From the NCBI GenBank assembly GCA_043803405.1, contig JAZDKB010000010.1, positions 1 to 64,000 on the forward strand: 64,000 nt of DNA. The letters are read 5' to 3'. Under the pieces are notes generated by a model. The model did no database searches, was not told the DNA's origin, and saw nothing but the letters and a program-made list of their open reading frames with translations. The stretch is from Spirochaetota bacterium (GTDB taxonomy: Bacteria; Spirochaetota; UBA4802; JAFGDQ01). The translations under genes were made by a program, and so were the position numbers. Below, one piece after another: positions 1 to 64,000 of this stretch (positions within the stretch are counted from its first letter, which is position 1; the number at the start of each line of letters is the position of its first letter).

Positions 1-83
1 TTTTCCCCTGATCTATTAATCTGCCCTCCAAATAAACACCGTATCTTTACCCTTATAGACAAAATATCTTCTTAGTCGGGCTT

Positions 84-142
84 CTTGAACATTGGATAGA
101 GTACGATCAAAAAACGATCGTCTCTATCCTTTATTGTTAGGC
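84..142 (-). other. Short, atypical attC-like site (59 bp) ending cassette 3
   Basis: Minus strand GCCTAAC (R'', contains the ORF stop TAA), then hairpin GGATAGAGACGATC / GATCGTACTCTATCC with one bulged base, then GTTCAAG (deviates from GTTRRRY). GCCTAAC is complementary to the GTTAGGC that starts this cassette (913-919). Confidence 0.55.
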
Positions 143-880
143 ACATTTGAAAATGATTAATAAAGCTGCACCGATAATTAGTAAAAAACCTGCTATAGCT
201 ATTAATATACGCAACCAAGTAGCATTGACTTTATTTATAATTACTTGCTTGATAAGATGATAACCAACCATGGTGATTGAGAATGCAAATACGAAATAAA
301 CCAGATTTAAAACAATTTTGTTTATATCCATAATTACTCCCTTACAAGAAAATTCCCTATATGTTAATAATGACCATATTGCATATAACATAACTGATAA
401 GTAAAGCCAATCTAAACCTAAAGAATGTGAAGCAGGTAGGAATGAAAGTTTAAATTTATTTAAAAATTTTGGTTTATCTTTAATTTCTTCTCTTAACTCT
501 TCTGTAAGTTTTTTCGGTAATTTTTCCTGTAATTCTCTCTTCCAAAAACGACAAAAAAGTGGCAATTCTTTTATTTCATCTTTTTCGTTATATCGAATTA
601 ATTTCCAATGTTCTTTTTCAATTTCTATAGCACGTTTCCCCATTTGTGTATATAGAGCTCTATTTCTTCGTTCTATAATATACATTGCAACAGTAATTGC
701 AATAATCAATAAGGCATTTTCTGGCGGCATTTCTTTTTGAACAATAAGACCAAGAGCTGCTAAATAAAAACCAAGTAAGGTAAAACGATGTGAGACAATT
801 GAATTGTGATAATCGATTAGAGAAGAATATTCGGTTCGAAGATTCTCAAAGTCCTGTTTATCTTTTTCGTCCTGATCCAT
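137..880 (-). CDS. Integron cassette ORF, hypothetical multi-TM membrane protein
   Basis: 247 aa with several hydrophobic helices, SD AGGAGG upstream, stop codon inside the R'' box, low GC. Confidence 0.75.
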   Translation of the reverse strand: MDQDEKDKQDFENLRTEYSSLIDYHNSIVSHRFTLLGFYLAALGLIVQKEMPPENALLIIAITVAMYIIERRNRALYTQMGKRAIEIEKEHWKLIRYNEKDEIKELPLFCRFWKRELQEKLPKKLTEELREEIKDKPKFLNKFKLSFLPASHSLGLDWLYLSVMLYAIWSLLTYREFSCKGVIMDINKIVLNLVYFVFAFSITMVGYHLIKQVIINKVNATWLRILIAIAGFLLIIGAALLIIFKCA

Positions 881-912
881 TACGCAACCTCCTTTCCTTG
901 TTTACAAATTCA

Positions 913-1043
913 GCCTAACTAACGGCTAAGCTGTACTGCGGGTACGAGCACCGACTTTGATAACTTATCAATTAGATTTTGACCGCCGACGTCCGACCGC
1001 CGCCAAATAGCCAGCAGTATCAGGCTTGAGCCGATTGTTAGAA
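913..1043 (-). other. attC site (131 bp)
   Basis: Minus strand TTCTAAC...GTTAGGC. Arms CGGCT-C-AAGC-C-TG-A-TACTGC / GCAGTA-CA-GCTT-AGCCG pair with extrahelical bases. Homologous to 1756-1885. Confidence 0.9.
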
Positions 1044-1073
1044 GTCTTGAATTCATATTATAGATGGAAAAAC

Positions 1074-1727
1074 CTATTTGCATTTTTCGATGATTTTTTG
1101 TGCTCTTTTTTGAGTTACCTTCTTTGAATATTCAATATATTCATTTGCGAATTCAGTAACAACTTTCTTTTGAGATGAGTTTAAGAATTCTACTATTTTT
1201 AAAAATCCTTCCAATATCCAATCTTGTTCATTCATTATTACATTATTTGTAGATTCTACTAATAGTTTATATGCTTTTTGTGCATTTTCTTTTGATATCG
1301 TTCCCCAATTTCCTAAATACATATCTATTGCACCAACTAAACATAATTGTCCATTTGTCTTTTCCAGAATATATTTTTTTGCATAAGGTAATGCTTTTTC
1401 AGCAATGGTCGGTTCTATTTTTGAGCAATAGCCAAGCGTCATGAAAATCATCCATTTTGTTTGGGGTTCTTCTGCTTCCAGTGCTGATAAAATTCTTTCC
1501 AGATATGGTGCAACTAAATCTGGTCTTTTTTCTGCGACACATTCTATAATTTTTGCAGCACCGGCTCTAATATGCTTAACTGTAGTTTTTTTTAGTTCAT
1601 AATTTACAAATGGTATAGTATCAGATAATAGTTTATTATTTCCATTTAGGATTTCTTTGGCAATTTCCTTTCCCAACGCACTTGATACTGTTCCTTTGTT
1701 ATTTGCTAACCTATCAAATAATGTCAT
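1074..1727 (-). CDS. Integron cassette ORF, alpha-helical (HEAT/ARM-repeat-like) hypothetical protein
   Basis: 217 aa single ORF between two attC sites; amphipathic helical repeats (RAGAAKIIECVAEKRPDLVAPYLERI). Confidence 0.75.
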   Translation of the reverse strand: MTLFDRLANNKGTVSSALGKEIAKEILNGNNKLLSDTIPFVNYELKKTTVKHIRAGAAKIIECVAEKRPDLVAPYLERILSALEAEEPQTKWMIFMTLGYCSKIEPTIAEKALPYAKKYILEKTNGQLCLVGAIDMYLGNWGTISKENAQKAYKLLVESTNNVIMNEQDWILEGFLKIVEFLNSSQKKVVTEFANEYIEYSKKVTQKRAQKIIEKCK

Positions 1728-1755
1728 GGTTCTTCCTTTTGCACCAAAAACGTCC

Positions 1756-1885
1756 TTCTAACTAAAATTTCAGCTGTGCTTGCGACTGCTGGCACCGACT
1801 TTAAAAGCCAACCGATTAGACTTTGACCTCTCAGCTCCGACCGTCGCCACGAGCGAGCAAGCATCCGCTGCAAATAATGTTAGAT
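1756..1885 (-). other. attC site (130 bp)
   Basis: Minus strand ATCTAAC...GTTAGAA. Shares blocks CTAACTAA, GCACCGACTTT, ATTAGAnTTTGACC and TCCGACCGnCGCCA (plus strand) with 913-1043. Confidence 0.9.
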
Positions 1886-1918
1886 TTTATTAATTTTCCC
1901 GTTATTAACTAATACGAT

Positions 1919-2515
1919 CTATTTGTTATTCCAATCCGAAGAAAAATTAAAATTGGTCACTATTCCATTTTGATCAAGACTAATTATTACGTCTTTACTA
2001 TAAAGTTTTCTGAATAACATTAACCCTTTATATTCGTTGTATACATACTTAAGAAGCTTTCTATCCTTCCCTGCAATAGGATAAATACTGATGCCTGAAG
2101 GCTTCCCTAGAATGTCGATTACTTCTTCCTCTTTAGTTTGTCCTTTCTTTATCTGGTTTAATTTGGTTTCATTAAAGTCAGTGTTATCCTCATTAAAAGA
2201 ACTCATAAATAAATAAGAGATCAGTACATCATTGTAAAAGCTAAATACAATCGTACGTCCTAGTATTTTACCATATAAGTTAGGGGTGCCTCCCGTATAT
2301 GAATATAAAAAATTTATTAAATTTTCATTATTGACCGTTGAAGGTTTTTCTTTATGTGGATTACCAAGCTTTTGCCGGATTTCTTGTATTGTAGTTTTAC
2401 CAAGTATTAAAGAATCATCTGCAGGACGCACAAAATTTGTTCCTGTGGTTACAGTTTTACAACTAAGGCAAATTACCATTGTAATTGCTAGGCTAGTTCC
2501 TTTTAATAATTTCAT
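1919..2515 (-). CDS. Integron cassette lipoprotein with two BamE/SmpA-like repeats
   Basis: SD AAGGAGG favours the ATG at 2515; signal peptide with lipobox-like CLSC; two GkTtxxEv..lGxP repeats. Confidence 0.65.
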   Translation of the reverse strand: MKLLKGTSLAITMVICLSCKTVTTGTNFVRPADDSLILGKTTIQEIRQKLGNPHKEKPSTVNNENLINFLYSYTGGTPNLYGKILGRTIVFSFYNDVLISYLFMSSFNEDNTDFNETKLNQIKKGQTKEEEVIDILGKPSGISIYPIAGKDRKLLKYVYNEYKGLMLFRKLYSKDVIISLDQNGIVTNFNFSSDWNNK

Positions 2516-2612
2516 CACCACAGCCTCCTTCATATATTTAATAGCTTTTACTAATCTCTATTCAATTAACTATTCATTTTATAATAGTGCATTTTTATAA
2601 TCTTCAGAGAAA

Positions 2613-3923
2613 CTAAATCTGTAAAGGCACCAGCGAAAATCCCAACGAAGCTGCCTTTTGTTTAAAATTTCTCAATACACGCTCTTTATACATCTTTTCG
2701 TAATAATCTGCACCTAAATCTTTATATGATTTGCCAGTCTTCATACACATGTAAAACAAACGTGCTATTTTATATGCTGTAGCTGTTATTGCTTTTGGCG
2801 CTCCCATTCTGCTTCGGAGTCTGCGATAAAAAGCTCCAATTGAACTATCACTTCTTCCCGCAGAATAAGCTGCAAGTCTGAATGCTGTCGCTGCTCTGTT
2901 CACTACCTTTTTCGATTTACTGCTTAATATCCGCCCGCCGCTTATTTTACTATTCGGCGATAATCCCAGCCATGATCCAAAATGTTTGTCTGTCGGCCAT
3001 TTATTCATATCAACTCCGACTTCCGATATTATTGTCTCTATGTTATTTATATCAAGACCATCTATTTCTGTAAGATCAACCTTGCATACTGCATGCAGTT
3101 TTGTTCTAATATTTTTCTTGTTGTTCTTATCATTATTCTCATCAGAATTATCATTCGTGTCGCCATTCATCTCATTGATTGTCTTTTCAATCATTTCTTC
3201 GCATTCGCTGATTTTTCGGCTTATGTATTCATACTGGTCAACTTCCTGGCGTAAGCAGAATAATTGTTCTTCCTGATAATTACCTTCGAGTGATTTGGCT
3301 ATTATGTCTGCACTATTTCTTATCCGGGAGCTCTTCAGTTGCGCCAGCTTTAACGGATCTCGTTCACCATCCAATATGCTTCGGATTATTCTCATCCCGG
3401 TAAATCCGGTTATATCTGATATTACTTTATGCAGCTGTATATTCATCTGTATCATGCATTTCTGCATTCTCTGAGTATGTGTTCCTCTGCTTCTTATCAG
3501 GTTTTCCCTGTGCCTTAAATATGTCCTTAATTTGCGTATTACAGGTTCCGGCTGATATGATCCCTGAAGTAAACCGTATGTATGAAGCTGCTGTATCCAT
3601 CGGCTGTCTACAATATCTGTCTTCCTCCCGGATACATTCTTTATGTGCCGGGCATTAACAAGTAATACTTCAAAACCATTCGCTTCCAGTATCTGAAAAA
3701 CAGGTATCCAGTATACTCCGGTGGATTCCATAGCTACTGTCTTTATTCCGCATTCCTTAAGCCACTTTGCCATTCCTTCTATGTCTGCTGTATAACATCC
3801 GAATTTCCGTATGGACTCATCTGTCCTGTCTTCCGGTACTGCTACATAATGAAATTCTGATCCGATATCTATCCCGGCAGCATCTAAATTTATCTGTTTC
3901 AGATCTCCTCTTTCTTTCTTCAT
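2613..3923 (-). CDS. IS110-family DEDD transposase/recombinase
   Basis: GIDIG, AMESTGVYW and KTDIVD give the DEDD tetrad; C-terminal Transposase_20-like GLSPNSKISGG with the conserved Ser. Confidence 0.95.
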   Translation of the reverse strand: MKKERGDLKQINLDAAGIDIGSEFHYVAVPEDRTDESIRKFGCYTADIEGMAKWLKECGIKTVAMESTGVYWIPVFQILEANGFEVLLVNARHIKNVSGRKTDIVDSRWIQQLHTYGLLQGSYQPEPVIRKLRTYLRHRENLIRSRGTHTQRMQKCMIQMNIQLHKVISDITGFTGMRIIRSILDGERDPLKLAQLKSSRIRNSADIIAKSLEGNYQEEQLFCLRQEVDQYEYISRKISECEEMIEKTINEMNGDTNDNSDENNDKNNKKNIRTKLHAVCKVDLTEIDGLDINNIETIISEVGVDMNKWPTDKHFGSWLGLSPNSKISGGRILSSKSKKVVNRAATAFRLAAYSAGRSDSSIGAFYRRLRSRMGAPKAITATAYKIARLFYMCMKTGKSYKDLGADYYEKMYKERVLRNFKQKAASLGFSLVPLQI

Positions 3924-3939
3924 ACTAAGACTTTACCTC

Positions 3940-4175
3940 GCCGATATTATTATTATGAAGTATTCTGATTCAGATTAAGGATAAATGAAATACTCTTCTG
4001 AACGGGATAGCATTATTGCTTCGCCAAATTTTTGTCCTTCTGTCTGAGACTATGCTAACTAACGGGTTCTTGACTCCATAGGTTTTTCAGTCATTTTCAG
4101 AATACTTCACACTTTTTTATCGGCCTGTCTCATCTACGTTTCTCTCATATTTGTCCGGCGGCCGCCGGTGGATTG
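3940..4175 (-). ncRNA. Putative IS110 bridge RNA
   Basis: 13-bp perfect inverted repeat (3956-3968 / 4097-4109) encloses two sub-domains, each with CCCGT followed by a 7-mer ending in AG (TAGTTAG; TCAGAAG). Confidence 0.65.
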
Positions 4176-4230
4176 CTAACACTGCCATATCGTTTATATA
4201 GACAAGTATAAATAACATTTACTTTCTCAA
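4176..4230 (-). other. Candidate attI-like site at the head of the cassette array
   Basis: GTTAG core with no upstream R''/hairpin partner; AT-rich; no further cassettes upstream. Confidence 0.4.
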
Positions 4231-4237
4231 TCAATAA

Positions 4238-4266
4238 TCAATAACTTTCATAATGATATTTGTCAA
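4238..4266 (-). promoter_or_regulatory. Possible cassette promoter (Pc-like)
   Basis: TTGACA-17 bp-TATTGA pointing into the array; weak -10. Confidence 0.3.
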
Positions 4267-4493
4267 TAAAAAACTATCTTCCATATTGGCATCGATTTTA
4301 ATTGTCTTTTGAGAATATCTAAGCAGACCGAGAACAAGAGGTTTAATTGATCTGGAATAGAGTCTTGGCACAACAACTATCAAATTAAAAAAAAAGAATT
4401 AAAAAATACTTATATTATTCCACATTAATTAACAATAATTCGTGATTTCAATTTCTAGATCTATTTGCTTTTCTATAATAATAAACCGGATTT

Positions 4494-5465
4494 TTATCCA
4501 GAATATTGCCCGAATATCTTACAAATTTTTTCTTCGTACCACACCCTGTACGGAAAGAAATCGAAAAAGCCGTTATGACCACCATAAGGCTGAACCAGGC
4601 GCTGTAAATATTTATTGTCTCTAAGGTTATAAACATCCTGAACCGGTATTATGGGATCATCCTCTGAGCTTATAATTGTAACAGGAATATTCAGGTTACT
4701 GAAAACATTATTTAGAAGCGTATATTCTGCATAATAAGCATTTACGGTTTTATATTCTGTATAAAGCGGAACAAAAGTATCCATCATTCCGGTCAAAGAA
4801 TTCATTTCATTTAAACCTTTAAAAGTGTATGTTTCCGGGAATAAAGCCTGTTTTTTAATTAACGATCTCTTCCATTTTTTAATAAAATATTTGCGAATAA
4901 CTGTAATTCTTTCAGTGCTTTCGGTTGATTTCATTGGATCAAGCACAGGGCTAATTGCCGCTACGTGGCGAAGATTTTTAATTTTTTCTTTCCGGTGCTT
5001 AAGCGCAATTCTGAGGGCAAAATTTCCGCCAAGCGAAAATCCGACTAGAAAGAACGGCCTTTTACTGTTCATCGCTGCGACGTTCTTTACTGCGTTAAAT
5101 GTTTCTTCGATCAATGTGGATTTGAAAAGACCTTTATTAAGATGATGTGAATCCCCGTGATCCCGGAGGTTCAGCCTGAAAATATCGAATTTATTTTTAT
5201 AAAGATATTTGGCAGTGCTTACGACGTACGAAGATCGCGAGCTTCCTTCCCATCCGTGAATAAACAAAACTGTTCCCCTGGATGAAGCTCCGGGCTGCTT
5301 TGAGTAATATCCCAGCAGACGTACGCCTTTGCCTCCGTCCACTATTGTTTCCTTCGCGCATCCGGACATGGGATTGCTGCCCATATTCCTCAGCTTTAAG
5401 CTGCCGAATACGCTTTGCAGAATCGGATTGCGAAAAAATATTTTGGGAACAAATTTGTCGTTCAT
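4494..5465 (-). CDS. YheT-like alpha/beta hydrolase
   Basis: HGWEGSS, nucleophile elbow GFSLGG, DDPII, GGHNG. Confidence 0.85.
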   Translation of the reverse strand: MNDKFVPKIFFRNPILQSVFGSLKLRNMGSNPMSGCAKETIVDGGKGVRLLGYYSKQPGASSRGTVLFIHGWEGSSRSSYVVSTAKYLYKNKFDIFRLNLRDHGDSHHLNKGLFKSTLIEETFNAVKNVAAMNSKRPFFLVGFSLGGNFALRIALKHRKEKIKNLRHVAAISPVLDPMKSTESTERITVIRKYFIKKWKRSLIKKQALFPETYTFKGLNEMNSLTGMMDTFVPLYTEYKTVNAYYAEYTLLNNVFSNLNIPVTIISSEDDPIIPVQDVYNLRDNKYLQRLVQPYGGHNGFFDFFPYRVWYEEKICKIFGQYSG

Positions 5466-5583
5466 AGAATTAATCTTTTATCTAAAAAATAAATGATATA
5501 CTTTAAGTTGTTTTATTTCCACAAGTTAAAAAATTAATTCAATAACTATTTTTTCTTAAAATTTACCTTTTACAAAATAAAAT

Positions 5584-5610
5584 AAAAAAAAGGCACGCAG
5601 TGCGTGCCTT
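5584..5610 (-). terminator. Rho-independent terminator
   Basis: AAGGCACGCA-G-TGCGTGCCTT hairpin followed by a T-run on the minus strand, just after the stop at 5643. Confidence 0.75.
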
Positions 5611-5642
5611 AATAAATTATAAAACAGATTTTTTTATTTTTC

Positions 5643-7283
5643 TTAGCTATTTAAAATTTTCTTTGCAGATTCATCCTGGGCGTCGGTAATATAAGTAATA
5701 CCGGTTTCTGCTTCAGTTTCTCTGTTTGCAGACCAAATATCGTTGCGTGAAATCTGATCGAGAGAGAATTTCCTTGCTCCTGCCATTAGCTGCTGTAAAC
5801 CTGCAGCAAGTTTGTCCGCCGCTGTCCATGCTGCGATCGCGCCGTAAGGAATGTTCTTCATTTCGGATGCGCCGACTTTCTTCTGAACATCGTAGTAACC
5901 GGCAAAGATTTCCTCAACTTTCTCACCGTTTTCAAGAACAGTATTCGGCAGTTTATCCCAGTTCCCATTTAAATTTGCTTTTCTGTCCGGATATAGAACG
6001 CCTTCAATGTTTGATCCAAGGAAGCCCGGTATCATAAGAGCTCTGCCCATGCAGACCAGCTTTGTGTAAGGAGCGCCGAGTGCGAGTGCCTTGAATATGT
6101 GGTCCTCTTTTGCAAGTCCGCCTGCGAATGAAAGATCTACAACATTATTGCCTTTTGCGGCAAGAATAGAAGCATATTCATAAGCTTTCGAATGCAGATA
6201 TATTGAAGGAACACCCCACGATCCCATCATGTTCCATGGGCTCATGCCAGTGCCGCCCCCTGAACCGTCGATTGTTAGCAGATCAAGTCCATTATCTGTT
6301 GCAAGTTTTATAGAAAGAGCAAGCGCCTCCATTCCATACGAGCCTGTCTTTAATGTAATTCTCTTATATCCGATCTTTCTTAAATATTTAACAGCTTTTG
6401 TAAACGCATCCATTACAGAATCCGCATTTGAAAGGTTGGTGTATCCTAATCTGCTATGACGGGCAAATGATTTAATAGCACCGTGTTTAAATGCTTCCTG
6501 AACTTCAGGTTTTGTAGGATCCGGATCAACAACATATCCTCTTTTCTTAAGAAACAGTGCATATTCAAGGTCATTAACCTGGATTTCTCCGCCGATATCC
6601 TTTGCTCCCTGTCCCCATTTTAATTCCATGACAACCTTATCGCCGTATTTATCTACGATGTATTCAGCTACGCCGTTTCGTGTGTCTTCCACGTTCATCT
6701 GAACAATAATCGCGCCATATCCGTCAAAATATCGAAGATACGTATCAATTCTGCGGTCCATTTCCGGAGCTTTACTTATTTTTCCGTTTTCGATTATTGC
6801 CTGTTTATCAATACCTGCAACGTTTTCTCCGATAACGATCGGGTAACCAACAAGCGCGGCTCCAATAGAGAATGATTCCCAGTATTTTGCTGCAATGAAA
6901 GTCGAACCAAGCGCCCCGGTCATAATGGGCATTTTAAATTTAGTTTTTTCTTTTCTGCCGAATTCACCTTCCAAATTTACATTCGGGAAGATACAGTCAT
7001 CGGGATCATTCGATAAGCCTTTTGCCAATCCATTCGAACCATATAAATATCCGTTAATTCTTAATGAGTTATATGATACTCCTACATGGGTTGTGTTTGC
7101 GCTTCCTGCCGTAATTGTTCCAAAATCCCGCGGATAAAGCAGTTTTCTGCCTTTCATGCACGAAACCCAGGTTTCACATTTTCCCTGGCAGTCAGCTCTG
7201 CATAATGTACACAGGCCGGACTCGCACGGATTGCCGCGATTTATAGTACCTAATGCATCGTTACTTTTTGCCCATTCAATCAT
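5643..7283 (-). CDS. FMN-binding glutamate synthase family protein (stand-alone FMN barrel, Cys-rich N-terminus)
   Basis: ELKWGQGAK, DGSGGGTG, FAGG..KALALGA; N-terminal CESGLCTLCRADCQGKC; SD GGAG supports the ATG at 7283. Confidence 0.85.
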   Translation of the reverse strand: MIEWAKSNDALGTINRGNPCESGLCTLCRADCQGKCETWVSCMKGRKLLYPRDFGTITAGSANTTHVGVSYNSLRINGYLYGSNGLAKGLSNDPDDCIFPNVNLEGEFGRKEKTKFKMPIMTGALGSTFIAAKYWESFSIGAALVGYPIVIGENVAGIDKQAIIENGKISKAPEMDRRIDTYLRYFDGYGAIIVQMNVEDTRNGVAEYIVDKYGDKVVMELKWGQGAKDIGGEIQVNDLEYALFLKKRGYVVDPDPTKPEVQEAFKHGAIKSFARHSRLGYTNLSNADSVMDAFTKAVKYLRKIGYKRITLKTGSYGMEALALSIKLATDNGLDLLTIDGSGGGTGMSPWNMMGSWGVPSIYLHSKAYEYASILAAKGNNVVDLSFAGGLAKEDHIFKALALGAPYTKLVCMGRALMIPGFLGSNIEGVLYPDRKANLNGNWDKLPNTVLENGEKVEEIFAGYYDVQKKVGASEMKNIPYGAIAAWTAADKLAAGLQQLMAGARKFSLDQISRNDIWSANRETEAETGITYITDAQDESAKKILNS

Positions 7284-7384
7284 TATAATTTCTCCTGTAA
7301 TTTTTATGATAATCATTAAAGTCAATTATGATTTAATGATTATTAAATCCCACTTTACTGACTTAAAACTATATTTAATTGACA

Positions 7385-7428
7385 TAAGTAATACTAAATT
7401 TATATCAAATTTGTTTAGTATTACTAAA
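7385..7428. promoter_or_regulatory. Tandem palindromic operator-like sites
   Basis: Perfect TTTAGTA-T-TACTAAA (7414-7428) and near-copy TAAGTA-A-TACTAAA (7385-7398), downstream of a minus-strand TTGACA (7443-7448). Confidence 0.45.
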
Positions 7429-7579
7429 TAATGTATCCTTAATGTCAACTTAAAAGAAACAATATTGATTTTCAGGCTTAAAAATTTAACATGATTGTAA
7501 CATTTAAATAATAGTAATGGATTTTTTATGCAGAGCTGCTATATTTAAAAGGGCTACAGATTTTCAATGGAGATTTATA

Positions 7580-8845
7580 CTATAACAACATATAAATAAA
7601 TTCACACTGGGAAATATCCTTATTATGCCATTTTTCAAAGAAAGATTTTTGAAGAAGAACTGACTCACCTTTATTAAGCTTATGCTCCTCTCCCTCAACT
7701 GTTAAATATAAAGAGCCATCTGTGATATATAAAAATTCATTTCCCTTGTGCAGCATTATGGGCCCCTCAACCATCTTATCTTCTTTAATGATAATAGAAT
7801 ATATTTTTATTGAAATATCATCATTATCAATCAATTCCGATACAATACAATTTTTATCCAGATTAAGCTGCTTACGTTTATAAATTTTAAAATTAATATT
7901 TTTATCAGCTGTATTTACATTTTCAACGAAATATTCCGGTGTTTTTCCAAAAATTGCGGATAATTGCACCAGCGTATTAAGAGAAGGAGATATTATTGAA
8001 TTTTCAATCTGCGAGACTGCTCCGGGAGTCAGCCCCAGAAGGGAAGCAAGTTCTGCCTGGGTTTTATTATTTTTTTTTCTTAAAATTTTAACCTTATCCC
8101 CGATTTTAAAAAAGTTGTCCGGTTTTTTACTTTGAAACTGGATATCGTGATTTGAAAATTTAAATTTATGCGGGGATGTGCTGAAAAAGCCGGATCTTCC
8201 TTCAAGTTTTTGAATTGAGAATTCAAAAAAATCTTCAGGTGTATTATACAATGAAAAGACGATTTGGGTTACATGTGAAACACCTGCGATAAATTCTTTT
8301 GAATGAGCGTTTTTCTCATAAATCCAGTATGCAAGGGTGTTAAGGTCGTAGAGCTTAGGGCATGTATAGGTAAAAAAATCAAGCACATTGCTTTCATTTT
8401 TCCAAAGTTCTGTCATGCCGGTAAGACTATCAAAGATATAAAAACTTCCTTCTTTATTATTTTCTTCGATTGTCTTAAGATTCTCAATAAATAACGAAAT
8501 ATCTTTTGGATTTTCCAATAAAATAAAATCTGAATTATTATGTTGTTTTTTTCCATTATAGAAATCCAGGAATACCTTATCGCTGTTTCCTTTCCCATTG
8601 GTAAATGCGTCTATGAGTATAACATGCTGTTTTTCAAACAATTCCGCATATTTTTTACAGATTGTATTGGGCGAGAAATTAAAATTTATATAAATTACAT
8701 TCTGGTTAAAGTTGTTCTTTTTGTTAAAAAAATTTTTTATAAAATTATCTATTGATATACCGTCGGATATTTGCCAAACTACATTATCTCCGAGTTTTAA
8801 GCCACCTGTGATTTTGTCCAGATATGTTATGCCTGTGCTTATCAT
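7580..8845 (-). CDS. Regulator: degenerate RecA/KaiC-like domain + XRE HTH + cupin
   Basis: STGITYLDKITGGL and IFDSLT but no Walker A GKT; TQAELASLLGLTPGAVSQIEN HTH; HKGNEFLYITDG cupin. Confidence 0.8.
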   Translation of the reverse strand: MISTGITYLDKITGGLKLGDNVVWQISDGISIDNFIKNFFNKKNNFNQNVIYINFNFSPNTICKKYAELFEKQHVILIDAFTNGKGNSDKVFLDFYNGKKQHNNSDFILLENPKDISLFIENLKTIEENNKEGSFYIFDSLTGMTELWKNESNVLDFFTYTCPKLYDLNTLAYWIYEKNAHSKEFIAGVSHVTQIVFSLYNTPEDFFEFSIQKLEGRSGFFSTSPHKFKFSNHDIQFQSKKPDNFFKIGDKVKILRKKNNKTQAELASLLGLTPGAVSQIENSIISPSLNTLVQLSAIFGKTPEYFVENVNTADKNINFKIYKRKQLNLDKNCIVSELIDNDDISIKIYSIIIKEDKMVEGPIMLHKGNEFLYITDGSLYLTVEGEEHKLNKGESVLLQKSFFEKWHNKDISQCEFIYMLL

Positions 8846-8876
8846 AATTATACTCCCGTGGCCATTCTACTTGCTT

Positions 8877-9866
8877 TTAAATGAATAATTCATTATAGCG
8901 GATCATTTTATTAAAATCATGCAATGATTTCAACGCAGTATTTTCCGTTGGAATGCCCATCTCTTCAACTGCCGCAATCGGATTCAATCCTCCCGCGACT
9001 ATCATCCCTACTCTGCCTTCCGAAACAGGAATACCCAGCAGTGATTGTCCCGGCTTCCCTATCATTAAAATACCGTCTAACCCGATTTCACTCATTCTTT
9101 TTTTTATTTTTAAAGCTTTGTTCAGTGCTATTGACGGAAATTCCCGAAAGCCGGCGCCTATCCTCCCGTTGCCTGTGTTTACAACATCTCTGACGCTTGT
9201 CATGCGACCTTTTATAAATATTTCTAAAGGATCAATGGATGTACCATCATAATTTATAATATCAATAAATCGAAGGGGCTCTCCTTTTGAAATTTCCAGG
9301 ACACCACCAAATCTTGATGTTGTATAAATACCTTTGTTAAAAAATATTCCGTTTATCGTAACGCTGCAAACAGTCCCAATAGTTACTTTCCCGGGACTGG
9401 ATTTTAAATCAAGCGGAGTATTTTCTTCATAATTTACCGTCACATATTTTCCCATCCCCAGGCCTTTATCAAAGACGGACTTAATCTCGGAATAAGCTTC
9501 TTTAAAATTTTCTAACGGTAAAGTTGTATGGTTTAGTATAATTCTTCCGCTTAATTTTTGAATGGAAAAATTCATTTGATATGTAAGTGTATCAATTTTT
9601 GAAGCTATAAAGCCTACCTTTTCAAAAGTAAATGCCGAGTTTAATTCATTAATCCCTTTTTCGGTTACAATGCGTCCTTTTTTTCCAAGGTTCTTTGTTA
9701 AGCCATCCTGATCCATTTTTTGAAGATAATAACGTATTGTGCGTTCGCTTAGATCATGGCCCAATTCCTGCAATTTAAGAGAAATTAACGAACTGCCAAC
9801 AGGCTGACTATGATCATTCAGTATCTGGAGAATTGAGACGATTTTTCTTTCTGAAATTTTGCTCAT
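8877..9866 (-). CDS. nrpR: NrpR-family nitrogen repressor (wHTH + single NRD/DUF128 domain)
   Basis: SERTIRYYLQKMD wHTH; TVCSVTINGI, GTSIDPLEIF and GGLNPIAA motifs. Confidence 0.85.
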   Translation of the reverse strand: MSKISERKIVSILQILNDHSQPVGSSLISLKLQELGHDLSERTIRYYLQKMDQDGLTKNLGKKGRIVTEKGINELNSAFTFEKVGFIASKIDTLTYQMNFSIQKLSGRIILNHTTLPLENFKEAYSEIKSVFDKGLGMGKYVTVNYEENTPLDLKSSPGKVTIGTVCSVTINGIFFNKGIYTTSRFGGVLEISKGEPLRFIDIINYDGTSIDPLEIFIKGRMTSVRDVVNTGNGRIGAGFREFPSIALNKALKIKKRMSEIGLDGILMIGKPGQSLLGIPVSEGRVGMIVAGGLNPIAAVEEMGIPTENTALKSLHDFNKMIRYNELFI

Positions 9867-9963
9867 TGTCTTTGGAATTATTTTTAATAATCTTATAATT
9901 TATAATATTGAAATGAAAAACAAGACTAAAAATACTGATAAGCTTAGCTTGTCAACTATTTTA

Positions 9964-10126
9964 ACGGCAATTTTTGCCGTATAAAAATAGAAATTTGATA
10001 TCAATTGTGTCAATCATGTAAATAATCATCAATAAAATCTCATTTTTTATCACTTTTTATGTATTTTATTGAAAAATTTTACTTGCTTAAATCTATTAAC
10101 GAAATATTAATGGCAACCACTTGCCA
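9964..10126. promoter_or_regulatory. Two GGCAA...TTGCC palindromes in the nrpR/mvhD divergent region (candidate NrpR operators)
   Basis: ACGGCAA-TTT-TTGCCGT (9964-9980) and TGGCAA-CCAC-TTGCCA (10111-10126). Confidence 0.5.
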
Positions 10127-10175
10127 AAAGGCTCAATGCTTTATTTTACTATATCGTTTTGGCAATAACAAAGGA

Positions 10176-10598
10176 ATGAATAATAAACAATTAAAAATAT
10201 ATATATTTTGTTGTTCTAACAGCTTTAACATTGAAGAAATTGAATATTCTTTGTCAATGCAGAATAAAAATTGCTTTAAAATTATAGGTTTGCCGTGTTC
10301 GGGGAAGGTTGACCTGCTGTATCTTATCAAGGCTTTTGAAACAGGCGCGGATGGAACAATCCTTTTAACCTGCAAAGAAGGCGAGTGCAGTTATCTTGCC
10401 GGAAATTTCAGGGCAAAAAAACGCGCTGATGCAGTTGACGAATTTCTTGAAGAAATAGGTATGGGAAAAGGTAGGATGCAGGTTATTCAACTTAGGGAAG
10501 GACATAAAGAAGAGATATTCCGTGAAATTGAATATTTTGCCAATAACTTAAAAAGCCAATCCTGCACTAATATTGATTCTGCTTTAAAGCAATCCTAA
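10176..10598 (+). CDS. mvhD: MvhD/FlpD-family [2Fe-2S] protein (copy 1)
   Basis: FCC, PCSGKVD, AFETGADG, CKEGEC..GN; homology begins at Met40 of the ORF (10176). Confidence 0.8.
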   Translation: MNNKQLKIYIFCCSNSFNIEEIEYSLSMQNKNCFKIIGLPCSGKVDLLYLIKAFETGADGTILLTCKEGECSYLAGNFRAKKRADAVDEFLEEIGMGKGRMQVIQLREGHKEEIFREIEYFANNLKSQSCTNIDSALKQS

Positions 10599-10635
10599 AA
10601 GATGTATCAAGCTGGCATATCCAGGAGATCATAAT

Positions 10636-11538
10636 ATGAGTAATGAGAGTAAATTCGCAAACGCTATAAAAAGCGGCGAATTCATAATTACAGCGGAATA
10701 CCTTCCGGAAGCTGTTGCTGCTGATTTAGAAATTAAAACAGCAGCAAGCTTTTTTAAAGGAGTAACCGCAGTTAATGTAAGCGATAATCCGTTCGGCGTT
10801 GTGATGTCGAGCCTTGCCGCATCTGTTGCATTATCCAAATCCGGCATTGAACCTGTATACCAGATCGTGACACGCGACAGGAACCGCATAGCGCTGCAGT
10901 CCGACCTTCTCGGCGCTGCATCTCTCGGGATAAAAAACGTATTATGCATTTCCGGTTATCACCAGACCCTGGGTGTCAGCCCGGAATCGGCTAACGTTTA
11001 CGATCTTGACTCGATTCAGCTTATTGCCGGTATTGAGAAGATGAAGAAAGGCGAACTTTTAAACGGGACAAAAATTAAAGGGACATTCTCAATGCTTGTT
11101 GGCGCGGCTGCAAATCCCTATATGAAACCGCTTGTATTAAATATTATACGTCTTGTTAAAAAAGTGGAAGCAGGCGCGGCATTCATACAAACCAATGCCG
11201 TATTTGATATAGAAGGGTTCAACCAGTGGCTTGATGCGGCGCGTAATGAAGGAATTACTGAGAAGACAGCTATCCTTGCAGGCGTGCTTCCTCTCGATAG
11301 CGCAAAAGAAGCTGAAGAATTAAAAAACAAATATACGGAAATTGTTATACCAGATGCCGTGATCGACAGGTTAAAATCTGCCGGTAACGAAGATGCCCAG
11401 AAGAAAGAAGGGCTGGCAATCTGCTCTGAAGTTATAAAAAGAATAAAAGGTACCAAAGGGGTTAAAGGAATTCATATTCATTCGGGCGGCAAAGAGAAGA
11501 TTATTGCAGGCCTTCTTTCTGCTGCGGGATTAAATTAG
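10636..11538 (+). CDS. metF: Methylenetetrahydrofolate reductase-like flavoprotein (MetF family, divergent active site)
   Basis: ITAE, VSDNP, TRDRNRIALQSDLLGA, KKVEAGA, GIH; SGYH and QTN replace the usual GD and TQ. Confidence 0.8.
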   Translation: MSNESKFANAIKSGEFIITAEYLPEAVAADLEIKTAASFFKGVTAVNVSDNPFGVVMSSLAASVALSKSGIEPVYQIVTRDRNRIALQSDLLGAASLGIKNVLCISGYHQTLGVSPESANVYDLDSIQLIAGIEKMKKGELLNGTKIKGTFSMLVGAAANPYMKPLVLNIIRLVKKVEAGAAFIQTNAVFDIEGFNQWLDAARNEGITEKTAILAGVLPLDSAKEAEELKNKYTEIVIPDAVIDRLKSAGNEDAQKKEGLAICSEVIKRIKGTKGVKGIHIHSGGKEKIIAGLLSAAGLN

Positions 11539-11604
11539 AGTCGAAGGACATTAAGATAGTCTTCCGACCGTATGATCATAAGTCAAAAAGTATTTAAAAG
11601 TTTT

Positions 11605-11695
11605 GCCACGGAGTCACGGAGGCTCAGAGTTTTTATTTAGTTTTTAACTTAAAAATAATTATTTTAATATCTCTGTGTCTCTGTGTTTTTGTGGC
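11605..11695. repeat. REP-like imperfect inverted repeat built from 8-mer units
   Basis: GCCACGGAG-TCACGGAG-GCTCAGAG ... CTCTGTGT-CTCTGTGT-TTTTGTGGC flanking an AT-rich loop. Confidence 0.6.
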
Positions 11696-11760
11696 GTATT
11701 TAATAAGGATTTATCGGGTCATAACATTAGTTACTAATAAAGAATAATATTAAAAAACAA

Positions 11761-13164
11761 ATGCCTAAAAAATATCACATAGAAACAAAGCCCATACTTC
11801 CGAGACGGCCGCGCGTCGGCCAGTTCGGAATTGTCGACTGGCGGGAAGATTGCGCCAGATGTCATAATTGTGTAAAAAAATTATGTATTTACGATCGTCA
11901 TAGACAGGAAGCTGAATATATTCGCAAGCTTGATAATGTCGATACGCTTTTTTTTGAATGCATGGGCTGTTTTTTTTGCGTGCAGGAATGCACTAAAAAT
12001 CTTCTGCGCTTATCCGTAAACCCGATGCATGAAAGACTGGGAAACAGGTACTGGACGCCGAATATTATCCGGACAACATGGCTGCAGGCAGAGACCGCAA
12101 AAATTCCGGTTTCGGGCGCTGGTTACCGCGGTAAATTTACAGGCCCCGGCTTTGACTCAATGTGGACGGATATGTCAGAGATCGTGCGTCCGACCCGCGA
12201 CGGTATACACGGCCGAGAATACATCAGCACGGCAACAGATATCGGAAGAAAGCTGATGTTCCTCTCCATTGACGGAGAGAAAGCTTCTACTGTTATGCCG
12301 CCTCTCGCGATTGTGCAGATGCCGATGATTATTGACATGATGCCGGAAGAATATAGTCTGCCTGTATTAGAAGAAATTATTATAACAGCGGCAGCCAGGA
12401 CAGATTTAATCGCAATAATAGATTCATCAAAATGGCCTTTAAATATTAAAAATATGGAAAAGGTTCTGCCATATTTGGCTTTTTATTTAAATCCTGCCGC
12501 GCCTCCTGTCCCTGCTGAAATATTGAAAAACACAAGACTTGTGGAAATTCCTGATTCTGAAAATATAAAAGTTCAGATAAAAAATATAAAAGATATTTGT
12601 CCGGATATAGTTATTTCAATACGGGTAAAATTAGACTCAAACGGGATTAAACGCGCTATTGAGCTTGGGACGCAGGATAATATTGAAGCAATTCATATAG
12701 TTGCAGATTTAAATGGCGATCAAATCGGCACAAAGAATCCTATTTTCCTGAAAGATATGATACGCGATATACACACAAAGCTGATAGACAGCGGGAAGAG
12801 AGACCAATTGACGCTGATTGCGAGCGGAGGCATAGCTTTACCGGAACACATGGCTAAAGCAATTATATGCGGGGCCGATCTTGTAGCAATTGAACTCCCG
12901 CTTCTGATAGCTCTTGAATGTCATCTATGCAGCAAATGCGAACGGGGTTCTTTTTGCCCGGTTAAGCTGGAAGATGTCGATTCCGATTACGCTGCAGGAA
13001 GAATGGTAAATCTGATAAGCGCATGGCATGACCAGCTGATAGAACTTATGGGTGCAATGGGAATTCGCGATGCGAGGCGCTTGCGTGGAGATGTCGGCCG
13101 CTGTATGTTTTTTGAACAACTTGAGGAGGAATCATTTGGCAGAATTTTTGGAACAAGGCTTTAA
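11761..13164 (+). CDS. Glutamate synthase-related FMN-domain protein with N-terminal ferredoxin (degenerate paralogue)
   Basis: CARCHNC, CMGCFFCVQEC, LIASGGI..KAIICGAD, CHLCSKC..CP; lacks the MSFG, GEGG and QGAKPG motifs. Confidence 0.8.
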   Translation: MPKKYHIETKPILPRRPRVGQFGIVDWREDCARCHNCVKKLCIYDRHRQEAEYIRKLDNVDTLFFECMGCFFCVQECTKNLLRLSVNPMHERLGNRYWTPNIIRTTWLQAETAKIPVSGAGYRGKFTGPGFDSMWTDMSEIVRPTRDGIHGREYISTATDIGRKLMFLSIDGEKASTVMPPLAIVQMPMIIDMMPEEYSLPVLEEIIITAAARTDLIAIIDSSKWPLNIKNMEKVLPYLAFYLNPAAPPVPAEILKNTRLVEIPDSENIKVQIKNIKDICPDIVISIRVKLDSNGIKRAIELGTQDNIEAIHIVADLNGDQIGTKNPIFLKDMIRDIHTKLIDSGKRDQLTLIASGGIALPEHMAKAIICGADLVAIELPLLIALECHLCSKCERGSFCPVKLEDVDSDYAAGRMVNLISAWHDQLIELMGAMGIRDARRLRGDVGRCMFFEQLEEESFGRIFGTRL

Positions 13165-14719
13165 ACTTGAAGACATCCTGCCCGAAAACACGCTGAAAAC
13201 GCGTGTTCCGCAGACAATAGTTGAGCGTAAAGTGAATCCGGCTCCTTCGCGATACAGGAATGAGATAGCTAGATATTTAATTATGCGGGATGATAATCTA
13301 TGCATAAGATGCGGTAAATGCGCGGAAATTTGTCCCAAAGGCGTTCATGTTTTAAAAAAGGGCTATAAATATTTTGCTGAACCTGAAAGCCATTTATGTA
13401 TTGGCCCTATTTGCGAAAAAAAATATAAAGATAAATACTGTATAGCCGCGTGTCCGAAAGCCGCACTGCGTATTGCTGAAAATCCTATGATGAAATTACT
13501 AGGCGATCCACGCTGGTCTGCAAATATTATACTTGCCACATGGAAGATGGCCGAAACAGGCGAAGTGCCTTCGGAAGATTATGAATATGAATACGGAAAC
13601 TCCGGCGGAGGTTTTGACCGTCTTAGATTTAAGTTCCCGGAAAGACCTCCTGTTGAGATTAAAAAAGAAGAAGTGGATACCGGCATTGAACTCAATCGCC
13701 GTAATGACAGCCGTGTAAAAATTAAGATAGATGTTCCATGGTACGGCGGCGGCATGTCGTTCGGATCGGTCAGCAATACAGTGCAGCTCTCGAAGGCACG
13801 GGCGGCTGTCGCATGGAATACGCTTACCTGCACGGGCGAGGGCGGGTATATGGAACGTATGCGGCCGTATGATGATCACGTTATTACCCAGGTAGCCACA
13901 GGTTTATTCGGTGTGCGCGAAGAAACCATTCAACGGGTTCCAGTTATTGAATTTAAATATGCACAAGGGGCAAAACCCGGCCTTGGCGGTCACCTTCTGG
14001 GTGATAAAAACACTCCTGCTGTTGCCAAAATGCGAGAGACCGTGCTCGGAATATCGCTTTTTTCTCCTTTCCCGTTTCACAGCGTTTATTCGATTGAAGA
14101 CCACATGAAACACATAGACTGGATTAAGCACATTAACAGGCGCGCGTTAATATCCACAAAGGTTTCGACTCCGAACGATGTAGATATGGTCGCAGTAGGC
14201 AGTTATTTCGCAGGCACTCATATTGTGCACATTGACGGCGGTTACGGCGGTACCGGCGCGGCCCCGGACATAGCAAAAAAAAATATAGCGATGCCGATTG
14301 AATACGCTATTCCCAAGGTGCACAGATTTCTCGAAGCGGAAGGAGCAAGGGATACTATTACTTTAATCGCAAGCGGCGGATTAAGAAATATATATGATAT
14401 AGCAAAAGCAATCGCCCTTGGCGCTGACGGCGTTGTAATCGGAACATCCGAACTTGTAGCACTCGGGTGTGTAAGATGCGGACGATGCGAAAGCGGCAGG
14501 GGATGCCCCCGCAGCATAGCCACCACAGACAAGGTGCTTGCGCCCATGATCGATCTTGAATGGGGAACTCAAAGATTAATAAATTTATACAATGCATGGC
14601 GGGAAGATCTCGTAAAAATTCTTCAGCGGTTCGGGATGAGAAGCATAAGTGAATTGCGTGGACGCACAGATCTGCTGATGCATCTCGATTACACAAATGA
14701 TGTGGAGCATAAAGCGTGA
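13136..14719 (+). CDS. Glutamate synthase FMN subunit (archaeal GltB2-like) with 4Fe-4S domain
   Basis: CIRCGKCAEICP, GGMSFG, TGEGG, QVATG, AQGAKPGLGGHL, DGGYGGTGAA, CVRCGRC..CP; TTG start 6 nt after AGGAGG. Confidence 0.85.
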   Translation: MAEFLEQGFKLEDILPENTLKTRVPQTIVERKVNPAPSRYRNEIARYLIMRDDNLCIRCGKCAEICPKGVHVLKKGYKYFAEPESHLCIGPICEKKYKDKYCIAACPKAALRIAENPMMKLLGDPRWSANIILATWKMAETGEVPSEDYEYEYGNSGGGFDRLRFKFPERPPVEIKKEEVDTGIELNRRNDSRVKIKIDVPWYGGGMSFGSVSNTVQLSKARAAVAWNTLTCTGEGGYMERMRPYDDHVITQVATGLFGVREETIQRVPVIEFKYAQGAKPGLGGHLLGDKNTPAVAKMRETVLGISLFSPFPFHSVYSIEDHMKHIDWIKHINRRALISTKVSTPNDVDMVAVGSYFAGTHIVHIDGGYGGTGAAPDIAKKNIAMPIEYAIPKVHRFLEAEGARDTITLIASGGLRNIYDIAKAIALGADGVVIGTSELVALGCVRCGRCESGRGCPRSIATTDKVLAPMIDLEWGTQRLINLYNAWREDLVKILQRFGMRSISELRGRTDLLMHLDYTNDVEHKA

Positions 14720-17379
14720 AAAGCAATTATATACAGCATATACTGAATTCCAGAAGGTCATTGGCAGACGGGTCCGATTTTTCTATTACAATGAGAAAGA
14801 AGGAAGAAGAAGGCGGATGCGGCGTTGTAGGCTTTTGCTGCTCCGAACCTGTTCGGGGTAAGCATATATACGAGCCTTCAAAACAAATGCACAACAGGGG
14901 AAACGGAAAGGGTGGCGGAATTGCAGCTGTCGGATTTCTGCCGGAAGAACTGGGCGTAAGCCGAGAAGTGCTGGATGAATATTTTATGCTGCATATAGCG
15001 TATCTGGACCCGAAAGTAAGAGAGGATCTTGAGAAAAAATATATTTATCCGTATTTCGAAGTTAAATCATCATCAAAACTGGACAATGTTGACGATTGGA
15101 AGAGCGTACCCGGCCTTGAAGTAAGGCCGCCCGATGTATGGCGTTATTTTGTCCGCGTCAAATCCGATGTCCTGGATTCCTTTTCCAAAAAGAACGGGCT
15201 CGACAAACTTGAACGCCAGGATGTGGAAGATGAATTCATATTCCAGAACAGTTTTAAACTGAACAATGAATATTACGCTTCACTTGGCGAGCAAAAAGCG
15301 TTCGTACTTTCTCACGGAAAAGATTTAATGATCCTTAAAGTTGTCGGATTCGCGGAGGCAATAGTAAAGTATTACAAGATTGAAGATCTTCGCGCTCATG
15401 TATGGATTGCTCATCAGCGGTTCCCGACTAAAGGACGCGTCTGGCATCCGGGCGGAGCACATCCTTTTGCCGGCATCAATATGGCGCTTGTGCATAACGG
15501 CGACTTCGCGAATTATCATTCAGTTTCCGAATATCTTAAACAGAGAAATATTTATCCGCAGTTTTTAACGGACACGGAAGTATCGGCTTTACTGTTCGAC
15601 CTCCTGGACAGGACTTACGGCTATCCGCTTGAATACATTATTGAAGCCCTGGCGCCCACGACAGAACTTGACTTTGACAGGCTCCCGGCCGATAAGCAGG
15701 AGATTTACCGCGCCATACAGGCCAGTCACATTCATGGCTCGCCGGATGGGCCATGGTTTTTTATTATCGCAAGAAATATCCCTCAAAAAAAACAGTTACA
15801 GCTTATGGGTATAACCGATACTGCAATGCTCCGGCCCCAGGTATTCGCCTTTCATGACGGTGAAGTGCAGGTCGGAATTATAGGCTCGGAAAAGCAGGCT
15901 ATTGACGCCACCTTTCACAGTCTTTCAAAAGACGACAAGCGGATTTGCCCGATAGCAGACAGTTATTGGAACGCCCGAGGGGGAAGCCATACGGACGGCG
16001 GTTCGTTTATTTTTAATCTTGAAAAAAATTCAAACGGGAAAATCCGTCTTACATGTACGGATAAATTCGGCAAGATGGTTCCGGTTCCCGGCGGACAAGC
16101 GTATGATTTTACAAATGATAAGTCCGGCTCTTATAAATTGCAGGATGGCATTCAAAAGAGTTTAAAAGAAAATTTTGAACTAGGAGCTGATCATCTATTT
16201 GATTATATTCAAAAAAATATTCCTGACTGGAGTTATGATGATATTAAAGCTGTTTGCGAATTGATGGCCGGCAAAGCTGTGGGTACTGACGGGACAGTAA
16301 CAGCCATCAAAACTTTTACAATGCTTAATGACAGAAGGTATTCCACAGGCAATAAAAAACGCAGTCACATTCTTCATATACTGCGCAGTGAATTACACAA
16401 ACTTTTCGATAATATTCCACTCCTTAATGCAAATGTTTCCGCAAAGAACGCCTTCCGTCTAATAGATTGGGACACCCGTAAGGATCTGAGAACGCCTGTA
16501 CAGGATGAAGAAACACTTGTAATTAATGCAGCAGGTTTCCAGCCTGAAGGAAATGATTGCGATGCTACTTTGCTTCTTGATGCTTATATGAAAGGCTGGA
16601 AACGATTTATCAGTTACGGCTGTACAGGGCAAAGATATATCGGTTGCGGATTAGGTCCGGATACGGACGATGTAACTATTGACGTGTACGACAGTTCCGG
16701 GGATTATCTTGCTTCGGGAATTGACGGGCTGACAATAAACGTCCATAACAACGCGCAGGATCAGCTGGCGCAGATAATAAAGCGCGGGAAACTGGTAGTA
16801 CATGGCGATGTTGGACAGACATTTATGTACGGAGCAAAGGGCGGCGAGGTTTACATAATGGGGAATGCTGCAGGACGCCCGCTTATTAACTCGGTTGGAA
16901 AACCCAAAGTTGTTATAAACGGAACATGCCTTGACTTTCTCGGAGAATCATTCATGGCAGGTGACCCACTGAACGGCGGCGGTTTTGTTATTTTAAACGG
17001 TATTAAGTTTACGGATAAAGGCGAATTTGCCGAGCTGAATGAACCGTATCCCGGAAGCAATATTTTTTCACTTGCCTCGGGCGGCGCTATTTATGTCCGT
17101 GATCCTTATAAAAAAATTATCGACCAGCAACTCAACGGCGGCGTGCTTAAAACGTTAAGAAAAAAAGAGTGGGAGTTAATGCTGCCCTATCTTGAAGAGA
17201 ACGAACGATTATTCAACATAAAGATAAAAGATTTACTCACGGTAAACGGTGAAGTTAAAGATCCGCGAAATGTATATCGTAAGGTCGTGCCTCATGTTAC
17301 CGGCGCACTCGGATCAAAAACATACGAGGATGACGCAGAAGAAGTAATAGAAGAGGAAATTATTTATAAAGCAGGGTAA
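14716..17379 (+). CDS. Ntn glutamine amidotransferase + GXGXG beta-helix fusion (GltB1+GltB3-like)
   Basis: EEEGG-CGVVG nucleophile Cys, HQRFPT, HPF, HNGD, DTE, DGP; C-terminal GQRYIGCG and GDVGQTFMYGAKGG repeats. Confidence 0.85.
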   Translation: MKSNYIQHILNSRRSLADGSDFSITMRKKEEEGGCGVVGFCCSEPVRGKHIYEPSKQMHNRGNGKGGGIAAVGFLPEELGVSREVLDEYFMLHIAYLDPKVREDLEKKYIYPYFEVKSSSKLDNVDDWKSVPGLEVRPPDVWRYFVRVKSDVLDSFSKKNGLDKLERQDVEDEFIFQNSFKLNNEYYASLGEQKAFVLSHGKDLMILKVVGFAEAIVKYYKIEDLRAHVWIAHQRFPTKGRVWHPGGAHPFAGINMALVHNGDFANYHSVSEYLKQRNIYPQFLTDTEVSALLFDLLDRTYGYPLEYIIEALAPTTELDFDRLPADKQEIYRAIQASHIHGSPDGPWFFIIARNIPQKKQLQLMGITDTAMLRPQVFAFHDGEVQVGIIGSEKQAIDATFHSLSKDDKRICPIADSYWNARGGSHTDGGSFIFNLEKNSNGKIRLTCTDKFGKMVPVPGGQAYDFTNDKSGSYKLQDGIQKSLKENFELGADHLFDYIQKNIPDWSYDDIKAVCELMAGKAVGTDGTVTAIKTFTMLNDRRYSTGNKKRSHILHILRSELHKLFDNIPLLNANVSAKNAFRLIDWDTRKDLRTPVQDEETLVINAAGFQPEGNDCDATLLLDAYMKGWKRFISYGCTGQRYIGCGLGPDTDDVTIDVYDSSGDYLASGIDGLTINVHNNAQDQLAQIIKRGKLVVHGDVGQTFMYGAKGGEVYIMGNAAGRPLINSVGKPKVVINGTCLDFLGESFMAGDPLNGGGFVILNGIKFTDKGEFAELNEPYPGSNIFSLASGGAIYVRDPYKKIIDQQLNGGVLKTLRKKEWELMLPYLEENERLFNIKIKDLLTVNGEVKDPRNVYRKVVPHVTGALGSKTYEDDAEEVIEEEIIYKAG

Positions 17380-17380
17380 A

Positions 17381-17502
17381 TCCCCCTTCCCCCCTTTAAA
17401 AAGAAAAGGGGGGAAAAATAAAAATTAACACCGCGCGGAGCTTCCCCTTCAAACCCTTAATAAATGGGGTGGCTAACAAAGCGAGCCGGGGGACTCTGCT
17501 GC
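17381..17502 (+). repeat. Intergenic hairpins (C-run/G-run REP-like stem plus branched stem)
   Basis: TTCCCCCCTTT / AAAGGGGGGAA stem (17387-17415), then GCGGAGcTTCCCC ... GGGGACTCTGC enclosing two small stems. Confidence 0.5.
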
Positions 17503-17542
17503 TTTCGTTTAAACAGGTTCTTAGCAGACATGAGGAGGAATA

Positions 17543-18100
17543 GTGTCTTTAAAAATAAAGAAAGGAAGCGCAGCGAAAAGCTTAAAAAGCGCTGTTGAAG
17601 AGATATCAGGCGTAGATATCAGTGTATGCCTGCAGTGCAAAAAATGCTCCAGCGGTTGTCCGGTAACTGAGTTTTCCGGATCTTCTCCATCGGAAATATT
17701 AAGAAGACTGCAACTTAACGCAGGGGAAGAACTGCTTGAGAGCGGTATTATCTGGCTTTGCGCATCATGCGAGACATGCTACGCGCGTTGTCCTATGAAA
17801 ATCGATATGGCTGCAGTTATGGACGCGCTGCGCAGTATTGCGGTAAAAACGCGCGCACCAAAACCGGAAGGCGATGCTCCGCTCTTCAATAATATATTGC
17901 TAAGAATGATCAGGTTTTTCGGCAGATCTTATGATATTGCCGCTATGGCACTTTACAAGGCAGGTACAGGATCTTTTTTGAAAGATACTGACAAGCTCCC
18001 GACTATCTTAAAAAAAGGCAAGATAGCTATTTTACCTCCACGCGGCGGGGATATAGAGACCGTGAGACGAATATTTAAAAAAATTGAGCAAGACAGATGA
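17543..18100 (+). CDS. hdrC: Heterodisulfide reductase subunit C-like
   Basis: CLQCKKCSSGCP and CASCETCYARCP; GTG start after GAGGAGG. Confidence 0.88.
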   Translation: MSLKIKKGSAAKSLKSAVEEISGVDISVCLQCKKCSSGCPVTEFSGSSPSEILRRLQLNAGEELLESGIIWLCASCETCYARCPMKIDMAAVMDALRSIAVKTRAPKPEGDAPLFNNILLRMIRFFGRSYDIAAMALYKAGTGSFLKDTDKLPTILKKGKIAILPPRGGDIETVRRIFKKIEQDR

Positions 18101-18987
18101 TATCTAAATCAAAACTAAAATACGCTTATTATCCGGGATGTTCGGCTGAGTCTACGGCACGCGATCAGCATTCTTCCGCAATGGCTGTGGCGCAGGCATT
18201 GGGTGTTGAGATGACTGAGATAAAGGGCTGGACCTGCTGCGGTTCTACGCCGGGCCACCAGACCGACAGGATTTTAGCAGCGTCTCTTGCTGCCGCAAAT
18301 CTTGCTAAGGCGCGCGATCTGGGACTTGATATGATTGTAAACTGCGCTGCCTGCTACAGCAGAATGAAAAGCGCAAATTTTGAAATAGCAAATGACATTG
18401 AAATAAGAAGAAAAGTTGAAGATGCGATAGGGAAAAATTATGACGGTTCTGTAAAGGTAAAACATTTTATTGAAGTGCTTTTGAATGATATTGGAATCGA
18501 TGCTATAAAGAACACAGTTACCAATCCAATCGCAGGGCTTAAGGTTGCTCCATATTACGGATGTTTGCTCGTTCGTCCTCCTGATGTAACTAAGTTTGAT
18601 AACCCCGAAAACCCGGTTTTCATGGACAGGCTGGTAAAAGCCATGGGCGGCGAGAGCATCGACTGGCCTCACAAGGTAGAGTGTTGCGGCGCAGGGCTCA
18701 CCCTGACAAGAGTTGATGTTGTGTTAAAGCTTACGGAATCGATTCTGCGTATGGCTAAAGAATCCGGCGCCGATTGCATCATAGTAGCGTGCCCTATGTG
18801 CCAGATGAACCTGGATATGAGACAACTTGATATCGCAAAAGAGACAGGGAAAAAATATAATATGCCGGTTTTATATATATCTCAGCTTCTGGGTTTGTCA
18901 TTCGGCATTAATGAAAAAGAACTCGGCTTGAATAAACTAATGATATCACCTTCCGCTGTTTTAAATATAACTAAAGGCGAAAGATAA
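18097..18987 (+). CDS. hdrB: Heterodisulfide reductase subunit B-like
   Basis: Two CCG domains: YYPGC, WTCCG, CAAC, YYGC, ECCG, ACPMC. Confidence 0.92.
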   Translation: MISKSKLKYAYYPGCSAESTARDQHSSAMAVAQALGVEMTEIKGWTCCGSTPGHQTDRILAASLAAANLAKARDLGLDMIVNCAACYSRMKSANFEIANDIEIRRKVEDAIGKNYDGSVKVKHFIEVLLNDIGIDAIKNTVTNPIAGLKVAPYYGCLLVRPPDVTKFDNPENPVFMDRLVKAMGGESIDWPHKVECCGAGLTLTRVDVVLKLTESILRMAKESGADCIIVACPMCQMNLDMRQLDIAKETGKKYNMPVLYISQLLGLSFGINEKELGLNKLMISPSAVLNITKGER

Positions 18988-18996
18988 TAATAAATT

Positions 18997-21900
18997 ATGA
19001 AAAAAAATAAAACTAAAATGACCGGATCTGTGCTCGTGCAGGGCGGAGGAATTGCCGGTGTCCAGGCAGCACTCGATCTTGCCAATTCCGGCTTTAAAGT
19101 TCAGCTTATTGAACGCTCTGCCACTATCGGCGGTATGATGTCGCATCTGGATAAGACATTCCCTACGGGCGACTGCGCAACATGTATTGTGTCGCCTAAA
19201 CTGGTTGAGTGCGCCAGGAACCTCAACATAGAAATACATACTCTTTCCGAGATTGAAACAATTGAAGGTGAGCCTGGTAATTTTACTGTAAATATAAAAA
19301 AGTCACCAGGGTACATAAATGAAAAAATCTGCAATGACTGCGGCGACTGTACAAAAGTTTGTCCTGTTGAAATAACCGACAAATTTAACCGCGACCTGGG
19401 AACAAGAAAGGCAGTACAAAAATATTATCCGCAGGCAATACCGAATAAGCCTTATATGCTTAAGCTGGGGCATGCTCCTTGCAAGATTGCATGTCCGGCA
19501 AATATTAATGTTCAGGGATATATTCAGCTTATTAAAAAAAAGGAATATATAAAAGCTGTTAATCTTATAAGGGAAAGAAACCCTCTTTCCGCTATATGCG
19601 GCCGGGTTTGTACCCATCCATGTGAAACAGCCTGTACACGAAGTAAGGTTGACTCGGCAGTGGCAATCAGGCAATTGAAGCGGTTTGCCTCTGATAAAGA
19701 GATGGAAATGATTGAGTCCGGGGCGATTTCTCTTCCTGATGAGAAGATTCCTTCACCTGACGCGAAGAAGGTAGCGATAGTCGGGGCAGGGCCTTCGGGT
19801 GTTACAGCCGCCCAGGATCTTGCGGATCGCGGTTATGCTGTGACCGTATATGAAGCGCGTTCTGCTGCAGGCGGCATGTTGCGCTGGGGGATTCCTGATT
19901 ACCGTCTCCCTGAAAGAATTCTGGATTACGAAATTGAACTTATCCGGCGAAAGGGAGTCACTTTTGTTTTTAACTGCACAATAGGGAAAGATATTTCCAT
20001 TAAAAAGCTGCGTGAAGAAAATGAAGCAGTATTTATAGGTATAGGAACACAAAAAAGTGCTGCACTTGGGATTAAGGGTGAAGATCTTGCCGGTGTTGAA
20101 TACGGTCTTGATTTTTTATTCAGGGTTAATTCGAAAGACAGCAAGCCTTCTGTAAAAGGACATGTGGTAATAGTCGGCGGCGGTGATGTGGCAATGGATG
20201 CTGCGAGTTGTGCGCTTCGGCTCGGCGCGGAGACTGTTACTATCGTCTATAGAAGGAGCGCGGCAGAAATTCCGGCTTCACAGGAAGAACTGGATAATGT
20301 AAAAGAAGAGGGTGCAAGGTTCCGGTTCCTGACTGATCCGGTTGAGTTTACCGGCAACGGAAACGGTCGACTTAAAAAGATGAAGTGCATAAAGATGGAG
20401 CTTGGGGAACCGGATGAATCCGGCAGACGAAGGCCTGTTCCTGTTAAAGGTTCTGAGTTTGAAATAGAAGTTGATACAGTTATAGTTGCCATAGGTAGCC
20501 AGGCGGAAACGATCCTTACGGATTATATCCCTGTTAATAAACGGGCCAATATTATTACTGACAATTTCGGATTAACTGAAAAAGACGGCATTTTCGCTGG
20601 TGGCGATGTCGTTACTGGTCCTGCGACTGTAATAGAAGCCGTAGCAGCAGGCAAGCTTGCAGCTGAATCGATTGATCTTTACATACGCCGCGGCGAAGCG
20701 CGCGATGTTAAACGTTTCAAAGACACTCTGAAACCTGTTCCGGAGAACCTCCTTCCTGCAACTAATACCATTGAAAAAAAATCCCGTGCTAAAGCCTGCA
20801 AATTGCCTGTAGAGAAAAGAAATAATAATTTTAATGAGATAGAAACTGCCTTTACGGAGGATAACGCGGTTGCGGAATCCGAACGATGTTTAAACTGCGC
20901 CTTATGTTCCGAATGTATGGAATGTGTCGCTGCCTGCGAAAAGAATGCCATTGATCATGATATGAAAGCTCAAAATACTGAGCTGGAAGTCGGGTCTGTC
21001 ATTCTTGCTCCGGGATTTAATGAGTTCGATGCCGAACTCAAAGGCGAATACGGATTTAACCGTTATACCAATGTGCTTACCAGCGTCCAGTTTGAACGTA
21101 TGCTTTCAGCCACTGGCCCTTATGGCGGGCATGTGCTGCGCAGGGATGATCAAAAAGATGCGAAGCGGATAGCATGGATACAATGTGTCGGTTCCCGCGA
21201 CTCAAACTGCGGAAACGAATATTGCTCGTCCATCTGCTGTATGGCCTCCACAAAACAGGCCATGATCGCCAGGGAACATGTCAATGGCCTGGAAGCCGCG
21301 ATATTTTATATGGATATCAGGGCATTCGGCAAAGATTTCGATCAGTATTATGAACGCGCAAGGAATACTGACGGTATTGAATATATAAGAAGTATCCCAT
21401 CCCGTATTATAGAGATGCCGGGAACAAAAGACCTGCGTTTGCGATATCTTAATGATAAATTCGAGAACGAGGAGCGGGATTTCGATCTTGTTGTGCTTTC
21501 CGTAGGCCTCGACCCGAAGAATATTTCCAGGTCAATCTCGCATTTAGGTATCGAGCTGAATGATTTCGGTTTTTGCGCGACTGACAGGTTTGATCCGCTC
21601 AGGACATCACGTCCGGGTGTGTTTGTTGCGGGAGTTTTCCAGGAACCGAAGGATATACCGGAAACCGTTACGCAGGCCAGCGCTGCCGCTTCCATGAGCA
21701 TGGAACTTTTATCGCTGGCGCGCAATACGCTTATAAGCAAAAAAATATTTCCGACTGAGCATGATATCACGGACGAAGCACCGAGAATCGGAGTGTTTGT
21801 ATGCCATTGCGGAATTAATATAGCTTCGGTTGTAGATGTTGAAAAAGTTACCGAAACCATATCCAACGATCCGGATGTTGTTTTTGCAAATCACACAATG

Positions 21901-23430
21901 TATACATGTTCGGATTCAAGTCTGTCGGAAATAAAAAAAGCTATAATCGAAAACAGACTTAACCGCGTTGTTGTTGCGTCATGCACGCCAAGAACCCATG
22001 AACCTCTGTTCCGCGAAACTTTGCAGGAGGCCGGGCTTAATCCGTATCTTTTTGACCTGGCAAACATCAGGGATCAATGCTCATGGGTTCATTCATCCGA
22101 ACCTGAAGCAGCTACAGAAAAGGCTATAGATCTTGTACGCATGTCAATCGCAAGGGCCCGCCTGCTGACTCCTCTTGAAGGAGAAGTTCTCGCAGTAAAT
22201 CAAAGCGGCCTTGTTATCGGGGGCGGTCTTTCCGGGATGACGGCAGCACTTTCTCTTGCAGAACAGGGTTTCAAAATTCATCTGATTGAACGCACCGGTT
22301 CTCTGGGCGGGAACCTGCTGAAAATATACAGAACGCTGGAACATGATGACATTTCGGAATTAACCGCAAATTTGATAAAACGCGTAGAGAACCATCCGAG
22401 CATAAGTCTTTACATGTCAACGGATGTCGCGTCTGTTTCAGGACATGTCGGAAAATTTCTTGTTAAGCTTTCAATTAACGGAAAGAACGTCGAGGTTCAA
22501 TGCGGCGCAATAATTGTAGCAACAGGCGCCGAACAGGCGGAAACCGCAGAATACCTGAATGGGAAATCCGATAATGTTATTACACAGATTGAGCTGGAAA
22601 AGCGTTTACAAAAAGGAGAATTTTCCAAAAATAATTCTAATGTTGTGATGATACAGTGTGTCGGCTCACGCAATGATGAACACGCCTATTGCAGCAGGGT
22701 ATGCTGCTCCATGGCTGTTCAAAACGCTTTAAGTATAAAGGAAAAATCACCGGATACAAACGTATTTGTTCTATACCGCGATATGAGAACATATGGTTTC
22801 CGCGAGTCATATTATAAAAAAGCGCGTGAAGCCGGCGTTGTCTTTATCCGCTACGACCGGAATAATCCTCCTGCAGTTTCGGATGACAATGGTATTGTTG
22901 TTAAATTAAAAAGTCCTGATTTTCCTGAAGAACTTGAGATAGAAACGGACTTAGTAGCGCTTAGCACAGGAATAAATGCTGTGGATAACAAGCGTCTCTC
23001 CGATATGCTTAAAGTGCCTCTTAACGCGGACGGTTATTATGTTGAGGCTCATTTAAAGCTTCGTCCGGTAGATTTTACTACAGAAGGAATTTTTTTATGC
23101 GGGCTTGCCCATTCCCCGAAATTTATAGACGAGAATATTTCGCAGGCACGCGCAGCTGCATCGCGCGCAGCAACAATACTGTCAAAGACCCAGCTGCAGG
23201 CCGGCGCCCAGGTTTCTTTTGTAGATCAGAAAAAATGTATTTCGTGCATGACCTGCCTGAAATCCTGCCCGTACGGTGCGCCGTTTATCAACGTGGATCA
23301 CAAGGCGGAGATAGTTGCGGCAAAATGCATGGGATGCGGCATCTGCGCTTCGGAATGCCCGGCGCGGGCAATACAACTAAGCCATTTTATGGCGAAACAG
23401 ATTATCACAATGATCGATGCAATACTATGA
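18997..23430 (+). CDS. hdrA: HdrL-type large flavoprotein: two HdrA FAD modules with an inserted GltD-like NAD(P)H module
   Basis: GGGIAG and DKTFPT; APCKIACP, CGRVCTHPCE, GAGPSG, GGGDVAMD..YRRS; two CVGSR..CS..CC motifs; VCHCG; C-terminal 2x[4Fe-4S]. Confidence 0.9.
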   Translation: MKKNKTKMTGSVLVQGGGIAGVQAALDLANSGFKVQLIERSATIGGMMSHLDKTFPTGDCATCIVSPKLVECARNLNIEIHTLSEIETIEGEPGNFTVNIKKSPGYINEKICNDCGDCTKVCPVEITDKFNRDLGTRKAVQKYYPQAIPNKPYMLKLGHAPCKIACPANINVQGYIQLIKKKEYIKAVNLIRERNPLSAICGRVCTHPCETACTRSKVDSAVAIRQLKRFASDKEMEMIESGAISLPDEKIPSPDAKKVAIVGAGPSGVTAAQDLADRGYAVTVYEARSAAGGMLRWGIPDYRLPERILDYEIELIRRKGVTFVFNCTIGKDISIKKLREENEAVFIGIGTQKSAALGIKGEDLAGVEYGLDFLFRVNSKDSKPSVKGHVVIVGGGDVAMDAASCALRLGAETVTIVYRRSAAEIPASQEELDNVKEEGARFRFLTDPVEFTGNGNGRLKKMKCIKMELGEPDESGRRRPVPVKGSEFEIEVDTVIVAIGSQAETILTDYIPVNKRANIITDNFGLTEKDGIFAGGDVVTGPATVIEAVAAGKLAAESIDLYIRRGEARDVKRFKDTLKPVPENLLPATNTIEKKSRAKACKLPVEKRNNNFNEIETAFTEDNAVAESERCLNCALCSECMECVAACEKNAIDHDMKAQNTELEVGSVILAPGFNEFDAELKGEYGFNRYTNVLTSVQFERMLSATGPYGGHVLRRDDQKDAKRIAWIQCVGSRDSNCGNEYCSSICCMASTKQAMIAREHVNGLEAAIFYMDIRAFGKDFDQYYERARNTDGIEYIRSIPSRIIEMPGTKDLRLRYLNDKFENEERDFDLVVLSVGLDPKNISRSISHLGIELNDFGFCATDRFDPLRTSRPGVFVAGVFQEPKDIPETVTQASAAASMSMELLSLARNTLISKKIFPTEHDITDEAPRIGVFVCHCGINIASVVDVEKVTETISNDPDVVFANHTMYTCSDSSLSEIKKAIIENRLNRVVVASCTPRTHEPLFRETLQEAGLNPYLFDLANIRDQCSWVHSSEPEAATEKAIDLVRMSIARARLLTPLEGEVLAVNQSGLVIGGGLSGMTAALSLAEQGFKIHLIERTGSLGGNLLKIYRTLEHDDISELTANLIKRVENHPSISLYMSTDVASVSGHVGKFLVKLSINGKNVEVQCGAIIVATGAEQAETAEYLNGKSDNVITQIELEKRLQKGEFSKNNSNVVMIQCVGSRNDEHAYCSRVCCSMAVQNALSIKEKSPDTNVFVLYRDMRTYGFRESYYKKAREAGVVFIRYDRNNPPAVSDDNGIVVKLKSPDFPEELEIETDLVALSTGINAVDNKRLSDMLKVPLNADGYYVEAHLKLRPVDFTTEGIFLCGLAHSPKFIDENISQARAAASRAATILSKTQLQAGAQVSFVDQKKCISCMTCLKSCPYGAPFINVDHKAEIVAAKCMGCGICASECPARAIQLSHFMAKQIITMIDAIL

Positions 23431-23876
23431 AAACAAATAAATTTGAACCGAAAATTATAGCATTCTGCTGCCATTACTGCGCTTATGCTGCGGGAGACCT
23501 GGCAGGCTCCATGCGTCTTCAATACCCGGCGAATATACGCATTATACGCACACCATGCACAGGCAAACTTGAAGTCGAATATTTCATGAGGGCTTTCGAG
23601 AAAGGCGCCGACGGTGTGCTTATAGCTGGATGCGAGGAAGGAAGCTGTCATTTTATTGAAGGAAATTTAATGGCAAAGCGCCGCGTCAATTATTCCCGCG
23701 GACTACTGGAAGAGGCCGGGTTTGAAAAAGAGCGGATAAGAATGATCAATCTTTCGGCAGCCATGGGAAACCGTTTCGCGGAGCAGGTTCGCGACATGGT
23801 GGAAAGTATTCGCGAACTTGGCCCAAGCCCGCTTAACCGGTCCGAAAAATTGAATAAACAGGAGACATATATATGA
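23427..23876 (+). CDS. mvhD: MvhD/FlpD-family [2Fe-2S] protein (copy 2)
   Basis: FCCHYCAY, PCTGK, GCEEGSCHF; ATG overlaps the hdrL stop (ATGA). Confidence 0.92.
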   Translation: MKTNKFEPKIIAFCCHYCAYAAGDLAGSMRLQYPANIRIIRTPCTGKLEVEYFMRAFEKGADGVLIAGCEEGSCHFIEGNLMAKRRVNYSRGLLEEAGFEKERIRMINLSAAMGNRFAEQVRDMVESIRELGPSPLNRSEKLNKQETYI

Positions 23877-24541
23877 TAGTTGCGGAAAGAAAAAAAATAA
23901 ATGAACTTGTAGATATATTAAAAGGACACAAAAAAATACTGGTGCTCGGATGCGGGACATGCGTTACAGTATGTCTTGCCGGCGGCGAACGCGAAGTAAG
24001 CATTATTTCCTCAGCGCTGCGTATTGCTTCCAGGCTTAAAGGCTTAAACTTTGAAATTGAGGAGTACACAATTGAGCGTCAGTGCGACAATATATTCATA
24101 GAAGAAATAGCCGATAAAGTCGAAAGGAATGATGTTGTCCTTTCATTGGGATGCGGCGCCGGAGTTCAGGCTATTGCCGAAAGATTCCCGATGAAACCGG
24201 TTTATGCGGGACTTAATACCGCGTTTATCGGCATACTCGAAGAGAGAGCAGTCTGGGCGGAAAAGTGCGCGGCCTGCGGTGCGTGCGTTCTTCATGAATT
24301 CGGCGGCATTTGCCCTATAACACGCTGTGCAAAGCACATGCTGAACGGGCCCTGCGGCGGCTCACGCGAAGACCGCTGCGAAGTGCGTCCCGATCGGGAG
24401 TGCGCGTGGCAGCTTATTTACAAGAGGCTAAGCAATATCGGGGAACTCGACAGGTTAAAGCGCATAAGAGAGCCGAAGAACTGGAATGCAAGTCTCTCCG
24501 GCGGCAGCCGTATAATTATACGCGAAGACCACAGAATATAA
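23873..24541 (+). CDS. metV: MetV (methylene-THF reductase Fe-S/Zn subunit)
   Basis: GCGTCVTVC, ERQCD, GCGAG, CAACGAC..CPITRC..NGPCGG..CAW. Confidence 0.9.
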   Translation: MIVAERKKINELVDILKGHKKILVLGCGTCVTVCLAGGEREVSIISSALRIASRLKGLNFEIEEYTIERQCDNIFIEEIADKVERNDVVLSLGCGAGVQAIAERFPMKPVYAGLNTAFIGILEERAVWAEKCAACGACVLHEFGGICPITRCAKHMLNGPCGGSREDRCEVRPDRECAWQLIYKRLSNIGELDRLKRIREPKNWNASLSGGSRIIIREDHRI

Positions 24542-24561
24542 ATTGCGGATTTAACATACCC

Positions 24562-24602
24562 TGCTTTCCCCATTTTATTTCATTAAAAAATTGGGGAAAG
24601 CA
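24562..24602 (+). terminator. Hairpin after metV
   Basis: TGCTTTCCCCA / TGGGGAAAGCA 11-bp stem; no clear U-tract. Confidence 0.4.
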
Positions 24603-24651
24603 TAAAGTCCCGCTTACCTTCCGACTGATTTAAACAATTCAAAAAACTTGA

Positions 24652-24680
24652 TTGAAATTTAGATTCTTACCATGTACAGT
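24652..24680 (+). promoter_or_regulatory. Putative sigma-70 promoter of gltBD
   Basis: TTGAAA-17 bp-TACAGT, 32 bp upstream of the ATG. Confidence 0.45.
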
Positions 24681-24712
24681 ATATAAAAAGTGTATATGGA
24701 GTATGAAAATTA

Positions 24713-27700
24713 ATGAACAAATGGCTTTTAAAAAAAGGGCTTTACGACAGTGCATACGAACATGATTCATGCGGCATAGGATTTATTGCTCATATCAAAG
24801 GAATAAAATCGAACGATATCGTTAAACGCGGGCTTGAGATTCTCGAAAGGATGGAGCACAGGGGCGCTGAGAGCGCAGACAACAGGACAGGCGACGGCGC
24901 CGGTATTTTATTGCAGATACCTCACGATTTTTACTCAAGTAAAGTCGCCGGCATTCCTGAAACCGGACAATACGGCACCGGCCTTGTGTTTCTTCCGCCT
25001 GATAAAAGCGAAGCTGAAAAATATATTTCATTGCTTACAGAAATAACTGAATCGGAAGGACAAAATATAATTTCATGGAGAGATATTAAAGTTGATAATT
25101 CGGTTATCGGCGAAATAGCGAAACGATCCGAACCTGATATTAAACAGGTTTTCATTACAGGGAAGTCCTCTCAGGACACCGCCACGCTGGAGAGAAAACT
25201 GTATATTATACGCAAACAAATTGAAAACAAAATCCGGAATTCTTCCCTGGAACAGAAGGACTTGTTTCACATACCTTCGCTTTCCGCAAAGACCATTGTG
25301 TATAAAGGCATGCTGATGCCGGATCAGTTGAAGAAATATTTTTTCGATCTGCAGGACGAAAAGCTAACGAGCGCAATTGCCCTGGTACACTCAAGGTTCA
25401 GCACAAATACATTCCCTTCGTGGGACCTTGCCCAGCCGTTCAGAATACTCGCACACAACGGTGAAATAAATACTATAAAAGGAAACCGTTTCTGGATGCA
25501 GGCGAGAGAATCTTCTTTTTCGTCCGATTTGTTCGGCGAGGATATAAAAAAAATTCTGCCTGTGATAGAGCCGGGAAAAAGCGACTCCGCATCTCTTGAT
25601 AATGCACTTGAGATGCTTGCTGCTACTGGCCGCTCGCTTCCACATGCAATAATGATGCTTATCCCTGAATCATGGAATGATAAAAATCCCATATCGGAAG
25701 ACCTGAAATATTTCTATGAATATCATGCGACATTTATGGAGCCATGGGACGGGCCTGCGTCCATTGTGTTTTGCGACGGCCGCTATGTTGGCGGTACGCT
25801 TGACCGGAACGGCCTCCGGCCTTCGAGATATTATATTACAAAAAATGACATGATAGTAATGGGTTCGGAAGTCGGCGTGCAGACATTCGCTCCGGAGGAA
25901 ATATTATACAAAGGCAGGCTTATGCCGGGCAAACTTCTTCTTGTTGATACCGAAGAAGGCAGAATAATACCTGACGAAGAAATAAAAGATTCTATAGCGC
26001 ATGGAAAACCGTATAAAAATTGGATACAGGAAAACCGGATCAACCTTCACGATATTCAATTCACGGAAGAATCGCAGGTTGAAATAACAGGAGGCAAGCT
26101 GCATCAGCTGCAAATTGCTAATGCATACACAAGAGAAGATATCGAGACTATTATTTTACAGATGGCTTTAACTTCGCAGGAGCCAACAGGTTCAATGGGA
26201 ACAGATACGCCGCTCGCGGTATTCTCGGATAAGCCGCAGCCGCTTTTTAACTATTTTAAGCAGATGTTTGCCCAGGTCACAAACCCTGCAATTGATTCAA
26301 TTCGCGAAGAACTTGTAATGACACTGACCAGTTTTTTAGGAAGTCACGAAAATCTTTTGTCTGAAACAGAAAAGCACTGCTGCCTAATTAAATATTTTCG
26401 GCCTGTTTTTACAAATTCCGGGATACAGAAAATAAAGAATTTAAATAATCCGGCTTTTAAAAATACCATTATTGATGCGACATTCGCGGCTTTAAGCGGA
26501 AAATCTGCACTTGAAAAAGCCATGGATAAAATCTGCCGGGAGACAGAAGAAAAAGTGGATGAAGGTTGCACAATCATAATTATATCGGACAGGAATACCG
26601 GGCGCGATTATGCACCCATCCCTTCCCTTTTGGCATGTGCAGGCATTCACCATCATCTGATAAGAGTTAAAAAAAGAACAAGAACCGCTTTGCTTGTAGA
26701 AGCAGCCGAACCAAGGGAAGTTATGCATTTTGCATTGCTCTTCGGCTATGGAGCAGATGCCGTTAATCCTTATGGCGTGCTTGCTACTATTAATAATTTA
26801 TGCGAAGAAGGGAAAATACCATCTGAAATTAAGCCGAAACAGGCTGAAGAAAATTATTTAAAAGCTGTTGATAAAGGGCTACTAAAGGTCATTTCAAAGA
26901 TGGGCACATCCACTCTCAGAAGCTATCGTGGAAGTCAGATATTCGAAGCAGTCGGGCTGGGAAATGAAGTTATAGAAAAATATTTTACAGGAACCGACTC
27001 AAGGATAGAAGGAATCGGAATTGGGGAAATAGAGAAAGAGACGCTTATTAAACACGAGGCCGCTTTTATTAAAGGTAAGAGCATTCTTGAATCGCAGGGT
27101 GTTTATCAGTTCCGAAAATACGGAGAAAAACACGCATGGAACCCCGATACAATACGTTTGCTTCAGCAGGCAATACGCACTTCCGATTATAAAAGATACA
27201 AGGAGTTCTCGCGTATTTCAGATGAGCAGAACAGCAGGCCGCATGTAATCCGCGGCCTGTTTGAATTTAAAAACAATCCTGTACCGTTAAGCGAGGTCGA
27301 ATCGGTTCAGAATATTTTAAAAAGGCTGACTACCGGCGCCATGTCGTACGGTTCCATTAGCAAGGAGGCGCATGAGACCATCGCCATAGCTATGAACTCT
27401 ATGGGCGGAAGAAGCAACACCGGAGAGGGAGGCGAAGATCCCGACAGATTCATAAGACGGCACGACGGCTCCCTGCCCAGAAGCGCGATTAAACAAGTAG
27501 CTTCCGGCAGATTCGGAGTAACCAGCCATTACCTTGCGGACGCGGACGAGATACAAATAAAAATAGCTCAGGGCGCGAAACCGGGCGAGGGAGGGCAGCT
27601 CCCGGGACACAAGATCGATAAAATTATAGCAAAGACCCGGTACTCTACTCCGGGTGTAACTTTGATATCGCCGCCGCCTCACCACGATATATATTCGATT

Positions 27701-29254
27701 GAAGATCTGGCCCAGCTTATTTTCGATCTTAAAAACGCCAATCCTGCAGCGCGCGTTAGCGTAAAGCTTGTTTCGGAAGCCGGCGTGGGGACAATTGCGG
27801 CCGGAGTTGCAAAAGCGCACGCGGACAACATACTCATCAGCGGCTATGACGGCGGCACGGGAGCAAGTCCTTTAAGCTCCATTAAGCACGCCGGGCTGCC
27901 GTGGGAGCTGGGACTGTCAGAGACGCATCAGACCCTTGTGCGGAACAACTTAAGGGGCCGTGTGCGGCTTCAGACCGACGGCCAGTTAAAAACAGGGAAG
28001 GATGTCGTTCTTGCAGGCATTCTCGGTGCAGAGGAATTCGGATTCGGCACAGGCGTTCTTATTTCACTGGGATGCGTTATGATGCGAAAATGCCATTTAA
28101 ATACATGCCCTGTGGGAGTAGCAACGCAGAACCCGGAACTTAGAAAAAAATTTAAAGGCAGGCCGGAGCACCTGATCAATTATTTTACTTTCTTATGTAC
28201 CGAAGTGTGCGAGATTATGTCCGATCTCGGAATACGCAAATTTGAGGACTTAATCGGAAGAACGGATTTATTGTCTGTCAGAAAGACCGATCACTGGAAA
28301 GCTGGAAAAGTCGATCCATCGGGAATTCTGTACAGAGTCCCTGAAGCCGGTAAAAACGCTGTTTACTGTGTTGAATCCCAGAAACACAGAATTGATAATG
28401 TTATCGATAAAAAGATACTTGAAAAGGCAGTTCCTGCAATGAATAACGGCGGCGAAATGCATGTACAGGTAAAATTACAGGTGCACAACACCGACCGCGC
28501 TGTAGGCGCTATGCTTTCATACGGGATATCCTCCAGATACGGAGAAAAAGGCCTGCCGGAAAACAGTATAGAATGCCTGTTTACAGGAAGCGCAGGACAG
28601 AGCTTCGGTGCATTCCTCGCCAGGGGCGTGACGTTCAGACTCGAAGGCGATTCCAACGATTATCTCGGCAAAGGGCTTTCAGGCGGAAGAATAATTCTGA
28701 CTCCGCCGCGCGGCTCAACATTCAAGGCTGAAGAAAACATTATAGCCGGGAACACATCGCTTTACGGAGCTACAGACGGTGAAGCATTTATACGCGGAAT
28801 TGCAGGCGAACGTTTTTGCGTTCGCAACAGCGGAGCCATTGCCGTCGTAGAAGGCACGGGCGATCATTGCGCCGAATACATGACAGGCGGGCGCGTAATA
28901 GTGCTGGGTAAAGTCGGACGCAACTTCGCGGCAGGCATGAGCGGCGGCATTGCTTATGTTCTGGACTCTGCAGGCAACTTTGATTATTTCTGCAACAAGG
29001 GCATGGTTGAGCTGTCGCCGGTAAGAGACTATGAAGACCAGGAATTCATTATTGAATGGCTGCGGAAACATATAAAATTTACGGATAGCGCAATAGCAAA
29101 GGATGTTCTTAAAAACTGGTACGAATATCTTCCTAAATTTATAAAAGTTATTTCTTTTGAATACAAACGCGCCCTGAACGAAATGAAGATATCGATGATC
29201 GACGAAAAATTAAAGAAGATTCGGGAAGAAGAACAACTGGAGGAAGTTTTCTAA
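24713..29254 (+). CDS. gltB: Glutamate synthase large subunit
   Basis: HDSCGIG, HSRFSTNT, GAMSYGS, QGAKPGEGG, CVMMRKCHLNTC, GXGXG domain. Confidence 0.98.
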   Translation: MNKWLLKKGLYDSAYEHDSCGIGFIAHIKGIKSNDIVKRGLEILERMEHRGAESADNRTGDGAGILLQIPHDFYSSKVAGIPETGQYGTGLVFLPPDKSEAEKYISLLTEITESEGQNIISWRDIKVDNSVIGEIAKRSEPDIKQVFITGKSSQDTATLERKLYIIRKQIENKIRNSSLEQKDLFHIPSLSAKTIVYKGMLMPDQLKKYFFDLQDEKLTSAIALVHSRFSTNTFPSWDLAQPFRILAHNGEINTIKGNRFWMQARESSFSSDLFGEDIKKILPVIEPGKSDSASLDNALEMLAATGRSLPHAIMMLIPESWNDKNPISEDLKYFYEYHATFMEPWDGPASIVFCDGRYVGGTLDRNGLRPSRYYITKNDMIVMGSEVGVQTFAPEEILYKGRLMPGKLLLVDTEEGRIIPDEEIKDSIAHGKPYKNWIQENRINLHDIQFTEESQVEITGGKLHQLQIANAYTREDIETIILQMALTSQEPTGSMGTDTPLAVFSDKPQPLFNYFKQMFAQVTNPAIDSIREELVMTLTSFLGSHENLLSETEKHCCLIKYFRPVFTNSGIQKIKNLNNPAFKNTIIDATFAALSGKSALEKAMDKICRETEEKVDEGCTIIIISDRNTGRDYAPIPSLLACAGIHHHLIRVKKRTRTALLVEAAEPREVMHFALLFGYGADAVNPYGVLATINNLCEEGKIPSEIKPKQAEENYLKAVDKGLLKVISKMGTSTLRSYRGSQIFEAVGLGNEVIEKYFTGTDSRIEGIGIGEIEKETLIKHEAAFIKGKSILESQGVYQFRKYGEKHAWNPDTIRLLQQAIRTSDYKRYKEFSRISDEQNSRPHVIRGLFEFKNNPVPLSEVESVQNILKRLTTGAMSYGSISKEAHETIAIAMNSMGGRSNTGEGGEDPDRFIRRHDGSLPRSAIKQVASGRFGVTSHYLADADEIQIKIAQGAKPGEGGQLPGHKIDKIIAKTRYSTPGVTLISPPPHHDIYSIEDLAQLIFDLKNANPAARVSVKLVSEAGVGTIAAGVAKAHADNILISGYDGGTGASPLSSIKHAGLPWELGLSETHQTLVRNNLRGRVRLQTDGQLKTGKDVVLAGILGAEEFGFGTGVLISLGCVMMRKCHLNTCPVGVATQNPELRKKFKGRPEHLINYFTFLCTEVCEIMSDLGIRKFEDLIGRTDLLSVRKTDHWKAGKVDPSGILYRVPEAGKNAVYCVESQKHRIDNVIDKKILEKAVPAMNNGGEMHVQVKLQVHNTDRAVGAMLSYGISSRYGEKGLPENSIECLFTGSAGQSFGAFLARGVTFRLEGDSNDYLGKGLSGGRIILTPPRGSTFKAEENIIAGNTSLYGATDGEAFIRGIAGERFCVRNSGAIAVVEGTGDHCAEYMTGGRVIVLGKVGRNFAAGMSGGIAYVLDSAGNFDYFCNKGMVELSPVRDYEDQEFIIEWLRKHIKFTDSAIAKDVLKNWYEYLPKFIKVISFEYKRALNEMKISMIDEKLKKIREEEQLEEVF

Positions 29255-30666
29255 TGGGAAATCCCTCAGGTTTTTTAAACATAAAAAGAAAAGAAGGCGG
29301 ATACAGGCCTGTAGAAGAACGGGTTCACGATTACCGTGAAGTCGAGGTGGACTTGCCGGAAGATGCAAGAAAAGAGCAGGCATCGAGATGCATGGACTGC
29401 GGAGTTCCGTTCTGCCACTGGGCCTGCCCTGTCTCCAATATAATGCCTGAATGGCAGGATAAAATTTATCAGGGAGATTTTAAATCGGCTTACGAAATGC
29501 TCCAGGAAACAAATAATTTTCCCGAGTTCACAGGGCGTGTGTGTCCTGCTCCATGCGAGGCATCATGCGTGCTGTCGATCAATGACGATGCCGTTACTAT
29601 CAGGAACAATGAACTGTTTGTAATCGAAAAAGCCTTTAAAGAAGGATATGTTAAACCGAAAGTGCCTTCTGAAAGGACTGGTAAAAAAATTGCAGTTATA
29701 GGCAGCGGCCCGGCCGGGCTTGCATGTGCGGATCTGTTAAACAAAGCAGGGCATACTGTTGTTCTTTATGAGGCAGACGACGCAGTCGGAGGATATTTAA
29801 GGTACGGCATTCCGGATTTTAAACTCGATAAAAACATCATCGACCGCCGTGTAGATATTCTTAAACAGGAAGGACTTATTATTAAAACAGGAACAAAGAT
29901 CGGAAAGAATATTAGTGATTTAAAAAAAGAATTCGATGCTGTATGCATAACCGCAGGCGCAAGACAAGCCAGGGATCTCAATATACCGGGCAGGGATTTA
30001 AAAGGAATATACTTTGCTCTGGAATATCTTTCCCAGCAAAATAAAATAGTGAAAGGCGCTGTCATTCCCGAAGAGGATCTTATTCGGGCGTATAATAAGT
30101 ACGTTGTCGTTATCGGCGGCGGCGATACAGGCTCGGACTGCGTAGGTTCGGCCAACAGGCAGGGAGCTTCGAAAATTACTCAGATTGAGCTTTTACCAAG
30201 GCCTAACGATCACAGGACAGAGGATGAGCCGTGGCCTTTATGGCCTAAACTGCTTAAAACTTCCAGTTCGCACGAAGAAGGCTGCGAAAGGATGTGGAAC
30301 ATACTTACAAAAAAATTTAACGGCGAAAACGGAATTCTGAAAAGCATCTCGGCCGTTCTGGTGGAATGGTATTATGATGCGCGTAATTATAAAATGAAGG
30401 AAATTCCAGGCACTGATTTTGAGATTAAAGCCGATATGGCTTTCCTTGCAATGGGTTTTCTTCATGTGGAGCACGACCTTGCCGATCATCTCGGACTTAA
30501 GCTGGATCTGCGGGGGAATATTGCTGTAGATGCGAATTATTCGACTAATGTGGACTCCGTATTCGCTGCGGGAGATTCGGTTGCAGGGGCTTCGCTTGTT
30601 GTACGCGCAATCTCACAGGGCAGAGAAGCAGCACATGCTATTGATTCCTATTTAAGAAAAGAGTAA
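29254..30666 (+). CDS. gltD: Glutamate synthase small subunit
   Basis: RCMDCGVPFC, GRVCPAPCE, GSGPAG, GGGDTGSDC. Confidence 0.97.
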   Translation: MGNPSGFLNIKRKEGGYRPVEERVHDYREVEVDLPEDARKEQASRCMDCGVPFCHWACPVSNIMPEWQDKIYQGDFKSAYEMLQETNNFPEFTGRVCPAPCEASCVLSINDDAVTIRNNELFVIEKAFKEGYVKPKVPSERTGKKIAVIGSGPAGLACADLLNKAGHTVVLYEADDAVGGYLRYGIPDFKLDKNIIDRRVDILKQEGLIIKTGTKIGKNISDLKKEFDAVCITAGARQARDLNIPGRDLKGIYFALEYLSQQNKIVKGAVIPEEDLIRAYNKYVVVIGGGDTGSDCVGSANRQGASKITQIELLPRPNDHRTEDEPWPLWPKLLKTSSSHEEGCERMWNILTKKFNGENGILKSISAVLVEWYYDARNYKMKEIPGTDFEIKADMAFLAMGFLHVEHDLADHLGLKLDLRGNIAVDANYSTNVDSVFAAGDSVAGASLVVRAISQGREAAHAIDSYLRKE

Positions 30667-32580
30667 TTAAGATATCACTCTGTTTAGTATTCTGTACAAA
30701 TCATAAATATTAAACGGCTTTTTAATGAAATCATAAGAGCCCATTTTTATCATATCGTCCTTTTTTATCTCAAGCTTGCCGCTCATCAGGACAACCGGTA
30801 TATTTTTATTTATCTTCTTTATCTCATTAAAAACCATTTTCCCGTCCATTTCGGGCATCACCATATCCACGAAAACGATATCAGGATTAATTTCGGTTAA
30901 ATCAGCAATGGCTTTCTTCGCATCCCGCATAACAACAGCATTCTTTAAATTAGCTTTTCTGAATACAAGTTTCATTAAATTTACTATTTCTTCTTCGTCA
31001 TCGATCAGCAATATGCGAAGATTCTTTATTCTTTCAATATCCACGCTTGTCGATTTGTTGGCGCCGTTTTTTTTGCCATCGTCATTTTTTATTGCAGCCG
31101 GAAGCAGAATTGTAAATGTCGTACCTTTGTTTTCTTCGCTTTCTACGGAAATAAATCCGTGATGCTGTTTAATTATTGCGTTCGTAACCGAAAGCCCAAG
31201 GCCGGTGCCCGATATCTCCTGTTCATCCTTAGCGTACGCCCCTTTTGTAGTAAAGAAAGGCTCAAATACCCTTGCCTGGGTCTCGGGATCCATCCCTATA
31301 CCTGTGTCTTTAAAAATTATTTCAACAAAATTATCCCTGTCGCATACGGATATTGTAATTTTGCCTTTAACTTTCGGTTTTATTGCGTGCATCGAATTAA
31401 TTAATAAATTTAAAAATACCTGTTCCATCTGGCTGGAATCGCAAATAGCAGTAAATTTATTAGTATAATTCTTTTCCACTTCAACATTCTGAAAACGAAG
31501 CTGACGTTCCTGCATCTGCACAGTGCTGTCAATTACATCCCTTATATTCTGCGGTATAAGTGCAGGCTGGCTGGGACTCGCGTACGCGTTCATATTTTCT
31601 ACAAGCGCCCCGCCGCGCATTGTTGCCTTCTCAATTTCAGCAAGCGATTTCCTGACTTCATCCAGCGAGTCTTCGCTTAATGAAAGCTGGGTATGACCCA
31701 GTATTATTGAAAGAATATTATTGAACTCGTGCGCTATTCCTCCGGTCAAAGTGCCGATGGATTCCTGTTTCTGCATCTGGATGAATTGTATCTCCAGTTC
31801 TTTTTTTTCTTCCTCAGCCTGTTTTAATTCCGTAATATCCGAAACGACCATTAGTATGCTTTCTTTTTTTCCTATTATAGCTCTCTTTAAAGTTATGTCC
31901 GCCCAGAAAATTTTATCATTGCTGCCTATTGTCAGCCATTCGAAACTTACCGCGTTTCCTTCCAGTCCAAGCGACTGCATTAGATATTCGATTTTATCCG
32001 AAACTTCCTTATCAAATACATCGTCTATCCTTTTATTGAGCACATCCTTTTCGCTGGTCTTGAAAAAATTCAGAAACGTTTTATTGACCGATTCAATTTT
32101 TAAATTTGTGCTGTCAATAGTCAGAATACCGTCCGGGACGCTTGTAACAATATTTTCATAATGTTCTCTAAGCGCTTTGTTCTCAACTTTCAGCTTATAG
32201 TTTTGTACGGCGTTTTTAATGGGAATAAGGATATCGGAGATGTTATCAAGGGGTTTTAAAAGATAATTATATGCATTCAGCGCGACTGCCTGTCTCGCGC
32301 TTTCCAGATTCGCATATCCTGTTACCAAGATAACCGGCAGATCGTCATCTATCGTTTTTATTCTGGAAAGAAATTCAATGCCGTCCATACCTTCCAGCTT
32401 AATATCCGAAATAATTACGTCAAATTTGCCTTCATCGACCAGTTCAAGCGCTTCTTCTGCAGAAGCAACTGCGGTAACTTTACAGTTCTTTTTAGAAAGA
32501 CGGCCGGCGAGAGAAGTCCTGAAATCAATATCATCTTCAACCAACAGGAGGTTTACTTTTTCTTCTTTAATTATATTCAA
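30667..32580 (-). CDS. Hybrid histidine kinase REC-PAS-HisKA-HATPase-REC
   Basis: ISDIKL, AHEFNN, DTGIG, FEPFFTTK, GTGLGL, FVDMVMP. Confidence 0.92.
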   Translation of the reverse strand: MNIIKEEKVNLLLVEDDIDFRTSLAGRLSKKNCKVTAVASAEEALELVDEGKFDVIISDIKLEGMDGIEFLSRIKTIDDDLPVILVTGYANLESARQAVALNAYNYLLKPLDNISDILIPIKNAVQNYKLKVENKALREHYENIVTSVPDGILTIDSTNLKIESVNKTFLNFFKTSEKDVLNKRIDDVFDKEVSDKIEYLMQSLGLEGNAVSFEWLTIGSNDKIFWADITLKRAIIGKKESILMVVSDITELKQAEEEKKELEIQFIQMQKQESIGTLTGGIAHEFNNILSIILGHTQLSLSEDSLDEVRKSLAEIEKATMRGGALVENMNAYASPSQPALIPQNIRDVIDSTVQMQERQLRFQNVEVEKNYTNKFTAICDSSQMEQVFLNLLINSMHAIKPKVKGKITISVCDRDNFVEIIFKDTGIGMDPETQARVFEPFFTTKGAYAKDEQEISGTGLGLSVTNAIIKQHHGFISVESEENKGTTFTILLPAAIKNDDGKKNGANKSTSVDIERIKNLRILLIDDEEEIVNLMKLVFRKANLKNAVVMRDAKKAIADLTEINPDIVFVDMVMPEMDGKMVFNEIKKINKNIPVVLMSGKLEIKKDDMIKMGSYDFIKKPFNIYDLYRILNRVIS

Positions 32581-32600
32581 ATTTAATTCCCCCTCTCTTA

Positions 32601-34232
32601 TTATGAAACCTTAATAGTATATGGAATTATAACATTGAATACCGTGCCGTACCCGGCTGAGCTGCTTACATCTATGTTGCCGTTAAAGCGCTTTACAATA
32701 TTGCCCGCAATTGCAAGTCCAAGGTCTTTTCTGCCCCTGCCGAATTTGGTCGTATCGGATGTATCGAAAATCTCGACTATTTCGTTTTCCGGGATTATAT
32801 CCCCGTTGTCCCGGATATCCACATGCACTCCCTCGGCACCGCTCGAAGTCCTTATGCTTATATCCCCGTTTTCCCTTATAGCTTCGAAAGCATTCATTAT
32901 TATGTTGGTGAACACCTGGTTAATCTGCATTGAATCCGACATTACAACCGGAAGCCCCTGCTCCAGGTCCTTATTAAATTTAACATTTACCTTTGAGAAT
33001 ATTTCGCTCTTTGCCGCAATAATTTTATCTATTACTTCGTTAATATCAATTTCAATTATATATAAATTTTCGTAAGTCCTGGAAAATGACATAAGGTCGG
33101 TTATTATAATTTTACTTTCCCTTGTGGCCTTTTCTGCTTCAACAAGTTTTGGCCGGCGCGGATCGCTTTCCTGCATATCGTCCAGAACATCCTGCAGGTA
33201 GTTCCGCACAGCCCCCATGGGATTATTTATCTCATGGGCAATCCCTGCAGCAAGCTGAGCCACGCTAATCATTTTTTCAGCTTTTAGTAATTCCTCCTCG
33301 CTCCTCCGTAAATCAATTAAAGCCTTGTCCAGTTTTTTATTAACTACGTCTAATTCTTCGGTCCTTTGATCTATGCTAATCTGGAGTTCCTCGTTCAGGA
33401 TTTGATTTTTTTCCAGCGAGTCCATAACGGCGCCATTCTGATCATTCGTGATATCCGAGTTGTCTTTTATGGTTTCTATGTAATCAAAAATGTGTCCGCC
33501 GATAAAAAACGTAATGGGGATAAGAAATAACGCAATTCTACCTAACCCAGACAGGTGTGACACATACCATTCTATAAAATAATAAATAATAATTACAAGA
33601 ACTATTCCGCCGGTCACGGAAAAAAATTCACGTTTATTAAAAACCCTGTTCTGCCATTTAATTTCGTATATACACGAGTCTGCTCCCTCTGCAGCGCACT
33701 GGACTTCCTTAACACGGGCAAATGGAAGTCCGTAAATTGTGGGAATGGCCGAATATCCGCCTTGTACATTCAGGCAGTTATTTTTATCCTGTTTATATTT
33801 ACCCATGAACTGACTTTGTATCACAGCAAAGTTCTTCTTAAACTCAAGAATTTGCAAATCCGCAACCTTAGTTATTCTGGGATTCAGCCTGATCAGGGAT
33901 TTATAGGTAAACGACGGGGTAGGACTTAATGTGAATAATATCTTTAATACTCCCCATGATTCGCCGTACTTTATGGAATTGAGACCGTATCTATATGCAA
34001 TATCGGGGTCGCCTGTATAATTAACCAGTTTTTTTAACAGCCTGCACCAGTAATCGTAACTGATCCAGTTATGTTCATTATCAAAATAATCGACAGGCAC
34101 TCCTGAGCTTTCCATGAACTCGACAAGCTTGTCTGTTCCGTATTCTTCTTCAAATGACCTTATTATTGGGCCCACTACCCGTGCGCTCATCTCTATCTTT
34201 GTATTTTTCCTGTCTATGTTTTCTCGTTTCAC
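32601..34232 (-). CDS. Membrane sensor with N-terminal V4R-like domain, HisKA and a degenerate HATPase
   Basis: NNCL..EVQCAAEGADSCIY, 2 TM helices, AHEINNP; G1 DNGDI, F-box IFDTSDTTK, G2 RKDLGL. Confidence 0.8.
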   Translation of the reverse strand: MKRENIDRKNTKIEMSARVVGPIIRSFEEEYGTDKLVEFMESSGVPVDYFDNEHNWISYDYWCRLLKKLVNYTGDPDIAYRYGLNSIKYGESWGVLKILFTLSPTPSFTYKSLIRLNPRITKVADLQILEFKKNFAVIQSQFMGKYKQDKNNCLNVQGGYSAIPTIYGLPFARVKEVQCAAEGADSCIYEIKWQNRVFNKREFFSVTGGIVLVIIIYYFIEWYVSHLSGLGRIALFLIPITFFIGGHIFDYIETIKDNSDITNDQNGAVMDSLEKNQILNEELQISIDQRTEELDVVNKKLDKALIDLRRSEEELLKAEKMISVAQLAAGIAHEINNPMGAVRNYLQDVLDDMQESDPRRPKLVEAEKATRESKIIITDLMSFSRTYENLYIIEIDINEVIDKIIAAKSEIFSKVNVKFNKDLEQGLPVVMSDSMQINQVFTNIIMNAFEAIRENGDISIRTSSGAEGVHVDIRDNGDIIPENEIVEIFDTSDTTKFGRGRKDLGLAIAGNIVKRFNGNIDVSSSAGYGTVFNVIIPYTIKVS

Positions 34233-34548
34233 TTTTTTGTTTTCCCGAAGTTAAACACCTGATCCCCGTGCCGGGAGGTTTTCCGGCAAAAGATGCAAAG
34301 GGGTAACCAATTAAAAAGCCCTTACGTTTAAGCGGAAATTATTTATATCAAATTCCGGAAAAATAAGCAAATATTTTTTTAATGTAGGGAAAAATATCAC
34401 TTGAACAGTTGTTAATCAGATACATTATGAATTTATTGTACAATATTACTGGTACGCAGTCACATTCGATTAAAGAGATCAATAATGCTAAAAATTGAAA
34501 AGTGATACTGTACTAAAAACAGCAAAAAATCAATAATTATAGAGTTAA

Positions 34549-35544
34549 ATGAACTACACTTTCGCATATAAGCCCCTCCTGCTTCTTCTGCTTTTAGTTG
34601 CAGCATGGGCTTATTTCAAATACAAAAAAGGATTTCCTGCAATTGCATTTTCCCTGACTGGCAGGATCGCAAAATTCACAGGCAGATTCGGCAGATTAGC
34701 AGGCATTGTGCCATTAATTCTGCGTACTGCCGCGCTTGCGCTCCTGGTATTAGCTGCTTCAAGGCCGCAGCTCTATAACGTGTCACGCGACACACGCTCG
34801 CCCGGAGTCGACATAATGCTTTGTCTTGACACTTCGGGCACAATGCGGGCAATGGACTTTATTCTTAATAACGAACGCGTAACAAGACTAATTGCGGTAA
34901 AAAAAGTGGTTACCGACTTTATTAAAAAGCGTGAATACGACAGGATAGGTCTTGTTGTGTTCGGAACCGAAGCATACACCCAGTCGCCGCTTACTATGGA
35001 CAAAGGGCTTCTGCTTGCTCTCATAGAAAAACTCGAAATCGGGATGGCAGGCGACCGCACTGCGATCGGATCCGCAATTGCAGTGGGGGGCAAGCGCCTC
35101 AAAGACCTGGAAGCAAAGTCTAAAATTCTTATTTTGCTTACAGACGGCAGGAACAACACAGGGAGTATAACGCCCGAACAGGCAGCAGACGCTGTTAAAG
35201 CATTCGGAGTAAAAATATACGCGATCGGGGTTGGCGGCAGGGGGCCTGCGCCCATTGTAGATCAAACACCATTCGGCCCAAGGCTTGTCTATATACAGGA
35301 AGATCTGGACGAAAGCATGCTCACTAAAATTGCAGGCATAGGCGGCGGTCGCTACTTCCGCGCCAGCGACAGCAAAGAACTTTCGGAAATATACGACATC
35401 ATCGATAAAGCAGAAAAACGCGAGATAAACATTAAGGAATTTTTTAATTTCAGGGAACTGTATCTTTATTTTTTAATACCTGCGTTTATTTTACTTCTTA
35501 TCGAGATAGCATTAAAAACGACAATTTTAAGGATAATCCCATGA
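34549..35544 (+). CDS. BatA-like VWA domain protein
   Basis: N-terminal TMs, ASRP, MIDAS DTSGTM, TAIG, LLTDG, C-terminal TM. Confidence 0.88.
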   Translation: MNYTFAYKPLLLLLLLVAAWAYFKYKKGFPAIAFSLTGRIAKFTGRFGRLAGIVPLILRTAALALLVLAASRPQLYNVSRDTRSPGVDIMLCLDTSGTMRAMDFILNNERVTRLIAVKKVVTDFIKKREYDRIGLVVFGTEAYTQSPLTMDKGLLLALIEKLEIGMAGDRTAIGSAIAVGGKRLKDLEAKSKILILLTDGRNNTGSITPEQAADAVKAFGVKIYAIGVGGRGPAPIVDQTPFGPRLVYIQEDLDESMLTKIAGIGGGRYFRASDSKELSEIYDIIDKAEKREINIKEFFNFRELYLYFLIPAFILLLIEIALKTTILRIIP

Positions 35545-36536
35545 ACTTTGATCAGCTATGGGCGCTCAACTTTTTGTGGATTGTCCCGCTCGCTGCACTC
35601 GCAATTATTTTCGGCCTCAGAAAAAAAAGAATCGCACTATTAAAATTTGCCGACAATAAACTTTTCCCGAAAATTACAGGAGAAGAAAAAAAAGGAAGAA
35701 TTTATTTTAAGATAATTCTGTTCCTTGCTTCTCTTACTCTTATCGTCTTTGCTTTATCCGGCCCTAGATGGGGAAGCCGATACCAGGAAGTCAACCAGCA
35801 GGGGGTCGACATAATGATTGCGGTAGATGTATCCTCCAGCATGCTTGCCCAGGACGTTAAGCCGACCCGCATGGAGAATGCAAAAAGAGAGATTCATGAT
35901 TTTATTAAAGCAGTGAACGGCGACAGGCTCGGGCTGGTTGCCTTTGCAGGCACAGCATTCGTACAGTGCCCTCTTACTCTCGATTACGCCGCTCTGCAAA
36001 TGTTCCTGTCCGAGCTAGGCCCTGACTTGCTGCCTGTAGCAGGTACGGATATCGGTGCAGCGATTGACACAGCAGTATCCTCCTTTGACGAAAAGTCGAA
36101 TACGGACAGGGTAATACTGCTAATTACAGACGGGGAAGACAATGAAGGCAAAGGCATCAAGGCTGCGGAGAGAGCAGCCGGCAAAAACATAAAGATATTC
36201 GTTTTCGGCACCGGCGACACAGCAGGCGCGCCGGTGCCTGCGACAGACGGCTCAGGTGGCTTCGTAAAAGACAGCCATGGGCAGCTTGTGCTTTCCAGGC
36301 TTGACGAAGCAGGACTCAGCAAAATAGCAACAGCGTCCGGTGGAAATTATGTGCGTTCTGTTGCAGGCGATCTTGATCTCGATCTTCTGTATTACAGCGG
36401 TATAAAACTGAAGACCGAATCAAAAACACTGAAAAGCGGGAAAGTCAAAGTTTTCGAGGAACGGTTCATGATCTTTGTTTTTGCTGCTCTTCTATTGCTG
36501 CTTATTGAAGGCTTTGTAGAAACAAGAGCAAAATAA
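35541..36536 (+). CDS. BatB-like VWA domain protein
   Basis: GPRWG, DVSSSM, CPLTLDY, ITDGED. Confidence 0.88.
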   Translation: MNFDQLWALNFLWIVPLAALAIIFGLRKKRIALLKFADNKLFPKITGEEKKGRIYFKIILFLASLTLIVFALSGPRWGSRYQEVNQQGVDIMIAVDVSSSMLAQDVKPTRMENAKREIHDFIKAVNGDRLGLVAFAGTAFVQCPLTLDYAALQMFLSELGPDLLPVAGTDIGAAIDTAVSSFDEKSNTDRVILLITDGEDNEGKGIKAAERAAGKNIKIFVFGTGDTAGAPVPATDGSGGFVKDSHGQLVLSRLDEAGLSKIATASGGNYVRSVAGDLDLDLLYYSGIKLKTESKTLKSGKVKVFEERFMIFVFAALLLLLIEGFVETRAK

Positions 36537-36782
36537 CCGTGACATCTGCATTTAAACCACGATTCGGCCGGAACATCTTCTAAATACTGCTATTAAAAAT
36601 AAATATTTTTTATTTAAAAAATATTTTAATAAATCATATTATTTATTTGATTAAAATGAATTCAGCTTATATAATTTAAGCGACTGTTTTATCATATTAT
36701 ATTTTGCGAATAAAAAAACGATGAAATAATAATTGGAAACTTCCCCTTGTTTAATAGAAAATTTTTTTAACCATATTAAAAA

Positions 36783-39700
36783 ATGAAAAAAATGCAACTT
36801 AACGCGGAACAAAAAAGTTCCGGTAAAAAAGCCGGATTTGATAAAAAACCGGCAAAACCCCGGAATAAAATTAAAACTACGCATAAGAACGCACCGGCAG
36901 AAAAAAAGTCCGCAATTCATAACGATATTCTTTCCACATTAATTGCTCAGGCACACGAAATGGTAATGATTACCGGGCTTGACGGCACAATCGAATATGT
37001 GAACCCCTATTTTGAAAAAATTACCGGTTACGACAAATCGGAAGTCCTTGGGAAAAATCCGCGCATATTAAAAAGCGGCCCGCATGATCCTTATTTATAC
37101 AAAGAACTGTGGACCACTATAACCAAAGGCAAAAACTGGAGAGGCATCCTTATTAATAAAAAAAAGGACGGCTCTCTATACAGCGAAGAAGCAGATATTT
37201 TCCCAATTAAGGATACAAACGGCAAAATAATAAAATATGCATCTATAAGTCACGACATTTCCGAAAGAAAAAAAGCCGAAGAATATATACTGCAGCAGAA
37301 TAAATTTTTTAATAATATGATAGAGGCCTTTACATATCCGGTTTATGTTATAGACGTACATACAGGCGGGATTCTCGTAGCAAACACAGCTGCGAAATCC
37401 CAGAACATAACAAACGGAATGCCGCATGAAAAAATACACTATGGCCTCAAGTTATTATCCGGCAAATCTGCGAAGGAATCCCTGCTTGAAAAAATTAAAA
37501 AGACAAAAGAGCCGGTCTTCATGGAATACACCATCAATGACAATAAAGGCAACCCGATATTCCGGGAGCTGTACGGCTATCCCATATTCGATGCACAGGG
37601 AAATGTAATCCAGATTATCGAATATATAATGGATATTACAGACAGGAAAAAATCCCAGGAAGAGCTGGTAAAATTATCGCAGGCTGTTGAACAGAGTTTA
37701 AACATAGTAATGATAACGGACAAATACGGTGTAATAGAATATGTCAATCCCAAGTTCACAGAAACTACCGGTTATTCGTTTCAGGAAGTGATAGGAGAAA
37801 AAGCGTCTTCCTTCGGGAAAATAAGCCCTGAAGAGAAAGGAAACTTCTGGGATATATTAAAGAAAGACGGAGAATGGCGCGGGGAATTCCACAACAAAAA
37901 AAAGAACGGGGAATATTACTGGGAATTCGCTTCGATATATTCAATTAAAAATTATCAGAATGTCGTTACACATTACATCAAGGATGCGGTTAACATCTCA
38001 AAAAGGAAACTGGCGGAGGACGAGCTAAAAGCAGCCAAGGAAAAAGCCGAGCTGGCAAACCGCTTCAAAAGCGAATTCCTTGCAAACATGAGCCACGAAA
38101 TAAGAACTCCGCTTAACAGCATTCTCGGATTCATTGAGCTTCTGCTCACGACAGAGCTGGACAGGCAGCAGAAAGATTATTTTGAAACAATAAAGGACAG
38201 CTCCCGGGTGCTGCTCGGTATAATAGAGGATATTCTGGATTTCTCAAAAATTGAAAGCGGGAAACTTGAAATAGACAATATTAAATTTTACCTGAAGCAT
38301 GAACTTGAACCTGTTGTGGAAATGTTCGTCGCAAGGGCGGATGAAAAAAATATTGAATTATTATACTTTATCGATCCTTCTTTACCCGAATATATTTTCG
38401 GAGACCCGCTCAGGATAAAGCAGGTGCTTAATAATCTTATCAGCAATGCAATAAAATTTACCCCCGAGAAAGGAAAAATATTCGTTGAAATTAAGCTTTT
38501 AGAACTACGTGATAATTTATGCCGCATAACATTCTCAGTTTCCGATAACGGGATTGGAATACCCGAGAGTAAGCAGAAAAAAATATTCGAAGCGTTTTTT
38601 CAAGCGGATTCTTCAGTATCCAGAAATTACGGCGGTACAGGACTTGGCCTTGCCATCTCGAGACATCTTGTTCACCTTATGGGAGGCGAACTGCAGCTTG
38701 AGAGCCGCGTAGCTGAAGGAAGCAGGTTTTATTTCGACCTGGCATTTACGGAATTCAGCGGCCTGGATATTTTTAAACGCGATTATGATTTCAGAGATGT
38801 GAAATGTTTTTTATTTAAAAAAAAGTATAATGATAAAATGCAACTCTATAATATTGAACGCTACCTGAAAGCTTTTAATATAGAGGTTGGAACTTTTTCT
38901 TCACTGGAAGAATTCAGCAGGCCGGATCACAATTTAAAAACTATTATTTTTACGGAATATTCAATACATACGCGGGACGAAATATCCGGGATACAACACG
39001 CCCTGCCCGACATACCAATTATAATGGTAGCAAACAGACTGGAAAAAGAATTCGCCAATCTTATAGTAAATAAAATCACTAAAATAATATACAAGCCGGT
39101 TTATGCTTCAAAAATAATAGGCGCGATTATTGAAATACTGTTCAACGAAAAACAAAAACCGTATGCGGACGCAATTGACGAAAAGGCAGGCAGGCCTTTT
39201 TTTTCAGCGGATGCGCTTGTTGCGGAAGATAACGCGATCAACCAGAAACTGATTACCTTAATGCTGAAAGAAATAGGAATTAAAGCCGACATCGCAAAAA
39301 ACGGCACTGAGGCAGTAGAAAAATTCATTAAAGGAAAATATGATATTATTCTTATGGACGTAAATATGCCTGTAATGGACGGTATCCAGGCTACAGCGGA
39401 AATCCTTAAAATTGAAAAATCTAACGAGAAACAGCACACACCCATTGTAGCATTGACCGCCAAGTCAATTAAAGGAGACAGGGAAATAATAATCAATGCC
39501 GGAATGGATGATTATCTGTCAAAGCCCATCAGTATCAACAAGTTATGCGGAACGATATATCCTTTTTTAAAGCACAAACAAACAAACCTGTCACCTGACT
39601 CATCAGCAACTCAGAATCAGGAAAATCAGACTCAACAGGCAATAAGTCAAAAAACTGAACAACCGGCATTTTTACAGACAAATAATGTCGCATACGATCT

Positions 39701-40022
39701 GGCCGAGATTGCAGATGAACTCGGAGTAAGCATTGAATTTTTAAACAATCTGGTACGCCAGTTCATCGGTAACTTCGAGAATTATTTTTCTCTGATATCT
39801 GAAAGCGTAAAAACATATAATTTTGACGTAATCTACGCCGAAGCCCACAAAATGAAAGGAACTGCCTCTAATTTAAGGCTCAACAAACTGGCCGATTATT
39901 TTTCAAAGATGGAAGCAAACGCCAGAAATAAAGACCATGGAGATTACGGAGCATTATTAAATTTAATTAAAGAAGAAATTAAGATATTAAGAACTGACTT
40001 TATAAATCATTCGGAGCTTTAA
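36783..40022 (+). CDS. Soluble hybrid kinase: 3xPAS-HisKA-HATPase-(pseudo-REC)-REC-Hpt
   Basis: FLANMSHEIRTPL, GGTGLGL, LMDVNMP, AHKMKG. Confidence 0.93.
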   Translation: MKKMQLNAEQKSSGKKAGFDKKPAKPRNKIKTTHKNAPAEKKSAIHNDILSTLIAQAHEMVMITGLDGTIEYVNPYFEKITGYDKSEVLGKNPRILKSGPHDPYLYKELWTTITKGKNWRGILINKKKDGSLYSEEADIFPIKDTNGKIIKYASISHDISERKKAEEYILQQNKFFNNMIEAFTYPVYVIDVHTGGILVANTAAKSQNITNGMPHEKIHYGLKLLSGKSAKESLLEKIKKTKEPVFMEYTINDNKGNPIFRELYGYPIFDAQGNVIQIIEYIMDITDRKKSQEELVKLSQAVEQSLNIVMITDKYGVIEYVNPKFTETTGYSFQEVIGEKASSFGKISPEEKGNFWDILKKDGEWRGEFHNKKKNGEYYWEFASIYSIKNYQNVVTHYIKDAVNISKRKLAEDELKAAKEKAELANRFKSEFLANMSHEIRTPLNSILGFIELLLTTELDRQQKDYFETIKDSSRVLLGIIEDILDFSKIESGKLEIDNIKFYLKHELEPVVEMFVARADEKNIELLYFIDPSLPEYIFGDPLRIKQVLNNLISNAIKFTPEKGKIFVEIKLLELRDNLCRITFSVSDNGIGIPESKQKKIFEAFFQADSSVSRNYGGTGLGLAISRHLVHLMGGELQLESRVAEGSRFYFDLAFTEFSGLDIFKRDYDFRDVKCFLFKKKYNDKMQLYNIERYLKAFNIEVGTFSSLEEFSRPDHNLKTIIFTEYSIHTRDEISGIQHALPDIPIIMVANRLEKEFANLIVNKITKIIYKPVYASKIIGAIIEILFNEKQKPYADAIDEKAGRPFFSADALVAEDNAINQKLITLMLKEIGIKADIAKNGTEAVEKFIKGKYDIILMDVNMPVMDGIQATAEILKIEKSNEKQHTPIVALTAKSIKGDREIIINAGMDDYLSKPISINKLCGTIYPFLKHKQTNLSPDSSATQNQENQTQQAISQKTEQPAFLQTNNVAYDLAEIADELGVSIEFLNNLVRQFIGNFENYFSLISESVKTYNFDVIYAEAHKMKGTASNLRLNKLADYFSKMEANARNKDHGDYGALLNLIKEEIKILRTDFINHSEL

Positions 40023-40025
40023 AAT

Positions 40026-41066
40026 ATGTTCACAGGACTACAGGGCATTTCCATAGATGATGAAAAAATAAATCTCATGCTTGTTGAAGAACTTGCTGTT
40101 AAAGTAGGGCTTAACATAAAAAGCTTTATTGATCCCGTAGGCGCTATTGACTTTATAAAAAACAATAATATTGATATAGCATTTGTCGATTATCTAATGC
40201 CGCAGATGAACGGCATTGAAGTTGTAAAAAATATAAGAAAATTTCATCCTGACATACCGATTATTATGATCACTTCGATGGGAGGCGACGAGCAGTTAAA
40301 ACTTTCCGCTATAGAAGCCGGCGCTACGGAATTTTTGCTTAAACCGCTCAGGGGCTCGGAATTTATTGCACGCATTACAAATTTATCCAATCTGAGAAAA
40401 TACCAGCTCCTGTTAAAGAACAAAGCCCTTCTTCTGGAAGATGAAGTTAAAGACGCCACTCAAAATTTAAAGAACAGGGAGTTTGAAACATTAATTGTTC
40501 TGGGCAATGTCGCAGAATATAAAGATCCGGAAACAGGCAATCATGTTTCAAGAGTAGCACATTATTCGCGAATGCTTGCGATGTTATTGAATGAAAGCGA
40601 AGAAAATCAGGAAAATCTTTTTAACGCTTCCCCGCTTCACGACGTAGGCAAAATCGGCATTCGTGATTCAATTCTTAATAAACCCGGCAAACTTACTCAG
40701 GACGAATGGGAAATAATGAAAACTCATTCAACAATAGGATATGAAATTCTTAAGAGTACTGAAAGCCCTTTCCTGAAATCCGGCGCAGTAATCGCAAAGA
40801 TGCATCACGAAAAATTTGACGGTACCGGATATCCGAACGGGTTAAGAGGAAGCCAGATCCACCTGTTCGGCAGGATAGTAGCGGTTGCGGATGTGTTTGA
40901 CGCGCTTATGACGCGGAGGCCGTATAAGGAACCGTGGCCTTTTGAGAAAGCTATTGAATTGCTTTTTGAAGAAAAAGGAAAGCATTTCGATCCGGATATT
41001 GTTGATCTTTTTTTAAATAATCTCAACAGGGTTAAAAAAATATCAAATATTTTTAAAGATATCTAA
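40026..41066 (+). CDS. Response regulator with HD-GYP phosphodiesterase (RpfG-like)
   Basis: VDYLMP, LHDVGKIG, HHEKFDGTGYP. Confidence 0.93.
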   Translation: MFTGLQGISIDDEKINLMLVEELAVKVGLNIKSFIDPVGAIDFIKNNNIDIAFVDYLMPQMNGIEVVKNIRKFHPDIPIIMITSMGGDEQLKLSAIEAGATEFLLKPLRGSEFIARITNLSNLRKYQLLLKNKALLLEDEVKDATQNLKNREFETLIVLGNVAEYKDPETGNHVSRVAHYSRMLAMLLNESEENQENLFNASPLHDVGKIGIRDSILNKPGKLTQDEWEIMKTHSTIGYEILKSTESPFLKSGAVIAKMHHEKFDGTGYPNGLRGSQIHLFGRIVAVADVFDALMTRRPYKEPWPFEKAIELLFEEKGKHFDPDIVDLFLNNLNRVKKISNIFKDI

Positions 41067-41209
41067 TTGATTTATTTTTTGTTTTACAAATTATTTATAT
41101 TAATTATAAAAACCTCCAGTATCTTTTACAGCTAAAGTTCCTTTACAAAAAAATAATCCTTTAAGTCCGCAAAAAAATATACTTTATAAGTAAACACTTG
41201 AGGAGTTTA

Positions 41210-41956
41210 ATGAAAAGTAACAGATGGTATTTAATAATTACAGTTGTTTTACTTTTATTTTCCGCGATCTTTTATCTTATTCAGATTTCTATATTCCACA
41301 AGACAGAAGATACATTCTTTTATCTGTTGCAGGATCTATCATTTGTCCCGGTTCAGGTTTTGCTTGTTACTCTGATTCTGGACAGACTACTTAAAAAACG
41401 CGAAAAAAATTCCTTTCTGAATAAATTAAACATGGTTATCGGAGTATTTTATAATGATATCGGGAACAGGCTTCTCGAATTATTCGGCAAATTTGCCCTA
41501 AACAATGAGAGCATAAGCTCCCAGCTCAGGATATCAAACGAATGGAAAGAAAAAGATTTCAGGAATAAAATAAACGAATTCAGAATTCATCCTGAGGATA
41601 TTAATCCCGAAAGCGAAGGATTATACTCCCTGAAAAAATTTTTAACGGAAAAAAATCAGGGACTGTTAAACCTGCTCGCCAATCCGAACCTTCTTGAACA
41701 CGATACTTTTACAAATTTACTCTGGGCTGTGTTCCATCTTGCGGATGAACTGATGCACAGAGAAAAATTTGACAACCTGCCGCAAAGCGACCTTAATCAT
41801 CTTAGAGGCGACCTGGTGAGAGCTTATCAGCTTATAGTTCTTGAATGGCTATCTTACATGAAGCACTTAAAAAAAGATTATCCGTATCTTTTCTCAATAG
41901 CTGTGCGGACAAATCCGTTTAATCCCGATGCAGAAATAACCGTAAAGCAGCCGTAA
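41210..41956 (+). CDS. Conserved hypothetical membrane protein (2 N-terminal TMs)
   Basis: SD GAGGAG before the ATG at 41210; KLNMVIGVF, NPNLLEH, YPYLFS..RTNPF motifs. Confidence 0.7.
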   Translation: MKSNRWYLIITVVLLLFSAIFYLIQISIFHKTEDTFFYLLQDLSFVPVQVLLVTLILDRLLKKREKNSFLNKLNMVIGVFYNDIGNRLLELFGKFALNNESISSQLRISNEWKEKDFRNKINEFRIHPEDINPESEGLYSLKKFLTEKNQGLLNLLANPNLLEHDTFTNLLWAVFHLADELMHREKFDNLPQSDLNHLRGDLVRAYQLIVLEWLSYMKHLKKDYPYLFSIAVRTNPFNPDAEITVKQP

Positions 41957-41957
41957 A

Positions 41958-42491
41958 TTATAGCATTTTAAAAAATATTACTTTCCCGTCGCCCGGATAA
42001 TAAAAATCCGGAAAATACGCTCCTTTTTTGTATCCGCACGATTTGTAAAATTTCCTGGTAGGAAGATACTGTTTTCTTGATGAAGTTTCGGAATATATTT
42101 GCAGGCCGCCGGACTGCTTTATACTGTCTTCAGTCATGGACAAAAGGATTCTGCCTATGCCGTTTCCCTGCTGATTCGGGCTTACAGCTATCCAGTACAG
42201 ATCGTAACTGGCCTTTGTAAGCGGGATAAGCCCATAACATGTATAACCAATGAGACTGCCTTCAATTTCTGCAAAGATGAACTCGTATGTTGATCTCTTA
42301 CCGAGCGAAAGCTTTTCTTCAATAAGCTCAATAGCGACTATCAATTCTTCATCCGAAAAAAAACCAGTGAGTCTTAATAGTTTGCGTACATTAATACGGT
42401 CTTCTTTTCTCGGTTCATTTCGAAAATCGATTGGCAATGAGGCCGGACTTTGATTGTTTTGTTCAATTTTTAAACGACTCATAATACTCAA
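41958..42491 (-). CDS. GNAT-family N-acetyltransferase
   Basis: LYWIAV..QQGNGIG acetyl-CoA motif; FYKSCGY. Confidence 0.88.
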   Translation of the reverse strand: MSIMSRLKIEQNNQSPASLPIDFRNEPRKEDRINVRKLLRLTGFFSDEELIVAIELIEEKLSLGKRSTYEFIFAEIEGSLIGYTCYGLIPLTKASYDLYWIAVSPNQQGNGIGRILLSMTEDSIKQSGGLQIYSETSSRKQYLPTRKFYKSCGYKKGAYFPDFYYPGDGKVIFFKML

Positions 42492-42547
42492 TAATTTTTT
42501 TATTCGATTTTTATTCTTCTGCCAATATATCAGTAAAACAATATGTT

Positions 42548-44584
42548 TTAAATCCCAAGTATTCGCTGGGTTACATCGTCAAATGTCAGTCCAATTTTCC
42601 TTGCTGCTGCCATAAATCCGGCATCGGAGGCAAGACACGGGTTAGCATTAACCTCCAGTACCCACGGCTTCCCCTCGGCATCTACCCGAAAATCAACACG
42701 GGCATAGCCCTTAAGCCCGAACATGTCCCAGCACTTAAGCGCATCAATACTGAGTAATCTCAGCAAACGCTTATCATTTTTCTTAAAATCATAACTGCGA
42801 ATAGTATTTCTGTATTCAAACGAATCCTCTTCCCACTTCGCTTTATAATTTACTATCCGCGGTTTATCTTCCGGGTAATCCTTAAAAATAATCTCGGCAT
42901 GAGGCAAAACCTCAGGACCGTCCATACCGTCAAGAATCGCGATGTTAAACTCACGGCCGTCAATATAAAACTCGGCAAAACATTCTGTTTTATATCCGGA
43001 AGCAATCTTTCTAAAAATACTTTTATCTGTTTTACCGGTTATTTTTACCAGGGAATTCTCATTAATACCGATCGAAGCATGATCGAACAGGGATTTTATT
43101 ATATATGTTCCCTTGGGCAATTTTACTTTTTCGGCTTTAAATATTGAAAAATATTGAGGGGTAGAAATCCCGCTTTGCTTCATTATTTGCTTAGCCAGCA
43201 TTTTATTTCCTGTCATGGCTATTGCGTCTGACCCGGAACCCGTATAATCAAAAGATAAAGACTCAAGAACAGCAGGCGCAATTATCATAAGCCTGTCATG
43301 CCCGTCAACAGACTCAACCAGATTAAATACTTTTACAGGCTTTATTTGTAATAAGGATTTTTTTAGTTTATCAATATCAAGAGTCAACTCGATATTTACC
43401 GGTTCATAACCTAAACGTTTAACCGAAGCCGCAATCTCTTCCGCCTGTACCAAAACATCCTTTTCATCAGGAGATGCGTTTCCAGGCACGTGTTGATGTA
43501 AAATCACAATTTTTTTTAAATTAGTTTTTTTTTTGGCAGGTTTGGGAGTTTTATTATTTATAATTGAAGATATGTTTATTTCTTTTACCTTCTGAGGAGC
43601 AAACTCAAGCAATCCATAGCGTTTCAAAGCGGAATTGACGATAGAGCCTATAAGCGTAATATAAGGTATGCCTGCTTTTGTGCAGATTATAGGCAGATCG
43701 GAATGCTCAGGATGAAGCCCTGCAAGCGGATTTACTTCAATAAAGTTAGGTTTGCCTGCGCTATCGCATCTTATGTCTACCCTGCCCGCATCAAAGCACC
43801 CTAGCCCCCTCCACGCGTCCAGAGCCAGCTCTTCAGCAGCCTTTGCAGTCTCATCATCGGCTAAAGTATATGTAACCAGCTCCTCGCAATTCTCCTTGTT
43901 CGAAAACGAATAGACTCCGCTTTCTGCATTTTCGTGCAGTATTACTTCAAGGACGCCGGCAGAATAAGCTTCCCTGCCTGTGCCGATTATCCCAACGGTA
44001 AATTCGCGTCCAGGTAAATAGGATTCCACCAGCACAGGCTGATTATACCGTGCGAGAAGCCCTGAACAGACTTCAACAAGTGTTTTTTTATCTATTATTA
44101 CTGATGCAGCATTAATACCCTTACCTGTGCCTTCTGCATAAGGCTTGGCAAACATAGGGTAATTAAATCCGATTGACTCAATTTCGCTAACTGAGTTGAC
44201 AAGCTGAAATTCGGGAGTAGCGATCCCCAGATCGCGTATAACGCGTTTTGTAAGATCTTTATTTAACGAGAGTCCCATTATACAGGGATCGGAGAATGTA
44301 TACGGAATCCTGTAAGCATCGCACACGGCCGGCACCTGTGCTTCGCGCCCTATGCCATAAACTCCTTCTGCGATGTTAAACACAATATCCCAGCGTTTGC
44401 CTTCAGTAAGATTCGGGACAAGCTCTGCGATATTGCCTATGCGTTCGGTTTCAAAACCCAAATCATTAAGCGTTTTCTCAATAGCATCAACCGTTTCGCC
44501 GAAATCAAACTCGGCAACATCCTCTTCGGAGAATCCAAGATTTCGGTAATAATCCCTTAAATCATAGGTAAGGCCAATCAGCAT
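42548..44584 (-). CDS. Fusion of two D-Ala-D-Ala-ligase-like ATP-grasp domains
   Basis: Domain 1 KPYAEGTGKGI, PGREF, RVD, EVNPLAGL; Lys-rich linker; domain 2 KSLFDHASIGI, DGREF, RVD, EVNANP. Confidence 0.88.
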   Translation of the reverse strand: MLIGLTYDLRDYYRNLGFSEEDVAEFDFGETVDAIEKTLNDLGFETERIGNIAELVPNLTEGKRWDIVFNIAEGVYGIGREAQVPAVCDAYRIPYTFSDPCIMGLSLNKDLTKRVIRDLGIATPEFQLVNSVSEIESIGFNYPMFAKPYAEGTGKGINAASVIIDKKTLVEVCSGLLARYNQPVLVESYLPGREFTVGIIGTGREAYSAGVLEVILHENAESGVYSFSNKENCEELVTYTLADDETAKAAEELALDAWRGLGCFDAGRVDIRCDSAGKPNFIEVNPLAGLHPEHSDLPIICTKAGIPYITLIGSIVNSALKRYGLLEFAPQKVKEINISSIINNKTPKPAKKKTNLKKIVILHQHVPGNASPDEKDVLVQAEEIAASVKRLGYEPVNIELTLDIDKLKKSLLQIKPVKVFNLVESVDGHDRLMIIAPAVLESLSFDYTGSGSDAIAMTGNKMLAKQIMKQSGISTPQYFSIFKAEKVKLPKGTYIIKSLFDHASIGINENSLVKITGKTDKSIFRKIASGYKTECFAEFYIDGREFNIAILDGMDGPEVLPHAEIIFKDYPEDKPRIVNYKAKWEEDSFEYRNTIRSYDFKKNDKRLLRLLSIDALKCWDMFGLKGYARVDFRVDAEGKPWVLEVNANPCLASDAGFMAAARKIGLTFDDVTQRILGI

Positions 44585-44595
44585 TTATAGTCCTG

Positions 44596-45921
44596 TTACT
44601 CGGCAGAGCATGTATCTGGATAGGTGAATATTTTGTCCTCGTAGTTCTTAAGAACAACTGATGAACCATCGCGTCCCTGATAATATCCCGGCTGAAGCGG
44701 AATTTTTCCTCCGCCGCCTGGTGCGTCGATCACATAATTAGGGACTGCAAAACCTGTTGTATGGCCGCGAAGCCCCTTAATAATTTCAATGCCCTTCTCA
44801 ACCGGAGTTCTGAAATGGGAAGATCCCGATATAGGATCACATTGATATAAATAGTACGGACGCACTCTGGCCATTAAAAGCTTATGATAAAGAGATTTCA
44901 TGGTATCAATATTGTCATTTACCCCTTTTAAAAGCACTGTCTGGCTTCCAAGCGGAATACCGGCATTTGAAAGCCTGCTGCAAGCGGTTTCCGTTTCAGG
45001 AGTAATCTCCTCAGGATGAGTAAAATGAATATTCATCCATAACGGATGATATTTCTTAAGCATGTTAACCAGATGAGGCGTAATCCTCTGCGGAAGCACA
45101 ACAGGAACCTTAGTGCCGATTCTGATTATTTCAACATGCTGAATGGTTCTGAGAGATGAAAGCAACCATTCAAGCGATTCATCCGAAAGTGTAAGCGGAT
45201 CCCCGCCCGAAATGAGCACATCCCTTATTTCTTTGTGCGATTCAATATATGCAATTGCCATCTCCCAGTGCTTTGTGTTAATAATATTTGAACGGGAGTG
45301 GCCCACCATCCTGGAGCGTGTGCAATATCTGCAATATGTTGAGCAGAAGTCCGTTACAAGGAAAAGCACTCTGTCCGGATATCTGTGAACAAGCCCGGGT
45401 ACAGGGCTGTCGTTTTCTTCATGCAAAGGATCATCCGATTCTCCTTCAGCGCGCTTTAATTCAGCAGCTACAGGAATAACACATCTGCGTAAAGGATGAG
45501 AAGCATCGTCCCTGTCAATCAGACTGGCATAATAAGGTGTAATCGACAAAGGGAGCATTCCATTTGAATTCTCAAGCGCATCTTTTTCTTCTTCAGACAG
45601 CCTGAAAATGAGCGATAATTCGCTGCCCGTTTTTATCCTGTTCTGGAGCTGCCAGCGCCAGTCGTTCCATTGCTCTTTGCCAATGTTAGGATAATGACTT
45701 TTTCTAAAAAGATTGGTTCTGGCTGATGATGCATTTCTGGTTGGAAATTTTTCTTTTAAAACATAAGGAGATAATAATGGAGCTGTAAATAATTCAGATG
45801 TTACAGTACTACTGGAAGGAGGTTCATCTGAATCGGAATATTCCTCTGCGGCATTTGTGACAATGTTTGAAGTGTCTTTAACCGCATTTGAGGAAGATAT
45901 AGATAATCTTTGATGCTGCAT
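44596..45921 (-). CDS. kamA: KamA-family radical SAM/PLP aminomutase (lysine 2,3-aminomutase-like)
   Basis: HRYPDR, CSTYCRYC, YQCD, DAPGGGGK (PLP lysine). Confidence 0.9.
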   Translation of the reverse strand: MQHQRLSISSSNAVKDTSNIVTNAAEEYSDSDEPPSSSTVTSELFTAPLLSPYVLKEKFPTRNASSARTNLFRKSHYPNIGKEQWNDWRWQLQNRIKTGSELSLIFRLSEEEKDALENSNGMLPLSITPYYASLIDRDDASHPLRRCVIPVAAELKRAEGESDDPLHEENDSPVPGLVHRYPDRVLFLVTDFCSTYCRYCTRSRMVGHSRSNIINTKHWEMAIAYIESHKEIRDVLISGGDPLTLSDESLEWLLSSLRTIQHVEIIRIGTKVPVVLPQRITPHLVNMLKKYHPLWMNIHFTHPEEITPETETACSRLSNAGIPLGSQTVLLKGVNDNIDTMKSLYHKLLMARVRPYYLYQCDPISGSSHFRTPVEKGIEIIKGLRGHTTGFAVPNYVIDAPGGGGKIPLQPGYYQGRDGSSVVLKNYEDKIFTYPDTCSAE

Positions 45922-46333
45922 GTCGCGTACCTCATTTTATAATTAACAAAGCTTACGACCTAAAAAAGGTCTAAAATATTTTTATTAAATCCGAGAGAGT
46001 TAAAAAATATAATACTCTCTTTGTCAATAATAATACACAATTTTTTTAAAGAAAAAATTTTTTTGAATTTTACAAATAAAATCCCAACATGTTTTTCTTA
46101 TTCTTTTTTCTTTATATCGTAATCTTTTAAAAATTGTTTAATGATTTTTCTTCAGCTTTTCAATTAAAATCTATTGTCTGATTATGTCGCATATAATTAA
46201 TATGTCATCTCTTTTTTTATTATGACTAAAATTTTTTTTATTTTTCTCAAATATCTTTCAGCCATAATCCAAGACATCTGTTCTTCCGGCATCTTAAGGA
46301 TAAGCACGCTTCATTTATTATAAAATATCCGGC

Positions 46334-46933
46334 CTAAATTCTAATACCGGAAAATCCATAAAAGATAAGAGCCAGCAGAACGAAGTTCAATATTGCAATC
46401 GGAATACCCATTAATCCGGATGGAATTTCAGCAAGTTCCAGTCTATCAATAATTCCTGATATCAAAACCAGAACAAAAGTAAAAGCCAATCCGGCACCTA
46501 TCCCATGCGCAGCTGCTTCAACAAAAAGGTTAAACGAAAAAAAGCCGGATTCAATATTAAATAACGATATTGATGTCCCTAAAAAAGCGCAGTTAAAAAG
46601 CAAATAAGGAAAAAATATATTTACGGATTGGGAAATTGCGGGAAAAAATCTGTTTGCAGCTGTTTTAAAAAGCTGAACAAATATAATAATAATTAAATTA
46701 AAAATAATACATTTTAACAGAAGAAATTCAATGGTGAAAAAATGTTTTACAACAAGGGAATAAATAATAGATGTAAATATCATAACAAAAGAAAATGCAA
46801 GTCCGGCTTTGAGGGTTAATCCCGGTTTTTGAAGAAAAGAAAAGAAAGGAGGCTTCCTGACAACACGGGGCAAAAAATAATTGCTGATAAACAAGGAAAT
46901 AATCGCAGTAAAAAATAAGATTTTAATCTCCAT
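46334..46933 (-). CDS. Divergent RnfA/NqrE-family membrane protein
   Basis: NCAFLG, GIGAGLAF, GIPIA; N-terminal LGxCP motif absent. Confidence 0.75.
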   Translation of the reverse strand: MEIKILFFTAIISLFISNYFLPRVVRKPPFFSFLQKPGLTLKAGLAFSFVMIFTSIIYSLVVKHFFTIEFLLLKCIIFNLIIIIFVQLFKTAANRFFPAISQSVNIFFPYLLFNCAFLGTSISLFNIESGFFSFNLFVEAAAHGIGAGLAFTFVLVLISGIIDRLELAEIPSGLMGIPIAILNFVLLALIFYGFSGIRI

Positions 46934-46997
46934 AATAGCTTCCTAAAATTTCAATTCCTGCACATTAAGTAATCCGCCTAGATGCAATTTATACTGA

Positions 46998-47855
46998 TTA
47001 TATTATCGCGCCAAAAACACGAGGCTTTGAATATTTGTCAATTAATGGAACTGCTGCATTCATAAACAGAATAGCAAAACAAACGCCTTCTTCGAATGCC
47101 CCCACTGTACGGATTACGAATGTAAATATTCCGCATCCAATGCCGAATATTAACATGCCTTTCTTTGTTACAGGCGATGTTACCATATCCGTTGCCATAA
47201 AAAATGCTCCAAGGAAAAGACCGGCAGAAAAAAAATGAATCGTGATAATCCTTAACGAAATCTCATTTCCTGAAATAATATTATAAAGAATTACAATAAT
47301 AAAAAAAGATCCAAGGTAGCTGGCAGGGATATGCCAGCTTATTATTTTATTGATCATAAGAAAAACTGCGCCTATTAAAAGCAATATTAAGGGAATTATC
47401 CCTATTTCCTGGTTAACGGCCATTTCCGCAGGCCATAAAGCTATTAATAAGGCTATTGCAGCCAAAGCTGGATTAAATATATTAAAACCCAGTCCGCCGA
47501 ACGCCTGTTTAACAATTATTATTGCAAAAAAAGAAGCAATTGCCGTCATCCAAACAGGCAGACCGTGAGGAACGTTCATGGCAATCAGCAATCCGGTAAT
47601 CACTGCAGAACCGTCCGGAATACTCACTTTTTTATAAATAATTGCCTGATACAAAAATTCGATGATTGCTGCAGAAAATACTGATACTGCCAGAAGAATC
47701 AAATAACTAATACCTGACAAATAAATTGTATAAACGTTCGAAGGCAAAAGAGCCAATACGACAAACCACATGATCTTTCCGATGGATTGGCAGTCTCTGA
47801 TGTGAGGCGAGTCCGAATTTATTAATTTTGATATTGATTTTTCTTTTTCGGTCAT
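46998..47855 (-). CDS. rnfD: Shortened RnfD-family membrane protein
   Basis: SPHIR, FGGLGFNIFNPA, FFMATDMVTSP, EGVCFAIL; FMN-attachment S/TGATP loop missing. Confidence 0.8.
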   Translation of the reverse strand: MTEKEKSISKLINSDSPHIRDCQSIGKIMWFVVLALLPSNVYTIYLSGISYLILLAVSVFSAAIIEFLYQAIIYKKVSIPDGSAVITGLLIAMNVPHGLPVWMTAIASFFAIIIVKQAFGGLGFNIFNPALAAIALLIALWPAEMAVNQEIGIIPLILLLIGAVFLMINKIISWHIPASYLGSFFIIVILYNIISGNEISLRIITIHFFSAGLFLGAFFMATDMVTSPVTKKGMLIFGIGCGIFTFVIRTVGAFEEGVCFAILFMNAAVPLIDKYSKPRVFGAII

Positions 47856-47883
47856 CGGTAATTTAATTATATTTAAAATTTTG

Positions 47884-49206
47884 CTAATTATTGCTCTGAA
47901 TGGTTTCCTGGGCAGTCTTTATCAGACTGCTGATTGGCCTTTTCGCAGGGCACACAAATGAACACGAACCGCATTTTATGCAGTCGAAAATATTTTGCTT
48001 CTCAAGTAAATCAAATCTGGATTTGAGTGCGGCCTGCCCAAGATCGCCCGGAACAAGCCGGGACGGGCATGCCGCTGTGCAACGTCCGCACCTAATACAT
48101 GGTCCATAGCTTTCCCTATGGACTTCCGCTTTTGAAAGAAATACGATACCTGTTGTCCCTTTTAATACAGGCATATCATAGCCAGATACTGAAAAACCGC
48201 GCATCGGCCCGCCCATAATTATTTTTGCAGGCTCTTCTTTACAGCCTCCGCATTCTTCGATTATATCGCAAATTCTCGTACCTATTCTGAGTTTATAATT
48301 TCCGGGTTTATTGATAATTTTCCCGGTTACGGTTACAAACCTCTCGAAAAGAGGTTTACCGAATACACAAGCATCTCTTATCGCAAAAACAGTTGCTGCA
48401 TTAAGCACAACAATTCCGCTGTCTGCAGGTTGTTTACCGGAAGGAATTTCCATTTTAAGTATGCTGCTAATAAGCTGTCTTTCAGAACCCTGAGGATATT
48501 TTGTTTTTAAAAGAACAATCTTAATGTTTTCTTTTGCAGAATTTTTATCCAGAATATCTTTCAATGCCTGAACAGCTTCCGGTTTGTTGTTTTCTATCCC
48601 GAAAAAAGCATTATTAATGCCAAGAATTTTTAAAACAATTTTAATACCTTCTATAATCTCTTCAGGATAAACTTTTATCAACATTTCATCCGCTGTGAGA
48701 TAAGGCTCCGATTCAGCTCCATTGATTAATAAATATTCTGTTTTTTTACTTTTATGCGAAGATAATTTAACGCTAGTCGGGAATGCTTCACCGCCCATGC
48801 CTACTATTCCAGCTTCTCTGATTCTTTCGATTAAAGATTCTTTTTTTAAATCCTGCCATGCAGTCTTTTCGCGTTTTTTACCGGATGTATTAAACCTGCC
48901 ATCGGATTCAATCATTATGCATTTGCATTTCCCCTGAGAAAAAATCTGCTGTTCTGTAATAGAAATAACTTTCCCAGGTACGGACGAATGAACATTAGCG
49001 CTTAATAGTCCGTCAGCTTTTCCGATTAATTGTCCTTCCTGAATTAAATCACCGACATTTACTATAGGATAAGCCGGATTTCCGATATGCTGTTTAAGTG
49101 GTATATTGCAGATATGAGGAACAGATAAGTTGGAAAAACCCTTCCCGGAGGTAATTTTTTTCTCCGGAAAAGGATGAATTCCTCCCTTGAAAGTGTTTAA
49201 TAACAT
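47884..49206 (-). CDS. rnfC: RnfC/RsxC electron transport subunit
   Basis: FKGGIHP, GMGGEAFPT, YPQGSE, GGPMRG, CIRCGRC..CP and CIKCGSC..CP. Confidence 0.92.
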   Translation of the reverse strand: MLLNTFKGGIHPFPEKKITSGKGFSNLSVPHICNIPLKQHIGNPAYPIVNVGDLIQEGQLIGKADGLLSANVHSSVPGKVISITEQQIFSQGKCKCIMIESDGRFNTSGKKREKTAWQDLKKESLIERIREAGIVGMGGEAFPTSVKLSSHKSKKTEYLLINGAESEPYLTADEMLIKVYPEEIIEGIKIVLKILGINNAFFGIENNKPEAVQALKDILDKNSAKENIKIVLLKTKYPQGSERQLISSILKMEIPSGKQPADSGIVVLNAATVFAIRDACVFGKPLFERFVTVTGKIINKPGNYKLRIGTRICDIIEECGGCKEEPAKIIMGGPMRGFSVSGYDMPVLKGTTGIVFLSKAEVHRESYGPCIRCGRCTAACPSRLVPGDLGQAALKSRFDLLEKQNIFDCIKCGSCSFVCPAKRPISSLIKTAQETIQSNN

Positions 49207-49218
49207 CGAGGGCCTCTT

Positions 49219-49497
49219 TTAAGCCTTCGTTGAATATATTTCGTCCTTTATAGGTAATTCTTTTCTAAGGTTCTTGATGTATGGAAAAAGTTCGCCGTTT
49301 TCCACATAATATTCGCAATCGTCCATTATTCTTCTTGCAACCGTAAAGTATTTATAAAACTTCTCTTCGCCCGATCTCTTTACCCACTGTTTTTTTGTAC
49401 ATTTTACTCTGAGTACATATCTTTCAGGTTCAGATTCATATTGTCTTATAAGTATACAGTTTGCGCAATTGGCACAGAATATCTTTTCCATTACCAT
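49219..49497 (-). CDS. Small Cys-rich hypothetical protein
   Basis: 92 aa with CANCANC, KC and DCEYY; SD GGAG; co-oriented with rnfC. Confidence 0.7.
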   Translation of the reverse strand: MVMEKIFCANCANCILIRQYESEPERYVLRVKCTKKQWVKRSGEEKFYKYFTVARRIMDDCEYYVENGELFPYIKNLRKELPIKDEIYSTKA

Positions 49498-49636
49498 TTA
49501 TTACTCCTGGCAAAATATTAATAAAAATTAAAAATAAAACCATTACAAGAAAATTATTCCCGGTTTTTCCGGAAATTGCTATTATTAAAGATGCACAAGT
49601 TTATGTCAACAACTTAGCAATTGCGTCAAGTTTTTT

Positions 49637-51106
49637 TTATTTATTGCCGCCCTTTTTAAGAGAAGTCAGATTATTTAAAGTTCTGTAAACAAGATCATAA
49701 GAATTCGATGCGTTCCAGAAAAGATAGCCCTGAGCTCCGGCATCCCTGCAAGCGGCAATCTGCTTAATTATATAATTCTCATTGTAACTTGATGCCGGCA
49801 CTCTCCATCCGAAAGCCTGCAGCCATGGCCTCACAGGTTTCCCGTTTGCCAGCAATTTAGTTCTTCTGGTCCCTTCCAGAATAAAATGATACGGTTCATC
49901 GCCCGGTTTTGCAAATCCGTCAAAATCGTCGTCAAAATGAGAGGGATATAACATAGGAGAAATAACATCGCAATATCTGGAAAGCGCCTCCACTCTCTGC
50001 CCTGTTTTTTCAATATCTATTTCTTTTCCCCAGGACACTACGCCGAATATATCAACCGAAAACAAAGTATTTCTTTTTGATATTTCGCCGTATGCCTTTT
50101 GCAAAAAAAGAGTTATAACTGATTCTTTAGACATTTTGCCGTAATGATAGGCGTAATCCGCATCCCGTAAATCGCCTTTTGTCGGGAACCTGATATAATC
50201 GAACTGAATCTCATCAACCCCTTTTTCCGCAAGCTCAACCGCAATATCAATATTATATTCCTGAACATATTTATTTGACGGATCGCACCATATTTCCTTT
50301 GCACCCAAATTCCATATCCGGCCGGTTCTTTTTGATTTAATGGCAAAATTCGCATTTTTTAGACAAAGCAGGTGGTCTCTGAATACGGCTATTCTTGCAA
50401 TCGTATAAATTCCCTGCTCTTTTAAAGCCCTGATCATTTTGCCGATATTATCAATTGCTCTTTTTTCATGAGTATTATATTTCAGGACATTGGCCACATT
50501 ACTGTAATAATTTACTTCACCTGTTACATCCTTTGCGTCAAAAACGATTGTATTGATCCCTATATCCCTGAGTTTCGGAAGCAAATTCAAAAAGTTTTCG
50601 CTTCCTGCGGAAGTGCCTGTAAAATACAAACCTCTTGTGTAAGTTAAATCGGATCTTTTAAAATTCTTTAATCCGGATATTATCGAGGGAATTGAATCCG
50701 GAATATATAACAGCATATCATTTTTTACAATATCCTGTTTTAGACCGTTATACTCCATGAGCGCATTACGGAGCCTGTTTATTCTATAAAAATTAGTATA
50801 CCCAATGGACAGCTTTGCAGCATCCTTTACCGTGCTGCCTTTTTTTACCTTTAAAAATAACGCGTTGCCGAAATGAATAAAGTCTTTTTGCAGATTTTTA
50901 TACGGTTTGACGAACCTGGCGCCGGATACATTTATTATCCTGAAATTATTTTTATCATCCTGGACATTATTATCACCATAAAAATATTTTCTTATATCAT
51001 TGATAAAATAATTTATTCCATTGAAATTATTGCTTGAATAAATTAAAATTACAATAAAAACATAAGCAAACAATAAAATATAAATATTTCTTTTTGATAA
51101 ATACAT
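49637..51106 (-). CDS. Putative glycoside hydrolase (DUF4015-like TIM barrel), membrane-anchored
   Basis: VFDAKD, ARIAVFRD, DEIQFDYIRFP, PMLYPSH, RPWLQAF, WNA. Confidence 0.8.
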   Translation of the reverse strand: MYLSKRNIYILLFAYVFIVILIYSSNNFNGINYFINDIRKYFYGDNNVQDDKNNFRIINVSGARFVKPYKNLQKDFIHFGNALFLKVKKGSTVKDAAKLSIGYTNFYRINRLRNALMEYNGLKQDIVKNDMLLYIPDSIPSIISGLKNFKRSDLTYTRGLYFTGTSAGSENFLNLLPKLRDIGINTIVFDAKDVTGEVNYYSNVANVLKYNTHEKRAIDNIGKMIRALKEQGIYTIARIAVFRDHLLCLKNANFAIKSKRTGRIWNLGAKEIWCDPSNKYVQEYNIDIAVELAEKGVDEIQFDYIRFPTKGDLRDADYAYHYGKMSKESVITLFLQKAYGEISKRNTLFSVDIFGVVSWGKEIDIEKTGQRVEALSRYCDVISPMLYPSHFDDDFDGFAKPGDEPYHFILEGTRRTKLLANGKPVRPWLQAFGWRVPASSYNENYIIKQIAACRDAGAQGYLFWNASNSYDLVYRTLNNLTSLKKGGNK

Positions 51107-51231
51107 AAGCTGTTATAATATCAGGAGCAAATTACCGTTTGCCTGTTTTTCTCTGGCAGAAATTTGATGATAGACCTAATTAGAAGAAAGGCACTATAAA
51201 ATCAACTTAAAAAACTGCCGTTTTCCGGAGT

Positions 51232-52005
51232 ATGGTTTTGATAAAAAATAAATTATTAAGCTATTGGAAAGGAATAAAAAATTTTTATCAGTATTTTGTT
51301 TCATTAATAATTTCATTTAAATCCATAAAGCATCTTCGCTTTCGTTCCATTTTTGCGATAGCTGTAAATCAGACGAAATTCACCGGCATTGACGCCATGC
51401 CTCTTGTCGCTTCTATAGCAGCTCTTATAGGAGGAACGGTAATAATTCAGGCAACGCAGAATTTTCCTAAATTCGGCATTGAAGGATTCATTGGCAACCT
51501 TCTTGTACTGATTATTGCCAGGGAGATAGGGCCGCTTGTAACGGCCATTATTGTAATCACAAGATCAGGTTCAGCCATTACAGCGGAAATTGCAACCCAG
51601 AAACAGCATAAGGAAATCCTTTCCCTTGAGCTTATGGGAATAGACACAAAGCTTTACATTGTGCTGCCGAGGATCATTGCTTCTACTTTCTCCATCTTTT
51701 CACTGATTATTATTTTTGATATTGTCGGGTTCCTGGGCGGATATATCATTTCCATGACAACGGTTTATATACCTCTGGACAACTTCATGAGAACAGTTAT
51801 GGAAGCATTTACTTTTGAAGATCTTATTATTACTTTAGTAAAAAGTATAATGTACGGCGTTCTTATTCCATTAATATCCTGCTATTACGGTTTTCTGCCA
51901 AATGCTTACTTTGAGATCCCGATTTATGTCAGCAGCGCGGTTGTGCGCACCGTATGGATAATATTTGTAATAAACGCACTTATCTCTGCTGTTTTTTATT
52001 TTTAA
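51232..52005 (+). CDS. MlaE-family ABC permease
   Basis: REIGPLVTAIIVITRSGSAITAEI, LMGID...PR. Confidence 0.88.
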   Translation: MVLIKNKLLSYWKGIKNFYQYFVSLIISFKSIKHLRFRSIFAIAVNQTKFTGIDAMPLVASIAALIGGTVIIQATQNFPKFGIEGFIGNLLVLIIAREIGPLVTAIIVITRSGSAITAEIATQKQHKEILSLELMGIDTKLYIVLPRIIASTFSIFSLIIIFDIVGFLGGYIISMTTVYIPLDNFMRTVMEAFTFEDLIITLVKSIMYGVLIPLISCYYGFLPNAYFEIPIYVSSAVVRTVWIIFVINALISAVFYF

Positions 52006-52025
52006 AATGATAAGGATTACTAAAG

Positions 52026-52787
52026 TTGGAAGAAACTGAATTACTAAAGATCGAAAATCTTACATACAAATCCGATAAAAATGATCTGCTTATCGATATT
52101 TCTTTTTCTGTAAAGAAAGGCGAAAATGTAGTTATATTCGGACCTGAAGATTCAGGTATTGAAATAATATGCCCCATGATTGCGGGTTTAATCAGCGGGT
52201 ATCAGGGGGATATCTTTTTCAAAGGCAAATCCATAAAATCTCTTAATTATATTGAAACGCACGATTACAGAAAAGAAATGGGATACCTTCAGAGGGATTA
52301 CGGCCTCATAAGCAATATGTCCGTATTTGAAAACATCTCTTTGCCGTTAAAATATCACTCAAAACTTTCAAGCATCGAAATTGAAGAACTTGTAAATAAT
52401 AAAATAAAGGCCATGAACCTTGAACATTGCAAAAATCAAAGGCCGGTAAATCTAAAGAGATCTGAAAAACTTAAAACGGCTTTTTTAAGATCAATAGTAC
52501 TGTCCCCGGATCTTTTACTGCTTGAACATTCAGTAGAAAGTCAATGCGTATTCAATATTCAGTCTTTTTTCAATGCGTTAAATGTAGAATCATTGACAGG
52601 AACAAAGTCATTTATATTTGTAACTTACGATCCTAAATTATTTGTCAACCTGGCAAACAAATTCATTATGCTATATAAAGGAAATATTGTTTTTTCTGGT
52701 TCACGCGCGGAATTTGCTTCTGCGGATACTCAATATTTACAGCAATATTTATATGCTTTATCGGACGGCCCTATGATATTGTTATAG
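52026..52787 (+). CDS. MlaF-like ABC ATPase with degenerate catalytic motifs
   Basis: ABC fold (SVFENISLPL) but Walker A GPEDSGIE, signature LKRSE, Walker B LLLEHS, H-loop VTYD. Confidence 0.75.
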   Translation: MEETELLKIENLTYKSDKNDLLIDISFSVKKGENVVIFGPEDSGIEIICPMIAGLISGYQGDIFFKGKSIKSLNYIETHDYRKEMGYLQRDYGLISNMSVFENISLPLKYHSKLSSIEIEELVNNKIKAMNLEHCKNQRPVNLKRSEKLKTAFLRSIVLSPDLLLLEHSVESQCVFNIQSFFNALNVESLTGTKSFIFVTYDPKLFVNLANKFIMLYKGNIVFSGSRAEFASADTQYLQQYLYALSDGPMILL

Positions 52788-52796
52788 AGGCAATAA

Positions 52797-52988
52797 CTAA
52801 TCTATCTTTTCTCTTTTAAGCTCATCCCTGACTGCTTTAAGAAAAAGAGAATCATTATAGCCCTTAAGCATTTGGTTTTTTCCTTTTACAACCTTTTTAT
52901 ATTTCTCGTAAAGATCGCGATTAATTTCAATCTTCAAAACTGCTATTTTATTCTTTTTGTCTTGCACTAAATATACCCCAAAACTCAA
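52797..52988 (-). CDS. Small hypothetical ORF or gene remnant
   Basis: 63 aa, TTG start, no clear SD; fills the gap between mla genes. Confidence 0.3.
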   Translation of the reverse strand: MSFGVYLVQDKKNKIAVLKIEINRDLYEKYKKVVKGKNQMLKGYNDSLFLKAVRDELKREKID

Positions 52989-53278
52989 AATTTGAGGATA
53001 AATTATTAAAACATCGCTTTTTTGTCGACAATAAAATATCTAAATATTAAATTATATCTTTAAAATAATTTATTGATGTTAATTTCATTCTATATTTATT
53101 TATTTATGTTTGCTAATTCATTATAATCTGAAAATAAAATAAAATTGATCTTTTTTTTAAAATAGACTATCTTTATATTATTAAACTCAATATTACTTTA
53201 TTAAAAAAATTTTTCCCGTCATTTCAGGAGCTTGCATATTAGTACCGTTTTGGCAGGTTCTTAACAGGTGAATCGTAT

Positions 53279-53974
53279 ATGAAACTAAGCAAGAACGAGA
53301 TCAGGGTAGGTTTATTTATTCTAGTCCCTATAATAATAATTTTTTTATTTTTAACACTGAAACTCGGATTTTCATTAGCTAGTACCACCATAGATGTATA
53401 TCTGAAAGTTGATAATATTAAATCGATTAAAAAAGGTACAATTGTAAAAATCAAAGGCTACGATATAGGAAGAGTTATTGAAATTAAACCGGTATACCAG
53501 CCGGCCCTTCATTTCCTGGCAATAATGAGGATTAAAACCGAAATAGACATTTTTGAAGATTGTTCAGCAATAATACAAAATCAAAATATAATAGGTGAGC
53601 CGGAGATTGAAATCAGAAATCCTGAAATAAAGGGCGACCTAATTGCAAAAGCTTCGGTAATTGAAGGAATAGAATACGTTAATCTGGATACTATAGTGAG
53701 TGATGTTCATACATTGCTTACCAATCTAAGCAATACAGTCGATGTCTTTAAGGGAATATCTTTAGACAGTAAAAATAACATAAAACTGCTCATTACAAAT
53801 CTTACGGGCAGCGTTACAACTCTAAATCAGATCCTGAACGACTCACAAAAAGATATTGGCTCAATGCTTACATCATTCCGCAAAACTGCATCAACTCTCG
53901 ATGAAATATCCCAGGAGTTAAAAAAGCATCCGGTGAATTTTTTGTTTAAAGGCAAAAAAGACGAGAAAAATTAA
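53279..53974 (+). CDS. MlaD/MCE-family protein
   Basis: RVGLF TM, VKIKGYDIGRV, IIGE, helical C-terminus ending HPVNFLF. Confidence 0.85.
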   Translation: MKLSKNEIRVGLFILVPIIIIFLFLTLKLGFSLASTTIDVYLKVDNIKSIKKGTIVKIKGYDIGRVIEIKPVYQPALHFLAIMRIKTEIDIFEDCSAIIQNQNIIGEPEIEIRNPEIKGDLIAKASVIEGIEYVNLDTIVSDVHTLLTNLSNTVDVFKGISLDSKNNIKLLITNLTGSVTTLNQILNDSQKDIGSMLTSFRKTASTLDEISQELKKHPVNFLFKGKKDEKN

Positions 53975-53985
53975 AGTATTAATGT

Positions 53986-55062
53986 TTATTTATCCGCCTT
54001 ATAAAAACTGTAGCAGAACAAACCTTGCGAACCTCTAATAATAAAAATATTTTTTATTATTCTGGAATCAATAAAAGTTTCATTAGAAAATTTTTTTTGA
54101 TAAAGAATGCCGTTATTTAAAAAAATGAAAAAATGTGCCTTGCCGTCAACGTCCATGTATCCTGCCGAATAAACACCATCGCTGCAGCTAATGGAACTTA
54201 AACCCGGATTGCTTGCGGGTATTTTAATTATACTCTCAACTTCATCCTCTTCGCCTATTATTATTCTGTCATAATCAATAGCTGCAATTTCCCCGTTATC
54301 ATTTATATTCAAAGCAGTCCTTGTAAGATGCACATGTTTTAAAGGCAAATCATACGACTTATCCCGCGAAGCATCAATCGATTTCAAAAAATCCCCTTTA
54401 CTGCTGCCATAATGGACAAGTGAGTATCTCCCATTTGGACTTATCGCGATATTTTTCACAATTGCTTTATCCGCAACAATACCTCCGGTTATAAGGTCTC
54501 CTCTATCATTTAAAATATAATAATTCCCGTCCATAAAACCGACGCCGGCATAATCGGAATTCTGCTGTAGTGCAATAACTGTGCATAGTGTGCCGGAAAT
54601 TTCCTTTATACCTGCCGGATTTCCGTCAATGTCTATTATTCTGATCTTTGTATGATCGCCGTTCATTAGCAGGACAAGTTTCCCGCCCGAAGTTATATAG
54701 GGATATTCCATGGATTTAATGCGCCAGAATCTGTCCCCGGACGGATTAAAAAGTTCAGCATGATCGCCGATTTTATCATATTGCACATAATAACTGCCGT
54801 TACTGCAAACAGATGCCAGGCGGTTATCAAAGTTAATCTTTTTTAAAAATTTTCCATTTGCTGAAACCAGAAAGATGTCGGACCTGACAACCAGGGGAAA
54901 TTCAGCTTTTGGCATTAGAGGATTTCTGGATTCTTCAATACTTCGGACAGATTCAATGCTGCCGTGCCATTCCGGAAATATTTCAATCGCTCCGGCTGGT
55001 CCCCAGATTGGGGCAAAGCTTAGAAGTATCCCGGCTAAAAGTCCCAAGAGTATATAGAGCAT
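53986..55062 (-). CDS. Hypothetical exported beta-propeller-like protein
   Basis: N-terminal hydrophobic segment; repeats such as NPSGD, DIDGN, ISPNGR. Confidence 0.6.
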   Translation of the reverse strand: MLYILLGLLAGILLSFAPIWGPAGAIEIFPEWHGSIESVRSIEESRNPLMPKAEFPLVVRSDIFLVSANGKFLKKINFDNRLASVCSNGSYYVQYDKIGDHAELFNPSGDRFWRIKSMEYPYITSGGKLVLLMNGDHTKIRIIDIDGNPAGIKEISGTLCTVIALQQNSDYAGVGFMDGNYYILNDRGDLITGGIVADKAIVKNIAISPNGRYSLVHYGSSKGDFLKSIDASRDKSYDLPLKHVHLTRTALNINDNGEIAAIDYDRIIIGEEDEVESIIKIPASNPGLSSISCSDGVYSAGYMDVDGKAHFFIFLNNGILYQKKFSNETFIDSRIIKNIFIIRGSQGLFCYSFYKADK

Positions 55063-55064
55063 AT

Positions 55065-56129
55065 TTATTTCCCGAAAAATGTTTTTAACTGCTGGATTCT
55101 GGAAGGATGACGGAGTCGCCTGATCGCTTTTTTCTCAATCTGTCTTATCCTTTCTTTGGATAATTTAAACTGATCGCCTATCTGCTGGAGGGACATGGGT
55201 TTTTTGCCGTTAAGACCGAAACGCATTTTTAAAATATCCCTTTCGGATTCCGTCAGAGTTTCAAGAACAGCATTCAATGCTTCTTTTAATGACTCATCCA
55301 GAACCTTTTTGTCCGGTGATTCTGTTCCGAAATCCTCCATTGTTGAAAGTACAGACATTTCTTCGGAATCGCCCAGAGAAGAGTCGAGCGAAACGTATTC
55401 CTGGCTAATGCTTCTTAGATAATTCACCTCATCATCGTCCATATCAAGTTCAGCGGATATTTCCGCAGCAGTAGGTTCGCGACCAAGCTGGTTTTCGAGT
55501 TTGCGGTGAACTTTCTCAATCTTTTGAATATCGACAGTTCTGTTTACCGGAAGCCGTATAAGCGATGTCTTTTGTGATATAGCAAGAATAATAGCCTGTC
55601 TTATCCACCAGATTGCATACGAAATAAAATGATACCCTCTGTCCGGATCAAATTTTTCCGCAGCCTTAATAAGACCCATATTCCCTTCATTTATCAGGTC
55701 GAGAAGCGATATCCCGCTGGTCTGGTATTTTTTTGCGATTGTAACTACAAATCTCAGGTTAGCCTTGATAAGGTCATCCTTGGCTTTTTCATCACCAGCC
55801 TGAGCGGCCTTGGCAAGTTTATTCTCTTCTTCCCTGCTCAACAAGGGTATTTTATTAATTTGTTCCAGATACCACGATATTGAAGAATCCCTGAAGGTTG
55901 CTTTACTTTTTTTATTCGTCTTTCTTTTTGCATCAGGATGTTCAAGATCGGCGTCTATTTCATCGTTTTCCAGATCTTCCTGATCAAAATCAATATCATC
56001 CTCATCAATATCCGGATCTTTTTCATCGTCTTCGTATAATAGCTCAGTTGCGAGCTTTGCGCTTTCATCCGGGCTGGAAATTGATTTTGAATTCCTGGTC
56101 TTTAACGCCTTTTTCGGTTTTCGTGCCAT
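55065..56129 (-). CDS. Sigma-70 family RNA polymerase sigma factor (RpoD/SigA-like, short acidic N-terminus)
   Basis: ANLRFVV, DLINEGNMGL, SYAIWWIRQAI, SKERIRQIE. Confidence 0.93.
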   Translation of the reverse strand: MARKPKKALKTRNSKSISSPDESAKLATELLYEDDEKDPDIDEDDIDFDQEDLENDEIDADLEHPDAKRKTNKKSKATFRDSSISWYLEQINKIPLLSREEENKLAKAAQAGDEKAKDDLIKANLRFVVTIAKKYQTSGISLLDLINEGNMGLIKAAEKFDPDRGYHFISYAIWWIRQAIILAISQKTSLIRLPVNRTVDIQKIEKVHRKLENQLGREPTAAEISAELDMDDDEVNYLRSISQEYVSLDSSLGDSEEMSVLSTMEDFGTESPDKKVLDESLKEALNAVLETLTESERDILKMRFGLNGKKPMSLQQIGDQFKLSKERIRQIEKKAIRRLRHPSRIQQLKTFFGK

Positions 56130-56156
56130 TAGTTTTAATATACCTGATAAAATTAT

Positions 56157-56717
56157 TTATTTCTGAAACAAACTGATATGATGTGCTACATTCCGGAAAA
56201 TAAACAAATCAAGATTTTCCTTCTGATCATCATATATTGTGCTGAACATAAGTCCTATCCCGTATTCATTCTTTTTAATTTTTTCCGACCTGATTACCAT
56301 CGTCAGCGCCTCAATGTCCTTCAACTTTTTATCAACAGATGAAAGATCGATCTTTATCATAATAATACTTGAAATTTCAATATGCTTTTTAGATTTAAAG
56401 TACAATCCTCCCCTGCTGATGTTCTTAATTGTGCCTACAAAATCAATTGCTTTGGCTTCTTCCTCCGACGATTCTATTAATATTTTGGTTATCCTTACAG
56501 GGATTTCTACATCAAGCCTGAAATATTTTCTTTTATTGTCAGAGCATATCTCAGTGTAATATTTTCCGGTCCATTTTTCAAAATTTTTTTCGAACCACTG
56601 GAACATAGCTTCTTCAATCGTTAATTGTTTATTTTTCTTCTTTTTACTTTCATAATATTTATTGATTTCCGTTTTTATACCCTGCGATAGGTCTTTATAT
56701 TTAATAGTATCTTTCAT
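56157..56717 (-). CDS. PilZ domain protein
   Basis: RKYFR (RxxxR) and NISRGG (D/NxSxxG). Confidence 0.85.
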   Translation of the reverse strand: MKDTIKYKDLSQGIKTEINKYYESKKKKNKQLTIEEAMFQWFEKNFEKWTGKYYTEICSDNKRKYFRLDVEIPVRITKILIESSEEEAKAIDFVGTIKNISRGGLYFKSKKHIEISSIIMIKIDLSSVDKKLKDIEALTMVIRSEKIKKNEYGIGLMFSTIYDDQKENLDLFIFRNVAHHISLFQK

Positions 56718-57008
56718 ATTGTTCCTGCATTTTTTTAATTAAATTTTACTAATTTATTAAAATTTAAGGCAATCCCCGCAGCCGGCAGCTGTATGAGTCT
56801 TTAATACTATATTAAATTACCGATTTTAGAAATTAAAAAATATTATTACTTTTTAAATCTTTAAAAACAAAAATGCAATCTTTTTCTTAAAATGATCGAT
56901 ATTAATATTGTAAACTATTTCATAATATTATAGAATTAGTAAAATATTATTGTGTTTACAGCTTACTACAGTATATAAAAATCCGATTAAGGCTAATTTA
57001 TAAAGAAT

Positions 57009-58739
57009 ATGAGATTAAAAGCAATTGTTTTTTCAGCCATAGCGCTCACTTTAATATTCACAGATCATGTATTTTCTTCAGCTGATATAAGCCAGCAAAA
57101 TAAAATAGTTATTTCAATTATTGACAAAGAAAAAAATAATAATAATCTTGATAAGATTAAAGATATTATCAATCAAATAGATTCGGTTTACGGGGATTTG
57201 TACAACAAACTGCAAAATGGTGGCAAAATAGTAATTCATTTTGATCCTGCCCACGGAAGACTGAACAACGGTAAATGGCAGGGGGAATCCACAAACAGGG
57301 TAAGCTCAACAGGAATTACAGAAGAGTTATATTCGATCCCTATTGCCAGGAAACTGTATAACATGCTTAATAATAATAAATATATTAAAATAATTTCCAA
57401 TGACGAATATATGCTCGTTCTAAAAGGAGAAAGCGAAGAATATAAAAAAATATTTTTTTCGGAAACAGTAAAATCCGCAAAAGCTGAAAATGCATTCATG
57501 GTAATTAGCGAACATTTAAATAATATTTCCGTTCTGCAGAAGACAGATGGCATAATAAATATTCCCGGTATTCATGTCACATGCGACGATGCCGGTAACA
57601 GGTATCTTACATTTATTCACAGCTCTTATGACGGTTACCTGACTTTATATAATAAGTATGATATTTCCGGAATGTCGAAAAGCATTGCATATAAAATGAA
57701 AGAATATATTCCTTCAAAAGGCATAAAATTAAACGGCTGGGATTACGGCGCTGTGGCTGATGACCGTTTCAGTTATTTTATTGATTTCCCGGTGTCCGTG
57801 ATTTTTGAGTCAGGATTTATTTCAAATCCTGTTGAGGAAAAAAAACTTAGGGATACTGACTACCAGCAGATTATTGTCGACTGCCAGTACAGGGCTATTC
57901 TTGAAAGCATAGAAAAAATCTTTGGCGTTGATGTATCAGGCTTGTGGCTGAAGGAGGCGAACAAGAACCCGGAAATAGTGGATCTGATTAAATTATCAAG
58001 GATTTCAATTTATTATCTGCAAAATGGTTATCCCGAAAAAGCTGTAAACATAATAAACGAAATTGAAAATAATTACAGCGATTCATATTCCGATTTAATA
58101 GAACCGTATATTATTTTAAAAGACCGTATAATTAAAGCGGAAAAATATTTTAGCAGATGCAAATACCTGCAAAATGCAGGTAAAAACAAAGATGCAAAAA
58201 GAAATTTGCTTAATGCTGTAAGGACAACCGGGAATGAACAGATATTTTTAGGTTTAACCGACAGATATTCCAAATACGCGCGCAGGAACTTCGGGATAAG
58301 GATCATTGACTGGCACGAGAAAGGCTGCTCTGCGAAAATGCCGGTTGCGTACACACCGCATAAAGCATCCTTAGACATGCCGATTATTCTGCCGGTTGAG
58401 AAAGACCAGCTTCTGGAAGATGCAGTAATTAAGGCTCTTTCTCCGAGGCAGGGGGTGTACGCAAAGCTGGTCAAAGCATTTAACGAAGCGCATATCTGGA
58501 AAAAAATTAAAAAAGAAAAATATTCAGAGAAAAAAAAGAGAAATATAGTTTACTGGGAAAGAGAAAGAATTAAATTTACTTTTAAAGAAGGTTTATATCT
58601 TGTTAATCTTAACAGAAATTTTCAAATAACAAGAGTAAAAAAAGTTTCACAGCTATTGCTCGATCCTAACAGATATCAAAATCATCAATATTTAAAGAAT
58701 TCATATTTTGCCGGAACCACAAAAGAAAAATCACTGTAA
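57009..58739 (+). CDS. Exported N-acetylmuramoyl-L-alanine amidase-like (Amidase_3) protein
   Basis: Signal peptide; DPAHG, TEE, ISEHLN, IFESGFISN. Confidence 0.7.
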   Translation: MRLKAIVFSAIALTLIFTDHVFSSADISQQNKIVISIIDKEKNNNNLDKIKDIINQIDSVYGDLYNKLQNGGKIVIHFDPAHGRLNNGKWQGESTNRVSSTGITEELYSIPIARKLYNMLNNNKYIKIISNDEYMLVLKGESEEYKKIFFSETVKSAKAENAFMVISEHLNNISVLQKTDGIINIPGIHVTCDDAGNRYLTFIHSSYDGYLTLYNKYDISGMSKSIAYKMKEYIPSKGIKLNGWDYGAVADDRFSYFIDFPVSVIFESGFISNPVEEKKLRDTDYQQIIVDCQYRAILESIEKIFGVDVSGLWLKEANKNPEIVDLIKLSRISIYYLQNGYPEKAVNIINEIENNYSDSYSDLIEPYIILKDRIIKAEKYFSRCKYLQNAGKNKDAKRNLLNAVRTTGNEQIFLGLTDRYSKYARRNFGIRIIDWHEKGCSAKMPVAYTPHKASLDMPIILPVEKDQLLEDAVIKALSPRQGVYAKLVKAFNEAHIWKKIKKEKYSEKKKRNIVYWERERIKFTFKEGLYLVNLNRNFQITRVKKVSQLLLDPNRYQNHQYLKNSYFAGTTKEKSL

Positions 58740-59664
58740 AGACAGGAATCAATCTGCAAAGCCGTATAATTTTTTCGGCGATTATTTATGGAAAAAATAC
58801 GGCTCCCGCATATTAAAGCTTCCGATCAATGCAGGTTTTACATGCCCGAACAAAGACGGCCTTGTTGGAACCGAGGGTTGCATTTTCTGTGCGGAAGACG
58901 GTTCCGCTTCGCCGAGCTCGCTTGTCTCCGAAAACATTACTGCACAGATGGAAACCGCGAGAAAAAATTTTAAAAGGTCGGAAACAGACACAAAATACAT
59001 AGCTTATTTTCAGGCATTCAGCAACACTTATTCGGAAATTGAAAATCTGAAATATGTTTATGATACCGCAGTCGGATTTAAGGACATTGTAGGACTAATG
59101 ATCGCCACACGGTCTGATTGTCTTCCAGAGGATGTGCTTGACCTGATATGCGGGTATGCTAAAGATAATTTTGAGCTTTGGCTGGAAATCGGCATGCAGA
59201 CAATTCACGAGAAAAGCCTCGCGTTTTTAAATAGAAGGCATTCGTACGACTCAGTAAAAAGCGCAGTCTTCAGAGCGCATCAAAGAAAAATACCTGTATG
59301 TCTACATGTTATACTCGGCATTCCAGGTGAATCGTGGCGGGACATGATGGACACCGCAAAGGAAATCTCTTCCCTGCCCGTAAGCGGTGTAAAGATTCAT
59401 CATCTTCATGTTATTAAAGGCACCAGGCTAGAAGAGTATTATAAAGAAGGAAAAGCGGATATTCCGGGATTTAAAGAATATGTATCCATACTTTGTGATT
59501 TTCTTGAAAGGCTTAGACCCGACATTTTAATTCACAGGCTTTTAGGCGACAGGAGCGCGAATTCGCTTGTTGCTCCAAAATGGGGAATGAATAAAGGTAC
59601 TGTTATAAAGGCAATCGGGGACGAATTTGCCCGAAGATGCACATACCAGGGATTTTTATTATAA
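58708..59664 (+). CDS. TIGR01212/YhcC-family radical SAM protein
   Basis: GFTCPNKDG..GCIFC, YFQAFSNTY, HVILG, KIHHLH. Confidence 0.92.
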   Translation: MPEPQKKNHCKDRNQSAKPYNFFGDYLWKKYGSRILKLPINAGFTCPNKDGLVGTEGCIFCAEDGSASPSSLVSENITAQMETARKNFKRSETDTKYIAYFQAFSNTYSEIENLKYVYDTAVGFKDIVGLMIATRSDCLPEDVLDLICGYAKDNFELWLEIGMQTIHEKSLAFLNRRHSYDSVKSAVFRAHQRKIPVCLHVILGIPGESWRDMMDTAKEISSLPVSGVKIHHLHVIKGTRLEEYYKEGKADIPGFKEYVSILCDFLERLRPDILIHRLLGDRSANSLVAPKWGMNKGTVIKAIGDEFARRCTYQGFLL

Positions 59665-59667
59665 ACC

Positions 59668-59695
59668 GTAGAGACGCACATCCGTGCGTTTTTAC
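59668..59695 (+). repeat. GTAG-type REP palindrome between convergent genes
   Basis: GTAGAGACGCAC-ATCC-GTGCGTTTTTAC. Confidence 0.6.
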
Positions 59696-59702
59696 TACGC
59701 TA

Positions 59703-60170
59703 TTACCCTTTAAGCAGCCTGGCATTAAATTTATATGGAACAACATTGATGATTTTTATTTTCGCGAAATCCGGATGACGCGGATTAATAAGATAATTTC
59801 TCCCTTCTCCAGATGGCGTTATTGAAGACGGCACACTTAGCGCAACACGGCTGCATTTATTTATCCAGTCCGATCCTATTTCCGCAAGAATGCCTGGCGC
59901 GGGATATGTATGCCAGTTCTTCGGTAGCTTAGCTGCGGAAATTTTATCAATACCGATGTTATCCGGCAGTTCAAATGTCGTCATTGATATATTTTTGGGC
60001 ATTAAATTCAAAGAAACATGAACGAGCATTTCCAGGGTCGCCAAAGCTGTTGAATCGGAGGTATATATTACAGGCGTTCCTTTCAGGTTCCATCTGCCGC
60101 CTGCCATACGGACGCCGTGTCCCGAAATTTCTCTCGCGTATTTTGCTTTGGAAATTCTGTATAAGAGCAC
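59703..60170 (-). CDS. RES-domain toxin
   Basis: YRI, GGRWN, YTS, LE, VPS, NYLINP. Confidence 0.9.
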   Translation of the reverse strand: MLLYRISKAKYAREISGHGVRMAGGRWNLKGTPVIYTSDSTALATLEMLVHVSLNLMPKNISMTTFELPDNIGIDKISAAKLPKNWHTYPAPGILAEIGSDWINKCSRVALSVPSSITPSGEGRNYLINPRHPDFAKIKIINVVPYKFNARLLKG

Positions 60171-60589
60171 TAAGAAACAGCCCCATATTCAATGCGGACG
60201 AGTTCATCGAAAATCATCTCGATCCCGGTTGATGTATCAAGAAGTTCAACAGGAGGAACATTCCCGAACGAAGCACAAGGCTCCTTAAGCCACTGCGCAG
60301 CGTCTTTTTTATCTTCAAAGACTTCAAGGCATCTTGTATAGACTCTGGTAATCTGCAGGACATGATCCGATAAATCGGGGGAAAGGACTTTGTCCGGTTC
60401 ATAACGCTGCAGTGTCCTCTCCGAAACATGAAGGCACCTGGCAATATCCGAGACCTGCAAATTCATTTTTTTTGCCAGTGCATCTATTGATTTTTTCGGA
60501 ATACCGTTCCTCGCTGCCTTTATAAACTCCAAAGGCGTGCCTATAAGTATCTTCAATCCAAGTTCTTTTAAAACAGCCTGATAACTCAT
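60170..60589 (-). CDS. Xre/MbcA/ParS-family antitoxin
   Basis: SERTLQR HTH; VFED..AAQWL..P..G..P.ELL; overlaps the toxin start. Confidence 0.9.
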   Translation of the reverse strand: MSYQAVLKELGLKILIGTPLEFIKAARNGIPKKSIDALAKKMNLQVSDIARCLHVSERTLQRYEPDKVLSPDLSDHVLQITRVYTRCLEVFEDKKDAAQWLKEPCASFGNVPPVELLDTSTGIEMIFDELVRIEYGAVS

Positions 60590-60670
60590 GATTCCTCCGG
60601 CAGATTATCATATCCTATATGTCAAATGTCGCAAAAAATAAGTCAATTGTCAAGATAATTATTATAGAAT

Positions 60671-62635
60671 TTATTCATACCTCAGGGCTTCTATGGGATT
60701 AAGCCTTGAAGCCTGAACTGCCGGGTAAAAGCCGAAGCAAATGCCAACGAGAACCGAAAAACCGGAAGACATGAGAATTGAGAAGAGAGAGACTTTCGCA
60801 GTCCAGCCTGCGATCGCAGACAAAAGCGCGGAAATGCCTGCGCCTAAAAGTATGCCTGCTATTCCGCCTGTAAGGGTCATAAGCGCGGATTCAATGAGAA
60901 ACTGCACAAGGATATCGGTCCTGCGCGCCCCGATCGCTTTTCGAAGCCCGATCTCCTTTGTGCGCTCCTTGACAGACACGAGCATAATGTTCATAATGCC
61001 GATGCCGCCTACTATGAGGGATATTGCGGCGACCGACCCGAGCAGTATGCTGAAAGTCCTTGTAGTGCTTGTCATCATTTCCCTGATCTCAGTTGTGTCC
61101 CGAACTTCAAACGAATCCTCCTTATCCGGACTAAGGCGGTGGCGTTTAATGATAAGCTCTTTAATGGATGATGTGGCGCTGTTTATATACGACTGGTCTT
61201 TTACTTCAACGTCAATTGCATCAAGGTATATTTTCCCGAGAAGCCTGTACATGGCCGTAGAAACAGGCACAACTATAATATCGTCCTGATCCCTGAAAAA
61301 TGAAGTGCCTCTCTTGGGAAGCACTCCGATTACAATAAAATTGGTTTTGTTTATCTTGATCTCTTTGCCTACAGGATATATATCGCCGAATAACTGTTTG
61401 ACTACTGTAGTACCAACCAGGGCGACCTTTTTCCTGGCACGCACCTCACTCTCGTCGAAAAAACGCCCGATTTCCGGCTTCGCGTTTCTCATGGATTCGT
61501 ACTGAGAGCCGACTCCTTGAATGCTAGTGTTCCAGTTCTTATTCATAAAAACGAGCTGGCCGCGTCCGCCGACAGTAGGCGAAACATTTTTAACTTCTTT
61601 TAGCAGAGCTATTTCCTTTGCGTCCTGCATTTCAATCCTGGTAACTGCTCCAGCTTCAAGTGAAATACCATGCTGCCTGTGCGATCCCGGCCTCACCATA
61701 AGAATATTCGATCCCAGAGAACTTAATCTTTCCGTAACGGATTCCTGCGCTCCCTGACCCAGAGCCATCATGGAAATTACTGCTGCAACGCCTATAAGTA
61801 TTCCAAGCATGGACAGCAGCGAACGCAATTTATGAGTTATAATGGACATCATTGCCTGGCGGATGTAGTCCATAAATTCAGCCTGTCCGAAGGATGTATT
61901 CGTTTTCGATAGAGCTTCATTGATCAGACGAGTATCTGTTTCAATTTTACCCTGACTGCCGGATTTCCCTTTTCGTTTATCGGAAATGATCCGGCCGTCA
62001 CGCATTCGAATGATACGCTTAGCGTGTCTTGCGATTTCATCCTCGTGCGTAACCATAATAATCGTTTTCCCACCGGCGTTCAGACGGTCAAGGATGGCAA
62101 GTATTTCCTGTTCGCTCTTTGTATCGAGGTTGCCTGTAGGCTCATCTGCAAAAACTATCAGGGGTTCGTTTACCATAGAGCGTGCAATTGCCACTCTCTG
62201 CTGTTCGCCGCCGGACATTTCGTTAGGAGAATGAGTCTCTCTGTGAGCAAGCCCGACGTCCCTTATCTTTTCTTTTGCAACATGTTTCATGTCCCTTTTG
62301 CCGGCATATACGAGCGGCAGCTCGGCATTACCGAGCGCAGTCATCCTGGGCAGAAGGTGGAATTGCTGAAACACAAATCCAGCAATATGGTTACGCAAAA
62401 TCGACAATTCATCATCTTTAAGATTGGAGATATCTTTACCTAGAAGAAGATATGTCCCTGAATCCGGCTTATCTAGAAAACCGAGTATATTCAACATGGT
62501 CGATTTTCCAGATCCGGACGCACCCATAATAGCTACAAACTCGCCTGCTTCTATTTTAAGGGAAACATTGTCAAGAGCCTTGAATTCGACAAGTCCGGTT
62601 TTATAAATCTTATTTATATTTTTTAATTCTATCAT
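60671..62635 (-). CDS. macB: MacB-type fused ABC ATPase/permease
   Basis: GASGSGKS, MSGGEQQR, ADEPTG, GGIGIMNIMLVSV, ERTKEIGLRKAIGA. Confidence 0.93.
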   Translation of the reverse strand: MIELKNINKIYKTGLVEFKALDNVSLKIEAGEFVAIMGASGSGKSTMLNILGFLDKPDSGTYLLLGKDISNLKDDELSILRNHIAGFVFQQFHLLPRMTALGNAELPLVYAGKRDMKHVAKEKIRDVGLAHRETHSPNEMSGGEQQRVAIARSMVNEPLIVFADEPTGNLDTKSEQEILAILDRLNAGGKTIIMVTHEDEIARHAKRIIRMRDGRIISDKRKGKSGSQGKIETDTRLINEALSKTNTSFGQAEFMDYIRQAMMSIITHKLRSLLSMLGILIGVAAVISMMALGQGAQESVTERLSSLGSNILMVRPGSHRQHGISLEAGAVTRIEMQDAKEIALLKEVKNVSPTVGGRGQLVFMNKNWNTSIQGVGSQYESMRNAKPEIGRFFDESEVRARKKVALVGTTVVKQLFGDIYPVGKEIKINKTNFIVIGVLPKRGTSFFRDQDDIIVVPVSTAMYRLLGKIYLDAIDVEVKDQSYINSATSSIKELIIKRHRLSPDKEDSFEVRDTTEIREMMTSTTRTFSILLGSVAAISLIVGGIGIMNIMLVSVKERTKEIGLRKAIGARRTDILVQFLIESALMTLTGGIAGILLGAGISALLSAIAGWTAKVSLFSILMSSGFSVLVGICFGFYPAVQASRLNPIEALRYE

Positions 62636-62642
62636 ATTCCAG

Positions 62643-63599
62643 TTATTTTTTTCTTTGCGGCAAAAAAGGACTGCTTGTATTTTTTTCTTCGGAAGAAACA
62701 AGTTTCTTTTGTATAATGACGATTTTCTCTTTACCTGTCAGACCGGATACAATTTCCACATTCTGCTCATCGCTTAGGCCTGTCTTAATTTCCTTTTTCT
62801 CCGTTTGTTGGGCGTTATTATCAGTACTTACAAGTACGTATGTCCGGTCATTGTGTATAATAGCTTCATCAGCCAAAAGCAAAACATTCTTTTTAATATT
62901 ATCAAAGATATTTATATTTGCGCTCATTCCGGATTTGTATACAGGAGGAACTTTGTCCGGAACAATCTGGACTTCGTATGTCGTTACGTTATTTACTGTA
63001 GTTGATTCATATTTAATAAGAGCAACGCGTCCGTCAACTTTTACTTCCGGGTATGCATCCAGCGTTATTTCGGCAGCCTGGCCTTTTTTCACCCTGCCTA
63101 TATCGGTTTCATCTACGTTTGCTTTAATGATAAGCCTGTCGGATAAAACAAGTATTGCAGTTGCAGTAGTGGCTGTCTGTCCCGGCTCCACTGCGCGTAC
63201 AATTACGGTCCCGGTAATAGGTGCAACAAGAGGAATAGGCTTATAAACTTCTTCCCAGTATTTTAGCTGGGACCCGCCTTGCGACCGCGCGGCGTCTATA
63301 AGAGCTGCCCTGTCAGTGGAACTCATCCAGATGAGAGTCTGTCCGGTGTTTACATGATCTCCTTCTTTAACAAGAATACTCTCAACCCTGCCGCTTATCG
63401 GAGGTTTGATCTCAAGCCTGTTCTGGGGAAGGATAGTCCCTGTTGTCGATACGAATGTTTTAATAGTGCCGTAATGAGGATAAATGATTTTTTTGCTGAC
63501 AGCAGGCGCTTTTTTACTTTTAAAAATAAAGATTATACCTGCGGCTATTATTATACAAATTATAATAATAAAAACAATTTTTCCTTTTTTATTCGCCAT
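62643..63599 (-). CDS. macA: MacA-like periplasmic adaptor
   Basis: TM anchor, SGRVESILVKEGD, APITGTV, VDETDIG. Confidence 0.88.
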   Translation of the reverse strand: MANKKGKIVFIIIICIIIAAGIIFIFKSKKAPAVSKKIIYPHYGTIKTFVSTTGTILPQNRLEIKPPISGRVESILVKEGDHVNTGQTLIWMSSTDRAALIDAARSQGGSQLKYWEEVYKPIPLVAPITGTVIVRAVEPGQTATTATAILVLSDRLIIKANVDETDIGRVKKGQAAEITLDAYPEVKVDGRVALIKYESTTVNNVTTYEVQIVPDKVPPVYKSGMSANINIFDNIKKNVLLLADEAIIHNDRTYVLVSTDNNAQQTEKKEIKTGLSDEQNVEIVSGLTGKEKIVIIQKKLVSSEEKNTSSPFLPQRKK

Positions 63600-64000
63600 A
63601 ATTCAGAATCCCCCCCTTTGCCTGTATCCATTCAGCTTCAGCCGTAAGTGCATTAACTTCCGCTTCCAGAAAATTTTTCTTAATACTCACAAGATTATCC
63701 TGAATGGTGATCCAGTTGTCGAATACGATTGAACCGATTGAATACAGGGCGTCGGATATTACAGCCCGCTCTTCCGCAGCTTTTAAAAATTTCAACTGAA
63801 CATTTACCAGTTCAAAATTGTTTTGAAGATTATTCCATTTTTGCTCCAGCGTTAATATAACCGAACTGCGGGTGCTTTTTTCATCAGCAATAAGCTGCTT
63901 ATTATATGCCCGTGCGTTCCCGGACTCGTAATAATTTTTGCCTCCCTGGAACAGGTTTAGCGACATTTCCACTCCTGCCGAAAGCTGGCTGTTTTCAGGC
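63589..64000 (-). CDS. TolC-family outer membrane protein (C-terminal part; continues past the window)
   Basis: LNLFQGG, Y..G, AEWIQAKG end motif; upstream of macAB. Confidence 0.75.
   Translation of the reverse strand, partial: PENSQLSAGVEMSLNLFQGGKNYYESGNARAYNKQLIADEKSTRSSVILTLEQKWNNLQNNFELVNVQLKFLKAAEERAVISDALYSIGSIVFDNWITIQDNLVSIKKNFLEAEVNALTAEAEWIQAKGGILNYGE

Follow-up and report, generated by a model that had tools for sequence, protein, structure and literature searches.

The window, the 64,000-nt stretch of a Spirochaetota bacterium contig analysed here, holds a three-cassette array of co-oriented promoterless ORFs, with an insertion sequence (IS) lodged at the first GTTAG core, 5' of all three cassettes. 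The explanation that we favour, and consider probable, is that this is a bridge-RNA-guided IS110-type IS whose left target guide matches the R' ends of the attC sites of its host. Its lineage looks like an attC-seeking branch of the IS110 type, distinct from the IS1111-attC group. The limits of the IS follow from three 5' and four 3' junctions in the genome, and an uninterrupted paralogue of one site agrees with them:

2604..4175, minus strand: IS body, IS110 type, 1,572 bp (1,574 bp including one core dinucleotide)
4176..4177, minus strand: core dinucleotide AG at the 5' junction, reading CT on the plus strand
2602..2603, minus strand: core dinucleotide AG at the 3' junction, reading CT on the plus strand
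4178..4183, minus strand: window-copy left target, AGTGTT, or AGTGTTAG once the core is added
2596..2601, minus strand: right target ATTATA, the opening bases of cassette 3 after TTAG
2604..2611, minus strand: window-copy left donor end, CTCTGA
2613..3923, minus strand: transposase gene, 436 aa, DEDD/RuvC-like IS110 RNA-guided transposase
3924..4175, minus strand: 5' non-coding end, 252 nt, bearing the predicted bridge RNA

Read on the minus strand, the window copy has GGCAGTGTT-AG-CAATCC at its 5' junction and CTCTGA-AG-ATTATAAAA at its 3' junction, which bears out the first-pass annotation, where the element had been bounded by CT at 2602-2603 and 4176-4177. Five further IS fragments lie at contig ends, giving at least four copies in the genome when the window is counted. 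As that annotation would have led one to expect, the copies share their ends, all three known 5' junctions reading GTT-AG-CAATCC and all four known 3' junctions CTC(A/T)GA-AG; the left donor end of the window copy departs at a single base (2606) from the CTCAGA of the other copies and of the donor guide. The origin of the flanking bases can be read at the site of the copy on contigs C13 and C50, where 24 uninterrupted paralogues cross the junction. The closest of these (C27:987-1176, 87%) reads CCTGGTTAGTTTTTCAT, with a single GTTAG, compared to GTT-AG-IS-AG at the occupied site. GTT-AG is accordingly derived from the target and AG alone is duplicated; as in the IS110 type, there is no target duplication beyond the shared core dinucleotide.

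The transposase contains both the DEDD/RuvC-like N-terminal domain and the Transposase_20 C-terminal domain (Pfam PF01548, E 1.9e-22, and PF02371, E 3.1e-8), scores 245 bits against NCBIfam NF033542 'IS110 family RNA-guided transposase' (cut-off 140), and resembles the IS621 transposase 8wt6 at E 2.3e-5, the match being confined to residues 16-163 in the N-terminal domain. The non-coding ends of the IS measure 252 nt 5' and 9 nt 3' of the transposase gene, and sub-terminal inverted repeats above chance were not found in the 60-nt ends, the best pair of 10 nt with one mismatch being equalled or bettered in 13 of 200 shuffles. With its long 5' non-coding region, missing inverted repeats, protein length and family score, the element is of the IS110 and not the IS1111 type, as first proposed from the window alone. 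An Rfam scan of positions 1-6000 assigned the non-coding end to no family and returned a single sub-threshold hit (ctRNA_pT181, 5576-5650). In the plasmid collection, the best relatives are ~53% identical and labelled merely 'IS110 family transposase'.

Elements that seek attC sites are known from the IS1111-attC group, which includes ISPst6, ISKpn4 and ISPa25 (Tetu & Holmes 2008 and Post & Hall 2009, as cited in the available text of PMC11187229 and PMC11089894). Like the window IS, these have an RNA-guided DEDD transposase, insert in one orientation at one attC end and make no target duplication. That the window IS itself belongs among them or their relatives is nevertheless very hard to credit. 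Membership would account for the common DEDD transposase superfamily and the common habit of occupying one end of attC sites (PMC11187229, available text), but the group encodes its seekRNA in a non-coding region 3' of the transposase gene, carries sub-terminal inverted repeats of 11-13 bp and has transposases of 330-350 aa (PMC11187229, available text), whereas the window IS has a 5' guide region, no such repeats and a protein of 436 aa. An IS1111-type assignment is thus contradicted by three defining features, namely the side of the non-coding region, the inverted repeats and the transposase size.

The resemblance to IS621 and other IS110-type bridge-RNA recombinases lies in the guide architecture, as far as described in the available text of Durrant et al. 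2024 (PMC11208160; 8wt6): the RNA is encoded 5', has target and donor domains, and in each left guide spells out the left arm together with a 2-nt core that is common to target and donor. IS621 is set apart by its 326-328 aa, its CT core and its REP-like targets; the window IS has an AG core, left guides placed after CCCG and no contiguous right guides that we could find. An IS110 subgroup with transposases of 395-455 aa is also on record (PMC11187229, available text), and the window IS shares with it transposase length, the upstream non-coding region and the lack of inverted repeats. The literature searched held no report of attC targeting by any member of this subgroup. Group IIC-attC introns are retroelements with a ribozyme and have no kinship to the window IS in sequence or mechanism. 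They are alike in being mobile elements that home to attC sites (PMC7923331, available text).

The 5' non-coding end yields a predicted RNA with two left guides:

3957..4108, minus strand: predicted bridge-RNA core, in which a stem of 12-15 bp (GAAGUAUUCUGA / UCAGAAUACUUC) encloses two domains
4055..4062, minus strand: left target guide TTAGTTAG (6-nt left target plus core AG), immediately 3' of a conserved CCCG
3995..4002, minus strand: left donor guide TTCAGAAG (repeating the 3' end of the IS itself, with core AG), immediately 3' of a conserved CCCG

This segment would be transcribed and act as a bridge RNA. Its fold is a single-sequence prediction, and a consensus fold of five close relatives has 53 pairs, only four of them with compensatory changes; RNAalifold over 47 diverse relatives gave a poor consensus, and the five close relatives alone a usable one. 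The guides were searched for with the anchor CCCG-N8-[CT]ATGG, and in 18 of 19 anchor-bearing loci the N8 recurs 111-131 nt upstream, abutting the start of the IS. A survey of 160 loci, 75 of which had both anchors, furnished 59 distinct guide/target sets. Over positions 2-8, guide and left target differ by no more than one mismatch in 52 of these 59 (0 mismatches in 40, 1 in 12, 2 in 4 and 3 in 3), compared to 98 of 1,668 control pairings of guides with the flanks of other elements (0 in 6, 1 in 92). Of 18 relatives, 17 end 3' in the 8-mer that matches their donor guide, and in the source genome the C51, C50 and C19 copies have CTCAGA-AG as their 3' ends, identical to TTCAGAAG. Judged by these sequence comparisons, both left guides covary with the left target and the left donor across relatives. 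The pattern fits the published rule, as stated in the available text of PMC11208160, that the left guide is the top-strand sequence of the left arm plus core. For the right side, we found no consistent 5-8-mers complementary to core plus right arm among 17 elements, and 11 Endozoicomonas copies show no conserved bases beyond the core on that side; the conserved UGGUG motifs that precede each left guide, as read from the alignment, do not co-vary with the right donor.

The cassettes that follow the IS are arranged as listed here:

1919..2533, minus strand: cassette 3 ORF, 204 aa, BamE-like domain, first cassette past the IS
1755..1886, minus strand: attC of cassette 3, R'' AATCTAAC to R' TTAGTTAG|AAGG, nhmmer E 2.4e-28
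1074..1727, minus strand: cassette 2 ORF, 217 aa, without Pfam family
912..1044, minus strand: attC of cassette 2, R'' CTTCTAAC to R' CCGTTAGTTAG|GCTG, nhmmer E 1.6e-25
137..880, minus strand: cassette 1 ORF, 247 aa, without Pfam family
136..143, minus strand: R'' of cassette 1, TGCCTAAC, 7/8 complementary to the cassette 1 start
1..135, plus strand: end of a different multi-copy element, separate from the IS, abutting the CTAAC/GTTAG core of the last attC

Both complete attC sites fold end to end, that of cassette 3 with CTAAC pairing GTTAG at an energy z of -1.26 (25 of 200 shuffles as good) and that of cassette 2 at -3.42 (0 of 200). The cassette 2 site has 11 nt in common with the IS guide region and is unoccupied. 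The start of each cassette had been described as complementary to its end, and this holds in full for cassette 2, where the start GTTAGAAG (1762->1755) pairs with R'' CTTCTAAC (1044->1037) at 8/8; for cassette 1, where GTTAGGCT (919->912) faces TGCCTAAC (143->136), seven positions agree and one base does not. No integrase gene lies beside the array, and the sole integron integrase of the genome (TIGR02249, 453 bits) is at C9:269625-270626. Upstream of the IS, the window contains an alpha/beta hydrolase gene, and the flank at 4176-4305 has no attC fold (z +0.35; 118 of 200 shuffles as good). The IS had also been placed between a putative promoter and all cassettes; its position is as described, but the promoter-like site (4234->4205) is within chance, the scan having found 12 sites against 11.2 expected. 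The IS may influence cassette expression, whether by read-through or from a promoter-like site that spans its junction with cassette 3 (2625->2597). As for the multi-copy element at the far end of the array, the same 140 nt terminates contig C9, and in the relative G005 the element runs on into a Y2/IS91-type transposase gene.

The target guide is identical to attC R' ends of the host, and close relatives of the IS sit at attC-type hairpins. Of 23 genomic occurrences of the guide word TTAGTTAG, three belong to the guide within IS copies; attC R' ends make up four of the remaining 20, and all four of these perfect 8/8 matches are unoccupied. The genome has 13 attC-family sites, and both guide variants of the lineage, TTAGTTAG and TTCGTTAG, correspond to R'-end variants among them. 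Besides the source genome, four close relatives were available. In L119 (95% aa), the guide TTAGTTAG faces the left target TTAGTT-AG at 8/8, and the flank folds from end to end into a hairpin of 123 nt (z -2.39; 0 of 200 shuffles). In L120 (89%), the guide is TTCGTTAG and the left target GTCGTT-AG, the flank being a CTAAC...GTTAG hairpin of 130 nt (z -3.54; 0 of 200). L121 (87%) also has guide TTCGTTAG, and the last 20 nt of its 21-nt flank equal the R' end of the attC on C45 at about 18 of 20 positions, counted by eye. In G001 (88%, same genus), ORFs and then an attC-like hairpin (L031:3195-3320) follow downstream of the IS. The three metagenomic relatives, L119, L120 and L121 (87-95% aa), lie at attC R' ends and have guides to match, among them the co-varying pair TTCGTTAG/GTCGTTAG.

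The L119 and L120 flanks were called attC by hairpin and core motifs alone, the attC sequence profiles of the genome having missed both. Run against 174 loci, these profiles gave no match at E <= 0.01 or <= 1, and against the five closest loci just one weak match, L031. RNAalifold on the 11-site attC alignment returned zero base pairs, and the resulting model is sequence-only. A hairpin scan of the remaining IS flanks found nothing, with a positive-control recovery of one of two full attC sites, and of none in a stricter version. The IS was matched in 7 of 101 genomes of relatives including the source, largely as diverged or contig-end pieces, and its non-coding end in 3 of 401 genomes across the phylum, again including the source.

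In-silico excision of the IS together with one AG gives GGCAGT-GTTAGATT-ATAAAA, and the first-pass observation that this junction complements the R'' of the same cassette is confirmed, R'' (1886->1879) being AATCTAAC with 8/8 pairing. Because GTT-AG precedes every copy, GTTAG would be rebuilt with any 5' flank that was joined, and only the ATT after the IS is therefore independent evidence for the 8-bp complementarity. This ATT, from the right target, complements AAT in the R'' of cassette 3, an agreement with a chance of ~1 in 64, and the complementarity is no proof that the flanks of the IS were once contiguous. Among the contigs of four sequencing runs, neither the empty site (GGCAGTGTTAGATTATAAAA; GGCAGTGTTAG-ATTATAAAA) nor a circle junction was found, and none of these contigs joins 2603 to 4178. 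The IS presumably moves through a circular intermediate.

According to the favoured reading, the IS should enter ...TTAGTT-AG|... in the same orientation as the cassettes, sharing just AG with its target. The first-pass annotation had it target the GTTAG core of integron att sites. The window copy does lie in GTTAG, but the word recognised is (T)TAGTT+AG; and while the guide equals an attC R' end and close relatives are found there, two copies in the genome are outside att sites. Only one of the at least four copies, that of the window, marks a cassette boundary. The C13/C50 copy sits at the centre of a dispersed palindromic repeat, which recalls ISPpu10 and other REP-targeting IS110 elements (bioRxiv 10.64898/2026.03.19.712850, available text), REPs and attC sites both being hairpin-forming DNA; the C53/C51 copy lies inside an intergenic repeat, and the C19 copy is known by its 3' flank alone. 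No attC-family hits occur near the C13/C50, C53/C51 and C19 contig ends.

Such sites raise the alternative that the IS generically targets short words of the type (T)AGTT-AG, the cassette site and the guide likeness being incidental, since GTTAG is simply the local integron core form. We regard this as unlikely. It would accommodate the two copies outside att sites and the third whose 3' flank has no attC nearby, as well as the 83 occurrences of TAGTTAG in the genome, with just four TTAGTTAG sites being attC ends; it is also in keeping with a 70% relative (L122) that pairs guide TATTCGAG with a non-att target and with the copies in G006, which follow CATGTT-AG in non-att flanks. However, five of eight close-lineage sites (window, L119, L120, L121 and G001) have a cassette or attC context, compared to only ~1 in 20 of the genome's matching words. 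Moreover, the likeness extends beyond GTTAG to the full 8-mer of an attC R' end, and the second guide variant, TTCGTTAG, matches the second attC R'-end variant.

A separate question concerns the window junction, where the left target matches the guide at 5/8, with two mismatches in positions 2-8. Identity starts exactly at G|TTAG, the three bases to the left all being mismatched. The IS may first have entered a normal attC R' end (TTAGTT-AG) and had its left flank replaced later, by homologous recombination between IS copies, by an adjacent deletion of the upstream attC and cassettes, or by integrase moving a cassette that contained the IS; the sequence now 5' of it, next to the hydrolase gene, would then never have been a bridge-RNA target. 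We see this as a possible, though the less probable, history. It would suit the absence of an attC hairpin upstream of the window IS, the differing hydrolase neighbourhoods in G001 and G005, which lack adjoining cassettes, and the location on contig C18 of the source genome of the gene that neighbours the hydrolase in G001. One 5' flank is absent from the assembly (four 3' ends versus three 5' ends), and the one-base change in the left donor end of the window copy points the same way. Against it stands contig X3, from another run and with an IS ~95% identical, whose 5' flank has TTTATACTTGT as in the window at a near-equal distance and ends in TTAGTT-AG, 8/8; this suggests that the IS entered the locus by ordinary guided insertion and that the flank drifted afterwards. 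Natural insertions with two mismatches in positions 2-8 also exist, in 4 of the 59 sets. Insertion two bases past the core GTT would put the IS on the cassette side of the integrase crossover G|TT, at a distance of four bases, and an IS aimed there would become part of the cassette, movable between arrays or hosts by the integrase. That the IS turns into the opening portion of the cassette that follows it, and that the window copy is such an integrase-relocated IS-plus-cassette unit leading the array, strikes us as improbable, even though relocation would explain both the onset of guide identity at G|TTAG and the missing upstream attC.

In sum, attC-homing insertion sequences have so far been described for the IS1111 type only. 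If the bridge-RNA-guided reading is true, an independent IS110-type lineage has reached the attC niche by having the R' end written into its 5' bridge RNA, with natural retargeting visible in the guides TTAGTTAG and TTCGTTAG, which follow two attC variants. For bridge-recombinase work, this would add a large and easily parsed subfamily with left guides after CCCG and an AG core, in which right-arm specificity is apparently slight and a short word within hairpin-forming DNA serves as the target. For integron biology, it would provide a readable example of a cassette-array parasite outside the Proteobacteria, and raise the question of whether such elements ride inside cassettes and whether they block or drive cassette expression.

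The genome that carries the array comprises 3.98 Mb in 54 contigs, and the window spans the initial 64 kb of contig C10. Read on the minus strand from high to low coordinates, a hydrolase gene is followed by a spacer, the insertion sequence (IS) and three cassettes:

4494-5465, minus strand: alpha/beta-hydrolase gene
between hydrolase gene and IS, minus strand: AT-rich spacer, 308 nt
2604-4175, minus strand: insertion sequence
2533->1919, 1727->1074 and 880->137, minus strand: cassette ORFs
between the cassettes, minus strand: two attC sites of 130 nt; in addition, the R'' core of a third attC

The coordinates and strings of the first-pass annotation proved correct. CT (minus-strand AG) stands at 2602-2603 and 4176-4177, and excising the IS with one AG in silico yields GGCAGT-GTTAGATT-ATAAAA, as had been proposed. 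GTTAGATT is complementary at 8/8 positions to the R'' end of the same cassette (AATCTAAC, 1886->1879), and the corresponding claim for the remaining two cassettes was borne out at 8/8 and 7/8 positions. Because GTT-AG precedes every IS copy, only the ATT after the element independently supports this complementarity. The integron integrase gene (TIGR02249, 453 bits) is located on contig C9 (269625-270626), in the same orientation as its cassettes there, with an attI-like region after it; GTTAGGCAGT is the first core of that region. In the same region (C9:269625-271200), a 127-aa ORF without Pfam family lies 3' of the integrase, repeated TGTCTA...TAGACA motifs precede the first GTTAG core (271144), and one similar motif, TTGTCTATATAAAC, is present in the window 5' flank. 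The hydrolase gene has different neighbours in G001, a genome of the same genus, and in a further genome, G005.

The 436-aa transposase contains DEDD_Tnp_IS110 and Transposase_20 domains and scores 245 bits against NF033542 ('IS110 family RNA-guided transposase', cut-off 140), while the IS621 transposase 8wt6 is matched weakly, in the N-terminal domain (E 2.3e-5). A relative with 88% amino acid identity is encoded in a Spirochaetes MAG. The non-coding ends measure 252 nt upstream versus 9 nt downstream of the transposase gene, and the best inverted repeat between the IS ends (10 nt with one mismatch) was matched or bettered in 13 of 200 shuffles. By the criteria in PMC11187229 (protein size, 5' non-coding end, no inverted repeats), the element belongs to the 395-455-aa subgroup of the IS110 type and not to IS1111, in agreement with the initial classification. 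The IS has the same orientation as the cassettes and ends only 9 nt past the transposase stop codon. A promoter-like site spans its 3' junction (2625->2597) and faces the cassettes, with TTTACA (-35) in the IS and GATTAT (-10) in the flank, as a consensus match only; a second one lies upstream of the IS (4234->4205). Overall, the promoter scan was at chance level, returning 12 sites versus 11.2 expected.

Five further IS fragments at contig ends (5' ends on C53 and C13, 3' ends on C51, C50 and C19) indicate at least four copies in the genome. Read in the direction of the transposase gene, the three 5' junctions all have flank-GTT-AG-CAATCCACCGG and the four 3' junctions all have TTTCTC(A/T)GA-AG-flank. 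The C13 and C50 flanks are the two halves of one dispersed palindromic repeat, for which 24 paralogues without an insertion cover the junction. In the most similar of them (C27:987-1176, 87%) the sequence is CCTGGTTAGTTTTTCAT; GTT-AG therefore derives from the target, AG alone is doubled and the element consists of 1,572 bp plus one AG. GTTAG stands at the insertion position in only 2 of the 24 paralogues. The C53 and C51 flanks likewise pair, forming an intergenic repeat of which C9:171846-171926 is a contiguous paralogue, and no partner for the C19 3' flank was found in the assembly. The palindromic repeat is ~130-200 nt long and has 25-nt terminal inverted repeats. At least 24 copies are scattered over the genome, and one of them is an IS target; examples are:

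C27:987-1176, palindromic repeat
C18:50761-50965, palindromic repeat
C6:40224-40343, palindromic repeat

Related elements left further arrangements. After the 88% relative on G001 contig C73, the final 69 nt of that element are repeated in tandem (L031:1409-1477), a pattern resembling what an insertion into another copy and subsequent recombination would leave. Contig C5 of genome G002 bears two solitary 3'-end remnants of a related IS (L023:1501-1631 and 2818-2961; 130-145 nt, 1.3 kb apart), the first followed by a ribosome-binding-site-like sequence and start codon, the second by a palindromic repeat of the type targeted on C13/C50. Two copies directly adjoin as a head-to-tail dimer in a Dehalococcoidia MAG (L035).

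Transposase relatives were sampled at 79 genomic and 80 metagenomic loci, most of them 47-56% identical and from many phyla. Within their 5' non-coding end we found the motif CCCG-N8-(C/T)ATGG. Of the 19 loci that first showed it, 18 have N8 repeated 111-131 nt upstream, right before the element start, and in all 18 it ends in AG, although the search pattern set no such condition. A second N8 corresponds to the element's final bases plus AG in 17 of 18 relatives. Both anchors, the second ~60 nt downstream, were present in 75 of 160 loci (absent as a pair in 85), giving 59 distinct guide/flank sets. Over positions 2-8, guide and flank showed no mismatch in 40 sets, one in 12, two in four and three in three, compared to 6/1,668 without mismatch and 92/1,668 with one when guides were set against the flanks of other elements. 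According to PMC11208160, the left guide of a bridge RNA has the sequence of the top strand of left arm plus core. The fit to this rule identifies the two N8 segments as left target guide and left donor guide with an AG core, which the motif places in the window element as follows:

4062->4055, minus strand: left target guide TTAGTTAG, motif match
4002->3995, minus strand: left donor guide TTCAGAAG, motif match

The donor guide is identical to CTCAGA-AG at the 3' ends of the C51, C50 and C19 copies. The window copy ends in CTCTGA-AG, a single-base change at 2606 relative to the TCAGA-AG of the donor guide, and may be a less suitable substrate for the bridge RNA that it is predicted to encode. 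In the consensus fold of the five closest relatives, a 15-bp stem closes two domains that harbor one left guide each; the fold is a prediction, given that only 4 of 53 pairs show a compensatory change. Contiguous right-hand guides were not found in the 17 elements searched. In an Endozoicomonas MAG carrying a 53% relative (11 loci inspected within L051-L069), the copies share the left target (C)TCAGA-AG; TCAGA-AG or a one-base variant of it precedes the element in 9 of 11 loci, the junction of L058 and L062 lying outside the stretch examined, and no conservation was seen right of the core. On the 5' side of the target-guide domain, the window element carries the 8-mer AAAAACCT (4080-4087, minus strand). 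This 8-mer is complementary to AG+GTTTTT, of which the leading seven bases, AG+GTTTT, equal core and right flank of two independent insertions (C51 and locus L121), and such complementarity was not found in more distant relatives. AAAAACCT may be a right guide in the close lineage or may match by chance.

The target guide recurs at attC ends. A profile built on six sequences, four attC sites of this genome and the flanks of loci L119 and L120, detected 13 sites in the genome at E < 1e-3:

window 1765, window 922, C9:279827 and C9:281500: attC R' end TTAGTTAG, four sites
C45: attC R' end GTCGTTAG, one site
attC R' ends TTCGTTAA and GTCGTTAA, one site each
attC R' end TTAGTTAA, one site
other five R' ends of the family: degenerate or different, e.g. 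TTCGTTGG at C9:150649

Genome-wide, TTAGTTAG occurs just 23 times; three occurrences are the guide inside IS copies, and 4 of the 20 others are attC ends. Moreover, the attC at 912-1044 and the IS guide region have 11 nt in common (CCGTTAGTTAG). Among the close relatives, L119 (95% aa), with TTAGTTAG as its guide, sits after ...CCTTAGTT-AG, its 123-nt flank folding end to end (z -2.39, 0/200 shuffles). L120 (89%), with TTCGTTAG as its guide, sits after ...GTCGTT-AG, its 130-nt flank pairing CTAAC with GTTAG (z -3.54, 0/200 shuffles). These two flanks were assigned as attC by structure and core motifs, and were undetected by sequence profiles of the attC sites of the window's genome. L121 (87%) also has TTCGTTAG and is preceded by CGCAGCTGAAGCTTGTCGTT-AG, the final 20 nt of its flank being identical to the C45 attC R' end at 18/20 positions, counted by eye. 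L122 (70%) carries a different guide, TATTCGAG, matching the non-att flank CATTCGAG. Downstream of the 88% relative in G001 come ORFs and, after 1.7 kb, a co-oriented attC-like hairpin. A cassette context is thus found at 5 of 8 insertion sites of the close lineage, and, at the level of sequence, two predicted guide variants track two attC R'-end variants.

The window site is the poorest guide match: its left target, AGTGTT-AG, agrees at 5/8 positions, only from G|TTAG onward, and the 130 nt upstream show no attC-like fold (z +0.35). The window copy could have arisen by ordinary guided insertion, its flank having drifted afterwards, in line with a contig from another sequencing run (X3; IS ~95% identical) whose 5' flank has TTTATACTTGT in common with the window flank and ends in TTAGTT-AG. 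Replacement of the left flank through IS-IS recombination or deletion is a further candidate. It is also possible in principle that the integrase moved a cassette together with the IS to this site. The IS lies four bases from the G|TT crossover, towards the cassette, and so formally makes up the opening segment of cassette 3; integrase-mediated cassette insertion outside att sites has been reported (bioRxiv 10.1101/2022.09.11.507474).

At the window start, another mobile element, unrelated to the IS, apparently adjoins integron cores. Nucleotides 1-140 are identical to the end of C9 (282125-282264) and end exactly in GTTAG, which on the opposite strand forms the R'' core of the last attC, and contigs of another sequencing run (X1) diverge immediately past position 140. 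The same stretch, 91-100% identical, is found in G005 at the ends of contigs and in G001 on a contig; in G005 it runs on into a Y2/IS91-type transposase gene (PF04986, PF14319) that adjoins a tyrosine-recombinase fragment.

The attC-targeting insertion sequences described in PMC11187229 and PMC11089894 are of IS1111 type, whereas the window element is of IS110 type by the criteria of the former; no IS110-type element aimed at attC was apparent in the portions of the literature searched, and supplements or further papers may hold one. The bridge-RNA mechanism is already known, as is the attC niche, in a sister group. As far as our search extends, what is new is the combination of an IS110-type element with attC, its placement at the R' end and the fact that guide and attC co-vary in nature.

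Follow-up and report, generated by a model that had tools for sequence, protein, structure and literature searches.

The window, a stretch of 64,000 nucleotides from a Spirochaetota bacterium (contig JAZDKB010000010.1), carries an intact insertion sequence (IS) of the IS110 group at the head of an integron cassette array, both on the minus strand. The element and the two attC sites of the window are listed below, where L numbers designate sequence loci.

907 to 1052, minus strand: attC-A, with R' flank TAGTTAG (921-915), then GCTGAA
1750 to 1894, minus strand: attC-B, with R' flank TAGTTAG (1764-1758), then AAGGAC
2602 to 4175, minus strand: IS110-group insertion sequence, 1574 bp; other copies in the same genome start or stop aligning here, and the guide-junction matches fix the ends by homology
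4175 to 2602, minus strand: termini of the element, from the RD start at 4175 to the AG core of the right end at 2603-2602
2602 to 2608, minus strand: left donor and core at the right end, TCTGA-AG, with T here and A in other copies
2613 to 3923, minus strand: recombinase gene, 436 aa, matching PF01548, PF02371, and the IS621 transposase 8wt6 (E 2.3e-5)
3924 to 4175, minus strand: left non-coding end, 252 nt, predicted to encode the bridge RNA
4155 to 4168, minus strand: subterminal hairpin CCGGCGGCCGCCGG; the stem is kept and the loops differ in L103-L106, L090, and L091
4176 to 4182, minus strand: GTGTT-AG, the left target and core of the window copy, which matches the guide at 5/7; the flanks of three copies diverge upstream of GTTAG

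The recombinase ORF (minus strand, 3923-2613) lies inside the element and contains PF01548 at 1.9e-22 (residues 16-160) and PF02371 at 3.1e-8 (residues 284-366). Its only relative with a solved structure is the IS621 transposase, a distant one, and in the alignment to 8wt6 identical residues face D19 (GID), E66, D103/D106 (KTDxVD), and S328 (SG); these are putative counterparts of D11/E60/D102/D105/S241, with the second domain aligning weakly (4.9 bits). The protein is accordingly predicted to combine an N-terminal DEDD (RuvC-like) domain with a C-terminal Tnp domain carrying a catalytic serine. The gene is preceded by 252 nt of non-coding sequence and followed by 11 nt after the stop codon, and because the long non-coding end lies upstream and the short one downstream, the element has the layout of the IS110 group and not that of IS1111, in which the two ends are reversed (PMC11208160). 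Long terminal inverted repeats are absent and an AG core stands on both sides (4177-4176 and 2603-2602), as is characteristic of the IS110 group.

Further copies interrupt the assembly of the same genome (54 contigs) as left ends (L003 and L005) or right ends (L002, L004, and L006), and at least four copies stop at identical bases. Their junctions align as xxxxGTT-AG followed by CAATCC on the left and as a terminal TCAGA-AG on the right, so that the element is taken to run from 4175 to 2602 with an AG core on each side. The right end TCTGAAG of the window copy (2608-2602) is a private change, since TCAGAAG is found in three of four same-genome right ends, in all four close metagenome relatives, and in seven of eight right ends of the lineage overall. 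A search of a plasmid collection returned only genes named "IS110 family transposase", at no more than 53% identity. The hairpin CCGGCGGCCGCCGG (4155-4168, minus strand) is a perfect 14-nt palindrome 8 bases inside the left terminus, and the corresponding hairpin of relatives differs in sequence. In a genome of the same genus (G003, contig C73; L007 1331-1480), the last 72 bases of an older copy contain an insertion of the element, which creates a tandem right end; the inner site (GTATTG-AG-AAATTT) matches the guide described below at 5/7. Two right-end-only relics of a related element, each ~150 nt long and 1.3 kb apart (L093 1501-1649 and 2818-2967; G004 contig C5), are cut at an identical internal point, and one of them adjoins TCTTTTCATATTTTCGAGAG, the same type of site as the L004 flank. 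A junction promoter formed by joining the right end to the left end was considered and rejected, as no acceptable -10 for its -35-like TTTACA is found where the left end begins. Across the right-hand junction of the window copy (2597-2625, minus strand), the same -35-like TTTACA is followed after a 17-nt spacer by GATTAT (9/12 consensus positions), and this promoter-like site faces a BamE-like cassette gene. GATAAA (4121-4116), 6 nt before P1, is the sole conserved -10-like box and is not taken as evidence of a promoter.

The cassettes of the window lie on the minus strand, and their array has no adjacent integrase and begins just after an alpha/beta hydrolase gene. attC-A (TTCTAAC...GTTAGGC) and attC-B (ATCTAAC...GTTAGAA) both terminate in ...TTAGTTAG, followed by the remaining R' box, and belong to a family for which nhmmer finds 12 sites in the genome, with R' flanks that include TAGTTAG (four sites), TCGTTAG (one), and TCGTTAA (two). 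The genome also encodes an integron integrase (TIGR02249, 453 bits, C9:269679-270623). Judged by the inverted repeat RYYYAAC...GTTRRRY, the cassette ORF, and the integrase in the genome, the target sites discussed below would be genuine attC sites. The integrase lies on another contig (C9) and is co-oriented with cassettes of its own, and plus-strand attC sites reach the contig end at 282264 (also C9:279698-281515). The string GGCAGTGTT, just outside the left end of the element (4178-4186), recurs ~290 bases upstream of this integrase (L098, about 1149-1160), which may be chance or an attI-like relation. With both strands counted, the window contains TAGTTAG only three times (at 4061, 1764, and 921) against ~12.5 expected from base composition, and all three copies are on the minus strand, at the 3' ends of the two attC sites and within the left end of the element. 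Genome-wide (G000), TAGTTAG has the lowest count among the 210 7-mers of its composition, with 83 copies (4 of them in attC sites) against a median of 461 as raw counts, and other words containing GTTAG are also among the lowest; this could reflect avoidance of integrase or IS target sequences or simply avoidance of TAG/CTA.

The left end of the element is predicted to fold into a structured RNA with the parts listed below in the sense of the element.

4097 to 4109, minus strand: outer stem P1, 5' arm UGAAGUAUUCUGA, with compensatory changes across the clade
4088 to 4092, minus strand: target-loop closing helix, 5' strand GACUG (GACCG in the clade), consensus pairs 28-32/73-77
4080 to 4087, minus strand: candidate right target guide AAAAAC + CU, placed by the clade register; would pair with top strand AG-GTTTTT, which the right flanks of L105 and L002 fit
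4062 to 4079, minus strand: target-loop capped hairpin with the conserved CCCGU at its end
4055 to 4061, minus strand: left target guide UAGUU + AG core, equal to the R' flank of attC-A and attC-B
4053 to 4054, minus strand: CA, a two-base continuation of the guide equal to the first two bases of the element
4048 to 4052, minus strand: target-loop closing helix, 3' strand UAGUC (UGGUY in the clade)
4035 to 4047, minus strand: stem P2, 5' strand (UCAGA..AAGGA), enclosing the donor loop; pairs 79-84/169-175, changed on both sides in up to 26 of 50 sequences
4007 to 4034, minus strand: donor loop 5' strand (4034-4022), the place of the right donor guide in the clade, and capped hairpin (4021-4007)
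3995 to 4006, minus strand: CCCGU and left donor guide UCAGA + AG, equal to the right end TCAGAAG of other copies
3970 to 3981, minus strand: stem P2, 3' strand (UCCUU..UCUGA)
3956 to 3968, minus strand: outer stem P1, 3' arm UCAGAAUACUUCA, from the fold and the clade consensus

The initial annotation had proposed a bridge RNA with separate target and donor loops within a 13-bp stem, and the stem, the two CCCGT loops, and the strings that it named are all present where it had put them. The arms of the stem read TGAAGTATTCTGA (3956-3968) and TCAGAATACTTCA (4097-4109) on the plus strand; in the sense of the element, the 5' arm spans 4109-4097 and the 3' arm 3968-3956, and they enclose two loops in which CCCGT (4066-4062 and 4006-4002, minus strand) is followed directly by TAGTTAG (4061-4055) and TCAGAAG (4001-3995), respectively, both ending in AG. 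TAGTTAG in the first loop is, as had been noticed, identical to the ends of both attC sites, and the 11-mer CCGTTAGTTAG matches 915-925 in reverse complement. Folding of the 257-nt left end gives -67.7 kcal/mol, compared with -48.4 +/- 4.3 for shuffled sequences (z -4.46; 0/200 shuffles as good). An Rfam scan of positions 1-9000 at E<=1 gave no match in this region and two elsewhere (E 0.2 and 0.26), far below the cut-offs. In the metatranscriptome run X4, contigs of 100% identity cover 3751-4180 only, which comprises the left end plus 170 bases at the start of the gene, possibly as DNA carry-over; a coverage gap over 2613-3750 and three small "joints" in the same run were not counted as findings. 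One X4 contig continues for 106 bases beyond the element in an attC-like flank, as transcription reading through a cassette array would produce, with carry-over also possible.

Scans with the recombinase protein yielded 79 genome loci and 80 metagenome loci, of which 79 and 77 were tabulated after L128, L131, and L135, whose matches were cut short, had been dropped. Two CCCG[TA] motifs 50-90 nt apart occur upstream of the gene in 81 of the 156 homologous loci (34/79 genome and 47/77 metagenome), and the guide statistics rest on loci with this motif pair, leaving out the 75/156 loci without an exact pair. A consensus fold computed from 50 sequences contains 31 pairs, of which 19 show double compensatory changes, and consists of the outer stem, the target-loop closing helix with its capped hairpin, the second stem, and the donor-loop capped hairpin. 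Together with PF01548, PF02371, and the upstream position of the non-coding end, these results bear out the two-loop bridge RNA of the earlier proposal. Behind the first motif stands a hypervariable 7-mer (40 distinct sequences, 38 ending in AG). Within the 70 bases where the left boundary is expected, it matches the DNA outside the left end at 7/7 in 55 of 68 non-redundant loci, at 6/7 in 8, and at less in 5, compared with 7/7 in 0.6% of mismatched guide-locus pairs (n=4434). Similarly, the 7-mer after the second motif is identical to the right end just past the gene in 55 of 66 non-redundant loci, compared with 0.6% in the controls (n=3946). Because they are identical to their respective junctions, the first 7-mer is assigned as left target guide (UAGUUAG) and the second as left donor guide (UCAGAAG), both with an AG core. 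The same roles had been given to loop 1 and loop 2 before the survey, with covariation of the 7-mers with target and donor across homologues named as a test, and that covariation is what the survey finds; the 6/7 match of loop 2 to the right end of the window copy, also noted earlier, is 7/7 in the other copies.

In the convention used for IS621, left guides pair with the bottom strand (as described in PMC11208160), and this pairing gives them the sequence of the top strand together with the core. In 32 of 48 loci, the window (CA) included, the left target guide is followed by two bases identical to the first two of the element, compared with 13.5% in controls, and a soil subclade breaks this rule. 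The continuation may be a bottom-strand counterpart of the handshake guides of IS621, and handshake guides of the IS621 type beside the right guides were looked for and not seen. For the right half of the target, the register was anchored on the conserved UGGNG. A near-invariant C stands opposite the core G in 43 of 47 loci, and the bases 5' of this C are complementary to RT+1..+4 in 49-57% of the 47 loci, compared with 26-29% in controls, and other registers show no excess. In the window, AAAAACCU lies at the register of the clade, which gives AAAAAC-CU as right target guide and predicts AG-GTTTTT. The proposal that AAAAACCT (4087-4080) is a second target guide agrees with this register in position, and good agreement with AG-GTTTTT is found in 2 of 10 right flanks of the lineage (L105, 5/5, and L002, GTTTTA...), and the other eight fit partly or poorly (ATTATA, TTTTTC, AAGGTT, AAGGTA twice, AAATTT, AAGCGG, and GCCAGG). 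AAAAACCU is thus the more weakly assigned of the target guides, a candidate placed by its register. A right donor guide complementary to the left terminus CAATCC was not found by eye or by a column-by-position covariation scan, in agreement with the initial annotation, which could not identify one either. The homologous position (4034-4025) offers no more than GGA for pairing with the TCC of CAATCC, and it does not covary among L103-L106.

The model that these observations suggest is a bridge RNA of ~154 nt read from 4109 to 3956 on the minus strand, in which the outer stem P1 would enclose the loop that binds the target and the donor-binding loop would lie behind the second stem P2. Each loop would present a capped hairpin ending in CCCGU and then a left guide. 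[quoted passage not shown] By analogy with the work on IS621, we infer that the RNA is transcribed and associates with the recombinase, that each guide pairs with the strand given here, and that the element passes through a circular intermediate. The full specified target, TAGTT-AG-GTTTTT, would contain GTTAGGT, an R' core box of the form GTTRRRY. The left half of this target equals the conserved L'/R' end of an attC family, and the expected landing point of the element is therefore the 3' end of attC, 2-4 bases beyond the crossover made by the integrase (between G and TT), always with its gene in the cassette direction.

The insertion sites of close relatives agree with this expectation. The left flank of L103 (95% amino acid identity) reads ...AAAGTCGGCAT..N..CCTTAGTTAG up to the boundary and can be aligned with attC-A and attC-B, and its right flank AAGGTAC resembles the bases after attC-B. 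L104 (89%) adjoins an imperfect hairpin of ~125 nt that runs from TTCTAAC to GTCGTTAG at the boundary (z -2.65) and in which CTAAC pairs with the GTTAG abutting the element. In such relatives the element abuts the 3' (R') attC end, and its gene runs in the direction of the cassettes. L104 and L105 carry the guide UCGUUAG and the flank TCGTTAG, a natural compensatory change with respect to the relatives with TAGTTAG. In addition, all four left-junction contig ends from three metagenome runs (two in X2 and one each in X3 and X4) read TAGTTAG, and two of them contain the CAGCT motif of the family. By these alignments, close relatives are placed exactly at the R' end of the attC family of the window, and the proposal of the initial annotation that the guide reads the attC R' box is upheld through L103, L104, L105, and the four contig ends.

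The best explanation of the locus is that the left end of an intact IS110-group IS encodes a bridge RNA whose guides specify the R' end of attC, and this reading is given a probability of roughly 80%. It is carried by computational observations, namely the identity and covariation of guides and junctions, the compensatory stems, and the close relatives at attC R' ends. Weighing against it are the imperfect matches of the window copy to its own guides, the poor fit of most right flanks, the failure to find a right donor guide, the guide order reversed with respect to IS621, and the lack of an Rfam match. The alternative that fares best accepts the bridge RNA and holds that attC is not its evolved target; any AT-rich site resembling TAGTT-AG-(G)TTTTT would serve, and attC would be hit incidentally through TAGTTAG. 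Several insertions in the genome of the window speak for it. None of the 12 family attC sites in the assembly is occupied, and the three left flanks seen in the genome (the window copy, L003, and L005) lack family attC motifs, so that the copies of this genome lie outside family attC sites. The left flank of the window copy, GTGTTAG (4182-4176), matches the guide at only 5/7, as had been pointed out at the outset, and the match to its own donor is 6/7. Excision of this copy would leave GTGTT-AG-ATTATA, in which GTTAGAT fits GTTRRRY; the 313 nt upstream of the element (4181-4493) contain no GTTRRRY, no family motif, and no recognisable attC. A search for the empty site with the left flank in four related genomes found the hydrolase gene with a different downstream region and no pre-insertion sequence. 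The best two-sided match to the specified target (TAGTTAG + TTTTTC) is the L005/L004 site, a non-attC palindrome, and L106 (70% identity), a related element, has a quite different guide and a non-attC target. On both sides of the L005/L004 insertion point (L005 140-260 and the last 260 bases of L004) lies a 27-bp perfect inverted repeat (..AAATTTTGTAATATATTCCGATTTAT..), and this site appears to be a second, structured type of target distinct from attC. attC is therefore not the sole target of the lineage. Against an incidental role of attC stand five independent places with attC-type left flanks (L103, L104, L105, X4, and X2), the guide variants of the lineage, TAGTTAG and TCGTTAG, which are the two common R' flank variants of the attC family, and the genome-wide rarity of TAGTTAG outside these sites given above. 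Attraction to AT-rich sites with attC as a bystander is on this balance unlikely.

Much less probable is the explanation in which the internal copies of the junctions work as DNA instead of guiding as RNA, for instance by binding protein or serving in synapsis. Sequence covariation alone cannot separate pairing by RNA from pairing by DNA, and the contigs of the RNA run X4 are a weak hint of a transcript; the guides are embedded in a structure with the compensatory base-pair changes typical of RNA, however, and in the same protein family an RNA has been co-purified with the recombinase, reprogrammed, and seen by cryo-EM, according to the accounts in PMC11208160, PMC11208158, and PMC11187229. 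An ordinary structured 5' leader of the transposase gene with chance 7-mer matches, for which it could be said that short words match randomly in AT-rich DNA, is refuted by exact matches at the expected place in 55/68 and 55/66 loci compared with 0.6% of controls.

The bridge RNA reading can be set beside the systems already described. As in IS621, going by the descriptions in PMC11208160 (Durrant et al., 2024) and PMC11208158 (Hiraizumi et al., 2024), the long left end, which precedes the gene of a DEDD/Tnp recombinase, would encode the RNA, and this RNA would have one target loop and one donor loop. The left guides are in top-strand sense including the core, the candidate right target guide would pair with the top strand, and a copy of the core stands at each end of the element. 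The core is AG here and CT in IS621, and the left guides consist of 5+2 nt, compared with a 9-nt LTG (A50-U58) and an 8-nt LDG (A123-C130) in the published IS621 RNA. The loops of IS621 are arranged in series, each in the order stem, left guide, stem loop, and right guide (as presented in PMC11208158), whereas in the window element the capped hairpin has the putative right guide on its 5' side and the left guide on its 3' side, which looks like a permuted version of the IS621 loop, and the donor loop is nested inside a common outer stem, behind P2. As bridge RNA structures are reported to be diverse (PMC11208160), this difference in order bears on the likeness to IS621 and not on the status as a bridge RNA. 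The handshake guides described for IS621 flank the right guides, whereas here it is the two bases after the left target guide that match the first bases of the element. For the seekRNA of IS1111 elements, the stretch matching the top strand is described as 5' of the stretch matching the bottom strand, the same order as here (PMC11187229).

RNA-guided targeting of attC is itself known from the IS1111 sister group, for example, in ISKpn4, ISPst6, and ISPa25, for which the RNA is reported downstream of the gene (PMC11187229). The IS1111-attC group (ISPa21, ISPst6, ISKpn4, and ISPa25; Siddiquee et al., 2024) is, from what is described there, likewise composed of RNA-guided DEDD recombinases that insert at a fixed attC position, with the RNA in the long right end; the window element has a right end of 11 nt and its RNA upstream. 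Insertions of the IS1111-attC group are described as lying near the 5' end of attC and antisense to the cassettes (PMC3001079), whereas the lineage of the window uses the 3' (R') end in the sense orientation. Since the place of the RNA, the end of attC, and the orientation all differ from those of the IS1111-attC group, the lineage is regarded as a second, separate attC specialist. Group IIC-attC introns are also RNA-guided attC specialists; in the account of PMC3001079, they are retroelements with another mechanism and insert antisense near the 5' end of attC. In the "sequence-structure dual match" reported for the IS110 element ISPpu10 (bioRxiv 10.64898/2026.03.19.712850), a stem-loop of the target lies just 5' of the paired stretch, and the attC hairpin occupies the same place relative to TAGTT-AG, which by analogy makes it a candidate for a role in recognition. 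In the openly accessible articles searched, main texts only, no description was found of an IS110-group element with a left-end RNA that targets attC. The mechanism is thus a known one, which the window element leaves unchanged, and a lineage that uses the R' end of attC seems to be undescribed.

A further interpretation, put forward tentatively as a possible and still doubtful one, is that a lineage of IS110 proper became a parasite of integrons on its own, separately from the IS1111-attC group, and enters attC at the opposite end. The left target guide would follow the R' flank variants (TAGTTAG and TCGTTAG) of one attC family, and as recognition would lean on the conserved left half, almost any cassette junction would be open to insertion; if true, this would be a natural case of "half-match" targeting. 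Because the element would land 2-4 bases past the crossover and leave GTTAG in place, it would become the 5' part of the downstream cassette and, if this is true, could travel via the integron integrase and be transcribed by read-through of the array. In any case, the element is a clean example from nature: the sequence itself reveals both left guides of a bridge RNA, and close relatives differ by a natural compensatory change of guide and target. The loop layout, with the right guide 5' of the left guide, and the apparently weak demand on the right half may be useful for the design of bridge recombinases. attC would be exploited by a second RNA-guided lineage from the opposite end and in the opposite orientation to the IS1111-attC elements, which would matter for the break-up, silencing, or mobilisation of cassette arrays.

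Follow-up and report, generated by a model that had tools for sequence, protein, structure and literature searches.

The operon at 10,176 to 24,541 of the window (the whole stretch of 64,000 nucleotides that was analysed) would encode a three-chain glutamate synthase together with its electron supply, a reading to which we give a probability of roughly two in three. NAD(P)H and ferredoxin are the known electron sources of glutamate synthases, and F420-linked enzymes have been proposed. Judged by its sequence, the enzyme here has an intact glutaminase site and an FMN chain with the synthase residues and Fe-S cysteines of GltB, accompanied by a degenerate twin of that chain in which only the Fe-S ligands are kept. 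A first MvhD protein (MvhD1) would dock on the twin and act as a socket for different donor modules in different genomes. In this host, NAD(P)H, probably NADPH, would be the donor and would give up its electrons at the GltD-like insert of HdrL, and electrons would pass from the HdrA flavin through MvhD2, MetV, MvhD1, and the clusters of the twin to the FMN. The operon MetF, its pterin anchors lost, may be a flavin relay or scaffold.

The gene order and co-orientation described in the initial annotation were borne out: all ten genes lie on the forward strand (Table 1), five of the nine junctions overlap, and the other gaps are 37, 222, 163, and 9 bp. Position and profile matches also confirmed a divergent nrpR, 309 bp from the operon, and a separate canonical gltBD, whose gltB starts 171 bp past the end of metV. 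Scans for promoters and terminators gave counts close to those expected by chance (36 vs. 30.2 and 15 vs. 16.6, respectively), and no sigma-54 consensus was found upstream of the operon.

Table 1. Genes of the operon and its flanks, with positions in the window
Gene or product	Position	Strand	Profile match or remark
mvhD1, divergent [2Fe-2S] MvhD	10176..10598	+	PF02662
metF, MTHFR-fold flavoprotein	10636..11538	+	PF02219
Degenerate twin of FMN subunit	11761..13164	+	PF01645, partial
Catalytic FMN subunit	13136..14719 (longest ORF from 13052)	+	PF01645, E 2.4e-85
Class II glutamine amidotransferase (GATase) fused to GXGXG beta-helix	14716..17379	+	PF13522 and PF01493
hdrC, 2x[4Fe-4S]	17543..18100	+	TIGR03290/NF041779 below cut-off; Cys conserved
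hdrB, both CCG domains	18097..18987	+	PF02754 twice; TIGR03288 below cut-off
hdrL, two HdrA halves and GltD/NfnB-like NAD(P)H module	18997..23430	+	
mvhD2, canonical HdrA-type MvhD	23427..23876	+	PF02662, E 1e-49
metV, Fe-S subunit	23873..24541	+	PF12225
nrpR, divergent nitrogen repressor (context)	8877..9866	-	PF01995 and PF08461
gltB-gltD, canonical separate enzyme (context)	24713..30666	+	NF008730 and TIGR01317 over cut-off

The core is most likely a glutamine-dependent glutamate synthase in three chains, with the putative activity glutamine + 2-oxoglutarate + 2 e- -> 2 glutamate, as its residues and domains suggest. It combines a class II glutaminase, a GltB-type FMN barrel with Fe-S cysteines, and a GXGXG domain (PF01493 over cut-off). 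The amidotransferase chain has the glutaminase motifs of GlmS intact (Cys35, HQR-PT, HPF, HNGD, and TDTE), and a leader of 34 residues, presumably removed, precedes Cys35. GGCGV was found in 77 of 81 relatives, the four misses being truncated or frameshifted. K931, K937, R957, and E978 of Azospirillum brasilense GltB, which we take to be synthase-site residues, are all kept in the FMN chain (alignment to 2vdc/1ea0), which also has an N-terminal 2x[4Fe-4S] domain and a C-terminal Fe-S cysteine motif. In the tree, this chain joins GltB and ordinary split GltB in a group with support 1.0 that leaves out MgsC/GlxD, a clade placed with two reference sequences.

The core thus defined is not a canonical GltB, given its three chains and an NF008730 score of 191 bits against a cut-off of 1047. 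It has the glutaminase, FMN/Fe-S, and GXGXG domains of the A. brasilense enzyme (1ea0/2vdc/6s6s), and a GltD-like NAD(P)H module is also present, inside HdrL. However, it is split, its amidotransferase is fused to GXGXG, and it has no PF04898; a profile search matched this central domain in no chain of the window except GltB. It adds the dead FMN-barrel twin, extra 2x[4Fe-4S] domains, and a GltD module in an HdrA fusion. Split archaeal-type GltB1/B2/B3 (e.g., L088-L091 and L124) likewise have separate amidotransferase and ferredoxin-FMN genes and, at about 33-35% identity, score highest against the FMN chain among the outside groups. Unlike the operon, they have no twin, MvhD, or nearby Hdr/Met genes, and in them GXGXG is either a chain of its own or part of one with a GltD-like reductase.

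The twin has two ferredoxin-like cysteine sets and a C-terminal cysteine cluster, with invariant cysteines, but lacks the substrate motifs and most FMN motifs. The best structural match of its model was the GltB FMN domain (6s6s 788-1179; Z 22.9, rmsd 5.5, 321 aligned), while Foldseek ranked generic FMN barrels at the top, and in other genomes the twin is fused to the intact FMN subunit. The twin is probably not the central domain of GltB because the model matched the FMN domain instead, although PF04898 is in the precomputed domain lists of most fused forms, which do not give its position within them. Whichever other donor genes are present, an mvhD lies upstream of the core in 35 of 40 loci. 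C13, C41, C66, and C71 of MvhD1 are invariant (46/46), and the DLAG motif, which MvhD1 lacks, is in none of 51 core-associated upstream MvhDs vs. 15 of 18 that follow HdrA. We propose that MvhD1 is the adaptor through which electrons enter the glutamate synthase core. The initial annotation had suggested modelling the subunits as complexes, and a twin-MvhD1 complex was predicted. Its ipSAE of 0.51 (best control 0.00) passes the calibration mark, as did 116 of 157 solved complexes and 2 of 215 mismatches. Passing scores of 0.60 or less, however, came from only 18 of the solved complexes and from both mismatches, so that a pass in this range is more often wrong than right unless the pair is likely beforehand. 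Runs agreed in at least 83% of contacts, with partner pLDDT of at least 75. The prediction lends weak support to the binding of MvhD1 to the twin.

That the glt-like and hdr/met genes stay together in other genomes is supported, and the association is more than chance. Relatives of the amidotransferase-GXGXG fusion are encoded in at least 554 of 597 GTDB candidate stretches, among those listed; in the best 80 loci, 46 have all eight marker genes and 67 have hdrB/C or metF/V. Of the 13 without these, nine were cut close to the match, and L008, L062, L067, and L070 lack them despite some flank. The donor genes vary around a nearly constant MvhD, with HdrCBL-MvhD-MetVF here and MetVF, MetV, HdrA-MetVF, or an FAD oxidase elsewhere. 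The taxon-named members of ten MetV protein clusters (up to 15 members for each) were all from MAGs or metagenomes, with no cultured carrier among them. One carrier of the complete gene set, L025, is a MAG that bears the label Desulfosudis oleivorans.

The initial annotation compared the hdr/met genes with the Moorella thermoacetica methylene-THF reductase complex, MetFV-HdrABC-MvhD. All six gene types of that enzyme are here, and as summarised in the literature its HdrA is likewise double and has a site that binds NAD(P)H (PMC8515935, PMC5736913, PMC9012536). The operon has, however, a second MvhD and three glutamate synthase genes, and it does not lie in a Wood-Ljungdahl cluster. In an alignment to E. 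coli MetF, the operon MetF keeps the catalytic Glu28 (Glu21), which is invariant in 60 of 60, but has Tyr108 for Asp120 and Asn187 for Gln183. Asp120 is invariant and catalytically essential, and both residues are pterin anchors (PMC9900621). The fold itself is well predicted (pLDDT 92.7; MTHFR structures as the structural match). Asp120 is replaced by Tyr or another non-Asp residue in 47 of 50 MetFs of Hdr-type (type A) loci, the exceptions being three Dehalococcoidia, whereas all 27 of the Hdr-less loci keep it (11/11 and 16/16), and 26 of 26 non-operon MetFs keep both anchors. Because the folate-binding Asp120 is lost here and kept in Hdr-less loci, the operon MetF is probably not a folate reductase, and the Moorella-type folate reductase reading finds no support. 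MetV, which has an NGPCGG motif, is among the most conserved operon proteins (71-85% identity in most type A loci). Its gene lies 12 kb downstream of metF here, and the two are non-adjacent in 50 of 50 hdrBC loci; the Moorella type has metV directly upstream of metF, as PMC8515935 (section 13) states. In Hdr-less loci, the sister version of the system would use Wood-Ljungdahl methyl-THF as the reductant for glutamate synthesis; ACS is present in 10 of 11 Hdr-less genomes.

Electron bifurcation, a possibility raised in the initial annotation, may occur at HdrL. Glu700 and Lys753 of HdrL correspond to Glu356 and Lys409 of HdrA in 5odc and are both present in 47 of 47 relatives; Glu356 presumably has a role in the bifurcating site. 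MvhD2 groups with HdrA-following MvhDs (support 0.973). The GltD-like insert has a Tyr-Arg-Arg motif, which we take as a sign of NADPH specificity. Bifurcation at HdrL was computed to be thermodynamically allowed, and Lys409 is the lysine at N5 of the FAD (PMC6405883). In the second HdrA half, Gln1242 stands here vs. Lys or Arg in 47 of 47 relatives. We speculate that the HdrA FAD may bifurcate, one electron going down to the high-potential iminoglutarate site and the other up to ferredoxin; even granting the rest of the mechanism, the chances of this fall somewhat short of even. The CCG cysteine motifs of HdrB are conserved in 56 relatives, as are the HdrC cysteines, and HdrBC may add a putative thiol/disulfide partner. 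With both CCG sites kept in HdrB, a disulfide could take the place of iminoglutarate as the bifurcation partner. Taken whole, an electron-bifurcating glutamate synthase in which electrons from NAD(P)H are split at HdrL so that exergonic 2-oxoglutarate amination covers the cost of reducing ferredoxin, a catalytically disarmed MetVF serves as wiring, MvhD is the socket, and a Hdr-less sister uses methyl-THF is a rather doubtful proposition.

Gene content and neighborhoods argue for ordinary nitrogen assimilation. In a sample of 201 genomes from the phylum of G053, the twin occurs in 60 and the GltB central domain in 39, with both in four genomes vs. 11.6 expected (kin are not independent). It is the lack of canonical GltB in 56 of these 60 carriers, together with glnA within 15 of 40 loci, that points to this role. 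In 23 of 55 carriers, including the single-chromosome G080 and G081, nothing but the operon gene matches the GltB model, so the earlier argument that the adjacent gltBD sets the operon apart from a housekeeping glutamate synthase is not supported. Canonical GltB is present in 25 of the 55 (and fragmented in 2 more), and the operon enzyme would therefore be redundant in many hosts. The proposed nitrogen regulation fared unevenly. Many loci have amt, glnK, glnD, nrpR, or other glutamine-using genes nearby, and nrpR adjoins the operon also in G064, G069, G074, G083, and G084, but it occurs in only 17 of 56 carriers, and no operator was recognised. The archaeal NrpR consensus, which we take to be GGAA-N6-TTCC and which may not be the motif of this bacterial host, has 120 matches genome-wide, and no such operator was seen by eye in 9867-10175. 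Feeding nitrogenase was rejected as the general purpose of the module because only 11 of 56 carriers have a nifH match that exceeds the cut-off.

An alternative is that the two modules are separate enzymes in one operon, a working Moorella-type HdrCBL-MvhD-MetVF methylene-THF reductase and a ferredoxin-dependent split glutamate synthase, co-regulated because both serve amino-acid synthesis. In Desulfobacterales, the genes run in a permuted order, hdrC-hdrB-hdrL-mvhD-metV-(mvhD)-metF, that is reminiscent of the Moorella cluster. Glu28 is invariant, and in L062, L070, and L186 the core has neither Hdr nor Met genes with it. The host has an ACS/CODH cluster and no ordinary metVF in its assembly (94% complete, with two hdrA-mvhD contigs that break just downstream), which leaves room for the operon MetF to do folate work. 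However, none of the 26 control MetFs shares the Asp120 loss of type A, all 56 carriers have another MTHFR gene (at least two family members in 55, only a canonical one in the 56th), and the extra divergent MvhD stays with the core. No ACS match was found in 21 of 43 type A genomes, one more having only a weak one, in MAGs that are incomplete. We consider two separate enzymes unlikely. A role through HdrB, coupling NAD(P)H, a cellular thiol/disulfide, and glutamate synthesis with a second partner other than ferredoxin (a disulfide reduced by bifurcation, or a thiol that serves as an additional donor), would fit the conserved HdrBC cysteines and the second acceptor of the Moorella complex, described in PMC8515935 as unknown and probably not ferredoxin. 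HdrB is nonetheless dispensable for the core: of 40 loci, 6 carry HdrA-MvhD-MetVF but showed no hdrBC, and 33 lack any Hdr gene within the retrieved stretch. The clustered neighbors include no recurrent thiol carrier gene, and this reading is quite improbable.

Could the core run in reverse or on ammonia, oxidising glutamate in a regulatory or electron-sink role in catabolism? About half of the 55 carriers also have canonical gltBD, which would allow this, as would the lack of a GlnA-type match in 12 of 56 (the model misses GS type III, and genomes are incomplete). Yet the glutaminase site is intact, the loci hold nitrogen-assimilation genes, the core largely replaces GltB in the phylum sample, and glutamate oxidation by NAD(P)+ is uphill, all of which make the reverse direction very unlikely. 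Least credible is an N-methylglutamate-type methylamine enzyme passing its methyl carbon to folate through MetF, close to the methylamine/C1-N complex of the initial annotation. MgsABC/GlxBCD does have the same three domain types in separate genes, and Hdr-less loci carry an intact MetF. MgsC, however, is set apart from the FMN chain by tree and motifs: it lacks the Lys of K931 and the Fe-S cysteines and has TGD and PDD for TGE and YSIED. Its genes adjoin gmaS and mgd/sox, of which the host shows none: no GMAS (TIGR03105) match exceeds the cut-off in any of the 56 carrier genomes, and SoxB/MgdA-like TIGR01373 has no match in the host assembly and is over cut-off in 0 of 5 genomes. As the FMN chain does not group with MgsC and no carrier has GMAS over cut-off, the methylamine reading is unsupported, and the MetF here also lacks the folate anchors.

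If the operon is a glutamate synthase with its own electron supply, the three-chain family seems to serve many sulfate reducers and syntrophs as their main glutamate synthase (60/201 genomes, one phylum sample). It is most likely undescribed: a search of main texts outside most subscription journals found no paper on the glt-like and hdr/met combination, and the available passages of related papers do not link the two modules. Should the Hdr version bifurcate, reduced ferredoxin would pay back some of the energy that nitrogen assimilation costs. This would be a new partner reaction for flavin-based bifurcation, and a defined high-potential acceptor for a MetFV-HdrABC-MvhD-like machine. In MAG studies, metF, metV, and hdr genes of such operons are likely counted as markers of the Wood-Ljungdahl pathway or sulfur-energy metabolism, and may instead serve nitrogen assimilation.

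A programmed +1 frameshift from the twin into the FMN chain (CTT-TAA at the junction in the window) was also considered. The shift site lacks conservation, and ordinary ATG, GTG, or TTG starts with a Shine-Dalgarno-like run occur across the 61 twin/FMN junctions that were read (2 more were unreadable), so the frameshift was rejected. The FMN gene most likely starts at TTG 13136 rather than at GTG 13052, as the GAGGAGG upstream suggests, a run that is formed by the last codons of the twin.

The ORF listing and family scans bore out the layout described in the initial annotation: ten co-oriented genes (mvhD1, metF*, a degenerate duplicate of the catalytic FMN subunit here called the twin, the intact FMN chain, a GATase–GXGXG fusion, hdrC, hdrB, hdrL, mvhD2, and metV), a divergent nrpR, and a canonical gltBD downstream. 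Genes overlap at five of the nine junctions. The proposed linkage of glutamate synthase-like and hdr/met genes also held in other genomes. GTDB representatives contain at least 554 relatives of the GATase–GXGXG fusion, hdrB/C or met genes are present in 67 of the 80 best loci, and all eight markers (metF, twin, FMN, GAT, hdrC, hdrB, hdrL, and metV) in 46. By record titles, the taxa include Planctomycetota, Verrucomicrobiota, Desulfobacterota, Chloroflexota, Bacteroidota, and Spirochaetota; in Desulfobacterales, these genes stand in a circularly permuted order. The fusion occurs in six of 40 host relatives; in four, among them both genomes of the host's genus, it belongs to a shorter mvhD–metV–metF version without Hdr. 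A search of the accessible literature returned no paper on this gene combination. The operon is real, widespread, and apparently undescribed, and we consider it roughly two-thirds probable (0.68) that it encodes a variant glutamate synthase with plug-in electron donors.

Judged from its residues, the three-chain core (twin, FMN chain, and GATase–GXGXG) is probably a glutamate synthase whose glutaminase and synthase sites are both intact. Alignment of the FMN chain to A. brasilense GltB covers 857–1171 (E 2e-48) and shows K931, K937, R957, E978, and the Fe–S cysteines conserved. The GATase chain conserves the glutamine-binding motifs of GlmS, and the GGCGV motif with Cys35 occurs in 77 of 81 relatives, the four misses being truncated or frameshifted sequences. 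The core would appear to work as a glutamate synthase does, but the enzyme differs from canonical GltB and is not of that type. The C1–N role suggested initially fares poorly. In a 329-column tree, the operon FMN chains group with GltB and with its ordinary split form (support 1.0), outside MgsC/GlxD, which lack several motifs and were represented by two annotated methylamine clusters; GMAS exceeded the cut-off in none of 56 carriers (genomes with the core), and the host genome had no SoxB-like match. NMGS itself is described in PMC6237917.

The twin duplicates the FMN chain, with which it shares 26% identity; it lacks the GMSFG, TGEGG, KxxQGAKPG, and YSIED motifs and retains twelve invariant Fe–S-type cysteines. 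Its predicted model (pLDDT 83) has its closest match in the FMN domain of GltB (Z 22.9, rmsd 5.5, 321 aligned), with FMN barrels following at Z about 20. Fusions of the twin to the FMN chain are frequent: there were 954 longer matches, of which the best 120 all span 958–1069 residues and four were read whole.

The electron supply of the core appears to be modular. Partner genes were counted in the phylum of genome G053, from which 201 genomes were sampled evenly; 60 of these carry the twin, and 40 of the 60 loci, chosen mainly for long contigs, were retrieved. The partner was mvhD–metV–metF without Hdr in 16 loci, mvhD alone in nine (three cut by contig ends), and hdrA–mvhD–metVF without hdrBC in six. 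In four loci (L188–L191), an FAD-linked oxidase of 614–630 aa with a 4Fe–4S dicluster domain replaces mvhD before the core, which is possibly an organic-acid-fed glutamate synthase there. Three others (L160, L169, and L171) have mvhD–metV with no metF in the stretch examined, and MetV is apparently without its usual partner; one locus has no partner gene and one is of the full window type. These counts make the window type a minority in the phylum sample (3 of 60 at ≥63% identity); the list of the top 80 loci is biased towards it.

An mvhD lies upstream of the core in 35 of these 40 loci. Core-preceding MvhDs conserve four cysteines, and the DLAG motif is found in 0 of 51 of them versus 15 of 18 HdrA-following MvhDs (the exceptions are one truncated and two divergent sequences); its absence suggests a partner other than that of the HdrA-following proteins. 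A predicted twin–MvhD1 complex, which scored 0.51 against 0.00 for the best control (runs agreeing in ≥83% of contacts, partner pLDDT ≥75), weakly hints that the twin may bind MvhD1. In calibration, 116 of the 157 true pairs reached the mark, as did 2 of the 215 mismatches; scores of ≤0.60 account for just 18 of these true pairs but for both mismatches.

A Moorella-type folate reductase had also been considered. The gene set is indeed common to the operon and the six-subunit Moorella MTHFR, as described in PMC8515935, PMC5736913, PMC7325909, PMC9012536, and PMC6085437, but the operon MetF fails at the folate site: by E. coli numbering, the window protein keeps Glu28, but Asp120 is replaced by Tyr and Gln183 by Asn. 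PMC9900621 describes this Asp as invariant and catalytically essential, and both Asp120 and Gln183 as pterin anchors. Asp120 is lost in 47 of 50 MetFs from hdrBC loci (Tyr 37, Phe 4, His 4, Thr 2) and kept in 11 of 11 from metV–metF loci without hdrBC; one truncated locus among the 62 has Tyr. The Gln183 change is not general, since 39 of the 62 retain it. Glu, Asp, and Gln are all present in each of 26 non-operon MetFs taken from these genomes. In the phylum sample, Asp is kept in 16 of 16 Hdr-less MetFs and changed in three of six HdrA-linked ones. A MetF-anchored scan of 28 loci, four repeating earlier loci, gave 19 Asp-less MetFs, every one directly before a twin, and seven Asp-keepers, none so placed (one locus was unreadable and one spurious). 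MetFs of type A loci (those with hdrBC) cluster in a single clade (0.999), near the base of which lie three sequences from Dehalococcoidia that keep Asp; those of Hdr-less operons are dispersed among ordinary MetFV. The MetF* model is still an MTHFR barrel. On this residue pattern, the folate site of MetF appears to have been lost in loci that carry Hdr. At least two MTHFR genes occur in 55 of 56 carriers, the host has a separate MetH–MetF fusion with Asp, and ACS is found in 10 of 11 Hdr-less-type genomes versus 21 of the 43 genomes of type A, one more of which has a weak match. Against this loss, ACS is present in the host, whose 94% complete assembly shows no ordinary metVF.

In the glutamate synthase we propose, electrons would pass from NAD(P)H through HdrL, MvhD2/MetV(–MetF*), MvhD1, the twin, and the FMN chain to 2-iminoglutarate. 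The HdrL sequence contains an NAD(P)H module, and the operon encodes a chain of Fe–S carriers. Window HdrL has Tyr-Arg-Arg, which presumably points to NADPH; of 47 relatives, 11 have Arg-Arg and 36 Leu-Glu. All 47 conserve Lys409 of HdrA, which binds FAD N5 according to PMC6405883; HdrL is named, in other contexts, in PMC2702500. Both CCG sites are kept in HdrB. The computed energy balance allows bifurcation to ferredoxin: with potentials of −320 mV for NAD(P) and −120 mV for 2-oxoglutarate/Glu and −14 kJ/mol for Gln hydrolysis, the direct NAD(P)H-driven reaction would release about 53 kJ/mol, and bifurcation at −400 to −500 mV would still leave 37 to 18 kJ/mol. Methyl-THF as donor (−200 mV, PMC8515935) would release 29 kJ/mol. 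We nevertheless regard an electron-bifurcating operon as rather unlikely.

The operon looks like housekeeping nitrogen assimilation. The initial annotation had argued from the adjacent gltBD that it is not simply the housekeeping GOGAT, and the wider distribution argues against this. Among 55 carriers (50 of the 80 best loci and five host relatives), the operon gene is the sole GltB match in 23, canonical GltB exceeds the cut-off in 25 and is in pieces in two more, four have one further sub-cut-off match, and one has none. Across the 201 genomes, the GltB central domain occurs in 39 and together with the twin in four, versus 11.6 expected (Fisher p 0.003, which overstates the significance because related genomes are not independent). 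Against a housekeeping role, about half of the 55 carriers also have gltBD, as does the window. In the phylum sample, glnA lies within 15 of 40 loci, with amt, glnK, glnD, nrpR, and glutamine-using enzymes also close; counts over the first 80 loci plus the loci of ten relatives were amt 7, glnA 5, and glnK 4. NrpR is found in 17 of 56 carriers, beside the operon in six. Only 11 of the 56 have a nifH; the host has three, one with an upstream sigma-54 consensus.

Features of the window and host genome (G000)
Feature	Coordinates	Strand	Remark
IS110-like transposase	2613-3923	-	presumed, by eye
Third glutamate-synthase-family gene	5643-7325	-	stand-alone FMN protein, long branch, without C-terminal Fe–S cysteines
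KaiC-like ATPase + HTH + cupin regulator	7580-8845	-	
GGCAA-N3/N4-TTGCC inverted repeat	9966-9978		nrpR–mvhD spacer
GGCAA-N3/N4-TTGCC inverted repeat	10112-10125		nrpR–mvhD spacer
Start of intact FMN gene	13136	+	TTG, probable
Acetyltransferase-like, fused double ATP-grasp (D-Ala-D-Ala ligase-like), and KamA-like radical SAM genes in a row	41958-45921	-	presumed, by eye
rnfC-, rnfD-, and rnfA-like genes	46334-49206	-	presumed, by eye; resemble an incomplete rnf set
RES-domain protein	59703-60170	-	presumed, by eye
nifH	G000 C15:23323		over cut-off
nifH	G000 C3:14536		over cut-off
nifH	G000 C20:80258		over cut-off

The two inverted repeats are possible operators; only 6 and 7 such sites occur genome-wide. 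Many loci have proteins similar to the KaiC-like regulator next to the operon, which makes it a candidate nitrogen regulator. Relatives of the stand-alone FMN protein are encoded close to the operon in L067, L084, L160, L169, L178, and L187. Two more hdrA–mvhD clusters lie by formate-dehydrogenase-like genes on host contigs C4 and C39; each is broken off by the end of its contig, both in a near-identical hdrC-like start, so the Hdr inventory of the host is incompletely assembled.
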